The position numbers and the translations under genes were made by a program. Of a stretch of DNA of 38,639 nt, positions 1 to 38,639 are shown one piece after another. The stretch covers positions 1-38,639 of the forward strand of contig JAZUAB010000009.1 in NCBI GenBank assembly GCA_045637745.1, written 5' to 3'. Below the pieces are notes generated by a model, which saw only the letters and a list, made by a program, of their open reading frames with translations, ran no database searches and was not told the DNA's origin. The DNA is from Candidatus Onthoplasma sp. Lineage in GTDB: Bacteria > Bacillota > Clostridia > Christensenellales > UBA1242. Within the stretch, counting starts at the first letter, position 1. Every line of letters starts with the position of its first letter.

Positions 1-93
1 ACGATAGTGGGTAAATTGACTAGAATCAAATAAATTTTAAATATAATATTTTTAATACAGTAAAATGTTTAAGTGAACCATATAATCAATATC

Positions 94-133
94 AAAAGAA
101 GCAGTAGAATTAGTTACTGCTTTTTATTTTTTT
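94..133. terminator. Bidirectional stem-loop terminator downstream of the recombinase gene
   Basis: GCAGTA (101-106) pairs with TACTGC (115-120) around an 8-nt loop. An A-rich run precedes it and a T-run (121-133) follows. Confidence 0.55.
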
Positions 134-170
134 GATGGATATAGCACAGACCTCCTAAGGGCAAGATATA

Positions 171-767
171 TTATAGAGGACTGCTCGTCTTTAAATATTT
201 ATAAAATGTAGATTTATTCATTTTTAATTTTTGCAAAGCTATGGATAAAGAAATCGCTTTATTTGTATATAACAATACTACCTCTTTATAATTTGATGGC
301 AGCTTATATTTAGGTCTTCCTAAATGTTTGCCTTGCAGTTTTGCAATGCGAATTCCTTCTGCTTGTCGCTTTTTAATATTTTCACGTTCATTTTCAGCAA
401 CAAAGGACAATATTTGTAAAACAATGTCACTAATAAATTTACCTACAAGGTTTTTGCCGTCTATTCTAGTGTCCAACAAAGGCATATCAAGAACAACTAT
501 ATCAACATTAAGCCTATTTACAATATCCTTCCACTCTTCGATAATCATATCATAATTTCTGCCAAGCCTATCAATGCTTTTAATTATAAGTAAATCGCCA
601 CTTTTTAAAAGCGTTTTTAAATTTTGATAATTAGTTCTATCAAAATCTTTGCCACTTTGCTTATCAATAAAAATTTGATTGTCTGATAATCCTTGTTTAT
701 ACATTTCATCCATTTGCCTATCAATGTTTTGATCCCTTGTAGAAACTCTTACATAACCATAATTCAT
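171..767 (-). CDS. Small serine recombinase (resolvase/invertase family) with C-terminal HTH
   Basis: N-terminal YGYVRVSTRDQ catalytic-serine motif, GDLLIIKSIDRLGR, and ENERENIKKRQAEGI. The 198-aa size is typical of Hin/Gin/resolvase enzymes. GTGAGGTG RBS upstream. Confidence 0.9.
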   Translation of the reverse strand: MNYGYVRVSTRDQNIDRQMDEMYKQGLSDNQIFIDKQSGKDFDRTNYQNLKTLLKSGDLLIIKSIDRLGRNYDMIIEEWKDIVNRLNVDIVVLDMPLLDTRIDGKNLVGKFISDIVLQILSFVAENERENIKKRQAEGIRIAKLQGKHLGRPKYKLPSNYKEVVLLYTNKAISLSIALQKLKMNKSTFYKYLKTSSPL

Positions 768-786
768 AAATCACCTCACAAATAAG

Positions 787-795
787 ATTATATCA
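787..795 (-). promoter_or_regulatory. Possible extended -10 element (TGATATAAT on the minus strand) for the recombinase gene
   Basis: ATTATATCA on the plus strand is TGATATAAT on the minus strand, about 20 nt upstream of the recombinase ATG. No clear -35. Confidence 0.3.
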
Positions 796-796
796 A

Positions 797-832
797 ATAA
801 AAAACTCTACGAATGAACATAGAGTTTTTTTG
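797..832. terminator. A/T-flanked hairpin between the recombinase gene and the inverted-repeat segment
   Basis: AACTCT (803-808) pairs with AGAGTT (821-826) around a 12-nt loop, with an A-run before and a T-run after. It could terminate in either direction. Confidence 0.35.
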
Positions 833-837
833 TTTGT

Positions 838-854
838 AAAGGTGTACCTTTATA
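838..854. repeat. Left inverted repeat of the candidate invertible segment
   Basis: AAAGGTGTACCTTTATA is the exact reverse complement of 1034-1050. Its core AAAGGT-GT-ACCTTT is a 6-2-6 palindrome. Confidence 0.85.
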
Positions 855-996
855 CACTCCAAGATCATTCTGATATTGTTGTGTATATTACCGTAAAAAC
901 TGGAATTATTGTAATCATTATAGCACATTTATTAAGGAATTTACATAATTTTTAAAAATTTTTATGCAAAAATTTAAATTTGTATCAAAAATGAAG

Positions 997-1026
997 TTGC
1001 TAAGCGGGTTTTACTCAAGTATAAAT
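997..1026 (+). promoter_or_regulatory. Candidate sigma-A promoter inside the invertible segment, facing the methyltransferase gene
   Basis: TTGCTA (997-1002), a 17-nt spacer, then TATAAAT (1020-1026), about 75 nt upstream of the ATG at 1103. Confidence 0.45.
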
Positions 1027-1033
1027 AGAAGAA

Positions 1034-1050
1034 TATAAAGGTACACCTTT
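1034..1050. repeat. Right inverted repeat of the candidate invertible segment
   Basis: TATAAAGGTACACCTTT is the exact reverse complement of 838-854. Its core is AAAGGT-AC-ACCTTT. Confidence 0.85.
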
Positions 1051-1102
1051 GTGAACTACACCATAAAATCTGGTTAATGTTTTATTAAATTAAGGAGATC
1101 TT

Positions 1103-3124
1103 ATGAGCGAACAACCAGATATAGATATAAAAGAAAATTATATACAATGCTTAGATGATGAACTTTTAAGTATTTTATTAAAAGATAGAAGCTCTGGCAA
1201 AAACATTATCTGGGCTACAGATGTATATGCGGAAAAAGGGTCTTCTTACGATAGCCAAGAGCCTATAACTGTAAAACTTATTACTGGAAGATTTGGAAAA
1301 GTAATCCGTCCTAGAACAGATAAATCAAAGAAAGAACAACAAATAAGAATAAAAGATAAGGCCGAAGTATTTACTCCTTCTTGGATTTGTAATGAAATGA
1401 ATAACCATATCAACGATGAATGGTTTGAAAGAAAAAATATTTTCAACACATCTAATGAAAAGCAGTGGACAACTAACGAAAGTAAAATTAAATTCTCAAA
1501 TGAAGAAGGTAAAACTTGGAAAGATTATGTGCAACTAAAAGTTCTAGAAATATCGTGTGGTGAAGCACCTTTCTTGGTTAGTAGATACGATACTACAACT
1601 GGTCAATGGATAAATGTAGGTGAACGTATTGGTGCTCTTGATAGAAAATTAAGGGTTGTTAATGAAAATACAAACACGGAGCCCGAATGGTATGAATGGG
1701 CTTTAAATGCTATTAAGTCAACCTTTGGTTACGAATGGCAAGGCGATAGTTTGCTTATTGCTAGAGAAAATATACTATTTACATTTATAGATTACTATAT
1801 GGATAGATTTAAAAACTTCCCAATTAAAGAATATTTAATAGAAATTGCCAAAATTCTATCTTGGAATATTTGGCAAATGGATGGTCTGAAATATGTAGTT
1901 CCAAATTCATGTAAGCCAAAACAAGAAAGGCAAATATCTTTATTCCAAGATGAAAAGTGTGAGCCTTGTGTAGGTTGCTTAAAAAATGATAATGGAAAAC
2001 ATATTGGAACTTACTGCAAAATAATGAATTGGGACACAAAAAGAACTATTAAGTTTTATAAAGGAGAAAAACGAATGAAATTTGATTTTGTAATTGGAAA
2101 TCCACCTTATCAAGAAAATATTAAAGATCGAAGTGAACAGCCCCCAGTCTATCATTTTTTCTATGATGCTTCTTTCTCAATAGGTAAAAAAGTATGTTTG
2201 ATTACACCTGCTAGATTTTTATTCAATGCTGGCAAAACTCCTAAAAACTGGAATGAAAAAATTTTATCAGATACTCACTTTAAGGTTATTAAATATGAGG
2301 AAAACTCCAGATTAGTTTTTCCTTCTGTTGAAATAAAGGGAGGCGTTGCAATAACATATAGAGATGAAAATAAAGAGTTTGGTGCTATTGGAAGCTTCTT
2401 AAAAAATGATGTTATGTCTTATATTTTAAATAAGGTAAAAATATATTCTAATAGCTATCTTAATTCTATAATTTATTCTAATACAAGCTACAAGTATACA
2501 AAATATTTAAAAGAAGATTATCCAGAATATTTCATTAAAGATAAAGATGGAAAATCTATCCTTTCTGGTGGATCTGCCAGATATCTAGCGTCATCAGTTT
2601 TTGAAAAATTACCAAACCTATTTTGTAAATCGATACCTAAAGGTTCTAACCATTATATTAAGATTTTAGGAAGAAAAGATAACCACAGGTCAGAACAATA
2701 TATAAAATCAAAATATATAAATCCACCCGACAATTTTACTCTATACAAAGTGTTTATTTCAAGTTCAAATGGAACCGGTGAATTTGGTGAAGTTTTAACG
2801 ACTCCATTTGTAGTAGAACCTAATGTGGGTGCAACTGAGACATTTGTTAGTATTGGTGCTTTTAAATATAAGTTTGAAGCCGATAATCTTGTAAAGTATT
2901 TAAAGACAAAATTTGCCAGAGCATTGCTTGGGACTCTTAAAGTTACTCAAGGAAATAAGAATTCTGATGTGTGGAAAAATGTTCCTCTTCAAGACTTTAC
3001 TGATAAATCAGATATTGATTGGGCAAAATCAATCCATGAAATAGATTTGCAACTTTATTCTAAATATGGATTAGATGAAAAAGAAATTTCCTTTATCGAA
3101 ACACATGTAAAGGAGATGAATTAG
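1103..3124 (+). CDS. N6-adenine DNA methyltransferase (gamma-class motif order, Eco57I/TaqI-like) with a C-terminal target-recognition-like region
   Basis: EVFTPSW (motif X-like), VLEISCGEAPFLV (motif I-like) and FVIGNPPYQ (motif IV, NPPY at 2099-2110). A Cys cluster CEPCVGC...C lies between motifs I and IV. AAGGAG RBS. Confidence 0.8.
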   Translation: MSEQPDIDIKENYIQCLDDELLSILLKDRSSGKNIIWATDVYAEKGSSYDSQEPITVKLITGRFGKVIRPRTDKSKKEQQIRIKDKAEVFTPSWICNEMNNHINDEWFERKNIFNTSNEKQWTTNESKIKFSNEEGKTWKDYVQLKVLEISCGEAPFLVSRYDTTTGQWINVGERIGALDRKLRVVNENTNTEPEWYEWALNAIKSTFGYEWQGDSLLIARENILFTFIDYYMDRFKNFPIKEYLIEIAKILSWNIWQMDGLKYVVPNSCKPKQERQISLFQDEKCEPCVGCLKNDNGKHIGTYCKIMNWDTKRTIKFYKGEKRMKFDFVIGNPPYQENIKDRSEQPPVYHFFYDASFSIGKKVCLITPARFLFNAGKTPKNWNEKILSDTHFKVIKYEENSRLVFPSVEIKGGVAITYRDENKEFGAIGSFLKNDVMSYILNKVKIYSNSYLNSIIYSNTSYKYTKYLKEDYPEYFIKDKDGKSILSGGSARYLASSVFEKLPNLFCKSIPKGSNHYIKILGRKDNHRSEQYIKSKYINPPDNFTLYKVFISSSNGTGEFGEVLTTPFVVEPNVGATETFVSIGAFKYKFEADNLVKYLKTKFARALLGTLKVTQGNKNSDVWKNVPLQDFTDKSDIDWAKSIHEIDLQLYSKYGLDEKEISFIETHVKEMN

Positions 3125-3125
3125 T

Positions 3126-6100
3126 ATGCGAAAGATTAAATTACAAACTTCTGAGAAAGTTGCTCCTATGATCTACGCATATACCACTCCAGGTGTTGTG
3201 TATCATGATGGATGGACTAAGATTGGTTATACTGAAAGAGATGTTGATACTAGAATTAAAGAGCAAACTCAAACTGCGGATATCAAGGCAAAAAAGGAAT
3301 GGCAAGACCTGGCAATCTTTGCAGACGGCAAAACAAGGTTTACAGATAAAGAATTTCACTCATACCTTGCAAAGAACGATATAAAACGAAAAGATCCTCA
3401 ACCTGATACTGAAGGATGCCCAGAATGGTTTTATATTAGCGGTGAGGCGTCTTATGCCCTATTTGGAAAGTTTAGAAGAGATTTGGGTGTGTTGCAAACA
3501 TTGGGCGTTGTGCCTTATGTATTAAGAAATGAACAAAAACAAGCGGTGAATCAAACAAAAAATTATTTTTTAGATGATTCTAACAAAACAGAATTCCTTT
3601 GGAATGCAAAACCTCGATTTGGCAAAACATTGTCAACCTACGACCTATGTAAGTCCTTGCCAAATGTACATAAAATTTTAATTGTTACCAATAGACCAGC
3701 CATTGCAAATTCTTGGTACGATGATTATGTTAAATTTTTAGGTACAGAATCTGGTTACTATTTTGTAAGTAATGTTGACGCTTTGAAAACAAGAAAATAT
3801 GTTTTAAGCAGAGAAAAATACCTGGATAATCTATCATCACTACCTAATCATAAAGGATGCATTGAATTTGTTTCATTACAAGATTTAAAGGGCTCTATTT
3901 ATTTTGGAGTAACAGGCGGACATGATAAGTTAAGAGAAGTGGCGGAACTTGAATGGGATGTTTTAGTTATTGATGAGGCTCATGAAGGTGTTGATACCTA
4001 CAAAACTGACGTAGCGTTTGACCGGATAAAAAGAAGATATACGCTACATTTATCTGGAACACCCTTTAAGGCATTGGCTAATGAAAAATTTCCAGCAAAA
4101 GCAATATACAACTGGACTTATGCCGATGAGCAAAAAGCCAAACAGGAATGGGATTCAACTAGTGAAGAGGAAAACCCATATGCCAATCTTCCACAATTAA
4201 ATTTATTCACCTACAAAATGTCAGATATTGTTAGAGATAAAGTAGAACAAGGTGCTGACTTTGATGAGGATGGACAAAATGAAGCATTTTGCTGGGATTT
4301 AAATGAATTCTTTGAAACTAATGCAAATGGTGAATTTGTTCATGATTCTGCAGTAGATAAATTTTTAGATGCTTTAACAGTACAAGAAAAATTCCCATTT
4401 TCAACTAATGATTTACGTGCAGAATTAAAACATACACTATGGCTACTTAAATATGTTAGCAGTGCCAAAGCTCTTGCTAAAAAATTGCAACGTCATGAAG
4501 TGTTTAAAAACTATAAGATAGTTCTTGCTGCTGGCGATGGGAAGTTAGACAACGAAGGAAATTCAGAAAATGTGTATGCATTAGACAAAAATCTTAAAAA
4601 CTCTTATGATAAAGTTGTTGATGCTATTAAAAATTATTCAAGAACTATAACTATCTCTGTTGGTCAGTTAACTACTGGTATTACAATTCCAGAATGGACT
4701 GCTGTAATGATGCTTTCTAATGTAAAAAGCCCATCACTTTATATGCAATCTGCTTTCAGAGCCCAAAATCCATGTTTATTTAATGAAAATGGTTATAGCC
4801 TACGCAAGCAAAATGCATATGTGTTTGACTTTGATCCAGCTAGAACCTTAAACATTGTTGAAGAGTTCGCAAATGATCTTATTGCCGACACTGCTAATGG
4901 CAGAGGTGACACTAATGCCAGAAAACAAAATGTAAAAGAACTACTAAACTTCTTCCCTGTATATGGTGAAGATGACGAAGGCGAAATGATAGAACTTGAT
5001 GCGGAAAAGGTTCTTTCAATGCCTCGTGCAATACACGCAAAAGAAGTTGTAAGACGTGGGTTTATGAGTAATTTCCTATTTCAGAACATTGGAAATATAT
5101 TTAATGCACCAAAAGAAGTTATTGATATTATACAAAAATTTGATCCAGTTAAAGAGCCTGTTGGGGTTAAAGAAGATACAAAGAACGATTTAAATATTGA
5201 TGACAATGGAAATATCATAATTCCTGAAAAACAAATAATTGGAACTGCTAATGATATTTTTGGTGAAAAGATATATGGCGATATTGAAGCAAGCTTAATA
5301 AATTCAGTAGAAGCTATACAAGAAAATACATTATCTGGTAAAAAAGATGAAAAATTAAATTTATTATTAAAAGAATTTCATACAAACATTACTGATACAC
5401 TTGTTAATACAGCAAAGGCAAATTATGGCAACAATCTGTCAAAATCAACACAACAAGCGTTAGTAAGAAAAATTAATACTACTACCGACATGTTGATAAG
5501 AAAACAATTTGCTGATTATCAAATTAACAGTAATCAACTTGAAAATGAAAGAATAAAAGAGATTGAGCAAGCAAAACAATCTGGAAATTCTAACAATATA
5601 CAACAAATTAACATTAATTTTGATGAGAAGAAAAAGCAAATAGAATCAACTTTTAAGTCTTCAATTCAATCGGAAATTAAAAATATTATAGAAAACACAG
5701 GCAAAACCATTGCTGAAACTGTTGAAAAAGACAACAAAGAAAAACAAAAAAATTCAATAATGGATAATGTTAGAGACCATTTAAGAGGGTTTTCAAGAAC
5801 TATTCCTTCATTTATTATGGCTTATGGAGATGAAAATACAACACTTGAAAATTTTGACACAATAATACCAGATGAAGTATTTAAGGAAGTTACCAGTATT
5901 TCGCTTGATGAGTTTAGAAGACTTAGAGATGGTTTTGATTATACCGATGAGAATGGAAAACAAAATCATTATAATGGGTTCTTTGATTCGATTGTATTTA
6001 ACGACTCCATTAAAGAGTTCTTAAAGAAAAAAGAGGAACTTTCAAATTATTTTGACGATAATTCTAAGGGAGATATATTCGACTATATCCCACCTCAAAA

Positions 6101-6497
6101 AACAAATCAAATCTTTACTCCTAAAAAGGTCGTTCAAGAAATGGTTGATAATTTAGAAAAAGAAAACCCAGGATGTTTTGATAATCCAGACCATACATTT
6201 ATTGATTTATATATGAAATCTGGATTATATATGGCTGAAATAGTAAAACGCCTTTTTAGAAGCAGTAAAATGAAAGAATTATATCCAGACGAGAATAAAA
6301 GACTAGAGCATATTTTTGAAAAACAAGTATTTGGTCTTGCTCCAACAGAAATCATTTATAAAATTGCAGAATCCTTTATTTTAGGATTTGCAAAAGATAA
6401 AGGCATAACTAAACATAATTTAAAACATTTTGACGCTTTACCAGATGCTCAAAACGGAACACTTGAATCAAAACTAGATGAGATTTTTAATAAATAA
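3126..6497 (+). CDS. Multidomain protein: N-terminal T5orf172/GIY-YIG-like domain, SF2 (DEAH) helicase/translocase, Asn/Lys/Gln-rich linker, C-terminal methyltransferase-like domain lacking NPPY. Putative restriction/defence subunit.
   Basis: N-terminus WTKIGYTERDVDTRIKEQ...PEWFYI. Walker A PRFGKT (GKT at 3621-3629), VLVIDEAHEG (DEAH at 3972-3983), LSGTPF, QLTTGITIPEW and QSAFRAQNP. The tail from 6111 reads IFTPKKVVQEMV...FIDLYMKSGLY...VFGLAPTEI. The ATG lies 1 nt after the upstream stop codon. Confidence 0.8.
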   Translation: MRKIKLQTSEKVAPMIYAYTTPGVVYHDGWTKIGYTERDVDTRIKEQTQTADIKAKKEWQDLAIFADGKTRFTDKEFHSYLAKNDIKRKDPQPDTEGCPEWFYISGEASYALFGKFRRDLGVLQTLGVVPYVLRNEQKQAVNQTKNYFLDDSNKTEFLWNAKPRFGKTLSTYDLCKSLPNVHKILIVTNRPAIANSWYDDYVKFLGTESGYYFVSNVDALKTRKYVLSREKYLDNLSSLPNHKGCIEFVSLQDLKGSIYFGVTGGHDKLREVAELEWDVLVIDEAHEGVDTYKTDVAFDRIKRRYTLHLSGTPFKALANEKFPAKAIYNWTYADEQKAKQEWDSTSEEENPYANLPQLNLFTYKMSDIVRDKVEQGADFDEDGQNEAFCWDLNEFFETNANGEFVHDSAVDKFLDALTVQEKFPFSTNDLRAELKHTLWLLKYVSSAKALAKKLQRHEVFKNYKIVLAAGDGKLDNEGNSENVYALDKNLKNSYDKVVDAIKNYSRTITISVGQLTTGITIPEWTAVMMLSNVKSPSLYMQSAFRAQNPCLFNENGYSLRKQNAYVFDFDPARTLNIVEEFANDLIADTANGRGDTNARKQNVKELLNFFPVYGEDDEGEMIELDAEKVLSMPRAIHAKEVVRRGFMSNFLFQNIGNIFNAPKEVIDIIQKFDPVKEPVGVKEDTKNDLNIDDNGNIIIPEKQIIGTANDIFGEKIYGDIEASLINSVEAIQENTLSGKKDEKLNLLLKEFHTNITDTLVNTAKANYGNNLSKSTQQALVRKINTTTDMLIRKQFADYQINSNQLENERIKEIEQAKQSGNSNNIQQININFDEKKKQIESTFKSSIQSEIKNIIENTGKTIAETVEKDNKEKQKNSIMDNVRDHLRGFSRTIPSFIMAYGDENTTLENFDTIIPDEVFKEVTSISLDEFRRLRDGFDYTDENGKQNHYNGFFDSIVFNDSIKEFLKKKEELSNYFDDNSKGDIFDYIPPQKTNQIFTPKKVVQEMVDNLEKENPGCFDNPDHTFIDLYMKSGLYMAEIVKRLFRSSKMKELYPDENKRLEHIFEKQVFGLAPTEIIYKIAESFILGFAKDKGITKHNLKHFDALPDAQNGTLESKLDEIFNK

Positions 6498-6526
6498 GAA
6501 CGGACTAACTATCCGTTCTTTTTTAT
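6497..6526 (+). terminator. Rho-independent terminator of the methyltransferase/helicase operon
   Basis: AGAACGGA pairs with TCCGTTCT (8-bp stem, 7-nt loop), followed by a T-run, starting immediately at the stop codon. Confidence 0.8.
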
Positions 6527-6580
6527 TGGATTATTCACTCACGCGTGCGTTATCTATTATATATATTACAAAATAGTTAA

Positions 6581-6631
6581 CCGTCATAGTGTCATATCCG
6601 TCATTAGATGACAGTAGTGACAGTATGACAG
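6581..6631. repeat. Extended imperfect palindrome built from 3 GTCAT and 3 ATGAC/GTGAC elements
   Basis: GTCAT at 6583, 6591 and 6600 mirrors ATGAC/GTGAC at 6608, 6617 and 6625. The elements are exactly symmetric about position 6606. ACGCGTG copies flank the region at 6541 and 6646. Confidence 0.75.
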
Positions 6632-6690
6632 ATATTATATTATTACGCGTGTGCATGCGCATAAGACTCCGATAACTAAATAATTTGTTG

Positions 6691-6720
6691 AGAGAAGATA
6701 TAAATACTTCTCTTTTTATT
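6691..6720 (+). terminator. Second stem-loop terminator, after the palindrome region
   Basis: AGAGAAG (6691-6697) pairs with CTTCTCT (6707-6713) around a 9-nt loop, followed by TTTTTATT. Confidence 0.6.
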
Positions 6721-6734
6721 TGAAAAATATTTTT

Positions 6735-7590
6735 CGAACGGACAAATGCAGTCCGAACGGAATTTATAAAATAATTGTGAATTTTGTTTTCGATATGCCA
6801 AATGGTGGCATATCGAAAATTTTAAAATAAATTTGTCCGATGCACCAAACGTGTGTGCATCGGGATTATTAAAATTTATTTATAACCTGCCCAAATGGTG
6901 GGCAAGTTAGTTTGTTAAAATACCTATAGATTCAAATAAAGTAATAAAAATTCCCCGTATCACAAGCCGTGTGTGATGCGACAATTATATATTTTATTTG
7001 TAAAATATCCCTTGCAGTATCAAATGGTGCTACAGCGAAATTGTTAAAATTTAATTGCAACGTGTCCAAATGGTGGACACATTAACATTGTAAAATGTTT
7101 TCCGATACGACAAATAGTGTCGGAACGAGAATATTAAAATCTTGAAAAATAATCCCGTTACACCAAATGTTGGTGGATCGGTCTTAGTAAAATGAAGGAG
7201 GAATTTATGAAAAAGTTTTCAAAATATTTCCCGAGTGTTCAAACGATGAACAGGCGGGATTAGTAAAATACTTAAAAATAATTCCGTATTGGCAAATGGT
7301 GTCAATGCGAAAGTATTAAAATTCTTAAAAAATATTTCCCGTGTTATCAAATGGTGATAATACGGCTCTAGTAAAATAACTATAAAAATATTCTCCGTAT
7401 TGGCAAATGGTGTCCCAACGGGAGTGATAAAATTTCATTAAAAAGATTTCCCGATGTGCAAAATGCTTGCACAACGGGATTGCTAGAATGAGATAAATTT
7501 TAGGTGTATCAAAGGTTGATATACCTAGTTAACTAGAATAATTACATAACCAAATAAAAATTGGTTTTACCGATGGACTGCAGCCGTCGT
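6735..7590 (+). repeat. Tandem array of about 16 hairpin units (spacing 44-76 bp, mostly about 46-57) with conserved loop and flanks and covarying stems
   Basis: Unit consensus is (T)CCCG-N-variable arm-CAAATGGTG-complementary arm-N-CGGG(A), then TAAAAT/TAGAAT, then an A/T-rich spacer. One example is a perfect 14-bp stem at 6787-6800/6806-6819 with loop AATGG. Hairpin centres lie near 6747, 6803, 6850, 6896, 6968, 7025, 7071, 7115, 7168, 7244, 7297, 7352, 7408, 7464, 7514 and 7579. Confidence 0.85.
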
Positions 7591-7658
7591 TAAAATATAG
7601 CTAAAGTTAAGAACTGATCAATCTTAATGTAGGCACAAAATCTAAAAAAGGAGAAAAA

Positions 7659-8312
7659 ATGAGAGATTTTATATTTGAATTTGAACAAAAACAAGCATTA
7701 AAGTTTAATTTAAAGTTAAATGAGCTTCTATTGCTTGACTACATGTTGAAATTCTTCACATCAGATCAAATTAGAAAAAAACAAAAAGGAGAGAGATTAT
7801 ATTGTAAATTAACCTACAATAAGGTTTTAACGGATCTTCCAATTCTTAGAATAAAGGAAAGGCAATTAAGAAACATGATAATCCAATTAGAAAATAAAGG
7901 TTTTGTAGAAAGGTTATCAGAACTTAAAAACCAAATGTATCTGTATGTTGATTTTGACAGGTTGCTCGGCACTGATTTGCTGTTTGGTTCTAATGGACAA
8001 GCAATAAATTTCCTAAATGTCGGTAAGAATTTGCCAACAATAGATAATTATAATATTAAAAAAATAAAAATAAATGTTACTAACGCGCGTATACAAGAAC
8101 TAGATTTGGATTTGTTTAATAGTGAATTACATAAGCTTTTAAAAGAAAAAGTTAGTAAAGTATCATATGATTTATTCTTTAATAGTATTAAAGCCTGCCA
8201 AGTAGATGCTGATGAAATTATATTTGATGCTAAATATAAAGAGCAGATTGAAAAATCATTTATGAACAAATTTACATCTATTGTAAATGAAGCTGTATCT
8301 AATATAACCTAA
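7659..8312 (+). CDS. Winged-helix protein, putative replication initiator/organizer (RepA_N- or DnaD-like N-terminus)
   Basis: LNELLLLDYMLKFF...LTYNKVLTDLPILRIKERQLRNMIIQLENKGFVERL resembles wHTH plasmid/phage initiator N-domains. Strong AAAGGAG RBS. Repeat arrays flank it on both sides. Confidence 0.4.
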   Translation: MRDFIFEFEQKQALKFNLKLNELLLLDYMLKFFTSDQIRKKQKGERLYCKLTYNKVLTDLPILRIKERQLRNMIIQLENKGFVERLSELKNQMYLYVDFDRLLGTDLLFGSNGQAINFLNVGKNLPTIDNYNIKKIKINVTNARIQELDLDLFNSELHKLLKEKVSKVSYDLFFNSIKACQVDADEIIFDAKYKEQIEKSFMNKFTSIVNEAVSNIT

Positions 8313-8389
8313 CACCCCCACCAGGGGCGGTCAAATCTCTAGGCTAAATGTGTTAAAAAGCGGGCAGGCAGTCGCTCAAATATTTTCGC

Positions 8390-8507
8390 AAAATCAAAAA
8401 TCAAAATTAAAATAGGTTTATGGCTTGTAAACCATCATAAACAAGTGTAAAATCGTTGATTTTGATTTCATAAACAAATCAAAAAATAATCAAAATAAAT
8501 CAAAAAT
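8390..8507. repeat. AT-rich region with about 6 copies of an AATCAAAA(T/A) iteron (one inverted); candidate replication origin
   Basis: AAATCAAAAATCAAAATT (8391-8408), inverted GATTTTGATTT (8458-8468), AAATCAAAAAA (8476-8486), AATCAAAAT (8489-8497) and AAATCAAAAATT (8498-8509). GGCGGTC copies bracket the region at 8326 and 8512. Confidence 0.55.
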
Positions 8508-8825
8508 TCTAGGCGGTCGGCAATTTTATGTTTTGAAAAGCCGTCATTTGCCGTTGTTTGAAAAGTTTATGGATTTTAGATAAATTGATGGCGAAAGTAT
8601 GTTTCGTGGCTCCTGCGGGGCGTTTTCGAAGATATTTGGACAAGCAAAACATTATTTCAAAAATACAAAGTTAAAAAGATACAAGATTACAAAATTACAA
8701 GGTTTTAAAGATATAAACTTTTTAAATTTATTTTTGCTGTTTCACTGGACTTGTTGAGTTCTTTGCGGTACTTTTGATGTTGCATAGAACCACAAGTCTG
8801 GAGGAATTCAGCACTTGGAGGTATT

Positions 8826-9044
8826 ATGAAAAGAATTAGAACTATTACAGAAACATTACAAATGCTAAAAACCGAAGATCCAAATACTGGACTTAGCGAA
8901 TTTTTAATAAGAAAACTTGCAAACAATCACAAGATCCGTTCATTTAAGACGGGCAACAAAATATTAGTTGACTACGATTCATTGATGGCGTTCTTGCAAA
9001 GTCAAGATTATGACCTACCAATGGAACAAATCGTGGTTAGATAA
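8826..9044 (+). CDS. Excisionase-like HTH DNA-binding protein (Xis/DUF6462-like)
   Basis: 72 aa reading IRTITETLQMLKTEDPNTGLSEFLIRKL...FKTGNKILVDYDSLMAFL, immediately upstream of the integrase. GGAGG RBS. Confidence 0.65.
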   Translation: MKRIRTITETLQMLKTEDPNTGLSEFLIRKLANNHKIRSFKTGNKILVDYDSLMAFLQSQDYDLPMEQIVVR

Positions 9045-9057
9045 AAGGAGAAAACAT

Positions 9058-10449
9058 ATGGCATGTATACAAAAAAATAAACTACAAGACGGTTCAGTGT
9101 CTTACCGAATTCAAGTAAAGGCAAAGAACATACGAACTGGAAAGTTTGAAGCCAAATCAATCACTTGGCGCAAACCTTTAGATATAACCGAAAATCAAGC
9201 AAAGAAAGAACTTAATCGTATCGCCGTCGATTTAGAAGAAAAGTTCAATAAGCAACTTAATGGCCTTCTTTCACTAGACAATGAAGTAACCTTTATTGAC
9301 TATGCTGAAAGGTGGCTAGAAAAAATCAATCATACTCGCTCACTCAACTACTATATACGAGGTCGAGATAGTATAAGAAAATTCCATAAATACTTTGGCA
9401 ATATTAAACTAAATCAAATAACGCCCGTTATGGTGCAAGGTTTTATAGACGAAATGGTGTCTAAAAAGTATGAAAAGAAATCAGCAATACTTACTGGCGA
9501 CATCAATCAGTATTTAAAGTCGCATCGTATCAAGCAGATTGATATTATTAGGCAAAGTGGACTTTCAAAATCCATTTTCGTATCAGCAAATGCTAAACAT
9601 AGCATAAGAATTGAAAATGCTCAAAAGATATGCGATGCGATTGGAATTAACTACGATGATTACTTTACAACAGAGATAAAAAGCCAACATTATGCCAAAG
9701 AAACAGTTTTAAGATACAAAAGGATGTTACACACAATACTAGCCGATGCTAAAAGGCAAAGGCTGGTGGAACATAATTTTGCATCAAGCGACTATTTAAC
9801 GCCAATTAAAGGCTATAAAAAAGAAATTAAAATACTTAATGATAAAGAGGCAAAGGTTCTAGCCAACTATTTACACACCGAACCTAATCCAAGATGGAAA
9901 ATCGCATTGTTTATAGTATTATTTATGGGATTAAGGCGTGGCGAACTTGCTGGCCTAGAGTGGAAAGATATTGACTATGAAAACAAAACTATGACAATCG
10001 CAAGGTCGGTGCAAGATATTCCAGGCTTTGGCCTTATCACAAAAGAACCTAAAACCGAAAACTCAAAACGCACAATCTCAATGCCAAATAAACTAATTAA
10101 TTACTTAAAGGAATATGAAATTTATTGGCACGAACAAAAAGCATATCTTGGCGACCGCCTTGGCAATACCGACCGATTATTCTGCACCGAAGATGGCACA
10201 AACATCTCCCCTGGTATGTTTATAGTGTGGCTACATAAAACCCTAGACAAAGCAGGCTTGCCACAAGTCTCACTCCACTCACTACGCCACACAAACATAA
10301 CCTTACAACTAATCGCAGGTGTAGATATGAAAACAGTCTCCACCCGTGCAGGCCACTCAAAAGCATCAACTACTAGCGACTTCTATAGCCACTTCATCAA
10401 GAACTCCGACATCCACGCCAGCGAAATAATTAATAAAATTTTTGAATAA
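9058..10449 (+). CDS. int: Tyrosine site-specific integrase (Tn916/phage-integrase family) with an internal XRE-like HTH insertion
   Basis: Catalytic signature GLRRGELAGLEW (R), LHSLRHT (HxxR) and TSDFYSH (Y). The start was moved from 9010 to the ATG at 9058, which follows AAAAGGAG. Confidence 0.9.
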   Translation: MACIQKNKLQDGSVSYRIQVKAKNIRTGKFEAKSITWRKPLDITENQAKKELNRIAVDLEEKFNKQLNGLLSLDNEVTFIDYAERWLEKINHTRSLNYYIRGRDSIRKFHKYFGNIKLNQITPVMVQGFIDEMVSKKYEKKSAILTGDINQYLKSHRIKQIDIIRQSGLSKSIFVSANAKHSIRIENAQKICDAIGINYDDYFTTEIKSQHYAKETVLRYKRMLHTILADAKRQRLVEHNFASSDYLTPIKGYKKEIKILNDKEAKVLANYLHTEPNPRWKIALFIVLFMGLRRGELAGLEWKDIDYENKTMTIARSVQDIPGFGLITKEPKTENSKRTISMPNKLINYLKEYEIYWHEQKAYLGDRLGNTDRLFCTEDGTNISPGMFIVWLHKTLDKAGLPQVSLHSLRHTNITLQLIAGVDMKTVSTRAGHSKASTTSDFYSHFIKNSDIHASEIINKIFE

Positions 10450-10513
10450 AGTAAAAATAATGATGACATTTTATCAATTTTATGATATAATTTCTTCATA
10501 CAAAGGAGTTGTT

Positions 10514-11620
10514 ATGGCATACAAAGAAAGAAAAAATATTTATAAAAAAATTGAAGAAAAAAGAAATAGACCATTAATTGTCTATGTAACATCTATAAGA
10601 CCTAATCTTTCCAGCAATATGGGTGGTGATGCCATCGCAGAAATAATAGAGCAAATTCAACTAATTCCTGAAGACAAAAAAGAAGTTGATTTTATGATTA
10701 TAAGCAATGGCGGTGATGCCATTGTGGCTCTTAGAATAATAAGTATGTTAAGAGAGAGATTTGACAAGGTGTCTGTATTGTTGCCATATGTTGCTTATAG
10801 TGCAGCAACAATCTTATCTTTAGGTGCGGACGATATAGTAATGCATCCATTTTCGAACCTTGGACCCATAGATCCACAGCTCACAACAATTAAAAAGAAT
10901 CAGCAAGGACAAACAGAACAAAGAAGTTTTAGCTCGGAAGATTTAAGGAACTTTATTGATTTTATAAAAACAGATGTTGGCGTTACAGACCAACAACATT
11001 TAATTACTGCTATATCTCCTTTGCTAAATGATATAGGAGCATTACCAATAGGGAACGCTAAGAGAAGCCAGCAATTATCTCTATCTTTAAGTGAAAAAAT
11101 GCTTAATTTACATTTGCAAGACAAAAACAAGAGTAAAAATATTGCTAAACAATTAAATTCTTCATATTATCATCATGGGTATGCTGTCGGAAGAAAAGAA
11201 GCTCAAGAAATTGGGCTTGATATTGTTATTCCAGACAATGAACTGGAAAATTTATTATGGGAAGTTTGGCAAGACTTTTCTAATGAAATGAACGCAAATA
11301 CAGTATTTGATCCCGTAAGAGAACTTTTTACAAATCCAGAATCAAGTGAAATTTTATCAAAAGTTCCAGTCGTGGAAATTCCTGCTAACACTCCACAACC
11401 TTTGATACAAAATTTGTATGTACAATTATCTCAACAGGCTGCAAGAGTTGAAAATAAACCAACAATCAGAATGAAACATTTAATTGCATCTATTGAAAGC
11501 ACAAATTTAGCCAAAGCTTCATATGCTAATAGTGATATAGCTTATTGGAGGAACATGGATATGAGTATAGGTTTTAATTGTACTATATTCCCAACAGGTT
11601 GGACAAAATATAATCAATAG
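10514..11620 (+). CDS. ClpP/SppA-fold serine protease of the SDH (serine dehydrogenase proteinase) type
   Basis: RPLIVYVTS...FMIISNGGDAIVALRIISMLRERF...LLPYVAYSAATILSLGADDIVMHPFSNLGPIDPQ. The start was moved to the ATG at 10514, which follows AAAGGAG. Confidence 0.7.
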   Translation: MAYKERKNIYKKIEEKRNRPLIVYVTSIRPNLSSNMGGDAIAEIIEQIQLIPEDKKEVDFMIISNGGDAIVALRIISMLRERFDKVSVLLPYVAYSAATILSLGADDIVMHPFSNLGPIDPQLTTIKKNQQGQTEQRSFSSEDLRNFIDFIKTDVGVTDQQHLITAISPLLNDIGALPIGNAKRSQQLSLSLSEKMLNLHLQDKNKSKNIAKQLNSSYYHHGYAVGRKEAQEIGLDIVIPDNELENLLWEVWQDFSNEMNANTVFDPVRELFTNPESSEILSKVPVVEIPANTPQPLIQNLYVQLSQQAARVENKPTIRMKHLIASIESTNLAKASYANSDIAYWRNMDMSIGFNCTIFPTGWTKYNQ

Positions 11621-11629
11621 GAGGATAAG

Positions 11630-11824
11630 ATGAATAATAATTTCATAACAAATTCATTAAAGTTTAATGAATATAATCCTTTTACAATAAGTTCAACGCA
11701 TACTGATATTGTTCGGATTAGTGGAACAATTCCTAAAGAAGAAGTGGAAAAATTGTCTAAAAGGAAAGAAAAACCAACCACAAGAGATATTAAAATAAAA
11801 AAAAATAAAAAGACGCCTAATTAA
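11630..11824 (+). CDS. Small hypothetical protein (64 aa, Lys-rich C-terminus), probably co-transcribed with the protease
   Basis: A strong TAGGAGG RBS lies 6 nt before the ATG, there is a 9-nt gap after the protease stop, and a terminator overlaps its own stop codon. Confidence 0.55.
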   Translation: MNNNFITNSLKFNEYNPFTISSTHTDIVRISGTIPKEEVEKLSKRKEKPTTRDIKIKKNKKTPN

Positions 11825-11836
11825 GCGTCTTTTTTG
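11807..11836 (+). terminator. Rho-independent terminator at the island edge
   Basis: AGACGC (11810-11815) pairs with GCGTCT (11824-11829), followed by a T-run. It ends 2 nt before the tRNA 3' end. Confidence 0.8.
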
Positions 11837-11838
11837 TA

Positions 11839-11915
11839 TGGTGTGAGTAGGCAGATTTGAACTGCCGGCCTGTCGCTTAGGAGGCGACCGCTCTATCCAG
11901 CTGAGCTATACCCAC
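11839..11915 (-). tRNA. tRNA-Arg (anticodon CCU) with encoded CCA
   Basis: The minus strand reads GUGGGUA-UA-GCUC-AGCUGGAUA-GAGC-G-GUCGC-CUCCUAA-GCGAC-AGGCC-GGCAG-UUCAAAU-CUGCC-UACUCAC-A-CCA. This is a full cloverleaf with one G-U pair in the acceptor stem. Confidence 0.9.
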
Positions 11916-12096
11916 ATATTAAAATTTGGGATTGTATTTTGAGTGGTTAATTAAGTATGAAAATTGGGGATTTCGGTGGTTAAAATTCGGTTTTGGTGCA
12001 GATTGGGTGCAATTTGGTTTTAGGATTGGCATGTGGTGGTTGATAGTGTGCTTGTTTTAAGTGGATTGTGAGTGTTAAATTTAGTCGCATTAGAAA

Positions 12097-12135
12097 CTTA
12101 GGAGGGAATTGTTATCTCCATTTAACTAAGGGAAT
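12097..12135. repeat. Copy 1 of a 39-nt repeat resembling (on the minus strand) the 5' half of a tRNA-Arg(CCU)
   Basis: CTTAGGAGGGAATTGTTATCTCCATTTAACTAAGGGAAT matches 12280-12318 at 34 of 39 positions. It shares CTTAGGAGG and ATCCA with the genuine tRNA. Confidence 0.7.
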
Positions 12136-12279
12136 ATAGATAGAATTACAATTTTTATATAGAATTTGGACTAAAAAGTGGAAGAAAGGTGGAAAATTTA
12201 AGATAACTAAAACCCCTAGTTCCCTAAAACCACTATTTTATAGTAGTTCTAGGGAATTAGAAAGCGGGTTTACCAACCG

Positions 12280-12318
12280 CTTAGGAGGGGGCTGTTATAT
12301 CCATTTAACTAAGGGAAC
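12280..12318. repeat. Copy 2 of the tRNA-half-like repeat, part of a 100-nt cloverleaf-like fold (12219-12318)
   Basis: CTTAGGAGGGGGCTGTTATATCCATTTAACTAAGGGAAC. GTTCCCT (12219-12225) pairs with AGGGAAC (12312-12318) and encloses four hairpins. Confidence 0.6.
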
Positions 12319-12402
12319 TATTTAAGTTGTATATTGTTTAAAAACAAACATATGATAGCACATTATATTATTTTGGGCAATAATTTTTGCAATTTAAATA
12401 GG

Positions 12403-13239
12403 CTATTCCTTATTCATAAACAATATGCCCAGCGTCCCTGGCCCACAATGCGAACTAATGGTCGAGCCAGCACGCACATCATAAACATTTTCAAATCCAT
12501 ACTCGCGCAATTTTTGGCATATTTGTTCACTTATAGGCATATCGCTGGAATGAGTGCAAAATGCAACGGTTTTTTCAGGATCATTTCCATTTAATGTATC
12601 ATCTACATATTTAATTAGACAGTTGTTAATGTTTCCCATATATTTTTTAGCCACATCCATTTTGCCATCTTTTACTAAGATTTTTGGTTTAATCTTAAGC
12701 AACTTTGATCCAACAAGCGCAACAGCACTACATCTTCCACCCTTGTGCAAATATGTTAAAGTGTCAACCAAAAAACTGGCTTGAACTCTATCGGTCATGG
12801 CTTTAATTTTTTCAACAATCTCACCAGCACTCAATTCACCTTCAGAGACCATTTCAGCGCATTTAATAACCAACAATGCTATTCCCGAAGATAATGACTT
12901 AGAATCCACAACGTGAACATTCAATCCATCCGCGCCCGCTATAGCATTTAAACAAGACGATGTCATTTTGCTTGACAATGAAAAATGAATCACATCATCA
13001 TATTGTTTTAGGATGTCAACAAAATATGACCTAAACTTATCTGAGCTAATTGCAGCAGTTTTAGGTAAAGAACCCGTTTGCTTTACATAAGCAAACAAGT
13101 CATCAGTTGTGACATCAACGCCGTCCACGCACTCCTTGTCGCCAAGAATAACATAGTATGGCATTGTAAAAATATTGTATTTTTGTTTTAACTCTTGTGG
13201 AATATCACAAGCACTATCTACAGATATTGCAATTTTCAT
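12403..13239 (-). CDS. DegV family fatty-acid-binding protein
   Basis: MKIAISVDSACDIP start, FLVDTLTYLHKGGR motif and 278-aa length. Confidence 0.85.
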   Translation of the reverse strand: MKIAISVDSACDIPQELKQKYNIFTMPYYVILGDKECVDGVDVTTDDLFAYVKQTGSLPKTAAISSDKFRSYFVDILKQYDDVIHFSLSSKMTSSCLNAIAGADGLNVHVVDSKSLSSGIALLVIKCAEMVSEGELSAGEIVEKIKAMTDRVQASFLVDTLTYLHKGGRCSAVALVGSKLLKIKPKILVKDGKMDVAKKYMGNINNCLIKYVDDTLNGNDPEKTVAFCTHSSDMPISEQICQKLREYGFENVYDVRAGSTISSHCGPGTLGILFMNKE

Positions 13240-13261
13240 AACACTTCCCTCTTATCATCAT

Positions 13262-13290
13262 ATTCTACCACTAAATATGTTTTAAGTCAA
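13262..13290 (-). promoter_or_regulatory. Candidate sigma-A promoter of the degV-family gene
   Basis: On the minus strand: TTGACT, a 17-nt spacer, then TAGAAT, about 20 nt upstream of the RBS AAGAGGGAAG. Confidence 0.5.
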
Positions 13291-13481
13291 ATATTTATAA
13301 ACAATAATCCGCCATAACAAAACATTGCTTTAAATTTAATTCAAAATGTCATCGGGTTACAAGCCATTCTGACAATCCAGGTATGGTTGAGTCCTATAGG
13401 TAACAACATCTTTAATTTAAATAGTACATATTGGATTGTTCTTACAAATAAAAAAAACACTTTTTCAAGTGCTTTTATATT

Positions 13482-13949
13482 TTAATTCAAAATCCAGCAG
13501 GCCAAATTCAAACAGGTCGCTATTGACAGCCATAATGGGTATATAGTTAAAAAATATGAAAAGAACATATCCTTCTTATGCATTAGTGTAATCATTACAG
13601 CACCAATAATTAAATTTAGTACTATTGCAATTAATCCCCACAACAAACTATTTAAAGTAAAGAACAACAAACACCATACAACATTCAATACACCATTAAC
13701 AATTAGCAAAATCACAATTTCCTTATCTAGCCTATCATTTTTAATAGCAAAGTATAAATATATAGCAAATGCAATATATATAACACTCCAAATTATTGGA
13801 ATAACAATATTTGGCACCCATTCGCTAGGCTTAACCAGAGTATCAAACCAATCCATTCCACGATTTACAAATATTGAACCTAATACGGCAACTAACACAA
13901 CCGCTCCAATGGCTATAATTGTTTTTACTGTTTTATTTTCCATCATCAT
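13482..13949 (-). CDS. tspO: TspO/MBR family (tryptophan-rich sensory) membrane protein
   Basis: WFDTLVKPSEWVPNIVIPIIWSVIYIAFAIY, five predicted TM segments, about 155 aa. Confidence 0.75.
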   Translation of the reverse strand: MMMENKTVKTIIAIGAVVLVAVLGSIFVNRGMDWFDTLVKPSEWVPNIVIPIIWSVIYIAFAIYLYFAIKNDRLDKEIVILLIVNGVLNVVWCLLFFTLNSLLWGLIAIVLNLIIGAVMITLMHKKDMFFSYFLTIYPLWLSIATCLNLACWILN

Positions 13950-14104
13950 AATATTTATTATATTCTCAAATTATTATTTTTATTCCAATTAAATTTAAAT
14001 TATTGTGTAGAATTTATTTGTTTATTGTCTTATTTTAATGATTTGTTAATATGTTAATTAATTTATTTTTAATTTTATCAAAATAAAAAATAACATTATT
14101 TTTG

Positions 14105-14710
14105 CTATTTTTTAAAATATTTTTTGCTTATTTTTTTTATATAATTTTCCAATGTTTCAAATTCCATATCTAAACTATTAATCCAATCACGATATGCAAA
14201 CACTAGCCCACCAGTAAACATACTAACATTTAACATAAATTCATCGTCATCTCGCGCGTGACCGAATTTCACAAAGTTATCAACAACAATATTACTTAAC
14301 AACTCCTTTAGCATCAATGTTATTCGATTAAAACAATTTGTATTAATAATTGTTTTTAAATATTTTTTATCAAGTTGAATATATTCACCAATTTTTTCAA
14401 TCAATATTGACATATTGTTATATATATCAATGTTTTCCATTTCGTGCTTAAGCGAGTTATAGCATTCATACACATCTCTTTCAATATCTGCAATAACATC
14501 ATTCAAACTTTTATAATGCAAATAAAATGTAGCACGATAAATCCCTGCAACCTTAACCAAATCTGTAATATTTATTTTAGACAATTCCTTTTCATTTAAA
14601 AGTTCTAACAACGCTAATTTTATTTTTGTGGTTGTCTTTTTGGTATCGCCATACAAGCGTCTATTTTCCACCGCTTTAATATTAACCTTATCAATCTTTA
14701 TATCAGTCAT
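14105..14710 (-). CDS. TetR/AcrR family transcriptional regulator
   Basis: N-terminal HTH IKLALLELLNEKELSKINITDLVKVAGIYRATFYLHYKS. The internal start MTDIKIDK at 14710 is preferred over the ORF-track start at 14782. Confidence 0.75.
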   Translation of the reverse strand: MTDIKIDKVNIKAVENRRLYGDTKKTTTKIKLALLELLNEKELSKINITDLVKVAGIYRATFYLHYKSLNDVIADIERDVYECYNSLKHEMENIDIYNNMSILIEKIGEYIQLDKKYLKTIINTNCFNRITLMLKELLSNIVVDNFVKFGHARDDDEFMLNVSMFTGGLVFAYRDWINSLDMEFETLENYIKKISKKYFKK

Positions 14711-14785
14711 ATTTTTTGATCCTACATATATTATATCAATTCGCTGAAATTTTTCCAAGCATAAATCAAATATTTTTATCAATAT

Positions 14786-14812
14786 AAAAAGCGAGGATCA
14801 CCCTCGCTTAAA
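14786..14812 (-). terminator. Rho-independent terminator downstream of the GLUG-type protein gene
   Basis: GCGAGG (14791-14796) pairs with CCTCGC (14802-14807) around a 5-nt loop, with a U-run on the minus strand. Confidence 0.7.
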
Positions 14813-14815
14813 TTT

Positions 14816-16648
14816 TTAATAATTATAGAACACTCTAAGCACTACACATCCAGTTTCTCCATAAATGTCAGTAGCCCAGACATTAGTGTCCCATTCAAAA
14901 GCATCGCGCATTAAACCAACTGATTTAAATGTATTGATTGTAAGGCTCTTATCTGTTTGGTTATTGCCAGTTTGTTGCACTTTGTTATAATTTGCATCAC
15001 CGACGCTTAATCCAGTATTGTCTATATATGCATTATTAAAGCTGTAGCCAGCAGCCACCCCCGGTAATACCCCTTTGTTTGAGTTTGTTGGAGAATAATT
15101 TGAGACAAAACTATTTGATATTGCAAAACAGTCAGAAATTGTAACATAACTTGATGCTCCAGCAGTTATTAACGCCATTCTAGGCACATCCGACTCATCC
15201 AAATATTCTATTTCCCCTTCATAATAGCAATTTTGGAATTCGGATGTTTTCGGGTAAAAAGACCCCACAATACCTGCAACTCTCTCACTTCCACTGTTGC
15301 TTGTGGCATCTGTTGTATTATTAACATAAATGTTGCATTTTACATAGCTATTTACTACCCAAGATGTCACCACATCACTTGAATGCTCCATATACGCAAA
15401 CCCTATAAGCCCACCTATAGATATTTCCATAGTTGTTTCGCCAGTTACATTAATATCGTGTTCCACACTTCCATCATAGTTACTAGCTCCAATAACAAAA
15501 CAATTGTCAACAACTCCACCTCTAAAAGTCCCAACAAGCATACCACAATATCTGGAATTCGTTGCATCCATTCTAGCTCCATCTAATCCCAAATTAATGA
15601 TATAGGTAGACTGTGCTGATGCCTGATCTTTAATTTTTATAACATTAAATAATCCATAACCATTTTTGTTAGTGCCCACCATGTATAGATTGCTTATGGT
15701 ATACCCCTGTCCGTCAAATGCGCCATTAAATTGAGCAATTGTTTTATCGGTCGTATCACTATTGAAATCTAAATATGCATTTAACTTAAAAGTTTTACCT
15801 TGATGATAAGCGTTGGTCGAAGTAGAGGTTGCGCGCATAATCATCCAATCGTTACAAGAATTAATTAAATATGCACCACTTTCATCCGTGTATAAATTCG
15901 CCAAAGTTTTGCCTGTCACGTTTGCATCTTCGCTTGTCCACACATCACGCATACGGCCAATAATGCAGTGTGTGGCATATATGCTTTCCTTTGAATATGT
16001 TCCAACTGCCAAATAATTGCTATAACCATCTGCTAAATCTAAAAAGTCTTTTTGATGTGTGTGCAACGTTAAAGTTAAGCTAATTGTTGCATAATTTTCG
16101 TTATACTTATCGCCTTCAAAAGTGTAAGGAATACTTAATGCTTGAGTTGCACCCGCTTGCAATATACTTGCCCCAACTTGGAATAATCCGCGTTCGGCGT
16201 AAACTACCTTATTATTTGCCACATTATACCAAACGGTTTCTTCATCAATAAGATTGCCTGAAGAGTCTTTATTAATAATATTTAACTCCGCCAATAAATA
16301 TGTATCCGCTGTGGCCGATTCAGCAGTACCCTCATCACCAATGCTAACTGCATTACCTGTAATAGTTATTGTGTCGCCCGGAGCGATTTTAATTCCGTTT
16401 AAACTAGCAGATGTTCCACCGTTAACTTTAGCAGTAACATTGGTAAGCGTAGCGCCCGCGCTATTTTGATATGATATTGCAATAGTAGCCGTTGTAGCAT
16501 TACCTAAAACATCAACTTTGTCACTAAAATAAGAATAGCAAAAACCAACCGACAGCACCGTTACAATCAAAAAGCAAATAATGTCAGCAAAAAAAGTCCT
16601 AAACAGCCCTGTCGTTTTATATTGTTTTTGCAATATATCTCTTTTCAT
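14816..16648 (-). CDS. Secreted surface protein with a SipW-dependent-type signal peptide and GLUG-like repeats
   Basis: An N-terminal TM segment is followed by CYSYFSDKVDV (the TasA/camelysin-class YFSD motif). FNGAFDGQGYTISNLYM...GLFNV is a GLUG-domain pattern. Confidence 0.6.
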   Translation of the reverse strand: MKRDILQKQYKTTGLFRTFFADIICFLIVTVLSVGFCYSYFSDKVDVLGNATTATIAISYQNSAGATLTNVTAKVNGGTSASLNGIKIAPGDTITITGNAVSIGDEGTAESATADTYLLAELNIINKDSSGNLIDEETVWYNVANNKVVYAERGLFQVGASILQAGATQALSIPYTFEGDKYNENYATISLTLTLHTHQKDFLDLADGYSNYLAVGTYSKESIYATHCIIGRMRDVWTSEDANVTGKTLANLYTDESGAYLINSCNDWMIMRATSTSTNAYHQGKTFKLNAYLDFNSDTTDKTIAQFNGAFDGQGYTISNLYMVGTNKNGYGLFNVIKIKDQASAQSTYIINLGLDGARMDATNSRYCGMLVGTFRGGVVDNCFVIGASNYDGSVEHDINVTGETTMEISIGGLIGFAYMEHSSDVVTSWVVNSYVKCNIYVNNTTDATSNSGSERVAGIVGSFYPKTSEFQNCYYEGEIEYLDESDVPRMALITAGASSYVTISDCFAISNSFVSNYSPTNSNKGVLPGVAAGYSFNNAYIDNTGLSVGDANYNKVQQTGNNQTDKSLTINTFKSVGLMRDAFEWDTNVWATDIYGETGCVVLRVFYNY

Positions 16649-16839
16649 TTTACCCCTTTAATGTAGAAATAGATTTACAAATCCGCTTAAATCCAACTAT
16701 ACATTGCCTAATTTAAGGCAAACATAATCTCGTTTAATATATTTTAATATATTAGTTTAACCATAGTCAAGCATTTTAATTGTTTTTATCAAATTTTAAT
16801 CATTTTAAGTAATCTGCAAATTGCTAAAAATTCAAACAT

Positions 16840-17889
16840 CTAACTAAAAAAGTTATCGTTATAAATCACAGTCTTATTGTCGCTATACAACATTTTTGCT
16901 TTATTGTGATAATATTTTGCCTTATTATAATTTCCATTTTGATAATACAGCCTAGCCAACTCTATTAATGGTTTCAAATAATAACATTCTTCCCTAATGA
17001 ACAATCCTTGAACAATTGGTTTATCCACATTTAATGCGCTTTCGTAAAAATATATTGCATTATCTATTTTGCCACACTTCTCATACAATCTTGCCAACTC
17101 GCACACAATTTCTGCATTTGGCATAATGTTCAAGCCTTCATATAACCATTTTTTAGCACTTTCGGTGTCTTCCAACTTTTCGCAACATTTTGCCATTATT
17201 AATATCGCGTCAATAGTGTTTGGAATAAATTTATTAGGAAGATTAAAGAACTTATTTAGTTCAATCTTACACTTTTTATAATGCCCCCAATAAAATAACT
17301 CGCGTGCGTAATAATATTGTTCTCTTGCGCTAAACTTAATACCACGCTTAAGTGCTTTACGAAACAAATTTAAGTTGCGTTTGGTGTAATTTATAGCAAT
17401 CTTGCGATGTTGAATGGTTATATCTAAATGCTCGATTTTCCCAAAAGGAATAATTGCTTCGTGTACAAATCCATTCCAATATGCCCGCTTGTCGTTTTTC
17501 ATAATTCTTTCGCGCTCATACACAAATGTTGGATTGCCCATATTATCAAAAGATGTGGCATACTTTAACATATATGTATCCGCCACCATATTTAGCTTTA
17601 ATTGATTAATCTTTTCAATCTCGTTATACTCCAGCACATCATCTGCATCTAACCACATCACATAATCGGTTGTCGCCTTACTAAATGCAAAATTCCGCGC
17701 CTTAGCAAAATCATCGCACCACACAAAATCATATACTTTATCAGTAAATCTACTTGCCATTTCCTTAGTTTTATCAATGCTACCAGTATCAACAATAATA
17801 ATTTCATCTGCAAATTGCTTTACACAGTCTAAACACCTTGCAAGCACATCTTGCTCATTTTTAACAATCATACATACACTTATTTTCAT
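16840..17889 (-). CDS. Family 2 glycosyltransferase with C-terminal TPR repeats
   Basis: ISVCMIVKNEQDVLARCLD...DEIIIVDTGSIDKT and WLDADD. The C-terminal half has repeated TPR-like helices (AIYFYESAL, YNKAKYYHNKA). Confidence 0.8.
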   Translation of the reverse strand: MKISVCMIVKNEQDVLARCLDCVKQFADEIIIVDTGSIDKTKEMASRFTDKVYDFVWCDDFAKARNFAFSKATTDYVMWLDADDVLEYNEIEKINQLKLNMVADTYMLKYATSFDNMGNPTFVYERERIMKNDKRAYWNGFVHEAIIPFGKIEHLDITIQHRKIAINYTKRNLNLFRKALKRGIKFSAREQYYYARELFYWGHYKKCKIELNKFFNLPNKFIPNTIDAILIMAKCCEKLEDTESAKKWLYEGLNIMPNAEIVCELARLYEKCGKIDNAIYFYESALNVDKPIVQGLFIREECYYLKPLIELARLYYQNGNYNKAKYYHNKAKMLYSDNKTVIYNDNFFS

Positions 17890-17924
17890 AATGCATAGTA
17901 TGAAAATTTAATTTTTTGTGATAA

Positions 17925-17955
17925 TAAAAAAATCAAAGCATTTCGCTTTGACTTA
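17925..17955 (-). terminator. Rho-independent terminator downstream of 17982-18977
   Basis: TCAAAGC (17933-17939) pairs with GCTTTGA (17945-17951) around a 5-nt loop, with a U-run on the minus strand. Confidence 0.7.
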
Positions 17956-17981
17956 ATTTTTACTTATAGCAACATTTTAGA

Positions 17982-18977
17982 TTAATGCTTATTTTCTGCT
18001 GATTCTTCAAAAATCTCTTCAATAACAGATTTACTAATGCTATCACTATTACTCTCTATTTGACTTTTTTTATCAATTCCAATTTCTTCTGTTGTTAAAG
18101 CACCAACTCTGTGGTCGCCTAAAAATTTAGCTTCTGTCTTTCTTGCTCTTTCAAAAACTTCTTGTATATATCTATCTTGTGCAGACATATTTTGAGCCTC
18201 AAATTCCGCTTGTGCATTTGCATCAATTTGTTGCTTAATTAAGCGTTTAGTTCCTTTAATTTCATAGTTTTGTAAGGTTTGAGATAGTTCGCGATTACTT
18301 AATTCAGTTAAAATTCTACTACCCATTGCTGTTTGTAGAGTACTTGATTTAAACAATGTCAAGTTCTTGCCCAACGCAAAGGCAATTGCAACATTATTTT
18401 TATCTTCATCATACCTTTCAAGTAAGGTTTTACGAAGTTTTTTAAAAGCCCTTTTATGAATGCGTATTGATTCATCAACAACTTCCTCATACACATCAGT
18501 TCTTGCAGCAATCATTTCATAAAATCTTTCAAACATTAATATATTAAGGGTATTTATGTAATTGTTCTCATACATATCCGTCGCTAATTTCAATTTAGAA
18601 ATATAATCACTATTTATTAATGCATAGTTTAGATTTCTCATTCTTGCATCTTGTTCTTCTGTTCTGTCCCAAGTATGTTTTAGGGCATAAAATTTACACA
18701 TTTGCTCCCATCTATCATTTTTAAACATATCTTTATGCGCAACTGCCAATAATTCATTAGCACCGCCATTGCCTAGATTATCAACAATATTATCAATAAC
18801 AAAGTTATCATCTCCATTTTTAGCCAATAAATACCAACTTTGAATAGCATTAATTTGACCAAGTTCAGCCAGTTTGGTTAAATCTCTAAAAATAAGCGAA
18901 TCTTCGCCACTCACAATCTTCTTAGACCAAAGTGTTACAAAGTCATTATCTAATTCATTAAAGCCATATTCTAACAT
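17982..18977 (-). CDS. Hypothetical protein (331 aa, helical, no recognised motif)
   Basis: Long ORF with AGGAGAA RBS. No domain was recognised by eye. Confidence 0.6.
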   Translation of the reverse strand: MLEYGFNELDNDFVTLWSKKIVSGEDSLIFRDLTKLAELGQINAIQSWYLLAKNGDDNFVIDNIVDNLGNGGANELLAVAHKDMFKNDRWEQMCKFYALKHTWDRTEEQDARMRNLNYALINSDYISKLKLATDMYENNYINTLNILMFERFYEMIAARTDVYEEVVDESIRIHKRAFKKLRKTLLERYDEDKNNVAIAFALGKNLTLFKSSTLQTAMGSRILTELSNRELSQTLQNYEIKGTKRLIKQQIDANAQAEFEAQNMSAQDRYIQEVFERARKTEAKFLGDHRVGALTTEEIGIDKKSQIESNSDSISKSVIEEIFEESAENKH

Positions 18978-19130
18978 ATATTTTCTCCTAAGCGTAATAT
19001 AACATAAACACCCAATCTTGTCAATAGCGCCTATTAAAAAAGACGACTATAAAAATCGCCTTTTAATATAATACGGAAATTTCCGCAATTTTTGATTATT
19101 CATTTTTAATTCATCATTAATGACTTGTCA

Positions 19131-20126
19131 TTACTTGCTTGCTTCCGCTATCGCAACCGATACTGCAACTGTTGCGCCAACCATTGGGTTGTTGCCCATA
19201 CCAATTAAGCCCATCATTTCAACGTGAGCAGGCACTGATGATGAACCAGCAAATTGTGCGTCACTATGCATACGTCCCATTGTGTCGGTCATACCATAAG
19301 ATGCTGGACCTGCAGCCATATTATCTGGGTGAAGTGTACGACCCGTACCGCCACCACTGGCTACTGAAAAGTATTTTTTGCCTTGCTCTAAACGTTCCTT
19401 CTTATATGTTCCAGCTACTGGGTGTTGGAAACGTGTTGGGTTGGTTGAGTTACCAGTAATTGACACGTCAACGTTTTCAAGGTGCATAATTGCAACGCCT
19501 TCGCGCACGTCATTACTGCCATAGCAACGTACTTTTGCACGTGGGCCATTTGAATATGCAATTTCTTTGACAATATTTAACTTGCCAGTATAGTAATCAA
19601 AATCGGTTTGTACATAAGTAAAGCCGTTAATACGTGAAATGATTTGAGCGGCATCTTTGCCTAAACCATTTAAAATAACTCTAAGTGGTTTGGTGCGAAC
19701 TTTGTTAGCAGAGTTAGCAATACCAATAGCGCCTTCTGCTGCCGCAAATGATTCGTGACCAGCCACAAATGCAAAACATTCAGTTTCATCACTAAGTAGC
19801 ATTGCACCAAGATTACCGTGACCAAGACCTACTTTACGGTCATCCGCCACCGAGCCTGGAATACAAAAACTTTGCAATCCCTCACCCAAGCACTTGGCAA
19901 TTTCGCTAGCAGTTGTCACACCACGCTTAATAGCAATAGCGCCACCTACAATATATGCCCAGCAAGCATTTTCAAAACAAATAGGTTGAATGCCCTTTAC
20001 AATATTGTACACATCTACACCCTTTGCTTCACAAATCTTTCGCGCTTCCTCAAGGCTAGCAATACCATTGTCATTTAATACTTTATTAATTTGATTAATA
20101 CGTCTGTCATAACTTTCAAACAACAT
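19131..20126 (-). CDS. GGGtGRT family protein (conserved, function unknown)
   Basis: Contains the signature SVASGGGTGRTLHPDN and is Gly/Ala-rich. Confidence 0.75.
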   Translation of the reverse strand: MLFESYDRRINQINKVLNDNGIASLEEARKICEAKGVDVYNIVKGIQPICFENACWAYIVGGAIAIKRGVTTASEIAKCLGEGLQSFCIPGSVADDRKVGLGHGNLGAMLLSDETECFAFVAGHESFAAAEGAIGIANSANKVRTKPLRVILNGLGKDAAQIISRINGFTYVQTDFDYYTGKLNIVKEIAYSNGPRAKVRCYGSNDVREGVAIMHLENVDVSITGNSTNPTRFQHPVAGTYKKERLEQGKKYFSVASGGGTGRTLHPDNMAAGPASYGMTDTMGRMHSDAQFAGSSSVPAHVEMMGLIGMGNNPMVGATVAVSVAIAEASK

Positions 20127-20135
20127 ATCTGCCTC

Positions 20136-20828
20136 CTACTCTTCACGAGGGTCAATATACTTGACCGCCTCGTCAAAACGTCCATATTTACCGCTTGCTT
20201 TTTTGATTGCTTCCATAGGCTCGATACCCTTTTTGATGTTTTCCATCATTTTGCCAAGATTAACAAACTCATAGCCTATAACCTCACTATTTTCATCAAG
20301 ACCAAGACGTGTTATGTAACCTTCGCTAAGTTCTAGATAGCGACAACCCTTAATCTTTGTGCTATAGCAAGTGCCCACTTGGCTACGCTTGCCTTTACCT
20401 AAATCCTCAAGACCAGCACCGATAGGCAATCCGCCTTCGCTAAATGCTGATTGAGTACGACCATATACAATTTGCAAGAAAAGTTCGCGCATTGCAGTAT
20501 TAATTGCATCGCAAACAAGGTCTGTATTTAGCGCCTCTAGTATAGTTTTGCCCACCAAGATTTCACTAGCCATCGCCGCAGAATGAGTCATACCAGAACA
20601 ACCTAATGTCTCTACCAACGCCTCCTCAATAATACCATCTTTTACATTTAATGTTAGTTTGCACGCACCTTGTTGTGGAGCACACCAACCAACACCGTGT
20701 GTTAAACCTGAAATATCTTTAATTTCAGTTGCCTTCACCCATTTTGCTTCTTCTGGAATAGGTGCAGGGCCGTGATTTGCGCCTTTATGCACGCAACACA
20801 TTTCGTTAATTTCACTACTATATTCCAT
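20136..20828 (-). CDS. NifU/IscU-like iron-sulfur cluster scaffold-domain protein
   Basis: Conserved Cys pattern GWCAPQQGACKL and LGCSGMTHSAAMASE. It lies 9 nt upstream of the GGGtGRT gene. Confidence 0.6.
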   Translation of the reverse strand: MEYSSEINEMCCVHKGANHGPAPIPEEAKWVKATEIKDISGLTHGVGWCAPQQGACKLTLNVKDGIIEEALVETLGCSGMTHSAAMASEILVGKTILEALNTDLVCDAINTAMRELFLQIVYGRTQSAFSEGGLPIGAGLEDLGKGKRSQVGTCYSTKIKGCRYLELSEGYITRLGLDENSEVIGYEFVNLGKMMENIKKGIEPMEAIKKASGKYGRFDEAVKYIDPREE

Positions 20829-21064
20829 AATTCCTCCTACGGATTAATAATAACACTTTTGACAATGTTGCGTCAAACAAATTTAAAAATAAATATTGAT
20901 ATATTTTCGACTTCAAAAGATTTTTACGATTTAATTTTACAAAATATTGATATTTAAAGCACAAAAACTTTTATAAAGTAATAGACTTGACGATTTAAAA
21001 GTTGTATAATTAATATATAATGTTAATAGTATGTTCTGCATATATATTATAGTGAGGTTTGCAA

Positions 21065-23776
21065 ATGTTAGAAATTAAACAAATTACTAAAACTTATGAA
21101 ATTGGTAATAAGAAGTCTAAAAATTATCAAACCGTTACAGCTTTAAACGGCGTAGATTTAGCTTTCAGACACAATGAATTTGTATCAATTCTTGGCCCTA
21201 GCGGTTGCGGTAAAACCACATTGTTAAATATTATAGGTGGATTAGATAAATATACAAGTGGCGACCTTATTATCAATGGTACGAGTACTAAGCAATTTAA
21301 GGATAAAGATTGGGACAATTATCGTAATCATTCGGTTGGATTTGTTTTCCAAAGTTATAACCTAATCCATCATCAAACAATTTTGCAAAATGTAGAATTA
21401 GCTCTTACATTGTCTGGCGTGAAGCGTGCTGAACGCAAAAAACGTGCGTTGGAAGCTTTAGATAAAGTGGGACTTAAAGACCGCGCACATAACAAACCTA
21501 ATCAATTGTCCGGAGGACAAATGCAACGTGTGGCAATCGCGCGTGCGATTGTAAATGACCCCGACATTATATTGGCAGATGAGCCAACCGGTGCACTAGA
21601 TAGCAAAACCAGTGTACAGATTATGGAAATCTTAAAGGAACTATCCAAAACAAGACTGGTAATTATGGTTACACACAATCCAGATTTGGCCGAAGAGTAC
21701 AGCAGTCGTATTGTAAGACTAAAGGATGGTGAACTTGTAAGTGACAGTAATCCTTTTGATCCAAACGAACCAGTAAAACCTAAAAGAACTAGAAAGTCTA
21801 AAACAGCACAAGAGTCTGTGGAAAAAGGCGAAACTATTGAAAATCAAGAAGTGGCTGACAGCGAGCAAAAAGTGGTTAAAAAACCTAAAAAACGTATGTC
21901 TTTTTTCACCGCATTAAGTTTAAGTTTTAAAAATCTTCTTACCAAAAAAGCTCGAACCATATTAGTGTCCTTTGCAGGAAGTATTGGTATTATTGGTATT
22001 GCTTTAATTCTTGCAGTATCTAGCGGGTTTAGTGGTTACATAAATAAGGTCCAAGAGGACACTCTGTCAAGTTACCCAATTGTAATTGAAGAACAATCTG
22101 TAAACTATATGAGCCTTATGACATCAATGTTTAGTGATGATGATGTTAATCATGGTAAAGATGCTGTGTATTCGGATGATTCGTTATCATCAATGCTAGA
22201 TTCATTTGCAAATGCATTGCAAAGCAATGATATGAAAAGTTTTAATATACATTTGCAAGACAATTATGATAAGATTGAAAAATATGTAAATGCTATTAAA
22301 TATTCTTATAACCTTGATTTACATATTTATGATTATAACGACTCGGAATTTAAAAAACCAATATCTCCTGGAAGCGATGTGTTGTATGAATTGAGTATAT
22401 ATTACGCCTTACAATATCTTGGTCAAAATGCAAATATCGGTATTGAACGAACTGAAACTGGAGCCATTTTAACTACTAAAGGCGATATTGAAGCCGAAGC
22501 CAGATTTTTTGGGACAATATCATACATCAAAGATGATAAACAAGGAGTTGATGTTTCAAAAATATATGAGGCATTTAGTCGTGATGGAATCTATGAATTA
22601 AGTGAAGTGGAAATTAATGTCATATTGTTTGGAATATTTGGAATTAATATGTCAACATACCAAAACAGCAACTTAGGGTTATTTAATGAAATGATTGATA
22701 ACAAATCTTTTGTTAAATCTCAATACGATTTAATTGCTGGCGATTGGAACAATGATAATGTATATGTTGAAGATGGAAAACAATATGTTGACACATTGTT
22801 GGTCCTAGACAAAAATAATGAATTAGATGAATACTTATTGTATGCATTAGGATTGATAGACAAAATAAAAATGTATCAATTATTAGATGGAATTCTTGAA
22901 GGCAAGAGTGAAACTGTTAAAATTGATTATAATAATATTGTAGGTAAAGAATTTAAACTTTATTTGACAAGCGATACATATTATCAAGAAGGTGGTATAT
23001 ACAAACAAACTGAAAATATTACACCTTCCGCTGAAAATATAAACAACTTTATTACAATGCGTATTAGCGGAATTGTCCGTACCAACGACGAGACTAAAGG
23101 CGGCGCGCTTGATGAAGGCATTGTTTACCCTAAATCATTAACCGATGAATGTATTAATAAATTTAACACAGCAGCAGAGTCAAATCCTTATCTTCTTCCT
23201 ATTGATAAACTAAATCCATCCAAGATTGCAATTTATGCTAATAGTTTTGAAATGAAAAAAGTAATTGAAGATTTTATTAGCGAATACAACGCAGGAGTTG
23301 ACGAAGACAAAAAAATAACTTATACTGATTATATGTCATTGATGATGGATACTGTTGGCTCTATTGTAGATATAGTATCATATGTATTGATTGCATTCGT
23401 ATCTGTATCTTTAATTGTATCTAGCATTATGATTGGCATTATAACATATATTTCAGTATTAGAACGCACCAAAGAAATTGGCGTGCTACGTAGTGTTGGC
23501 GCATCAAAACGCGATATTAAGCGCGTGTTTACAGCTGAAAGCTTGATTATTGGATTTGCGGCTGGCGCATTAGGAATTTTAGTGACATTGTTGTTATGTA
23601 TTCCTATCAATATTATATTTAAAGCATTCACGGGTATTTCCACTATTGCATCACTTCCATTGGGAGCTGGAATAATACTTGTGTTAATTAGTATGTTATT
23701 AACATTTATTGCTGGGTTAATTCCTGCACAAGTGGCGTCTAAAAAAGACCCAGTAGTAGCTTTGCGTACTGAATAA
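21065..23776 (+). CDS. Fused ABC transporter: ATP-binding domain plus FtsX-like permease (MacB-type)
   Basis: GPSGCGKTT (Walker A), [14 protein letters not shown] (signature) and [12 protein letters not shown] (Walker B), with C-terminal TM helices carrying an FtsX-type loop. The ATG at 21065 after GAGG is preferred over the TTG at 21059. Confidence 0.85.
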
Positions 23777-23788
23777 AAGGAGAATTTT

Positions 23789-24712
23789 ATGCAAAAGAAA
23801 AAGGACTACAATTATATATACTATTTTATTCAACTGGTTTTGGTTGGACTAACAATTATGTTTATATGTACACACTTTGCCGGTGTTACAGCCACTGAAG
23901 CATTTAGAGAAAGTGATGACAATATTAAAAATTGTTTATACTGCCTATTGTTTTCATTCTTACCATATATTTTAAAACGATGGAACATTCATTCTACTAA
24001 AACATTGCAAGTATATTTCTTAATCGCCATAATTGTTCACTTTATCGGTGGCGGCACACTTCATTACTACCGTGATGTTTGGTTCTTTAGTTTTATTGTT
24101 CATCTAATCAACAGTTTCTTGATTGCAACAATTATTTATGGAATGTTGTTGCGTCATTGTAAAAATCAAAGCAAATTCTTTATGTTCTTATGCACAATTG
24201 CTTTCACGGCACTAGTTGGCGTGATTTGGGAATTTTGTGAATATGCTATAGACGGATTGTCTGGCAAAAATATGCAACGCTTTAACAATTCGGTCACAGG
24301 TGAGGCGTTTGTTGGACGTAAGGCATTGCAAGACACAATGATAGATTTAATGATGGACACCATTGGTGGTGGATTGGCAGGCCTATATTTTGCATTTACT
24401 AATATTAAAGGCGTTCCACTATACAAATTCTTAGAACTTAAATATGTAAAAGCAGATACCAATATTTCATATCACGATGATGAGATTGAAAATAAGTTGC
24501 ACGCTGCAGAAGTTGAACAAAAAGCTTTGAAATTAGAGCAAAAAAATAACAAGCGTAAAGCCAAAATTAAAAAACGTGAACAAAAAGAAGAATATAAAAA
24601 AGAAAAACTAAAAGTCAAAGCCGAAAACTCATTAATAAAAAAACAAAATAAAACAGGTAAAAATAATAAATCTGAAACCAACGTTGATGTTGACCCGAAT
24701 AATAAAGATTAG
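23789..24712 (+). CDS. Polytopic membrane protein with a Lys/Glu-rich C-terminal tail (hypothetical)
   Basis: About 6 hydrophobic segments, then KALKLEQKNNKRKAKIKKREQKEEYKKEKLK. AAGGAG RBS. Confidence 0.6.
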   Translation: MQKKKDYNYIYYFIQLVLVGLTIMFICTHFAGVTATEAFRESDDNIKNCLYCLLFSFLPYILKRWNIHSTKTLQVYFLIAIIVHFIGGGTLHYYRDVWFFSFIVHLINSFLIATIIYGMLLRHCKNQSKFFMFLCTIAFTALVGVIWEFCEYAIDGLSGKNMQRFNNSVTGEAFVGRKALQDTMIDLMMDTIGGGLAGLYFAFTNIKGVPLYKFLELKYVKADTNISYHDDEIENKLHAAEVEQKALKLEQKNNKRKAKIKKREQKEEYKKEKLKVKAENSLIKKQNKTGKNNKSETNVDVDPNNKD

Positions 24713-24730
24713 TTTACAAAGGGGGATAAA

Positions 24731-25630
24731 ATGAAAGATAAGTTTTCAATCATTCTAGATGTTGACACAGGTATTGACGATGCAGTTGCCATTATAACTG
24801 CGTGCGCTCAAAAACAATTGGATGTCAAATTAATAACCTGTTGCTTTGGCAATGCCAACCAAAATCATGTGGTAAAAAATACAATTACTGTATTAGAAAA
24901 TATCAATCGACAAGACATACCTGTATGTGCGGGCGCTTCTGTCCCACTAGATAACGAAGCACATAAAATTCGTGCTCACGGAATTAACGGATTGGGTGGG
25001 TATTCTAAACAAATTACCACCAAACCAATATCTTCCGATTGTTCAAAAGCTATGCACGATGTTGTGTCCAAAAGTGAATTAACATATATTGTTGCGTGCG
25101 GGCCTTACACTAATATCGCAAATTATATTAAAAAATACCCTAAAGATGTTAACAAATTTAAACTTGTTGCAGTCACTGGAACTAATGTTAATAGTACGAC
25201 AAATCCTTATTTAAACTTTAACATTGCAATTGATATACCTAGTATGAAATACGTTTTGGAACATGTTCCTGGTATTCTATTCTGCACTTCCGATATGGGA
25301 CATAAGGCATATATACCTGCAGAAGATTTTATTAAGTCTGCAGATTGTAGCGAAGTTGGTCGTTTCCTTGCAACTATATACCCTAGCCATAAAGATCGTA
25401 CCGTAAAAAACGGTGCTGCATTACACGATGCATGTGGCATTGCGTGGCTTGCCAAACCTAAAATGTTTAAACTTGCATATGCGAAAGCAGAATTTAAAAC
25501 AGCTAAAAATGGCAAAGAATACTTAGATTTTGATTATAATTCAAATGAACCAAATTGTGTGGTAACAGTAGATATCAAAAACCGCTCATTTTATAATTGG
25601 TACTATAAATCTTTAAAGTATTTTAAATAA
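24731..25630 (+). CDS. Nucleoside hydrolase (IUNH family)
   Basis: N-terminal IILDVDTGIDDAVAI aspartate cluster and LHDACGIAW near the C-terminus. Confidence 0.8.
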   Translation: MKDKFSIILDVDTGIDDAVAIITACAQKQLDVKLITCCFGNANQNHVVKNTITVLENINRQDIPVCAGASVPLDNEAHKIRAHGINGLGGYSKQITTKPISSDCSKAMHDVVSKSELTYIVACGPYTNIANYIKKYPKDVNKFKLVAVTGTNVNSTTNPYLNFNIAIDIPSMKYVLEHVPGILFCTSDMGHKAYIPAEDFIKSADCSEVGRFLATIYPSHKDRTVKNGAALHDACGIAWLAKPKMFKLAYAKAEFKTAKNGKEYLDFDYNSNEPNCVVTVDIKNRSFYNWYYKSLKYFK

Positions 25631-25631
25631 C

Positions 25632-25669
25632 AAAAAAAATCTCTTATGACTTAACATAAGAGATTTTTT
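25632..25669. terminator. Bidirectional terminator between convergent genes
   Basis: AATCTCTTATG pairs with CATAAGAGATT, flanked by an A-run and a T-run. Confidence 0.8.
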
Positions 25670-25671
25670 AA

Positions 25672-26826
25672 CTATCTTACAACCCAAACATTATCTTCGT
25701 TTACTGGATCAGAGTGATAATTTACTATTAAGAATTCTGTGCTTGGCTTTTTGTTAAATGTGCAAGATTGAACATTTATTTGAGACTCACTATTTAGTCC
25801 CTTTTCAAGTCCATTATTAGCAGTTTGAATAACATAAATCATCTTTGAACTATTTAACGATGTCATTGAGCAGTTGTTAATATTTACAATAAACTTTGTA
25901 TAACCTGCCGAACTACTCTCGTTATATGAATCTGCCAACAAGCACACCCCCATGGTATTAAATGAATCGGTTGCAATCTCAGAATTTGCAATCCACACGT
26001 GTTCCTTACTAATCAATTCGCAATTATTAAGGTTTACCATACCGCGTTTAACATTTACCGCATCCCCTCCAACAAACTTGCAATTGTTAAAATTAAACTC
26101 GCTATCACTATTAATAAATGCTCCAACCCCAGTATTTGGTGTAGCCGTAGATGGCTTTTCTGCAATAAACTCACTATCAGTTGCAGTTAATTTAATGTTA
26201 GTGCTGTTTTTATGTGCATATAAAGGAGTTACATTATTACCTGTTACTTTGCATTCAACATTATCAATGTTCACATTAATATTTTGTCCACTCATTTTAT
26301 TATTGATAAAGTTAAATATGTACAAAAGTTCATCAGTATAAATCTTGCCATTTGACACATTAAAATTAATTGCGCCGTATGAAGCATTTAATACAAATAT
26401 AGACTTAATTGATTGAGTTTGTTCACCGATCAAATCGGTTGTTAGTGAATAATTGTTTAAATCTAGATTAATATTAATTTCTCGCCCCTCAGGAAATCCG
26501 CCCACATCAACAAAACTATTGATAGTTATTATGTGATCTAAAACAACATCTTCTTCAAGTATAATTTTATCGTCCACTTCGCTGGTTAGAAGAACATCGT
26601 CTAATGAAATTGATGTTTCAAATCTCTCAGCATAATCATCATCTTTACATTTAAGAGTATAATACACCCCGTCATTTGTAATATGATACGTTCTAGCCTC
26701 ACCCAACGAATGAATATGTGGATTAGTAGTCTTATCCGGCTGATTAAATGCTATAGCCATCACTACCGCAATTAACACAGAACAAACTGCTATAACTCCT
26801 AGCATAATTAACTTGTTTTTTTTCAT
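25672..26826 (-). CDS. Membrane-anchored/secreted hypothetical protein, Asn-rich, possibly beta-helix
   Basis: N-terminal signal/anchor KKNKLIMLGVIAVCSVLIAVVMAIAF. The rest is a repetitive N/S/T-rich body. Confidence 0.6.
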   Translation of the reverse strand: MKKNKLIMLGVIAVCSVLIAVVMAIAFNQPDKTTNPHIHSLGEARTYHITNDGVYYTLKCKDDDYAERFETSISLDDVLLTSEVDDKIILEEDVVLDHIITINSFVDVGGFPEGREININLDLNNYSLTTDLIGEQTQSIKSIFVLNASYGAINFNVSNGKIYTDELLYIFNFINNKMSGQNINVNIDNVECKVTGNNVTPLYAHKNSTNIKLTATDSEFIAEKPSTATPNTGVGAFINSDSEFNFNNCKFVGGDAVNVKRGMVNLNNCELISKEHVWIANSEIATDSFNTMGVCLLADSYNESSSAGYTKFIVNINNCSMTSLNSSKMIYVIQTANNGLEKGLNSESQINVQSCTFNKKPSTEFLIVNYHSDPVNEDNVWVVR

Positions 26827-27026
26827 AGTTTTCCCCTTATTCTTTTGTAATTCAATGCAAGTTTACTTCTTATATTTAGTATAAACAATTAAATTTAATA
26901 AATCAATTATTTTCACAATCTTTTTTATTTGTATAATTAATTACATAACACTTAATATTGTACTTACATAAAATATTATGCATTAAATGGCGTAGCAAAA
27001 TCAATTCTACGCTCAAATTATCAAAC

Positions 27027-27052
27027 AAAAAAAAGGCTAAAATAGCCTTTTT
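27027..27052 (-). terminator. Rho-independent terminator after the coupling-protein gene
   Basis: GGCTA (27035-27039) pairs with TAGCC (27043-27047) with A/T extensions, and a long U-run follows on the minus strand directly after the stop. Confidence 0.7.
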
Positions 27053-29086
27053 TTAGAAATCAAATAAATCATCATCGTCATCATCACCAGAATTTGATGA
27101 ATTACGTTTTTTCATAATATCATTACGATTTACGATATCATAATAAACACTGCCTTCATCAAACCCAGTCATTGGTATATATTGTTGAGGTGGTTTATTT
27201 AAGTTGTATATATCAGTTGCTTCGTAATATGGCGTAAATTTATTTTTATACACACATGGTGGTTCAAACGACTTAAGAATTAAGTACCTTTCTTTACGGA
27301 ATGTATTTAACTCATGCGGATAAACTATTGGGCGAGTTTGAATCTGTTTGCTTTCACTCTTAGTCTCTTTGCCATCTGCCTTAGTTGTATTTACATTAGT
27401 CAACTCAATAGTTTTATTACCCAAAATTTTACTAAATTCTTCATTTGTGTTATGGTCATCAGAACCAACGTATACCGATATTGGGCAGTTATTCTTAATA
27501 ATTTGAGCTTCTTGATCACCATATTTGCTATTTAACTGCGCATATGACTGAATAACCAATTGATAAAATACACCACGGCTACGAGCAACCGCAAGTGTTG
27601 TACCAAAGTTTTGGAATTTAGGCATATTACCAAACTCGTCTAGTTCAAAGTATACGTGACGTTTCAAACTGCCACCTAATGAGTTTGCTTTTTCAACCAA
27701 ACGCTTATACATTTGAGTGATAAATAACGAGCCCAATGGATGACGAACTTCAATCTGGTCTGGAATGTGTACAAATATTGCAGTTGGCTTTTCATCCATT
27801 TGATTAAAGTCAATCTCGTTACGACTGGTCATCAAGCTAATACCTTCATCACTAAATGCGATAGTCTTACTAGATACAAAACCCATATAGTTCTTACTTG
27901 TAGTTTCAGCATTGTTCAAGGCTGAATTTGCAAGCTCGCGTACCTTAGAGAACTTGTCACGATATTCAAACAAATATTTCTTAAGTGTAGCAAAAGTATC
28001 TCTTCCGCTTGTATCCGTAAAGTTACATATTTTATACACATTATAAAAGTTAAACTTATCTTCAGTCAACCCCAATTCCGGATCGGTACTATCTTCCAAC
28101 ATCGCAAGAATTACTGCTTGAATTAATTTTTGAGCAACAGTTTCCCAGTTGGCATCATTGGTATTAACAATAGGAGCCACCGCTGTTACAACGTCTTGAA
28201 TTTCAGTAAATGCAGCTGCCTGAAGTTTGCCTTTAACTACACTTAAATCTCTATCAAGATTGTGTCTATCTGCATATGCTGTACGATTAAATTCGTACCA
28301 ATTGGTAGTGTGCCAATCAAAATTGCTGTCCATAATTAATTTTCTAGCCCTTGGGTCATCCCCTGCTGGATGCATTTTAACTTCCTTGTTAATATTTAAA
28401 CTCCGGTGATATGTGCGATATGCATAAGTTAAAGGGTTCCACATTGATGAACCATACGGATTATCTAAGTCAAGCCTCAAGATTGTATAGCCTTCACTTT
28501 TTAATTTTTCAGCATTTTGCTCATATAAGTCTTTCTTAGGGTCAGTAATTACAAAGGATGGTTTTGCAGCAGTCATAGATAACAATTGTATAGTAGGGTT
28601 AATATACTGTGAACTTTTACCTGAACTGGTTGTACCAACAATCAATGTATGAATTGGCTTAATAAAGTTAATTTCTATATTTTGTCCAACTTTTTCAGCA
28701 CGTACAAGAACGCCATCCTTGTTTATCGAACGAATATTGCGGGTTGTACAGAAATTGAAATCTTTTTTACTTTTTAAATCATCCACACTTACAAAGTCAT
28801 TGCTAAAGTATTGTTGAATATCTTTGCCCTTATCGTCTTTAGCCTTATCAATTCCACCTTTGTCTTTCTTCTTTTTGCCTTTGCCATCTGCCATTGCAAA
28901 TAATTTAAATAATAGCAATACTGCAAGAGCTGCACCAGTAATAAATATTGTAACTGTATCAGTTAAATATTCAGCATCAAAAGCGAAGCTTCCGTTTTTA
29001 AAGTATGATACAAGGATTACAGAACCAAAATATATAGCTCCGAATAATACTAAATAAACTATAACTTTTTTCAAAAATTTTTCCAT
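27053..29086 (-). CDS. VirD4/TraG/TraD-family type IV coupling protein-like ATPase
   Basis: Two N-terminal TM helices, Walker A LIVGTTSSGKS, Walker B HVYFELDEFGNMPKF and an acidic tail GDDDDDDLFDF. Confidence 0.75.
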   Translation of the reverse strand: MEKFLKKVIVYLVLFGAIYFGSVILVSYFKNGSFAFDAEYLTDTVTIFITGAALAVLLLFKLFAMADGKGKKKKDKGGIDKAKDDKGKDIQQYFSNDFVSVDDLKSKKDFNFCTTRNIRSINKDGVLVRAEKVGQNIEINFIKPIHTLIVGTTSSGKSSQYINPTIQLLSMTAAKPSFVITDPKKDLYEQNAEKLKSEGYTILRLDLDNPYGSSMWNPLTYAYRTYHRSLNINKEVKMHPAGDDPRARKLIMDSNFDWHTTNWYEFNRTAYADRHNLDRDLSVVKGKLQAAAFTEIQDVVTAVAPIVNTNDANWETVAQKLIQAVILAMLEDSTDPELGLTEDKFNFYNVYKICNFTDTSGRDTFATLKKYLFEYRDKFSKVRELANSALNNAETTSKNYMGFVSSKTIAFSDEGISLMTSRNEIDFNQMDEKPTAIFVHIPDQIEVRHPLGSLFITQMYKRLVEKANSLGGSLKRHVYFELDEFGNMPKFQNFGTTLAVARSRGVFYQLVIQSYAQLNSKYGDQEAQIIKNNCPISVYVGSDDHNTNEEFSKILGNKTIELTNVNTTKADGKETKSESKQIQTRPIVYPHELNTFRKERYLILKSFEPPCVYKNKFTPYYEATDIYNLNKPPQQYIPMTGFDEGSVYYDIVNRNDIMKKRNSSNSGDDDDDDLFDF

Positions 29087-29189
29087 AAAATATCCAATTT
29101 ACAGCCATATGCCACATAATATCGTGGCATACGCTATAAATCTTCTCCTTAATAATAGATTACAATTCTTTTATATTAATGTCAAGTAA

Positions 29190-32100
29190 TTATCTCACTT
29201 TCATTCTTGTTCTTAACCAGATTACTGTTCCAATTAAACCAACAACAATTAAAACAATTATTACAATCAATATAATTGCCACAGTATTTAATGGTTCCTT
29301 AATTGTAAAGTTAAGACTTGTTAAAACATTCCCACTATCACCAACTAATTGAACGTAATATTCTCCAACACCTGTTATTTCTCTTTCAACAAGACCTGTT
29401 GTTGTATGATCAATACGCATAATCTCTTGTCCATTTACAACTAAGATGCACTCTCCAACCTGATCATAAACATTTTCCGCGTTAAATTTTAATACAACAG
29501 GTTTTGTTGTTTTTTCGCCAGGCTTAATTGATGTGGTAATGGTAGGCTTTGCGTTATTTAATGTAAATGAAAATTCCACTTCGCGAGTAGGCAATAATGG
29601 ATCGTCATTTACTCGATATAACATTTTAAACTTCATTTTACCTTGAGTAGCAGTTCCAAATGTCTCTACCAAACGATCATAAGTTACCAACTTGTTGTAC
29701 ACATCAACACCACCAACATTTGCCTTATCTTGCAACATTCCAACAAATTTGCTTGTAACATCAATTTCCGTCGTCTTTAGTACGCTAAATACCGACACTA
29801 TTTCATACCCATAAATAGATGTGAAATCAAGAGCGTTTCTAGCCTCATTTGGATTAAGTATTGTGAATATTAGTTGAGTTGAAACTTCTTCTCCAGTGCT
29901 TAATAAATCTGCAGTAATATTAACAACATACGTTCCATAATCTTTAAAAATATATCTTAATGAATTTGTAGGATGCTCATAACCTTTATAGTTTGGAGTT
30001 CCATTTAAGTTCACATTAATTTCAATAGAGCTAGGAACATAATTGTTAAGCCCAGTAATCTCATTGTAGTCATTTATCTGTAAAGTTACAGGCTTATCAT
30101 AGTAAGCATATTGAATAGGCGCGCTACCAATACTTGAATCATCATCTCCGACCTTAACAGTATACAATATATCATTTTTCTTCATCAGTACAATTGTGAA
30201 TCTGTCTAACGTACTAGTTGACGTCTTGAAATATTGTACATTACCGGCATAATCTTGAATCTTCAACGTATAACTTCCACTATTCTTAAAATTAATTTCG
30301 CTTAAATCATTATTTGCATTACCCACAATTCTGCTAGAAGACTTTTCATCGTTATTATAGTATATATCTATAATTATTCGATTGTGTTGTTCTAATGGGT
30401 TTGTGTTATAGTGATTTTTGTTATACGAACTAAATTTCAACTTATAGTATTCTGCATCTGCATCGTATATCGATTTAGATGTTCCGCTTGATAATAAGTT
30501 GTGTTGATCTGCTTGTTCGCTTCCAGTCATAAATAATAATTGCGATAAAATACTTGTAGAAGCATCAGTTTCACGCACTTCCATTGTTACTACAAATGTG
30601 CGATAATTAGATCTATGCACATGATACAGCCTTATAATTGCTGTTCCTGTCATAAGTTCACAATAATCTGCCTTCACTCCATTATCTTCATTACTATGTA
30701 ATATTAATGCTTGGGCATAATTGCTGTCGTTTACATCAATAATTTTATTCTTTGCAATATACATTTTAATTGCTGTTTGTTTGCCAAAACTGTTAATTGC
30801 AGTCTTCATATGACTTTCATTATCAAAGCCCAAGCTTTCACACTGCCTTAACAAATTACTTTCGCCAAACGTCTCAATAACTTCATCTAAATTGGTAAGC
30901 GTTGCTGGATCGCAAATATTATCGTTAGCGTCACGAACTTCATATAGTCCAGAAATAGTAGTTGACATCGCGATACCATACACACGAGATGCTATCCATT
31001 CATCAGCCTTATCTTTAATAGTGACTACGAAAACATATTTACCCGTGTTGTCAGGGTTAGGTGCAAGTGGATAACTTTCTTCACCTCCCTTTAACAATTG
31101 TTTAGGTGGATCGTTTTGGTTACGAAATTCATATAGGTCATAAGTATAAATAAAGTAATCGCTGGTTGATTTGGTCCACGAAATATTAACTGTTTCAGCT
31201 ATTAAATCTTTATAGTACTTTCCATCACGCAAGTCAATTGTATTGTACTCCTCCGTATTATTAAATGTGGATTTAATCATTGAGATTTTATCTTCATAAT
31301 TGGTGTTTTCAATTCTAAACAATGTTGACGTCGTATCAATCACAACTTTATATGTATGCGTAGCATCACTTTCATCAAGCAATTTTATTTCTACATCAAA
31401 ATTACGGCAAGAACCTTCATCTTCTGGATTTAGAGGTGTGTCAGCATATAAGGTGATATACGCGTATTTGCCTTTCTCCTCGTAACCGTAATGAGTGCCT
31501 TCCGTTGCTGGACCGCTATCTAATAGCACATCCGCTGTATAAAAGTCAATGTTATATGAAATCTTGATATCTGTTGCCGTATATAACACACCAGTAGGTT
31601 GATAAACATTGTCTGGCAAATCAATATATTGATAGTGGTAATAACCTTCAGTGGTTGAAATCCTCAACTTATAATCGTTATTTGCAATATCAGTTAATGT
31701 GATTAAATATTGAATATTGTCGGCTAAATCTAGTCTGTCCGAAGCAGTTTCACTACGCAATTTAACTTCAGTAATATTATCATAATTCTGCCCCTCTGGA
31801 ACTGTAAGCGTAGTTAAGCCATTATCAAAACTTGCGTTGTATGATAATGTGTGTTCATCTCCATTTGTCGCCTTATATTTCACTTCAACCTTTTTTACAT
31901 ACCACCAAGTATTTGTATCAATTTTATTATTTACTTCGCTTAATAATATATACTTCTGTCCAAATTCTCCTTTCTTCCATGACAAGTCAGTCTTCAGCCT
32001 ATAATCTTCGCTATTATATGTATTGATGGCTAGCAAATAGGTTTTTCCATATACGTCCACAAATTCAAGTCTGTAGTTACCCTGGTTTTTAACAATTTCT

Positions 32101-35100
32101 AATATTTCTTCTGCAATATCTTCAGGCTTAGATTTTGAGTTTATGTATATCTTTTTAATATCACTAGCACTGCTGGACGCATTGTAAATATTAATATTAC
32201 CATAATACTGTTTACCTGACGATGCCAATCCATTGACTGTAATACCATTATCATCAATCTCAATAAAGGCTTTTTGGTTATCGCTTGTTAAAACTGGTGT
32301 AAAATTCATAGTCTCATCAGTTTTTTCATCATTGCCAATTAATTTACCTGTAATCGTTAATGATGGACTTGTTGGTGTCGATGGTGTAAAGTATACCACA
32401 TACTGTGTTAAATTTCCCGCTTTGTCTTTTTCAACAATTTCGTAATATTTGCCCTCTATGTTTTGATACTGTTGATTTGATCCTGCTATAATAAGCCCCG
32501 CATATTTGTCCTTTTCACTTCCAGTAAATCGATTCATGCGATATTCTGTTAAAACTTCGTTAAATGTATAAAAGCCTGTTGAATTACCAAAATATCTATC
32601 ACTTATAGGTATTAATCCCATACGTTGTTTAGCGTCAATATCGTTATTAAAGTCCAATTCACGATAATATATTGCATATAAATCTTCATGTTTAAATTCG
32701 GTTGTATCATCAATAGCAATTGCATACATTGCTTGACTGGCATTATCGAATTGTGAATTATTAACAAATTGATAATAAAGATTATTTGTCAATCCATAGT
32801 AGTCGCCTATAGAATTAGTGTTACGATATGCAAAATTTGCATTGATATTTATATCTTCATTTTCGCTGGCACCGGACAACCACTTATGATAATCTTCAAA
32901 ATATGCATTTTGATTTGATAATATCGCATTTAAGTTTTGGTCGTCTGGAGTTCTATCAACATATACCGTATATACTGATTTGTAGAAGTCTGTGCTTACA
33001 AGACTTACATCTTCGTTTGCCCCGTTTTGAGTTGCGTATTTATAATTATAGTATTGAGATGCGGTATTATTTAATATATATTGAACATTTATAGTATAAA
33101 TATATTCCTTATAACCAATAATTTGTCCAGATGTGGCATCTGTTTCAATATCTGTAGGCAACTTGATAATCCATTTGTCTGGATTTGTTCTATCAATTAT
33201 TGAATCGTTATTCCAAGGAAGGCTGGAATTTACTATTCCATTCTTTAATTCAAACCACAGTTTATTATCGGTTCCATCTATGTTAGAACGATATATTGAA
33301 AAATTCTTTTGGTCCACTTGAGCATTGTAAGATGATAAGTCTTCCAAGTTAAGTTCAAAATCAACATATTCTTGATTTGTATATAACTCTTTGCCTGTTG
33401 CATATGTTGGAGTGCTAGTTAGATTTTTATCCTCATTTTTAGCATAAGCATATACATCAATATTTGGCTCTTGCTTAGTTAATTTAATGCCAAATGTAAA
33501 TGTGTTGTAGTCGGTTATATTATTAGCATCGTTGTGCTCTGTTCCTACAAGGTCATTGATTACAAAAATATACTCGCCCGGCAAACTTAACGCATTGTCA
33601 TTAGAATGTGTTCTGGCATTCATATATTCAGCCAGCAACCCTTTCATTCCCTCATCATCAGTTTTAAAATCTAAATCAATATACTCGTCGGCTTTATATT
33701 CACGCTTATCCATCAATGTCATTGTTGATTCGCCATCATTTATTACCGATTGAGGCAATATTTTATATGTATCTTTAAAATATATGCTTAATTGTAGTTT
33801 TAATGTGTTATATGATGTGGCGATTATTTGTGACGACGTTTCGGTATATTTACCTGTCACATATTTACCGGTAGGAACTTTAATGCTTGTTGGCATTTTG
33901 TTTGTTTCTACATATACCTTATATTGCATATTTTTAGATAAATCTGTAGGATCTACAATTAATGTTTTAGGACTTAATCCTTGTTTAGTAAAATTGTCAT
34001 AGTGAACTTCAGCATCACTTGTAGGCATTGACGCATGGATAAATTGTCCCACAATCTTTTCGCTTACATTGGATAATGAATATCCTACTATTGCATTTCT
34101 ATCAACAAAGAATGCATATGAAAAGTTTTCGTCAGAATCAGCATTATTGCCAGTTCTAAGTGTTCTTGTAATAATATATAATCCGGTTTGTGTTACGCTA
34201 CGCGATACTAAAGATTCCCCTTCATAATATGTCTCAAAACCCAAATTTATAGGATTGCTACGATAAATGGTACCGCCATCTCTGGTAGCCTCACTATAAT
34301 CTTTAACCTCAATTGTGTCACCATTTTTAGTTAAAATTTCATTTGTTGTAATATATTTATAAGGATAATAGGGTTCTGTCAATTTATCAGTAACACCCTC
34401 TAATTCGTTGCCACTCATCAACTTATAATAATGATACACCACGCTTATTACTTCAAAGTTGTCTTCAGTGTTTGGCTTGATCCATTCAAATACGAATTTG
34501 CCGTCATCAGACGCTTGAGCGATGTCACACACATCAATACTTAGTGTATCTCCCAACTCTCCAGTTGACAATTCAGACCCGTCAACCTTTGCGTTAGACA
34601 CCCTGTCTGCCGGATAAACTTCATTGTTATATTCACTAGTATTAGTAGCCGAACTTGAATATATGGTTCCCAATGCTTTATCTGGGGTTATTACTATATT
34701 GAAGTTAATATTGGTATTGTTGTCAACTTGGTTTCCTCCCACAACCGATACGGTGTAACGTCGGGCGCCAGTTTTGTCAACCAATATTGTAAGATTTGAG
34801 TTTGTGTAATTAGTAAATAGCCTATCTGCGACACTATCAGCCTGCCATCCAGAAGCAATGCCACCATAATATCTAGTTTGTTTCTCGCCATATTTTGTAA
34901 TGCGGTAATAATTTTCATCTGCCATTTCTTTAAGTTCTACATATTCATGTTGAACCGCATATAACTGCGTGTCACTGACCGTAATAAATAGACTTAAAAT
35001 ATTGTTCCAGTTATTGCCCGACACTTGATAATAGTCTTTATAATATTCAGTTATGCTGTCGTCATCCTTTGTAAGTATGCTATAAATAATAGGATCTGGA

Positions 35101-38100
35101 GACTCGGTATCTGCTGACTTTGTAATAGAACTTAAGTCAATTGCTTTATGCGTACCCCATTCAGTATGAACTGGAGCCGCCACCTTTTCACCGTTATTAT
35201 AAACAATTTCGCTTGTCATAAATGAATCTATCTTGCCGTCGCCATCAGTATCTGTCCAACCGGTCAATTCGTTAATATTAACATTATCATCGTTATTAGT
35301 ATCTGTCCAACTAGTCAACTCGTCGCTGTCAATCTCGCCATCTTCATCTGCATCTTTCCAGCCTATCAACTCATCTACAGAAACTATGTCATCTTTATTG
35401 ATATCATTCCAGGTTATATAGTCACCATATGTTGCCGACACAATTGCATCGGTGCGGTCTATCACCATAATATATCTTAAAATATTGCCAGCCTGATCTT
35501 TTAATTCAAATTCATATATTCCTTGATTTGTTAAAACATTATCGCTTAACAATGCGCCACTTAACGTTGCTGGTCTATCTATTGATATGGCTTTTGATGA
35601 AGTTCCCGCTACATATCTATTAGTTATATACGTATAGGTTACATCGCCTGTGGTTTCTTCTGGTTTTTTAATCTCATTATCAGTTTTTACAAATGGGGTA
35701 TAAACATATGTTGCACTAATTTGAGCTCTACTAGCCTTGTCACTCCAACCAATTGTAAAATTAGTGTTAATTGTGCCTTTGTCTGTGTGTTTAATATATT
35801 TCATTTGGGCATCACGACCAATAGTATATATAGCCTTGTTGTCTAAGATTGAAGTAGTTACTTGATAAACTTCTAAACCAGAAATTGCATCTTTATCTAT
35901 TGTAAAATAACTATAGGTTCTTGTTGCCGACTTTTCAACTTCTAACACAATCATATATGAATCACTATCGGTTATAATTGTTTCTTTGGTGTATTCCCTG
36001 TGTCTAATATTGGTGCTTGCTCCACCATTTATCACGCTTAAATATGTCTCTTCTTGAGGGTATGCTTTGTTTGTTGTATAATATAGTTTTCCTGTTATTT
36101 GAGATTCGAATACGCCTCTATCTTCCCAAGTTGCATATACATTTTGATTAGTAAATTCACGCGCATAAAAGTTTGTTCTATCACCATTTGCATTATTCCC
36201 TTCCGTTTTGTATAGCTCAAGTTGAGGTGTTGCAGACGTTATTTGGAATGCAAAATATTGTGCGCCTTTATCATTTGCAGTAGCGGCAGCAGAGTCAAGT
36301 TTATATTCATAACAAGCTTTTACAAGATAATAGCCTGGAGCAGTAAATGTAGTAACTTTGGTAAAATTGATTTCTTCAAAATCTGTTAGAATAGTTTCAG
36401 AAGTATATGCCCCTGAATAATAATAATATTCACTATTATCTAAATCATATTCATCATTTAGTGTTAACCATAAGCCTCTATCGGTTTTTGAGTATTCACT
36501 TTCGCTAGGTAATGTGGCTGTAAAATCAGATATACTTCCAGCCTCGCTAGTGTTAACTACCTTTCCTGTCTTCTCAGTGCCAGCAACCAACTCATAATGT
36601 ATGCCTAACGCGTCACCATCACGTTCCTTAGCCGAACTTGTAAATCCATTAAGCAGAATAAACATTGTGCCATTTTGAACAATTTTCAAATCCACCATGT
36701 CGGCACTGATAAATCCAGCCTTAGAGTACTTTAATTGATAACCATATATATCTAATGACATATTGCCAAAAGCTAAGTCTTGTTTGTCAATAATCAGATT
36801 GGTCGCATCTTTGGTATAAATATACTTAATGTCAAATGTATATTGTCCATTATCAGCAAACATTAACGATAAAATCTTATTATCTTTTTCATCTTCATTC
36901 TCAGGCTTCGTAAAATCATCAACCCGATAGTATTTGGATGTTCCCTCGTCATATATAGTTGTTGTTACAACGATTTCTCTACTAGCATCATCATATACAA
37001 TATCAACATTTTTGTGCAAATCGCCACTAATATGCGTATAACTTATTTTATATCTAGTGTAGTCGTATGTAAGAGTTGGATAATTATAATTATCGCCATA
37101 GTTGAAATAATATTGACGATTAGTTGCAATGCTTGTTGATTTTACTGTAGCATTTTCAAATGTAGGTTTAGATGTATATTGATTGTCATTCACTTCAACA
37201 GTATCGCTATATGAAGATTCTAACAATAGATAAAAATCAAATTCAGCCTTCAATGCCTTACCATCTACCATATAAGATATACTAATCTCATAATGCCCCT
37301 CAGCTCCATCAATAAACCAAGTAAAATCTTGATATTGATTGTTGTATGTGCGTGAACTAGGTATATCGGTTAAAACTGTTCCATCTCTAGTCACCTTAAC
37401 TGAAACATATTGCATTTCAGCACCAACATTTAGATAGTATTTGCCATCTGAATAATACGCTCCGTCAGAATAGTAGTCTTTAATGTCATTACTATTCGTA
37501 TCAATCCAGCCGGTCAATTCAGTAGAATTAATAGTGGTATCATTTGTATCAACCTTTCCATCAGCATTTGTATCAATCCAGCCGGTCAATTCTACCGCTT
37601 CAACAACTCCCTCAGTGCCAGCGTCGGTGCGATCTGTCCAGCCTGTAAGTTCGCCTTCATCAATTTGACCATCTTCATCCGTATCAGTCCAGCCTGTTAG
37701 TTCAGTTGCATCAACTATATCGTCATTGTTTGTATCTGTCCATTTTAACGATGGTGTCCAGCCTGGAAGATTATTAAGTGTGCCGGTCCAGCCAAACAAC
37801 TCTCCAGCTTCAACCTCTCCCTGAGTGCCAGCGTCGGTGCGATCTGTCCATTCTATCACATTCTCGTGGACCCAATTTGCATTCAACTCCGTAATATCAA
37901 CTTCGTTATCTTTGCTTCCAGCATCGGTACAGCCTGGAAGATCATTTAAATCTCCAGACCAACCACTTAATTCATCAGTGGTTATTTTATAATCCTTATT
38001 TTTATCATCCCAACGTATTGCACCCTTGTCAGTCCAGCCTGTTAATTCACTGACATCAACTATTCCTTTGTTTTTCGTATCAGTCCAGCCTGGAAGCCCC

Positions 38101-38636
38101 TCCAGTGTTGTCCCAGTCCAGCCTGTCAATTCCTCTAATTCAATTACTCCTGCAATGCCAGTCTCAGTTCCAGTAGGGCGGTCATTCCACTCAATAACAT
38201 TTGTTGCAACCTTGCTTGAATCGCTTTCGGATGTGTGATAATAGCCACCAAACGTAACCATAACGCCTTGTTTAATTGGCACATCTTTGTCTTCAGCGTC
38301 TTTAGCATTTATATTGATGGTGTCGTCCAATTTTGTAAATTTGCCATCTTTAACAACCGACTTATTAGAATAACTTCCGGTTGCGTCAGGGTACAATCCA
38401 AAATCGCCAAAATATCTAACCCCCTCATTGGTTGCTATTGGCTTAAAATTATAGCCCCCACTATATGTAAGGTTTTTGCTCCTATTGGCATTATCCTTGG
38501 CAAAATAAACCTTCTCAACTGAAAAGATTAGATTTTTGCCATCGTTTCCGCCTTCAAACTCCATACTATAGCCTGGAATTTCACTGGCTTGCGCATAAGC
38601 AATATTTCTGATCGTGTCGCCCACACCAAAAACCAC
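29190..38636 (-). CDS. Giant surface protein (more than 3148 aa; N-terminus lies outside the window) with a C-terminal transmembrane anchor and ELTGWTD acidic repeats
   Basis: An uninterrupted 9.4-kb ORF running off the window. The C-terminus VAIILIVIIVLIVVGLIGTVIWLRTRMKVR is a tail anchor. The body is Thr/Asn/Tyr-rich and beta-type in composition. Confidence 0.85.
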   Translation of the reverse strand: MVFGVGDTIRNIAYAQASEIPGYSMEFEGGNDGKNLIFSVEKVYFAKDNANRSKNLTYSGGYNFKPIATNEGVRYFGDFGLYPDATGSYSNKSVVKDGKFTKLDDTININAKDAEDKDVPIKQGVMVTFGGYYHTSESDSSKVATNVIEWNDRPTGTETGIAGVIELEELTGWTGTTLEGLPGWTDTKNKGIVDVSELTGWTDKGAIRWDDKNKDYKITTDELSGWSGDLNDLPGCTDAGSKDNEVDITELNANWVHENVIEWTDRTDAGTQGEVEAGELFGWTGTLNNLPGWTPSLKWTDTNNDDIVDATELTGWTDTDEDGQIDEGELTGWTDRTDAGTEGVVEAVELTGWIDTNADGKVDTNDTTINSTELTGWIDTNSNDIKDYYSDGAYYSDGKYYLNVGAEMQYVSVKVTRDGTVLTDIPSSRTYNNQYQDFTWFIDGAEGHYEISISYMVDGKALKAEFDFYLLLESSYSDTVEVNDNQYTSKPTFENATVKSTSIATNRQYYFNYGDNYNYPTLTYDYTRYKISYTHISGDLHKNVDIVYDDASREIVVTTTIYDEGTSKYYRVDDFTKPENEDEKDNKILSLMFADNGQYTFDIKYIYTKDATNLIIDKQDLAFGNMSLDIYGYQLKYSKAGFISADMVDLKIVQNGTMFILLNGFTSSAKERDGDALGIHYELVAGTEKTGKVVNTSEAGSISDFTATLPSESEYSKTDRGLWLTLNDEYDLDNSEYYYYSGAYTSETILTDFEEINFTKVTTFTAPGYYLVKACYEYKLDSAAATANDKGAQYFAFQITSATPQLELYKTEGNNANGDRTNFYAREFTNQNVYATWEDRGVFESQITGKLYYTTNKAYPQEETYLSVINGGASTNIRHREYTKETIITDSDSYMIVLEVEKSATRTYSYFTIDKDAISGLEVYQVTTSILDNKAIYTIGRDAQMKYIKHTDKGTINTNFTIGWSDKASRAQISATYVYTPFVKTDNEIKKPEETTGDVTYTYITNRYVAGTSSKAISIDRPATLSGALLSDNVLTNQGIYEFELKDQAGNILRYIMVIDRTDAIVSATYGDYITWNDINKDDIVSVDELIGWKDADEDGEIDSDELTSWTDTNNDDNVNINELTGWTDTDGDGKIDSFMTSEIVYNNGEKVAAPVHTEWGTHKAIDLSSITKSADTESPDPIIYSILTKDDDSITEYYKDYYQVSGNNWNNILSLFITVSDTQLYAVQHEYVELKEMADENYYRITKYGEKQTRYYGGIASGWQADSVADRLFTNYTNSNLTILVDKTGARRYTVSVVGGNQVDNNTNINFNIVITPDKALGTIYSSSATNTSEYNNEVYPADRVSNAKVDGSELSTGELGDTLSIDVCDIAQASDDGKFVFEWIKPNTEDNFEVISVVYHYYKLMSGNELEGVTDKLTEPYYPYKYITTNEILTKNGDTIEVKDYSEATRDGGTIYRSNPINLGFETYYEGESLVSRSVTQTGLYIITRTLRTGNNADSDENFSYAFFVDRNAIVGYSLSNVSEKIVGQFIHASMPTSDAEVHYDNFTKQGLSPKTLIVDPTDLSKNMQYKVYVETNKMPTSIKVPTGKYVTGKYTETSSQIIATSYNTLKLQLSIYFKDTYKILPQSVINDGESTMTLMDKREYKADEYIDLDFKTDDEGMKGLLAEYMNARTHSNDNALSLPGEYIFVINDLVGTEHNDANNITDYNTFTFGIKLTKQEPNIDVYAYAKNEDKNLTSTPTYATGKELYTNQEYVDFELNLEDLSSYNAQVDQKNFSIYRSNIDGTDNKLWFELKNGIVNSSLPWNNDSIIDRTNPDKWIIKLPTDIETDATSGQIIGYKEYIYTINVQYILNNTASQYYNYKYATQNGANEDVSLVSTDFYKSVYTVYVDRTPDDQNLNAILSNQNAYFEDYHKWLSGASENEDININANFAYRNTNSIGDYYGLTNNLYYQFVNNSQFDNASQAMYAIAIDDTTEFKHEDLYAIYYRELDFNNDIDAKQRMGLIPISDRYFGNSTGFYTFNEVLTEYRMNRFTGSEKDKYAGLIIAGSNQQYQNIEGKYYEIVEKDKAGNLTQYVVYFTPSTPTSPSLTITGKLIGNDEKTDETMNFTPVLTSDNQKAFIEIDDNGITVNGLASSGKQYYGNINIYNASSSASDIKKIYINSKSKPEDIAEEILEIVKNQGNYRLEFVDVYGKTYLLAINTYNSEDYRLKTDLSWKKGEFGQKYILLSEVNNKIDTNTWWYVKKVEVKYKATNGDEHTLSYNASFDNGLTTLTVPEGQNYDNITEVKLRSETASDRLDLADNIQYLITLTDIANNDYKLRISTTEGYYHYQYIDLPDNVYQPTGVLYTATDIKISYNIDFYTADVLLDSGPATEGTHYGYEEKGKYAYITLYADTPLNPEDEGSCRNFDVEIKLLDESDATHTYKVVIDTTSTLFRIENTNYEDKISMIKSTFNNTEEYNTIDLRDGKYYKDLIAETVNISWTKSTSDYFIYTYDLYEFRNQNDPPKQLLKGGEESYPLAPNPDNTGKYVFVVTIKDKADEWIASRVYGIAMSTTISGLYEVRDANDNICDPATLTNLDEVIETFGESNLLRQCESLGFDNESHMKTAINSFGKQTAIKMYIAKNKIIDVNDSNYAQALILHSNEDNGVKADYCELMTGTAIIRLYHVHRSNYRTFVVTMEVRETDASTSILSQLLFMTGSEQADQHNLLSSGTSKSIYDADAEYYKLKFSSYNKNHYNTNPLEQHNRIIIDIYYNNDEKSSSRIVGNANNDLSEINFKNSGSYTLKIQDYAGNVQYFKTSTSTLDRFTIVLMKKNDILYTVKVGDDDSSIGSAPIQYAYYDKPVTLQINDYNEITGLNNYVPSSIEINVNLNGTPNYKGYEHPTNSLRYIFKDYGTYVVNITADLLSTGEEVSTQLIFTILNPNEARNALDFTSIYGYEIVSVFSVLKTTEIDVTSKFVGMLQDKANVGGVDVYNKLVTYDRLVETFGTATQGKMKFKMLYRVNDDPLLPTREVEFSFTLNNAKPTITTSIKPGEKTTKPVVLKFNAENVYDQVGECILVVNGQEIMRIDHTTTGLVEREITGVGEYYVQLVGDSGNVLTSLNFTIKEPLNTVAIILIVIIVLIVVGLIGTVIWLRTRMKVR
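35226..35411 (-). repeat. Intragenic repeat cluster 2 of the same motif
   Basis: WNDINKDDIVSVDELIGWKDADEDGEIDSDELTSWTDTNNDDNVNINELTGWTDTDGDGKID. Confidence 0.8.
37482..38198 (-). repeat. Intragenic repeat cluster 1: about 12 copies of E-L-(T/S)-G-W-(T/I)-D with D-x-D-x-D-G-type acidic spacers
   Basis: Examples are ELTGWTDTDEDGQIDEGELTGWTDRTDAGTEG and ELTGWIDTNADGKVD. The DNA motif GTCCAGCC(T/G)GT(C/T)AATTC recurs on the plus strand. Confidence 0.8.
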
Positions 38637-38639
38637 ACC

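Follow-up and report, generated by a model that had tools for sequence, protein, structure and literature searches.

Genes and features of the locus

The window analysed here, a single stretch of 38.6 kb (38,639 nt), carries near its start a gene for a small serine recombinase and an operon that encodes an adenine methyltransferase and a helicase, with a short intergenic segment between them that is bracketed by inverted repeats. The features of this region are listed below in window coordinates.

171 to 767, minus strand: small serine recombinase of 198 aa, a presumed invertase (PF00239, E = 3e-26).
787 to 795, minus strand: predicted extended -10 promoter of the recombinase itself, TGATATAAT, between the terminator and the recombinase ATG.
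799 to 830, minus strand: predicted intrinsic terminator, a hairpin with a U-run (terminator scan match running from 830 to 799).
838 to 854: recombinase-proximal inverted repeat and crossover site, with the core AAAGGT-GT-ACCTTT at 838-851 and its centre at 844-845.
855 to 1033: invertible interior of 179 bp, an exact reverse complement in contig L002 versus contig L001 (179/179) and also flipped in contig L003.
855 to 890, minus strand: leader block ATACAC...TTGGAGTGTAT, abutting the repeat downstream of the conserved promoter and kept across lineages.
917 to 927, minus strand: predicted conserved extended -10 promoter TGTGCTATAAT, with TATAAT at 922-917 and a predicted start near 910, reading toward 838.
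997 to 1026, plus strand: TTGCTA-17-TATAAAT, the candidate promoter of an earlier note on this DNA, probably weak or non-functional.
1034 to 1050: cargo-proximal inverted repeat and crossover site, with the core AAAGGT-AC-ACCTTT at 1037-1050 and its centre at 1043-1044.
1103 to 3124, plus strand: Eco57I-type N6-adenine DNA methyltransferase of 673 aa (PF07669, E = 5e-19).
3126 to 6497, plus strand: T5orf172 (GIY-YIG-like) and SF2 helicase protein of 1123 aa (ResIII, E = 4e-12).

The earlier note had placed an invertible promoter exactly between the gene of a 198-aa serine recombinase and the methyltransferase start, and the annotation agrees, with the recombinase on the minus strand at 171-767 and the methyltransferase ATG at 1103. 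The invertible segment does not include the recombinase gene, whose transcription runs away from it and whose start is 70 nt from the repeat, a spacing kept at 66-75 nt among close relatives.

The methyltransferase is the first gene of the operon, preceded by a ribosome-binding site (AAGGAG, 1092-1097), and its product has the catalytic motifs of a restriction-modification methyltransferase: the Eco57I domain, a PADLOC MTase_II match (E = 2e-120), and an NPPY motif at residue 333. A sequence search of the PDB found no solved structure that matches it, and an exact protein look-up found neither this methyltransferase nor the 217-aa ORF on record. The helicase protein encoded downstream has an N-terminal T5orf172 match of 20.6 bits against a Pfam cutoff of 20 and a DEAH box at residue 283. 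It is presumed to be the restriction or effector subunit; on Firmicute plasmids, homologs with 45-56% identity are encoded beside Eco57I-type methylases or form fusions with them, and searches of PADLOC, NCBIfam, and the PDB returned no match to it. Because this protein lacks a curated defence match, the cargo is called restriction-modification-like here and is not assigned to a typed system. Its proposed function in defence is a prediction from sequence.

An inverted repeat unlikely to have arisen by chance

The repeat AAAGGTGTACCTTTATA occupies 838-854 and its exact reverse complement 1034-1050, enclosing 179 nt, with coordinates and sequence just as they had previously been described. The identity of the two copies ends at 17 bp, with no extension on either side. 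Each copy contains the 6-2-6 palindrome AAAGGT-NN-ACCTTT that had also been reported, centred on GT in one copy and on AC in the other, and the proximal site, when given 12-bp half-sites, is a 26-bp imperfect palindrome, GTTTGTAAAGGT-GT-ACCTTTATACAC. A short intergenic segment between inverted repeats, here perfect ones of 17 bp around an interior of 179 bp, is expected of an inverton. Perfect inverted repeats of at least 17 bp with a spacer of 30-500 nt occur once in the 38.6-kb window, and the same search succeeded in only 1% of 200 versions of the full window shuffled so as to preserve dinucleotide frequencies. Of the top inverted repeats that a repeat finder listed for the first 8 kb, this pair alone has 100% complementarity. 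The 17-bp repeat is thus real and is unlikely to be a product of chance.

A window-wide search for a third copy of the 17-mer, allowing up to 3 mismatches, returned only the palindromic self-overlap, and no further good copy of the 14-bp core is present in the window. A scan for two repeats separated by 165-195 nt over contigs of one genome per species gave 0 matches, the strain of the window itself lying outside the species representatives. A small ORF or a known RNA inside the segment was also considered and rejected, as the segment holds only chance ORFs of up to 46 aa and has no Rfam match.

Inversion of the segment in natural DNA

An exact look-up of the recombinase protein in public assemblies returned three contigs, L001 (from ERZ28594013), L002 (from ERZ27316255), and L003 (from SRR28037988). 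The first has the orientation of the window. The second is identical to the first over 4592/4592 positions on the cargo side and 783/783 on the recombinase side, and its interior is the reverse complement of that of L001 at all 179 positions. L003 begins 13 nt inside the segment, and its recombinase-proximal repeat adjoins the other end of the interior, indicating that it too is flipped. Among recombinases of 78-87% identity, three more lineages, themselves of 78-86% identity, were found in both orientations, with interiors that are 100% reverse complements: the P0010 lineage (L164, L167, and L168 versus L165; 155/155), the P0019 lineage (L171 and others versus L172, L175, and L180; 175/175), and the P0030 lineage (L193-196 versus L200 and L201; 185/185). 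Flanks were unchanged between the two orientations in L001/L002, L164/L165, L171/L172 and L175, and L193/L200. Since the assemblies that show the flips were built with k = 111-141, far above the 17 bp of the repeat, these flips are not artefacts of the assembly graph.

Further, 20 of the 46 related contigs terminate inside or at the inverton. Among Logan contigs built with k = 31, some start exactly at the first base common to both orientations (L170, L179, L189, L191) and others precede the branch point by exactly 30 nt (L003, L187, L188). Judged from these ends as opposed to read counts, the pattern matches the de Bruijn graph of one sample that would hold both orientations. The 179-bp segment does flip in nature, and the central claim of the earlier note, an inverton beside a serine recombinase, is strongly supported by both orientations in public assemblies with identical flanks.

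These polymorphisms also bear on a different reading of the repeats, namely that a resolvase or transposon uses them as res-like or att-like sites, or that they are simply palindromic operators, and that the recombinase serves a mobile element. The affinity of the recombinase to the Sin, Tn3, and gamma-delta resolvases (see below) and the location of the locus in an island with a tyrosine integrase beside a tRNA-Arg gene would suit such a reading. However, the rearrangement observed is an inversion of the 179-bp segment only, with the flanks intact; the two sites are inverted and 179 bp apart, with no third site in the window; and the gene that directly follows the cassette always opens a restriction or defence operon. 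A role in a mobile element or as operators is largely refuted by the inversion polymorphisms and is now very improbable.

Position of the crossover and affinity of the recombinase

The P0010 lineage allows the crossover to be located. Here, the inner half-site has a C-to-A mismatch (AAAGGT-GT-ACATTT versus AAAGGT-AC-ACCTTT), and the flipped contig carries AAAGGT-GT-ACCTTT and AAATGT-AC-ACCTTT, such that the ACATTT mismatch travelled with the segment. Given this relocation, strand exchange must have taken place within the 10 bp AAAGGTGTAC, the central dinucleotide among them. The core AAAGGT-NN-ACCTTT is kept in all related invertons, and no lineage has a palindromic centre: it reads GT, or TT in L006. 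In the window the two partner sites agree, with GT in one and AC, which is GT on the other strand, in the other. A non-palindromic centre is required by serine recombinases, including Hin, Gin, and the resolvases, to give their sites polarity. A crossover within AAAGGTGTAC fits cleavage by a serine recombinase at the central GT.

The catalytic domain of the recombinase is intact, with the motifs VRVSTRDQ and SIDRLGRN, which contain the serine nucleophile and the arginine motifs, and an alignment with Sin that covers VRVS(9)TRDQ and SIDRLGRN. The C-terminal HTH_7 match is weak (E = 0.12, residues 150-194), and the alignment with gamma-delta resolvase spans residues 3-195. Sin is the nearest solved structure (2r0q, E = 9e-30), followed by Tn3 resolvase (3e-19), gamma-delta resolvase (4e-19), and Gin invertase (7e-14); the closest relatives are hence Sin and the resolvases and not the enteric and phage invertases of the Hin/Gin/Cin/Pin subfamily. 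Likewise, the NCBIfam model for Mpi (NF009949) scored 54.5 bits, below its family cutoff of 272. The protein would act like Hin or Mpi, yet by these comparisons it is a member of neither subfamily. The site architecture that had been likened to the hix sites of Hin therefore stands as to its geometry, with a crossover inside 10 bp around the central dinucleotide, and does not extend to kinship of the enzyme, which is nearer to Sin and the resolvases than to Hin or Gin.

The adjacent recombinase is the presumed catalyst of inversion, as its position and its co-variation with the rest of the cassette suggest. No recombinational enhancer was definable from the sequence of the locus. The host phylum, Firmicutes, is not known to have Fis, which makes a mechanism based on Fis and an enhancer unlikely.

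Putative promoters, terminator, and the probable state of the switch

The best-conserved block of the interior is TGnTATAAT, represented in the window by TGTGCTATAAT, a perfect Gram-positive extended -10 element with the TRTG "-16" motif. Seven recombinase lineages, as well as L006, have it at the same position and on the same strand of the segment. It is the only interior element kept in all lineages that share the segment type, and it always lies 60-70 nt from one repeat, pointing outward. Its -35 region is poor (GTAAAT), which counts against a promoter, and the element is called as a putative promoter from its consensus and its conservation. In the window it lies on the minus strand and faces the recombinase and the terminator; when the segment is flipped in silico it lies at 961-971 on the plus strand, followed by a leader of ~125 nt to the ATG at 1103 that is devoid of terminator-like structure. 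A consensus scan called no promoter between the repeat and the methyltransferase ATG. Because the conserved promoter faces the recombinase and the terminator, the methyltransferase operon is most likely OFF in the window, and a flip would turn it ON. On this assignment, a reference assembly can carry such an operon in its silent state. Of the contigs that could be classified, 24 have the promoter toward the recombinase (orientation A) and 13 have the other orientation (B); as a point against the assignment, this would mean a system that is mostly OFF, which is plausible.

The opposite assignment had been made in the earlier note, in which TTGCTA-17-TATAAAT (997-1026) is an active promoter, the window is ON, and inversion sends the promoter into the hairpin beside the recombinase. 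The motif exists, has the optimal 17-nt spacing, and faces the methyltransferase, and the terminator on the recombinase side would serve it equally well. Yet the consensus promoter scan did not call it, its -10 element being without T at -7, and in L001 and L002, which share the recombinase and have only 5 interior differences, the -10 reads TCTAAA, with the A at -11 lost. The region around it is the least conserved part of the segment, rich in indels, variable in length, and unalignable across lineages; the P0010, P0002, P0019, P0119, and P0030 lineages have no equivalent element, whereas TGnTATAAT on the opposite strand is invariant. An active promoter at 997-1026 with the window ON is therefore decidedly unlikely, and the ON and OFF states were probably reversed in that proposal, although TTGCTA-17-TATAAA faces the operon in the window and could supply some basal expression in the window lineage.

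The two motifs might also alternate, the operon toggling between the strong TGTGCTATAAT and the weak TTGCTA...TATAAA and so between high and low expression instead of ON and OFF. Both motifs are present in the window and diverge toward the two repeats, and the terminator would block whichever of them faces the recombinase. The second promoter is nevertheless specific to one lineage and degraded in its nearest relatives, and with no conserved feature to back such a swap we consider it unlikely.

A hairpin flanked by A/T runs had been noted beside the recombinase-proximal repeat. It is present, scores as a terminator on the minus strand, and is conserved in all lineages. Its RNA fold has an energy of -14.9 kcal/mol (z = -6.0), and a hairpin with a T-run lies at the same position in six other lineages with different stem sequences and energies of -11 to -25 kcal/mol. 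RNAalifold gave no consensus for the terminator region, the stems differing in length and register; when the region was folded lineage by lineage, a hairpin was found in every one. On the simplest reading, this terminator would insulate the recombinase from transcription that leaves the invertible segment. The recombinase has a putative promoter of its own downstream of the terminator, as TGRTATAAT lies 26-28 nt upstream of the recombinase ATG in 46/46 related loci examined.

The leader block that abuts the repeat has the form ATACAC-N22-24-TTGGAGTGTAT, is found at equivalent positions in L164, L171, L181, L184, and L193, and gives a 7-bp stem when the predicted transcript is folded. Its ATACAC part is the inverse of GTGTAT, the outer bases of the half-site. 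The block could be an accessory half-site bound by the recombinase or a hairpin of the 5' leader.

Taken together, we consider it likely, with a probability of roughly three in four, that the locus is a site-specific invertible promoter switch, captured in the window in its OFF state and operated by a serine recombinase encoded in cis. In the proposed mechanism, the 198-aa recombinase would bind the two AAAGGT-NN-ACCTTT sites and cut at the non-palindromic central dinucleotide (GT/AC), flipping the 179-bp segment and with it a single conserved, outward-facing extended -10 promoter, TGTGCTATAAT. In orientation A, that of the window, the promoter would fire toward the recombinase, transcription would stop at the terminator just outside the repeat, the recombinase would be expressed from TGATATAAT downstream of that terminator, and the methyltransferase/helicase-nuclease operon, having no recognisable promoter, would be OFF. 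In orientation B, the promoter would read through the other repeat and the ~125-nt leader into the methyltransferase and then the helicase-nuclease, and the operon would be ON. A methylase-first gene order would let the genome be protected before restriction resumes. The likely outcome is a reversible and heritable ON/OFF heterogeneity of a restriction-modification-like defence system.

Related cassettes and their distribution

The closest named genomes are Christensenellales MAGs, and the samples are from human and pig gut. A methyltransferase and T5orf172-helicase pair is found behind the same cassette in the P0010, P0002, P0119, and P0030 lineages and in L006 and L180. The same core site also precedes other cargoes: a Type III Mod methylase with a HEPN/AbiU2-like protein in L005, an EcoRI-like methylase with a GmrSD/HNH nuclease in L084, a complete DpnII cassette of two methylases and an endonuclease in L012 (Acholeplasmataceae), and a SNF2 helicase with an AHJR-like nuclease and DUF4391 in L171. 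In the relatives examined, the cargo is always a restriction or defence operon, and a methyltransferase comes first in each except L171. A single recombinase allele, P0019, occurs with one cargo in L171 and another in L180.

At least 120 protein clusters have 74% or higher identity to the recombinase. A scan of JGI-type metagenomes with the recombinase returned relatives of at most 70% identity, with the site type found only in L084, and no comparable upstream repeat was found with recombinases of 50-60% identity. The inverton thus belongs to a recombinase subfamily of roughly 67% identity and above. These observations raise the possibility, which we would place somewhat short of an even chance, that the recombinase, its own promoter, the terminator, and the inverton form a portable phase-variation cassette now dispersed among Firmicutes of the gut (Christensenellales, other Clostridia, and Acholeplasmataceae), that this cassette is dedicated to ON/OFF bet-hedging of unrelated restriction or defence operons, and that its Sin-like catalyst acts independently of Fis and an enhancer.

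Some relatives carry additional sequence resembling the site. A degenerate extra site, AAAGGTACATGTGT, lies ~20 nt outside the cargo-side repeat of L171 (~4716-4729), and AAAAGGTCAC directly abuts the outside of the cargo-side repeat in L164 and L181. These extra sites or half-sites may have an accessory function or be left over from earlier sites. Beyond the recombinase gene of relatives (L001 6311-7075; L164 6853-7503) lie stand-alone T5orf172/MUG113 proteins, AbiEii toxins, a Fic protein, and large UvrD/AAA_30 helicases, neighbours that place the cassette within defence islands.

Comparison with known systems and implications

Invertible promoters with serine invertases, such as those of Hin and Mpi, are textbook cases, and an invertible promoter with a serine invertase encoded in cis is a kind of element that is already known. 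As in Salmonella Hin/hix and in Gin, Cin, and Pin, a small serine recombinase here would invert a promoter-bearing segment, and the sites, like hix, have dyad-symmetric half-sites around a 2-bp non-palindromic core, in this case as a 26-bp imperfect palindrome. The differences are several. The recombinase gene lies outside the segment, whereas a Hin-type gene lies inside; the segment is 179 bp long versus about 1 kb in Hin/hix; the protein has its nearest relatives in Sin and the resolvases, with Gin more distant (9e-30 versus 7e-14); the cassette, unlike Hin/hix, appears to include a dedicated insulating terminator; and the cargo is a restriction-type operon instead of flagellin.

The polysaccharide invertons of Bacteroides fragilis controlled by Mpi are similar in their serine recombinase, short promoter segments (~170-230 bp), inverted repeats, and gut commensal host. 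However, Mpi is one master invertase that acts in trans on many loci, whereas here each locus appears to have its own recombinase in cis, and the repeat sequence and cargo differ, in keeping with a score of 54.5 against the 272 of the Mpi model. The closest relatives with solved structures are Sin and the beta recombinases of Gram-positive plasmids. Beta recombinase can catalyse inversion as well as resolution with the aid of a host DNA-bending protein. Sin and beta, in contrast to the system described here, act on res/six sites with accessory subsites in the resolution of plasmid multimers; no accessory site was identified at this locus, and the natural outcome is inversion of a putative promoter.

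Phase-variable restriction systems are well established (PMC11868660), and the hsdS shufflons, Type III mod phasevarions, and Type I system of B. fragilis resemble the present locus in generating reversible population heterogeneity in methyltransferase or restriction activity (PMC7641763, PMC7672463, PMC11868660). Those systems rearrange specificity genes, usually by tyrosine recombinases, or slip in repeat tracts, whereas here a whole operon is apparently switched ON or OFF through promoter inversion by a serine recombinase. Large inverton catalogues have been assembled with PhaseFinder, PhaVa, and DeepInverton (PMC10028968, PMC11602134, PMC11892184), and the element described here is of the same class and is supported by the same evidence, namely both orientations in sequence data. 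In the papers covered, invertons of Clostridia are tied to tyrosine recombinases, and restriction-linked inversions are those of hsdS shufflons (PMC11892184, PMC7672463, PMC7641763). A search of the searchable literature, with supplementary catalogues outside its reach, found no mention of the site AAAGGTGTACCTTT.

Restriction and other defence systems carry a cost and impede beneficial gene flow. With a heritable ON/OFF switch of the kind proposed, a clonal gut population could hold both protected and permissive cells, and adenine methylation would differ genome-wide between the two. The switch is compact and defined in sequence, has its own recombinase, and comes from Christensenellales, gut bacteria that are mostly uncultured and little studied. 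If the cassette is modular, it would account for some of the differences in methylome and phage sensitivity between strains of gut Firmicutes and would also supply a small switch based on a serine invertase, perhaps independent of enteric host factors.

The wider window

A tyrosine integrase (9010-10449) and a ClpP-like SDH protease (10442-11620) adjoin a tRNA-Arg(CCT) gene on the minus strand (11839-11915). Given an integrase beside tRNA-Arg, the first ~11.8 kb of the window, the inverton included, look like a genomic island integrated at the tRNA. No att-like direct repeat of the end of tRNA-Arg was found inside the window.

Between the stop codon of the helicase and the next ORF (6786-7528) lie at least 12 hairpins spaced ~50 nt apart. 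Their stems, of 6-15 bp, are all different, while the loop is conserved (CAAATGGTG, core AATGG), and each hairpin is followed by a tail such as TGnTAAAAT or TGnTAGAAT that resembles an extended -10 element. The array had no match in Rfam. Arrays of the same kind occur in MAGs of other gut Clostridia and Christensenellales (L271, L211, L243, L223), and L223 also shares the sequence between the hairpin array and the downstream ORF. At the far side of the window, an open reading frame of 3148 aa on the minus strand (29190-38636) runs almost to the window end.

What the first reader, a model, noticed from the sequence alone, without database searches (positions are those of the whole stretch)
1103..6497. 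Two-gene restriction-modification-like defence candidate: complete N6A methyltransferase plus a T5orf172-like/SF2 helicase carrying a truncated methyltransferase-like tail (split Type ISP-like layout)
Gene 1 has gamma-class motifs in the order X, I, IV (EVFTPSW, LEISCGEAPF, NPPY) plus a long C-terminal region that could act in target recognition. A Cys cluster (CEPCVGC...C) is inserted between motifs I and IV.

Gene 2 starts 1 nt after gene 1 ends. Its N-terminal GYTERDV...R..EQ...PEWF module looks like the T5orf172/MUG113 branch of the GIY-YIG superfamily. This is followed by a full SF2 motor (GKT, DEAH, SGTPF, QSAFRAQNP) and a roughly 300-aa low-complexity linker. The C-terminus reproduces methyltransferase motifs X, I and II-III (IFTPKKVVQEMV, FIDLYMKSGLY, VFGLAPTEI), but it has a degenerate SAM-binding glycine loop and no NPPY.

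Classical Type III Res subunits carry a C-terminal PD-(D/E)xK nuclease. Type ISP enzymes (LlaGI, LlaBIII) fuse an Mrr nuclease, helicase, methyltransferase and TRD in one chain. This locus looks like neither. It resembles a Type ISP split into two genes, with the nuclease replaced by a GIY-YIG-like module and a vestigial methyltransferase domain that may dock onto the true methyltransferase. The island context and the putative phase switch fit a defence role.
Basis: partly seen in the sequence, partly recalled or inferred. Interest (0 to 1): 0.7.

Follow-up and report, generated by a model that had tools for sequence, protein, structure and literature searches.

The report
Phase-variable split Type ISP-like restriction system
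This is a two-gene, helicase-driven restriction-modification system related to the single-chain Type ISP enzymes, with a different nuclease, its methyltransferase parts distributed over two proteins, and an invertible promoter as on/off switch; it belongs to a very large family that nobody appears to have studied biochemically.

Summary

- **Gene 1 (1103-3124)** is a complete gamma-class N6-adenine methyltransferase with a hypervariable C-terminal target-recognition region.
- **Gene 2 (3126-6497)** has four parts: a T5orf172/GIY-YIG domain, an SF2 ATPase with intact motifs, a long helical spacer, and a conserved methyltransferase N-half (motifs X, I, II, III, no NPPY).
- **Closest solved structure.** The gene 2 model matches the Type ISP enzyme LlaBIII best.
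- **Relatives.** In 1430-1560-aa relatives the same tail runs straight into NPPY plus the recognition domain. Those relatives always carry a small upstream gene equal to gene 1's N-half.
- **Module shuffling.** The family has two paralogous N-halves and one catalytic/recognition C-half. The C-half can be free, fused to N', or fused to the helicase tail.
- **The tail is not vestigial.** It is as conserved as the helicase core.
- **Phase switch.** A 179-bp segment (855-1033) flanked by perfect 17-nt inverted repeats, next to a serine recombinase gene, occurs in both orientations in close relatives. It carries an extended -10 promoter that points away from gene 1 here (OFF).

The locus is a new variant of a known kind in a very common family. 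Restriction activity itself is inferred.

The parts
171..767 (-). Serine recombinase (resolvase/invertase family, 198 aa), the likely invertase of the adjacent promoter switch
   Evidence: Pfam Resolvase 3e-26. Conserved at 75-84% identity in the same position and orientation in close relatives L002, L003, L005, L006 and L008.
799..830 (-). Terminator-like hairpin between the switch and the recombinase gene
   Evidence: 13-bp stem followed by a T-run on the minus strand. A role in stopping transcripts from the OFF-oriented promoter is inferred.
838..854 (.). Left inverted repeat of the invertible element (AAAGGTGTACCTTTATA)
   Evidence: 17 nt, 100% complementary to 1034-1050. The same core repeat (AAAGGTGTACCTTT) occurs in five related loci.
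855..1033 (.). Invertible 179-bp promoter segment. Its extended -10 (TGCTATAAT) lies on the minus strand at 925-917, so it faces away from gene 1 (OFF state).
   Evidence: The homologous segment has the window's orientation in L002, L005 and L008 and is reverse-complemented in L003 and L006; the reverse complement of L002 aligns with L003 at score 129 of 162. TGnTATAAT is conserved in all six copies and faces gene 1 only in L003 and L006.
1034..1050 (.). Right inverted repeat of the invertible element
1103..3124 (+). Gene 1: complete gamma-class N6-adenine DNA methyltransferase with a C-terminal target-recognition domain (673 aa)
   Evidence: Pfam Eco57I 5e-19. PADLOC MTase_II models match both halves. 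AF2 pLDDT 87.3, pTM 0.73. Foldseek matches over nearly the full length to CamA, M.BseCI, BREX PglX/BrxX, LlaBIII, LlaGI, BpuSI and MmeI.
1103..2062 (+). Module N' (aa 1-320): SAM-binding N-half with motif X (1364-1384), motif I (1544-1573), motif II (TFGYE) and motif III (NIWQMDG), then a Cys-rich connector (1910-2017)
   Evidence: PADLOC PDLC03390 2e-120. N' is a separate gene of 307-361 aa in 22 related loci, and a 246-254-aa gene in the single-chain systems. Identity among relatives is 70-84%.
2063..3121 (+). Module C (aa 321-673): catalytic half with NPPY (2099-2110), hypervariable target-recognition region (aa ~421-560, nt 2363-2782), and a conserved C-terminal DIDW...QLY.KYGL..EI.FIE motif
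   Evidence: PADLOC PDLC03375 6e-28 and the C-terminus of Type IIG model PDLC03626 7e-25. Identity falls to 24-36%, with indels, across aa 421-540, against 60-80% elsewhere. Module C is free-standing, fused to N', or fused to the helicase tail in relatives.
3126..3485 (+). Gene 2, aa 1-120: T5orf172/MUG113 (GIY-YIG superfamily) putative nuclease domain
   Evidence: Pfam T5orf172 at 20.6 bits here. Relatives score up to 32 bits, or hit MUG113. Y17, K32 and G34 are invariant; R43, H78 and E100 are nearly invariant or invariant. T5orf172 nuclease activity has precedent in ICP1 Gp88/Odn (PMC8263062).
3507..5045 (+). Gene 2, aa ~128-640: SF2 helicase-like ATPase with two RecA-like lobes (Walker A, DEAH at 3972-3983, SGTP, QxxFRxQNP)
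   Evidence: Pfam ResIII 4e-12 and a weak Helicase_C hit. The motif residues are invariant across 46 and 121 sequences. Foldseek: LlaBIII is the top hit; ZorD, ISWI/SNF2, RadD, EcoR124I HsdR and SauUSI follow.
5046..5765 (+). Gene 2, aa ~641-880: long alpha-helical spacer, poorly conserved in sequence
   Evidence: AF2 predicts helices 741-767, 773-818 and 822-890. Identity among diverse relatives is 11-16%.
5766..6494 (+). Gene 2, aa 881-1123: conserved pre-methyltransferase segment plus a methyltransferase N-half (motif X at 996, motif I variant DLYMKSG at 1027, beta2 VFGLAP at 1068, beta3 with D1103). It has no motif IV.
   Evidence: 915 representative proteins match at E <= 1e-3. In the 1360-1560-aa relatives the tail continues into NPPY and the recognition domain. 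hhalign against the N' profile gives E 8e-5 with collinear motifs. AF2 predicts beta1-alphaA-beta2-alphaB-beta3. Identity is 53-62%, like the helicase core.
6497..6528 (+). Intrinsic terminator-like hairpin ending the gene 1-gene 2 operon (GAACGGA...TCCGTTC followed by a T-run)
   Evidence: Read directly from the sequence.
9010..10449 (+). Tyrosine integrase of the island that carries the system. tRNA-Arg(CCT) at 11839-11915 (-) is the likely integration site.
   Evidence: Pfam Phage_integrase 3e-18. tRNA found by ARAGORN and Rfam.

Best explanation
The locus encodes a phase-variable, ATP-dependent restriction-modification system of the Type ISP kind, divided between two co-translated proteins.

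**Proposed mechanism (inferred).**
- Gene 1 (N'-C) recognises an asymmetric target through its variable C-terminal domain and methylates adenine, which protects host DNA.
- Gene 2 supplies the restriction functions: a GIY-YIG-type (T5orf172) nuclease and an SF2 double-stranded-DNA translocase.
- Gene 2 is joined to the recognition subunit through its conserved C-terminal methyltransferase N-half and the segment before it.
- By analogy with LlaGI and LlaBIII, an unmethylated site would trigger ATP-driven translocation and DNA cutting away from the site.
- An invertible promoter, flipped by the adjacent serine recombinase, switches the operon on and off. In this assembly it points away from the genes.

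**Shown here.** Domain identities, intact catalytic motifs, homology of the tail to the true N-half of single-chain relatives, module shuffling across the family, and both orientations of the switch in relatives.

**Inferred.** Assembly of the two proteins, translocation, cleavage, the defence phenotype, and which switch orientation is ON.
For: - **Domains and motifs:**
- **Gene 1 fold:** a complete methyltransferase plus recognition domain by AF2 and Foldseek. Matches include CamA, PglX, LlaBIII, LlaGI, BpuSI and MmeI.
- **Gene 2 fold:** the model's best PDB match is LlaBIII at E 2e-11 over 1092 columns. That is about 200-fold better than the next unrelated hit. LlaGI aligns over 1038 columns.
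- **Single-chain relatives:** they have T5orf172, helicase, tail, NPPY and the recognition domain in one chain. Some sources name them 'restriction endonuclease'.
- **Linkage of the pair:** every one of 86 related loci with enough flanking DNA has gene 1 modules next to the helicase gene. Gene 1 (35-65% identity) diverges faster than gene 2 (53-84%), mostly in aa 421-540, as expected for a specificity determinant.
- **Operon structure:** a 1-nt gap with an internal ribosome-binding site, and a terminator after gene 2.
- **Switch:**
- **Mobile and defence context:** integrase and tRNA here; PDC-S06, Abi_2, Schlafen-like, Hhe/PDC-S37-like and DUF262-type neighbours in relatives; frequent on Enterococcus and lactic-acid-bacteria plasmids.
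- **Literature:** it already anticipated relatives of Type ISP and IIL enzymes with helicase subunits and GIY-YIG nucleases (PMC3553950; PMC2731913).
Against: - No member of this family was found to have been characterised. Sequence profiles of the family find no significant PDB relative.
- PADLOC has no model that matches gene 2 convincingly.
- The Foldseek match to LlaBIII has a low TM-score (0.23), as expected for a flexible multi-domain model. Global superposition is therefore not shown.
- The analogous B. subtilis trio DnmA-YeeB-YeeC (methyltransferase, helicase, T5orf172) gave no restriction or phage protection, although Vibrio homologues did (PMC9973331).
- T5orf172 domains can be domesticated as non-cutting DNA binders, a use suggested only by a title returned (a 'domesticated endonuclease' in a phage satellite; the paper was not read).
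- The role of a second, orphan N-half is unexplained by the simple Type ISP model.
- The promoter is in the putative OFF orientation here, so expression in this organism is uncertain.
Confidence: 0.7

Rival explanations
1. Epigenetic switch (phasevarion) or relic. Gene 1 acts as a phase-variable orphan methyltransferase that changes gene expression, and gene 2 no longer restricts DNA. This is what was concluded for B. subtilis DnmA-YeeB-YeeC.
For: - The inverton gives ON/OFF methylation.
- The component-wise analogous B. subtilis cluster showed no restriction or phage defence (PMC9973331).
Against: - Gene 2 is under strong purifying selection along its nuclease, ATPase and tail regions, with all catalytic residues invariant over hundreds of lineages.
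- The pair is strictly co-inherited and horizontally mobile.
- The variable recognition region is typical of an arms-race specificity determinant.
Confidence: 0.12
2. Methylation-guided defence without classical cleavage, like BREX or DISARM. The helicase-T5orf172 protein would block replication or bind DNA at unmethylated sites rather than cut it.
For: - The gene 1 fold resembles BREX PglX/BrxX.
- T5orf172 has been proposed to have DNA-binding roles (PMC9973331).
- Zorya ZorD is the third-ranked Foldseek hit for gene 2.
Against: - The GIY-YIG catalytic Tyr, Arg and Glu are conserved.
- None of the BREX or DISARM accessory genes is present, and no PADLOC BREX, DISARM or Zorya model matches.
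- LlaBIII, a cutting enzyme, is the best structural match.
Confidence: 0.08
3. A function of the mobile element itself. A GIY-YIG homing-type nuclease plus helicase would serve transfer, replication or homing of the island, with the methyltransferase acting as anti-restriction protection of the element.
For: - T5orf172 domains occur in phage homing endonucleases (titles; PMC8263062).
- The locus sits on an integrative island next to recombinases.
- Relatives occur on plasmids.
Against: - The pair occurs in many unrelated element backgrounds and chromosomal sites, with only the two or three system genes conserved.
- The recombinase next to it is explained by the inverton.
- The variable recognition domain and the methyltransferase coupling fit restriction-modification.
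Confidence: 0.05

Closest known systems
Type ISP restriction-modification enzymes (LlaGI, LlaBIII)
   Same: - Same order of functions: N-terminal nuclease, SF2 translocase, helical connector, gamma-class adenine methyltransferase, C-terminal recognition domain.
- LlaBIII is the best PDB match of the gene 2 model. LlaBIII and LlaGI also match the gene 1 model.
- Relatives carry all these parts in one chain.
   Different: - The nuclease is T5orf172/GIY-YIG, not Mrr-type PD-(D/E)xK.
- The system is split into two proteins here (three in many relatives).
- There is an extra paralogous methyltransferase N-half.
- Profile searches against PDB sequences detect no similarity.
DnmA(YeeA)-YeeB-YeeC clusters (MmeI-like methyltransferase + SF2 helicase + T5orf172/GIY-YIG protein)
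   Same: - Same three functional components.
- The methyltransferase gene comes first.
- Horizontally acquired and found in defence islands.
- Defence was shown for Vibrio homologues (PMC9973331; PMC2731913).
   Different: - Gene 1 has no MmeI-family Pfam domains, only Eco57I.
- Here the nuclease domain is fused to the N-terminus of the helicase.
- The helicase carries a methyltransferase N-half.
Type III restriction-modification (EcoP15I-like Mod/Res)
   Same: - Two-gene methyltransferase plus ATPase-nuclease layout.
- Pfam ResIII domain.
- Probably an asymmetric target.
   Different: - The methyltransferase has the gamma motif order with a C-terminal recognition domain, not a beta-class Mod with an internal one.
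- The nuclease is N-terminal GIY-YIG, not C-terminal PD-(D/E)xK.
Type IIG/IIL enzymes and monomeric gamma methyltransferases (Eco57I, MmeI, BpuSI, DrdV, CamA, BREX PglX)
   Same: The gene 1 fold and its Eco57I-type catalytic domain with a C-terminal recognition domain.
   Different: Gene 1 has no nuclease of its own, and its partner is an ATP-dependent motor.
Invertible promoters (invertons) controlled by serine invertases
   Same: Perfect 17-nt inverted repeats, an adjacent serine recombinase, a promoter inside the segment, and both orientations observed among relatives.
   Different: Inversion was not observed within this sample itself. The ON and OFF assignment rests on a conserved extended -10 only.

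Membership tests
Type ISP restriction-modification enzymes | All functions in a single polypeptide | tested here: not met
   There are two ORFs here. Relatives range from three genes to one large chain plus a small N' gene.
Type ISP restriction-modification enzymes | N-terminal Mrr-family PD-(D/E)xK nuclease | tested here: not met
   The N-terminus matches T5orf172/MUG113 of the GIY-YIG superfamily instead.
Type ISP restriction-modification enzymes | SF2 helicase-like ATPase followed by a connector and a gamma-class adenine methyltransferase with a C-terminal recognition domain | tested here: met
   ResIII domain and invariant ATPase motifs. Helical spacer and methyltransferase N-half in gene 2. 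Catalytic half and recognition domain in gene 1. The parts are contiguous in the single-chain relatives.
Type ISP restriction-modification enzymes | Structural similarity to LlaBIII/LlaGI | tested here: inconclusive
   LlaBIII is the top Foldseek hit (E 2e-11, 1092 columns) and LlaGI aligns over 1038 columns, but the TM-score is only 0.2. There is no sequence-level PDB hit.
Type ISP restriction-modification enzymes | ATP-driven translocation from the site, with cleavage on collision of two head-to-head enzymes | not testable with these tools
   This needs biochemistry.
Type III restriction-modification | Beta-class Mod with an internal recognition domain; Res with a C-terminal PD-(D/E)xK nuclease | tested here: not met
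   The motif order is X, I, IV, with a C-terminal variable region. The nuclease-like domain is N-terminal T5orf172, and the C-terminus of gene 2 is a methyltransferase N-half.
DnmA-YeeB-YeeC type clusters | MmeI-family methyltransferase lacking the nuclease domain | tested here: not met
   Gene 1 gives no MmeI-family Pfam hit at E <= 1; it hits only Eco57I and, weakly, UPF0020.
DnmA-YeeB-YeeC type clusters | Separate helicase and T5orf172 genes downstream of the methyltransferase | tested here: not met
   Here the T5orf172 domain and the helicase are one protein. Direct comparison with the YeeB and YeeC sequences was not possible because they were not available.
GIY-YIG superfamily, T5orf172/MUG113 branch | Pfam match plus conserved GIY Tyr, catalytic Arg and metal-binding Glu | tested here: met
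   T5orf172 scores 20.6 bits here and up to 32 bits in relatives, and MUG113 also hits. Y17, R43 and E100 are invariant or present in at least 90% of sequences. Assignment of these residues to catalytic roles is by analogy.
Gamma-class N6-adenine DNA methyltransferase (Eco57I-type) | Motifs X, I, II, III, IV (NPPY) in this order, a complete Rossmann-type fold, and a recognition domain | tested here: met
   For gene 1. For the gene 2 tail only motifs X to III are present, the first Gly of motif I is Lys, and the motif II acid is Ala.
Invertible promoter switch (inverton) | Inverted repeats, an adjacent invertase, and both orientations observed | tested here: met
   Both orientations are seen among close relatives, not within this sample.

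The most novel reading that the evidence does not exclude
The catalytic/recognition C-half may be able to pair with either of two paralogous N-halves.

- Pairing with the canonical SAM-binding N' would give a methylation-competent enzyme.
- Pairing with the helicase-tethered N-half would couple site recognition to the motor and nuclease. This N-half has a Lys in place of the first motif I Gly and lacks the motif II acid.
- The choice between modification and restriction would then be made by exchange of half-domains.

This reading would explain three observations. Every layout of the family keeps two N-halves and one C-half. The C-half is found fused to either N-half or free. The 'orphan' N-half is always strongly conserved.
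Probability: 0.15. Interest if true: 0.8.

Novelty: new variant of a known kind. Interest (0 to 1): 0.55.

Why it matters
- **Abundance.** The family is very common. Both protein searches saturated at 8000 candidates, and 915 distinct 50%-identity clusters carry the tail. It occurs in gut Clostridia, Collinsella, Bifidobacterium, Alphaproteobacteria, Listeria, Enterococcus and Staphylococcus, and on lactic-acid-bacteria plasmids.
- **A blind spot in current tools.** I found no biochemical study of the family, and PADLOC does not recognise the helicase-nuclease partner. The methyltransferase would therefore be scored as an orphan, and many apparent 'orphan' methyltransferases in gut metagenomes may belong to active restriction systems.
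- **Evolution and mechanism.** The natural shuffling of methyltransferase half-domains between subunits shows how single-chain and multi-subunit ATP-dependent restriction enzymes interconvert. It also offers a handle on how such enzymes choose between methylating and cutting.
- **Population heterogeneity.** The inverton adds phase-variable defence and methylation in a Christensenellales-like (Clostridia) bacterium; the closest relatives come from gut metagenomes.

Tried and rejected
- **PDB sequence searches found nothing useful.**
  - Both proteins alone gave no meaningful hit.
  - The profile of the two-gene helicase family found only weak UvrB/XPD Walker-region hits.
  - The profile of the single-chain family found only coiled-coil noise.
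- **NCBIfam** gave no useful hit.
- **BLASTP of gene 1 against the tail** found only the motif X match at E 0.24. Paralogy needed profiles (E 8e-5, probability 60%) and the single-chain relatives.
- **Type III membership** was rejected on motif order and nuclease position.
- **MmeI/DnmA family membership** was rejected because gene 1 has no MmeI Pfam domains.
- **The split genes in relatives are not frameshift artefacts.** The 4-nt and 11-nt gene overlaps recur in independent lineages, and PADLOC has separate 327- and 348-position models for the two halves.
- **A comparable inverted repeat next to the distantly related recombinases of the alphaproteobacterial loci** turned up in only one of seven (L023, 15 nt). 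The switch is therefore clade-specific.
- **One literature search was uninformative**.
- **A complex of gene 1 with the tail could not be modelled.** No multimer tool was available, and the natural fusion P0187 could not be submitted: it exceeds the size limit and came from a search whose proteins the tool does not accept.
- **Two Pfam calls failed** on the residue limit.

Full report
**Observation.** The window contains two co-oriented ORFs, 1103..3124 (673 aa) and 3126..6497 (1123 aa). A single base separates them, a Shine-Dalgarno sequence lies inside the end of gene 1, and a hairpin plus T-run follows gene 2. The two genes therefore form one operon.

**Gene 1.**
- It matches Pfam Eco57I (5e-19, aa 302-406).
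- It matches two REBASE-derived PADLOC methyltransferase models that split it cleanly. PDLC03390 covers aa 7-319 (2e-120). PDLC03375 covers aa 322-672 (6e-28). The C-terminus of a Type IIG model also matches.
- AlphaFold2 (AF2) with 120 homologues gives a confident model (pLDDT 87, pTM 0.73).
- The model aligns over almost its whole length with monomeric gamma-class adenine methyltransferases that carry a C-terminal recognition domain. These include CamA, M.BseCI, BREX PglX/BrxX, LlaBIII, LlaGI, BpuSI, MmeI and DrdV.
- Among 120 homologues, aa 421-540 are hypervariable (24-36% identity, with indels) while the rest is 60-84% identical. This is the signature of a target-recognition domain.
- The Cys cluster lies in the connector between beta3 and beta4. 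It is modelled with low confidence and is conserved only in close relatives.

**Gene 2.**
- The N-terminal 120 aa match T5orf172 just above Pfam's cut-off.
- Of 8 diverse two-gene-type relatives, 7 hit T5orf172 or MUG113 at E <= 0.01. Of 6 longer relatives, 5 do the same. Most of these hits are above Pfam's cut-off.
- The residues that correspond to the GIY Tyr, the catalytic Arg and the metal-binding Glu (Y17, R43, E100) are invariant or nearly so.
- T5orf172 belongs to the GIY-YIG superfamily, and one member, ICP1 Gp88/Odn, is described as a nuclease (PMC8263062).
- Residues ~128-640 are an SF2 ATPase (ResIII 4e-12) with invariant Walker A, DEAH, SGTP and QxxFRxQNP motifs.
- Residues ~641-880 are not low-complexity in the structural sense. 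AF2 predicts three very long helices, and sequence conservation there is only 11-16%.
- Residues 881-1123 are again well conserved (53-62%, like the helicase core). From aa ~1000 they are predicted as helix(X)-beta1-alphaA-beta2-alphaB-beta3 at pLDDT 84-91.

**The tail is a genuine methyltransferase N-half.**
- A search of 1.84 billion representative proteins with aa 880-1123 found 915 proteins at E <= 1e-3.
- Most carry the domain at the C-terminus of ~1100-aa helicases.
- In 1360-1560-aa relatives the same sequence (IFTPK..VV..M / F.DLYMKSG / QVYG.AP) runs on into KFD.VIGNPPYQ. It then continues into a region homologous to gene 1 aa 320-673, down to the C-terminal DIDW...QLY.KYGLS..EI.FIE motif.
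- Pfam finds T5orf172/MUG113, ResIII and Eco57I in these proteins.
- In P0177 the N6_Mtase model spans residues 1039-1193. That range runs from motif X (1041) through FIDLYVKSG (1070) and QIFGIAPS (1112) to GNPPY (1186).
- A profile-profile comparison of the tail with gene 1's N-half aligns motifs X, I and II collinearly (E 8e-5, probability 60%).

**Single-chain relatives and the small N' gene.**
- The single-chain family of ~1430-1458 aa occurs in Bacillus, Listeria, Enterococcus, Staphylococcus and others. [quoted passage not shown]
- In six genomic contexts examined, a 246-254-aa gene immediately precedes and usually overlaps the large gene (Listeria, Staphylococcus, Falseniella, Ureibacillus and an E. 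faecium plasmid). On Pediococcus plasmid pRS5 the upstream gene is 306 aa.
- That small protein is homologous to gene 1's N-half. It carries canonical motifs X (HGEVFTPK), I (FLEPAAGEGAF), II (LYGIEL) and III, and has no NPPY.

**Module shuffling.** Three modules can be defined: N' (gene 1 aa 1-320), C (gene 1 aa 321-673) and the helicase tail. All 86 related loci plus the window were classified on that basis.

| Layout | Loci |
|---|---|
| [N'-C][T5orf172-helicase-tail], including the window | 33 |
| [N'][C][T5orf172-helicase-tail], three genes | 22 |
| [small N'][T5orf172-helicase-tail-C] | 8 |

- In the three-gene layout, 4-nt or 11-nt gene overlaps recur in Alphaproteobacteria, Olsenella and Eggerthellaceae.
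- A few loci place the methyltransferase modules downstream of the helicase gene or on both sides of it.
- One representative, P0187, fuses everything in the order tail-N'-C.
- The family therefore always keeps two paralogous N-halves and one catalytic/recognition C-half. Only the covalent attachment of C changes.
- In every layout the tail has Lys in place of the first motif I Gly and Ala-Pro where motif II normally has the ribose-binding acid. N' keeps the canonical residues.
- The tail is thus a conserved, probably SAM-binding-impaired half-domain, not a decaying vestige. What it does (docking, regulation or alternative pairing with C) is not shown by any data here.

**Relation to known systems.**
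- The AF2 model of gene 2 (pLDDT 75) has the Type ISP enzyme LlaBIII as its best PDB match (E 2e-11, 1092 aligned columns).
- LlaGI follows with 1038 columns. The other hits are generic SF2 or SNF2 motors: ZorD, ISWI, RadD, RIG-I/MDA5, EcoR124I HsdR and SauUSI.
- TM-scores are low (~0.2), as expected for a flexible four-domain model, and profiles do not detect PDB relatives by sequence.
- The system therefore works like a Type ISP enzyme but is not a member in the strict sense. The nuclease fold differs and the system is split.
- It is not Type III, because the motif order is gamma, the recognition domain is C-terminal, and the nuclease is N-terminal GIY-YIG.
- It shares its components with the DnmA-YeeB-YeeC clusters, but gene 1 lacks MmeI-family domains and the nuclease is fused to the helicase.
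- Earlier papers noted, without characterisation, that relatives of MmeI and Type ISP enzymes exist with helicase partners and GIY-YIG nucleases (PMC2731913; PMC3553950).
- PADLOC recognises gene 1 only as a Type II methyltransferase and does not recognise gene 2.

**Phase switch.**
- A serine recombinase gene lies at 171-767 on the minus strand (Pfam Resolvase 3e-26).
- Between it and gene 1 lie perfect 17-nt inverted repeats (838-854 and 1034-1050) around a 179-bp segment.
- Five close relatives keep the recombinase (75-84% identity) and the repeat core.
- The inner segment has the window's orientation in L002, L005 and L008, and the reverse orientation in L003 and L006. The reverse complement of L002 aligns with L003 at score 129 of 162.
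- All six copies contain TGnTATAAT. It faces gene 1 in L003 and L006 and faces away in the window (minus strand, 925-917), where a terminator-like hairpin (799-830) follows it.
- The switch is therefore real at the level of the clade. The ON and OFF assignment is inferred from the promoter motif.
- Only one of seven alphaproteobacterial loci showed a comparable repeat.

**Context.**
- The operon lies on an island with a tyrosine integrase (9010-10449) and an SDH/ClpP-like protease, next to tRNA-Arg(CCT) at 11839-11915. Housekeeping genes follow.
- Relatives sit beside PADLOC defence candidates or Abi and Schlafen-like genes.
- Relatives also occur on 85 plasmid records, mostly from Enterococcus and lactic acid bacteria.

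**Verdict.**
- The most likely function is a phase-variable, ATP-dependent, Type ISP-like restriction-modification system with a GIY-YIG-type nuclease (confidence about 0.7).
- Restriction, complex formation and the role of the second N-half are inferred.
- The locus is one member of a very large, uncharacterised family, so it counts as a new variant of a known kind.
- The most interesting open point is the conserved 'two N-halves, one C-half' design.

Noticed in passing
window 6787-7420: An array of nine short palindromic hairpins with the conserved loop CAAATGGTG (two variants) lies on the + strand. It sits between the operon terminator and ORF 7659-8312 (217 aa, no Pfam hit). Nine of the window's 14 + strand matches to the loop pattern fall in these ~600 nt. 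It may be iterons, an origin, or protein-binding sites of the island.
   Followed up: partly
window 9010-11915: A tyrosine integrase (9010-10449) overlaps a ClpP-like SDH-type serine protease gene (10442-11620) and is followed by tRNA-Arg(CCT) at 11839-11915 (-). This is probably the integration end of the island that carries the system. The other end lies outside the window.
   Followed up: partly
protein P0138 (1381 aa, representative library): This variant of the helicase protein has the tail followed by an unrelated ~280-aa C-terminal extension instead of the catalytic/recognition half. The extension contains a D...DFKVSK motif (PD-(D/E)xK-like) and has no Pfam match.
   Followed up: no
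L072, L067, L079, L065: In some Selenomonadales relatives the methyltransferase modules lie downstream of the helicase gene or on both sides of it. This suggests two methyltransferases or exchangeable specificity modules.
   Followed up: no
L029-L042 (Collinsella): In most Collinsella copies N' (430 aa) and C (338 aa) are separate ORFs that overlap by ~180 nt, while L032 and L078 have a fused 708-aa gene. This could be a frameshift (perhaps phase-variable) rather than a designed split.
   Followed up: no
L081 10980-13286; L082 8870-11176: In Listeria and Staphylococcus a 768-aa AAA_13 ATPase follows the single-chain relatives. The Listeria copy matches PADLOC candidate PDC-S06 at 1e-241, and both loci have a RadC gene upstream. 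This looks like a conserved defence-island arrangement.
   Followed up: partly
window 29190-38636 (-): A very large ORF (3148 aa) runs to the end of the window. It was not examined.
   Followed up: no

Follow-up and report, generated by a model that had tools for sequence, protein, structure and literature searches.

The region 6729–7596 of the window (the whole 38,639-nt stretch of DNA that was analysed) is occupied by a genuine and conserved array of about 16 non-coding units, each a hairpin plus a promoter box; the array stands at the head of the excision and mobility genes in small islands of gut Clostridia that carry defence genes. The array corresponds to no described element, and its mode of action is what we infer from the conserved parts: tentatively, a same-sense battery of ~16 structure-dependent promoter modules forming the cis-acting head of a mobility operon in a small integrative island.

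A preliminary description of the window had reported an ORF-free tandem hairpin field with conserved loops and flanks and covarying stems, and this was borne out. The array consists of 14 canonical 48-nt units and two variants, all on the plus strand. The canonical units align without gaps across 48 columns and share 68% mean identity, with diversified stems. Each forms a 13-bp hairpin (columns 4–16 paired with 22–34) whose AATGG loop lies inside a conserved centre, CAAATGGTG. A TA(A/G)AAT box starts exactly 15 nt 3' of CAAATGGTG, 4 nt 3' of the stem, and a complementary partner for it is absent from the flanks. The repeated TAAAAT/TAGAAT box of the preliminary description was also confirmed, with 16 copies on the plus strand and 3 on the minus strand of 6729–7600, as compared to 3.2 ± 1.6 (maximum 8) in dinucleotide shuffles. 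The features of the array and its surroundings are as follows.

6496–6524, plus strand: intrinsic terminator (terminator scan) closing the cargo (defence) operon; left edge of the conserved island backbone.
6579–6631, no strand assigned: cluster of short direct and inverted repeats (CCGTCAT, GTGTCAT / ATGACAG, GTGACAG), read from the sequence.
6690–6721, plus strand: second terminator-like hairpin with T-run, directly 5' of unit 1; sequence GAGAGAAG-N9-CTTCTC-TTTTTATTT.
6729–6776, plus strand: unit 1 (unit alignment); stem type aacgga/tccgaa, loop CAAATGCAG, TAAAAT at 6767–6772.
6785–6832, plus strand: unit 2; perfect 13-bp stem (inverted repeat I1), TAAAAT at 6823.
6832–6879, plus strand: unit 3; loop CAAACGTGT, TAAAAT at 6870.
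6878–6925, plus strand: unit 4; TAAAAT at 6916.
6950–7006, plus strand: variant unit 5, conserved in the related locus L042; hairpin CGTATCACA/TGTGATGCG with AGCCGTG loop, TAAAAT at 7001.
7007–7054, plus strand: unit 6; TAAAAT at 7045.
7053–7100, plus strand: unit 7; TAAAAT at 7091.
7097–7144, plus strand: unit 8; TAAAAT at 7135.
7150–7197, plus strand: unit 9; TAAAAT at 7188.
7192–7263, plus strand: mini-ORF within the array; strong Shine-Dalgarno sequence AAGGAGG at 7195–7201, ATG at 7207.
7226–7273, plus strand: unit 10; TAAAAT at 7264.
7279–7326, plus strand: unit 11; TAAAAT at 7317.
7334–7381, plus strand: unit 12; TAAAAT at 7372.
7390–7437, plus strand: unit 13, chimeric; TAAAAT at 7428.
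7446–7493, plus strand: unit 14; loop AAAATGCTT, box TAGAAT at 7484 (inverted repeat I4).
7496–7543, plus strand: unit 15; loop CAAAGGTTG, box TAGAAT at 7534.
7548–7628, plus strand: promoter-proximal block, defined by comparison across 13 loci.
7659–8312, plus strand: p217, predicted winged-helix protein of 217 aa, first gene 3' of the array.
8826–9044, plus strand: excisionase-like HTH_17 protein of 72 aa (profile scores below curated cut-offs).
9010–10449, plus strand: tyrosine integrase of 479 aa, last backbone gene of the operon faced by the array.

The terminator at 6496–6524 is near-identical in L042 and L040 despite different upstream cargo genes. The repeat cluster at 6579–6631, a candidate set of binding sites for the winged-helix protein, is conserved in L042, and analogous clusters of GTGTCAC and GTGGCAC repeats are present in L040 and L042. 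In variant unit 5, the distance from hairpin to TAAAAT is greater than in the canonical units. The stem core of unit 6 differs wholesale from its L042 orthologue. The 5' arm of unit 13 is the same as in unit 11 and is a poor match to the 3' arm of unit 13 itself; the L042 orthologue pairs better, which points to recent conversion between units. The promoter-proximal block contains hairpins at 7548–7566 and 7569–7590 (ACTGCAG loop; variant unit to 7596), TAAAAT at 7591–7596, a predicted +1 at ~7603 and a covarying 5'-proximal leader hairpin with a ACTGATCAA loop (7606–7628), which lies 4 nt past the predicted +1. This block is gapless and nearly invariant in 13 loci whose proteins are only ~36–94% identical to those of the window, and both of its hairpins show compensatory changes (T.G / A-T / G-C; TTAAGA/TCTTAA versus CAAAGA/TCTTTG). 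The excisionase-like protein shares ~75–80% identity with its counterparts in homologous islands.

The longest stop-free stretch in the ORF-free array is 71 aa. A protein-coding repeat was rejected because the unit period (44–57 nt) is not a multiple of three and the frame of the loop changes from unit to unit. Tandem Repeats Finder detected just 2.8 copies, the repeats not being identical. At gathering thresholds, Rfam returned only a tRNA and nothing relevant to the array; all matches up to E = 10 within 6450–7700 were far under the gathering score of their families. A blastn search of the array against plasmid and phage collections gave no match, and a two-unit pattern searched in viral contigs gave 0 hits. 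The mini-ORF runs through unit 10, with its TAG stop immediately 5' of the unit 10 TAAAAT. Its peptide is not conserved, and comparable SD-ATG or SD-ATG-TAA elements lie in or after the arrays of L040, L008, L022, L037, L001 and L012. These are plus-sense translation signals, and the plus strand is therefore probably transcribed.

Covariation of the stems is strong. In the window units, 80.8% of cells pair versus 59.1% in shuffles (0 of 500 shuffles reached the observed value) and 30–46% when pairing partners were slid, and double changes occur in 10 of 13 stem pairs. Covariation was also tested in 125 distinct units from 43 loci, and the result supported the fold: 82.9% of cells pair as compared to 63.6% in shuffles and at most 51% with slid partners, double changes occur at all 13 pairs, and covariation scores 0.503, versus ≤0.14 slid. 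At least 86 distinct arm types were found, whereas the loop, box and flanks are near-invariant.

The folding strand is a different matter. The preliminary description had read an excess of G-T over A-C mismatches as a sign of plus-sense RNA or plus-strand single-stranded DNA (ssDNA). This asymmetry fails both in the window's 14 units (11 G-T/T-G versus 8 A-C/C-A) and in 188 distinct family units (173 versus 184, p = 0.6). In addition, two of the window's A-C pairs are internal rather than at stem ends, and the pair 7573/7585, listed as G-T, is actually A/C. With balanced counts, wobble cannot name the folding strand, and the plus-strand assignment is left unsupported because the asymmetry was its only argument. 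Pair 6/32 is C-A in 71 family units, a wobble on the minus strand only, while the upper stem leans the opposite way with a modest G-U excess (47 versus 25, family). RNA folding of the two strands is equally uninformative on this point, since both fold well (z-scores of −12.2 for the plus and −15.3 for the minus strand).

The first unit of each array bears on the level at which the hairpin acts. Nearly all of the 33 first units examined lie directly 3' of a terminator-like hairpin with a T-run, and in these 33 distinct arrays the first units keep 9.09 of 10 pairs, versus 8.62 of 10 in internal units, with diverse stems. Being behind a terminator and upstream of the first box, the first unit is untranscribable by any array promoter. 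That its hairpin is kept paired all the same argues against a purely RNA-level role and, on the sequence comparison, argues for a hairpin role at the DNA level.

The conserved parts that do not pair sit, as judged by sequence, in the register of a sigma-A promoter. A column profile was built from 206 extended units. In this profile the −10 box reads T93 A96 A77 A91 A88 T94 (percent), with −12, −11 and −7 the most conserved positions and −10 the least, which is the signature of sigma-A; the hexamer also has the sigma-A form TAnnnT with conserved A-11 and T-7. Upstream of the box, T-15 is present in 86% and G-14 in 50% of the units, and an A5N2T3 tract is formed by A (81–87%) at −56 to −52 and T (69–92%) at −49 to −47. 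Downstream, no unit has G in column 50, and 89% of all units have a purine in column 51, followed by AAAA, which places a predicted +1 purine 7 nt downstream of the box. Column 51 is a purine in 83–95% of units within each of the three main spacing classes, so that this signal is anchored to the box and not to the next unit. The spacing between the 9-mer CAAATGGTG and the box is invariant, with 219 of 220 units aligning without indels. A 31-nt palindrome spans −47 to −17 and places the 9-mer at its centre (−36 to −28), the position of a −35 element. The sigma-A promoter register of the box, T-15/G-14, the purine, the A/T tract and the 9-mer was absent from the preliminary description, as was the maintained pairing of first hairpins behind a terminator.

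Several features depart from this register. At its third position the box has A or G in 90% of units, and T, the usual sigma-A consensus base, in only 8%. The −35 position, where a TTGACA-like element would be expected 17 ± 1 bp upstream but can be dispensed with in extended −10 promoters, reads AAATGG and matches TTGACA at 0 of 6 positions, so that sigma-A alone would depend on an extended −10 element, yet G-14 is found in just half of the units. A consensus promoter scan detected no promoter on the plus strand at the units. Minus-strand promoters using the TTG of the inverted loop were considered and rejected, as there were 11 versus 8.8 ± 3.3 in shuffles and their −10 parts are not conserved.

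Homologous arrays (~55, with 3–16 units each) are present in Christensenellales-like gut Clostridia, a lineage with cultured relatives such as Christensenella and Catabacter. They keep their position and orientation although the flanking proteins are as low as ~36% identical. Wherever a downstream gene is visible, the array faces a gene for a small DNA-binding protein, beyond which lie a MobL relaxase and/or xis and a recombinase. The first gene in the genome-scan loci encodes p217 (14 loci), a 77-aa protein (7), a 157–170-aa protein (6) or a 154-aa protein (2), and every array in the extra loci has one of the same four contexts. The visible upstream cargo is mostly restriction-modification or other defence genes. 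When p217 homologues (43–94% identity) were fetched by protein alone, all six had the array upstream. Islands with four unrelated first genes, all in Christensenellales-like Clostridia, share identical units, in part with their order preserved, and a k-mer comparison between island types found no common non-coding motif besides the array. Units have been gained and lost, and stem cores swapped whole between close relatives.

Two of the four island types have the gene order array, RHH-like gene, MobL relaxase, and the array lies upstream of auxiliary and relaxase genes in L001, L012, L034, L052, L053 and L057. The window's island, the other p217-type islands and the serine-recombinase-type islands are without a relaxase; some related arrays adjoin serine recombinases. 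L012 contains a MOBQ-like motif, AAAGTGCCTTACGATTT, which resembles the pSK41 nick region. As a shared oriT this motif was rejected, being missing from p217-type islands and opposite in orientation to expectation. A search for attL/attR found no direct repeat of the tRNA-Arg end within the window.

The gene following the array had been called Rep-like, a label that the searches leave unsupported. No significant family was found for p217 in profile searches of Pfam, PHROGs, NCBIfam and the PDB. Its AlphaFold model (pLDDT 71) has a generic N-terminal winged helix, and all fold matches have E ≥ 0.013, with N-terminal domains of RepA_N initiators among many MarR/ArsR hits; a Rep function is thus neither supported nor excluded. 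On this model-based, generic match, p217 is probably a winged-helix protein without an assigned family. The downstream proteins have either this winged helix (p217) or an RHH-like sequence pattern. A search for a domain common to the four downstream protein families found only weak N-terminal similarity between two RHH-like families (E = 6.6e-4), and hhalign found none between p217 and the RHH-like families.

Two options of the preliminary description survive these results, namely that the array is a long leader or promoter region for the next gene, or a field of ssDNA hairpins, whereas that of a type III toxin-antitoxin RNA does not. The promoter battery that we tentatively favour would be built from modules of ~55 bp, each comprising the A5-N2-T3 tract at the UP-element position (−56 to −47), the palindrome, the 9-mer, T-15/G-14, the −10 box and the +1 purine. 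Host RNA polymerase would start at these modules, weakly and additively, and read rightward into p217-xis-int. The 9-mer would be bound by a trans factor specific to the lineage, be it an alternative sigma, an activator or some other protein, whose gene could lie in the host or on a helper element; this would explain why unrelated islands retain the same 9-mer. The arms would be selected for pairing within one strand, displaying the 9-mer in a hairpin loop beside the −10 box, most plausibly in single-stranded or strongly underwound DNA (conjugative entry, rolling-circle copying or after excision). A transcript that starts at one module and runs through the next would carry the hairpin of the latter as its 5'-proximal stem-loop. 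The role of the hairpin is the weakest and most inferred step. The promoter model alone does not account for the need of intrastrand pairing. In eight class-2 units the hairpin and loop are inverted relative to the box, which is awkward for a 9-mer acting as an oriented −35-like element. We know of no precedent for sixteen tandem promoters and of no obvious advantage to them.

The main rival, possible though doubtful, holds that the array is an ssDNA element for mobilisation, a hairpin priming or establishment field (sso/ssi-like) acting on the strand that is transferred or displaced in conjugative mobilisation or rolling-circle copying. Complementary-strand synthesis by host primase or RNA polymerase would begin beside each hairpin and proceed rightward across the mobility genes. 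Selection of intrastrand pairing even in the first unit, which array promoters cannot transcribe, is in line with this role, as is the missing RNA-type wobble bias. ssoA origins likewise have conserved motifs in loops and flanks, with the rest conserved as structure alone. Firmicute DnaG reportedly prefers the templates 5'-TTA and 5'-CTA (TAA and TAG on the plus strand), which would fit A or G at box position 3. Known sso and Frpo elements, however, are single long hairpins with both boxes in the stem, not 3–16 short hairpins. In addition, T-15/G-14, the A5N2T3 tract and the non-G −1 with purine +1 belong to duplex promoters and would not be expected of a priming site, and the flanking terminator and Shine-Dalgarno mini-ORFs are left unexplained. 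The array is the sole non-coding module common to relaxase-bearing and relaxase-less islands, and a host-specific, exchangeable ssDNA module would show such sharing. A MobL relaxase is encoded right after the array in two of four island types, with RHH-like proteins in the place of pLS20 aux1/aux2, downstream of oriT (PMC5313138, PMC5675868). If the nick lay left of the array and the template strand were transferred, as in pLS20, the array would enter last and rightward primers could copy the whole element. However, the window's island has no relaxase, and the only MOBQ-like motif found (AAAGTGCCTTACGATTT in L012, compared with the pSK41 oriT) points the other way.

It is unlikely that the array is instead a set of duplex-DNA sites for relaxosome accessory or regulatory proteins, bound by the adjacent RHH-like or winged-helix protein or by a helper-element factor in a complex like an oriT accessory region, a centromere (sopC) or an operator array. 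Sequence-specific binding needs no arm complementarity, yet the arms covary strongly, and a single 9-mer would need to be read by four unrelated adjacent proteins. Transfer would also be expected to abort at tandem functional nick sites, given general relaxase biology. Such binding would agree with the small DNA-binding gene that follows every array with a visible downstream gene, and with the position of the array in relaxase-bearing islands, which is that of the pLS20 oriT, where Aux1 and Aux2 bind one inverted repeat and three direct repeats (PMC5675868). A-tracts suggest bent DNA, and the spacing classes (~46, 56, 66, 76 and 87 bp) are roughly one helical turn apart, but these steps may merely reflect simple duplication of a ~10-nt A-tract block.

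A functional RNA array, in which a long leader or unit-sized hairpin RNAs from the plus strand titrate an RNA-binding protein through their AAUGG loops (a CsrB-like sponge) or serve as antitoxin- or guide-like RNA (type III TA, TIGR-like), appears improbable. The first hairpin is fully maintained behind a terminator and upstream of the first box, an overall G-U bias is absent (the modest upper-stem excess would fit RNA), and the promoter-register conservation of the unpaired parts is unexplained. Many hairpins with identical loops and diversified stems would be a design avoiding misfolding between neighbours, the plus strand folds as RNA 92 kcal/mol lower than shuffles, and the SD mini-ORFs and the leader hairpin after the last box are RNA-level features. 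However, no Rfam family matches even at E ≤ 10, and Pfam searches of the window's island genes found no ToxN-like, Cas, Nop/Tas or RNA-binding protein. CsrA binds a GGA motif, which the loop does not contain, and, unlike TIGR stem-loop arrays, the units have neither box C/D motifs nor dual non-palindromic spacers. Finally, a non-functional tandem repeat, expanded selfishly and kept complementary by templated (quasi-palindrome) mutation and inter-unit conversion rather than selection, would suit the gain and loss of units, the stem-core swaps between close relatives and the one chimeric unit, but is very improbable given ~55 arrays in the same position and orientation beside proteins down to ~36% identity, at least 86 arm types against near-invariant loops, boxes and flanks, and an array in 6 of 6 p217 homologues sampled by protein alone.

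In Christensenellales-like gut Clostridia, these islands repeatedly carry restriction-modification and other defence genes. As the one non-coding module common to four island types that differ in recombinase and accessory proteins, the array provides a signature for finding such islands in metagenomes and is most likely the control point of their excision and mobilisation. If its units are structure-dependent promoters or priming sites, they would represent a new compact architecture, in which a hairpin displays an upstream element, and a Gram-positive counterpart to the ssDNA promoters of proteobacterial plasmids. A fuller reading, which we consider possible though doubtful, is that the array belongs to an unrecognised class of portable structure-dependent control or establishment modules for mobile DNA. 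The hairpin would then present an invariable 9-mer beside a −10 box that is single-stranded or melts easily, and a lineage-specific factor acting with host RNA polymerase or primase would recognise it only in islands under torsional stress or in single-stranded form. Unrelated islands, whether or not they encode a relaxase, could thereby switch on excision, integration or complementary-strand synthesis at transfer, and the array would be a shared 'handle' for co-mobilising defence-cargo islands. Covarying stems overlaid on DNA-level promoter signals can also mislead RNA-motif discovery.

Comparison with known systems removes several classes. As the preliminary description had stated, the array is not a CRISPR array (its variable parts are complementary hairpin arms, and the flanking genes contain no Cas domain), nor a field of identical iterons, nor a series of canonical terminators; the REP/RAYT class was rejected as well. 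The toxin-antitoxin option of that description fails because a ToxN-like toxin is missing, the units (68% mean identity, diversified stems) lack the near-identity of the short repeats (~34–45 nt) that precede a terminator in ToxIN-like systems, and the four unrelated downstream genes encode winged-helix or RHH-like proteins, not ToxN/AbiQ. An integron attC array was rejected given that no ORFs lie between the units, the integrase scores 29 bits against an integron-integrase cut-off of 265, and serine recombinases adjoin the same arrays. Centromeres of the F sopC type and iteron fields are tandem repeats of ~43–55 bp with an internal inverted repeat, beside a small DNA-binding gene. Their repeats are near-identical because a protein reads their sequence; in contrast, the arms of the array differ between units yet stay complementary, and this variation, together with four unrelated adjacent proteins, led us to reject this class. 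TIGR arrays are tandem, variable but consistently palindromic stem-loops with conserved intervening motifs, found on gut metagenome contigs (PMC12045711). The array differs from them in unit length (44–57 nt, and up to ~67 nt in related arrays, versus ~36 nt), and TIGR-Tas was rejected as there is no box C/D, no 8–12-nt non-palindromic dual spacers and no Nop-domain Tas nearby.

Other likenesses are found among elements of conjugative and rolling-circle DNA. In two island types the order repeats, RHH-like gene, MobL relaxase is that of the pLS20 family (PMC5313138, PMC5675868). The pLS20 oriT is a 362-bp region with a GC-rich nick region and TGTGCAT/TGGTACCA sites (PMC5313138, PMC5675868, PMC8708921), to which the array units have no similarity in sequence or architecture, including the nick region. 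A role as MobL oriT was rejected: the position fits the relaxase-bearing relatives, but the window's island has no relaxase. The EGeRS, long structured conserved non-coding sequences 5' of establishment operons in Firmicute mobile elements (PMC8708921), differ from the array in not being tandem hairpins. Like the ssoA/ssoU origins, the array has conserved loop and flank motifs with structure-only conservation elsewhere; unlike these single folded domains of ~150–200 nt, it is made of tandem 48-nt modules. The ssoA/ssoU and G4-type signals are non-coding, orientation-specific, host-restricted and exchangeable, and are recognised by host RNA polymerase or primase.

The ssDNA promoters Frpo/ssi3 (F, ColIb-P9) and the hairpin promoters of the phage N4 virion RNA polymerase depend on an intrastrand hairpin, act on mobile DNA with a single-stranded or highly supercoiled state, and have stems conserved as structure. 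Frpo is one long hairpin with its −35 and −10 elements inside the duplex, whereas the N4 promoters require the phage RNA polymerase and have 5–7-bp stems at about −12. Neither is arrayed. The array shares with Frpo (cited in PMC8708921) and ssoA an intrastrand hairpin kept as structure, but its box lies 4 nt outside a 13-bp hairpin and not in the duplex. Sigma-A promoters differ from the array in lacking its 3–16 tandem copies, its non-TTGACA 9-mer at −35, its covarying palindrome from −47 to −17 and its A or G at box position 3. The units resemble extended −10 (TGn-TATAAT) sigma-A promoters with an UP element, sharing the box conservation at −12, −11 and −7, T-15 (with G-14 in half of the units), the A/T tract at −56 to −47, a non-G −1, a purine +1 7 nt past the box and a fixed orientation toward the operon.

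Between the terminator of the cargo operon and the gene for the 217-aa winged-helix protein p217 there is no credible ORF, the longest stop-free stretch being 71 aa. This interval is occupied by the hairpin array, which lies among the following elements.

Elements of the window
171-767, minus strand: small serine resolvase at the left edge
6496-6524: terminator of the cargo operon
6729-7596: array of 14 canonical units and two variants
about 6950-7006: variant unit
7569-7596: promoter-proximal variant unit
7659-8312, plus strand: p217
9010-10449: long tyrosine integrase (479 aa)
10442-11824: second, right-hand cargo slot
11839-11915: tRNA-Arg(CCT), which the island adjoins
29190-38636, minus strand: 3148-aa ORF running off the right end

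Within 6729-7600, TA(A/G)AAT boxes occur 16 times on the plus strand and three times on the minus strand, compared with 3.2 ± 1.6 in dinucleotide shuffles. Every box has a hairpin upstream, and 14 units align without gaps over 48 columns. The stem has 13 bp (columns 4-16 with columns 22-34), the AATGG loop lies inside the conserved 9-mer CAAATGGTG, and the box of a canonical unit starts exactly 15 nt downstream of this 9-mer. Tandem Repeats Finder detects only 2.8 copies in the array because the stems vary from unit to unit. Standard pairs fill 80.8% of the stem cells of the window units, against 59.1% in shuffles (0 of 500 as high) and 30-46% in slid controls, with double changes at 10 of the 13 stem pairs. 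A covariance model built from these units retrieved 189 units at 43 related loci. For 125 distinct units, 82.9% of cells are paired (63.6% in shuffles), double changes occur at all 13 pairs, and the covariation score is 0.503, compared with 0.14 or less in slid controls. Pairing is often lacking at positions 9/29 and 10/28, which form an internal loop, and there is almost no variation in the CG clamps (7/31, 8/30) or the CA/TG closing pairs. The array hairpin is real. Thus, the ORF-free tandem hairpin field with covarying stems claimed in the preliminary description is borne out by pairing above both controls and by the double changes, and the covariance-model search proposed there has revealed its relatives.

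One genome per species was scanned for a two-unit pattern, which gave 41 loci, nearly all of them in uncultured Clostridia, Christensenella, Catabacter or 'Caccovivens' gut MAGs. A metagenome scan gave 17 further loci, and no locus with the two-unit pattern was present in viral contigs. Arrays contain 3-16 units in a single orientation, and of 33 first units examined, nearly all directly follow a terminator-like hairpin with a T-run. Wherever the downstream gene is visible, a small DNA-binding gene comes first after the array.

First gene after the array at genome-scan loci
p217: 14 loci, then excisionase-like gene and tyrosine integrase
77-aa RHH-like protein: 7 loci, then MobL relaxase (PF18555), xis and integrase
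154-aa RHH-like protein: 2 loci, then MobL relaxase (PF18555), xis and integrase
157-170-aa RHH-like protein: 6 loci, then large serine recombinase

The RHH assignment is putative and draws on the sequence pattern and one weak profile match. A same-strand array is present upstream of all six p217 homologues that were retrieved by protein alone (43-94% identity); co-occurrence with homologues of this protein was among the points suggested for checking. Upstream cargo, where visible, is mostly defence-related, including type I and other restriction-modification systems, Dcm methylases and helicase-nucleases. In the window, the right-hand slot that separates the integrase from tRNA-Arg is filled by an SDH-family ClpP-like serine protease (392 aa) and a 64-aa ORF; the related loci L042 and L065 have DUF6883 proteins in this slot, and L043 and L063 have other genes. 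Between its SAM-like and catalytic domains, the integrase has a Cro/C1-type HTH_26 match that is weak (E = 0.0064) and falls short of the Pfam cut-off. At L047 (2132-3724) a single 530-aa ORF fuses the RHH-like gene to the MobL relaxase, and L037 (about 1170-1960 on the reverse strand) has a truncated RHH gene joined to part of a relaxase; both are decayed or rearranged island copies that have kept their arrays.

The cargo-ending terminator hairpin AAGAACGGAC...GTTCTTTTTT recurs in L042 (about 6785-6815) and L040 (3341-3370), and is kept between islands with wholly different cargo genes. It forms a sharp border between variable defence cargo and conserved backbone, and may therefore be a cargo-exchange junction. 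The interval between the two terminators contains clusters of direct and inverted repeats of 7-8 bp (window 6579-6631, L040 3536-3640, L042 around 6980-7200) with motifs that vary with the island subtype (GTCAT/ATGAC, GTGTCAC and GTGGCAC, respectively), and judging from their sequence these are plausible candidate sites, as operators or iterons, for binding by the winged-helix protein. In the window, ATAAG is preceded by an imperfect palindrome (6643-6671, TTACGCGTGTGCATGCGCATAAGACTCCG); this and three copies of (T)GCCTTA(A)CGATTT in L012 (1395-1600) loosely resemble the pSK41 MOBQ nick region (CGCATAAGTGCGCCCTTACGGGATTT; L044, about 10190-10240). These motifs could be the real oriT of the islands or a chance resemblance.

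Units widened by 20 nt per side gave the consensus AAAAA-wt-TTT-yCCG-N6-CAAATGGTG-N6-CG(A/G)nA-n-T-g-n-TAAAAT-N5-H-R-AAAA, which is numbered below on the presupposition that the box is a -10 element.

Promoter register of the unit
-56 to -47: A5N2T3 tract (A 81-87%, T 69-92%)
-36 to -28: 9-mer CAAATGGTG, near-invariant
-15: T (86%)
-14: G (50%)
-12 to -7: box (T93 A96 A77 A91 A88 T94)
-1: base preceding the start, never G
+1: predicted start, purine (83-95%), 7 nt past the box (in the window, for example, near 6779, 6835, 7329, 7384 and 7603)

The A5N2T3 tract occupies what we take, from the UP consensus, to be the distal UP-element position. Box conservation is highest at -12, -11 and -7 and lowest at -10. 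Since the -1/+1 pattern is present in all three main spacing classes, it is tied to the box, not to the unit that follows. The spacing between 9-mer and box is constant in 219 of 220 units, and none of the 6 positions of TTGACA is matched by the 9-mer. At its third base the box has A or G in 90% of units; this would be unusual for sigma A, but it would fit drift from an ancestral A. The box and the A/T-rich spacers had been recognised previously, but the sigma-A promoter register, evident in the column profile, had been missed.

A strong Shine-Dalgarno element with ATG is present in the window array (SD 7195-7201, ATG 7207; mini-ORF region 7192-7263), and similar elements with ATG or ATG-TAA are found within or immediately downstream of the arrays of L040, L008, L022, L037, L001 and L012. 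The bare start-stop form is AAGGAGGTGnTGAAATGTAA, with a short ORF in the other cases; the mini-ORF peptide is not conserved, whereas the ribosome-binding signal is recurrent. A covarying hairpin (7606-7628) starts 4 nt past the predicted +1 of the proximal box. These Shine-Dalgarno elements and the hairpin suggest that the plus strand of the array is probably transcribed. One p217 subfamily (L009, L011, L016, L018, L019, L023, L032, L038 and L040) has a conserved 18-codon upstream ORF (MKIKNLQKEHVIYATKNL-like) about 40 nt before the p217 start, which runs across the p217 start codon in another frame and suggests translational coupling or control of p217.

The first unit of 33 distinct arrays is located between the terminator and the first box, so no array promoter can transcribe it. 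Nevertheless, pairing is 9.09 of 10 in first units versus 8.62 of 10 in internal units, and first-unit stems are diverse. Such pairing upstream of the array promoters argues that the palindrome is selected at the DNA level, unless read-through matters; with this proviso, the selected form is a hairpin in single-stranded or extruded DNA, as part of a hairpin-plus-box module. The promoter-proximal block (7548-7628) follows the same logic with different hairpins and hardly varies among islands with proteins only about 36-94% identical to those of the window. The preliminary description had reported an excess of G-T over A-C mismatches as a sign of plus-strand folding, but the counts are 11 versus 8 in the 14 window units (two A-C internal) and 173 versus 184 in 188 distinct units found by a sequence-only HMM, and one of its G-T pairs is actually A/C. 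Pair 6/32 is C-A in 71 units, a wobble on the minus strand only, the upper stem wobble favours the plus strand (47 versus 25), and both strands fold far below shuffles. Thus, the folding strand is not readable from the sequence.

Stem types reappear in conserved order among arrays of differing island types. An alignment of the window with L042 (p217 94% identical) shows hardly any difference in terminator, repeats, flanks, loops and boxes, whereas several stem cores are swapped wholesale, there have been gains or losses of units, and other repeats stand in place of the leftmost units. Window unit 13 is a chimera with its 5' arm copied from unit 11. Hairpin cores therefore turn over fast, partly by conversion, with pairing kept. 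Eight class-2 units (L008 minus-strand array, L001, L028, L033 and L037) combine a TAAATT-type box with a hairpin whose loop is inverted, CACCC(A/C)TTG; this loop could form a kissing interaction with the AAUGG loop of an ordinary unit.

The array, whose anatomy, register, orientation, insulation by terminators, covariation and sharing across islands are direct observations, is tentatively interpreted as a battery of structure-dependent promoter modules firing toward the mobility operon. Host polymerase would initiate at each module, with arm pairing displaying the 9-mer beside the box in single-stranded or underwound DNA, where a lineage-specific trans factor would read it; the hairpin may double as the 5' stem-loop of transcripts from the preceding module. 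We infer such a factor because the array is the only non-coding module common to islands with unrelated first genes and is confined to one host lineage. The weak points of the promoter battery are the non-canonical -35 position, the eight class-2 units with inverted hairpin and loop, and a box placed outside the duplex; moreover, 16 tandem promoters have no known precedent.

Paired first units, balanced wobble counts and a portable module would also suit an ssDNA priming or establishment field. Firmicute primases are reported to prefer TTA/CTA in the template, and the TAA/TAG start of the box matches this preference. The MobL/RHH context points in the same direction (PMC5313138, PMC5675868), but the duplex-promoter features and multiplicity of the units make such a field rather unlikely. 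More doubtful is a duplex protein-binding array or oriT accessory region: although DNA-binding genes are adjacent and spacing is quantised at roughly 10 bp, arm complementarity would be left unexplained, and four unrelated proteins would have to read one site. A functional RNA array is improbable in view of the first-unit result and the lack of both a partner protein and a G-U bias. A neutral repeat can hardly account for position and orientation conserved across deep divergence.

CRISPR, TIGR-Tas, type III toxin-antitoxin and integron attC were all rejected as the identity of the array, in agreement with the earlier exclusion of CRISPR and against the earlier type III toxin-antitoxin-like option, which has no partner protein here. 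The array matched no Rfam family, and no description of such arrays was found in the literature searched. Extended -10 promoters, structure-dependent (ssDNA or hairpin) promoters and single-strand origins are closest in working, yet in every case the array lacks one or more of the defining features; it differs from Frpo-type ssDNA promoters in having its box outside the duplex. A portable control or establishment module of a truly new type is conceivable but not likely, and we rate the array among the cis-regulatory or structure-dependent promoter elements of mobile DNA.
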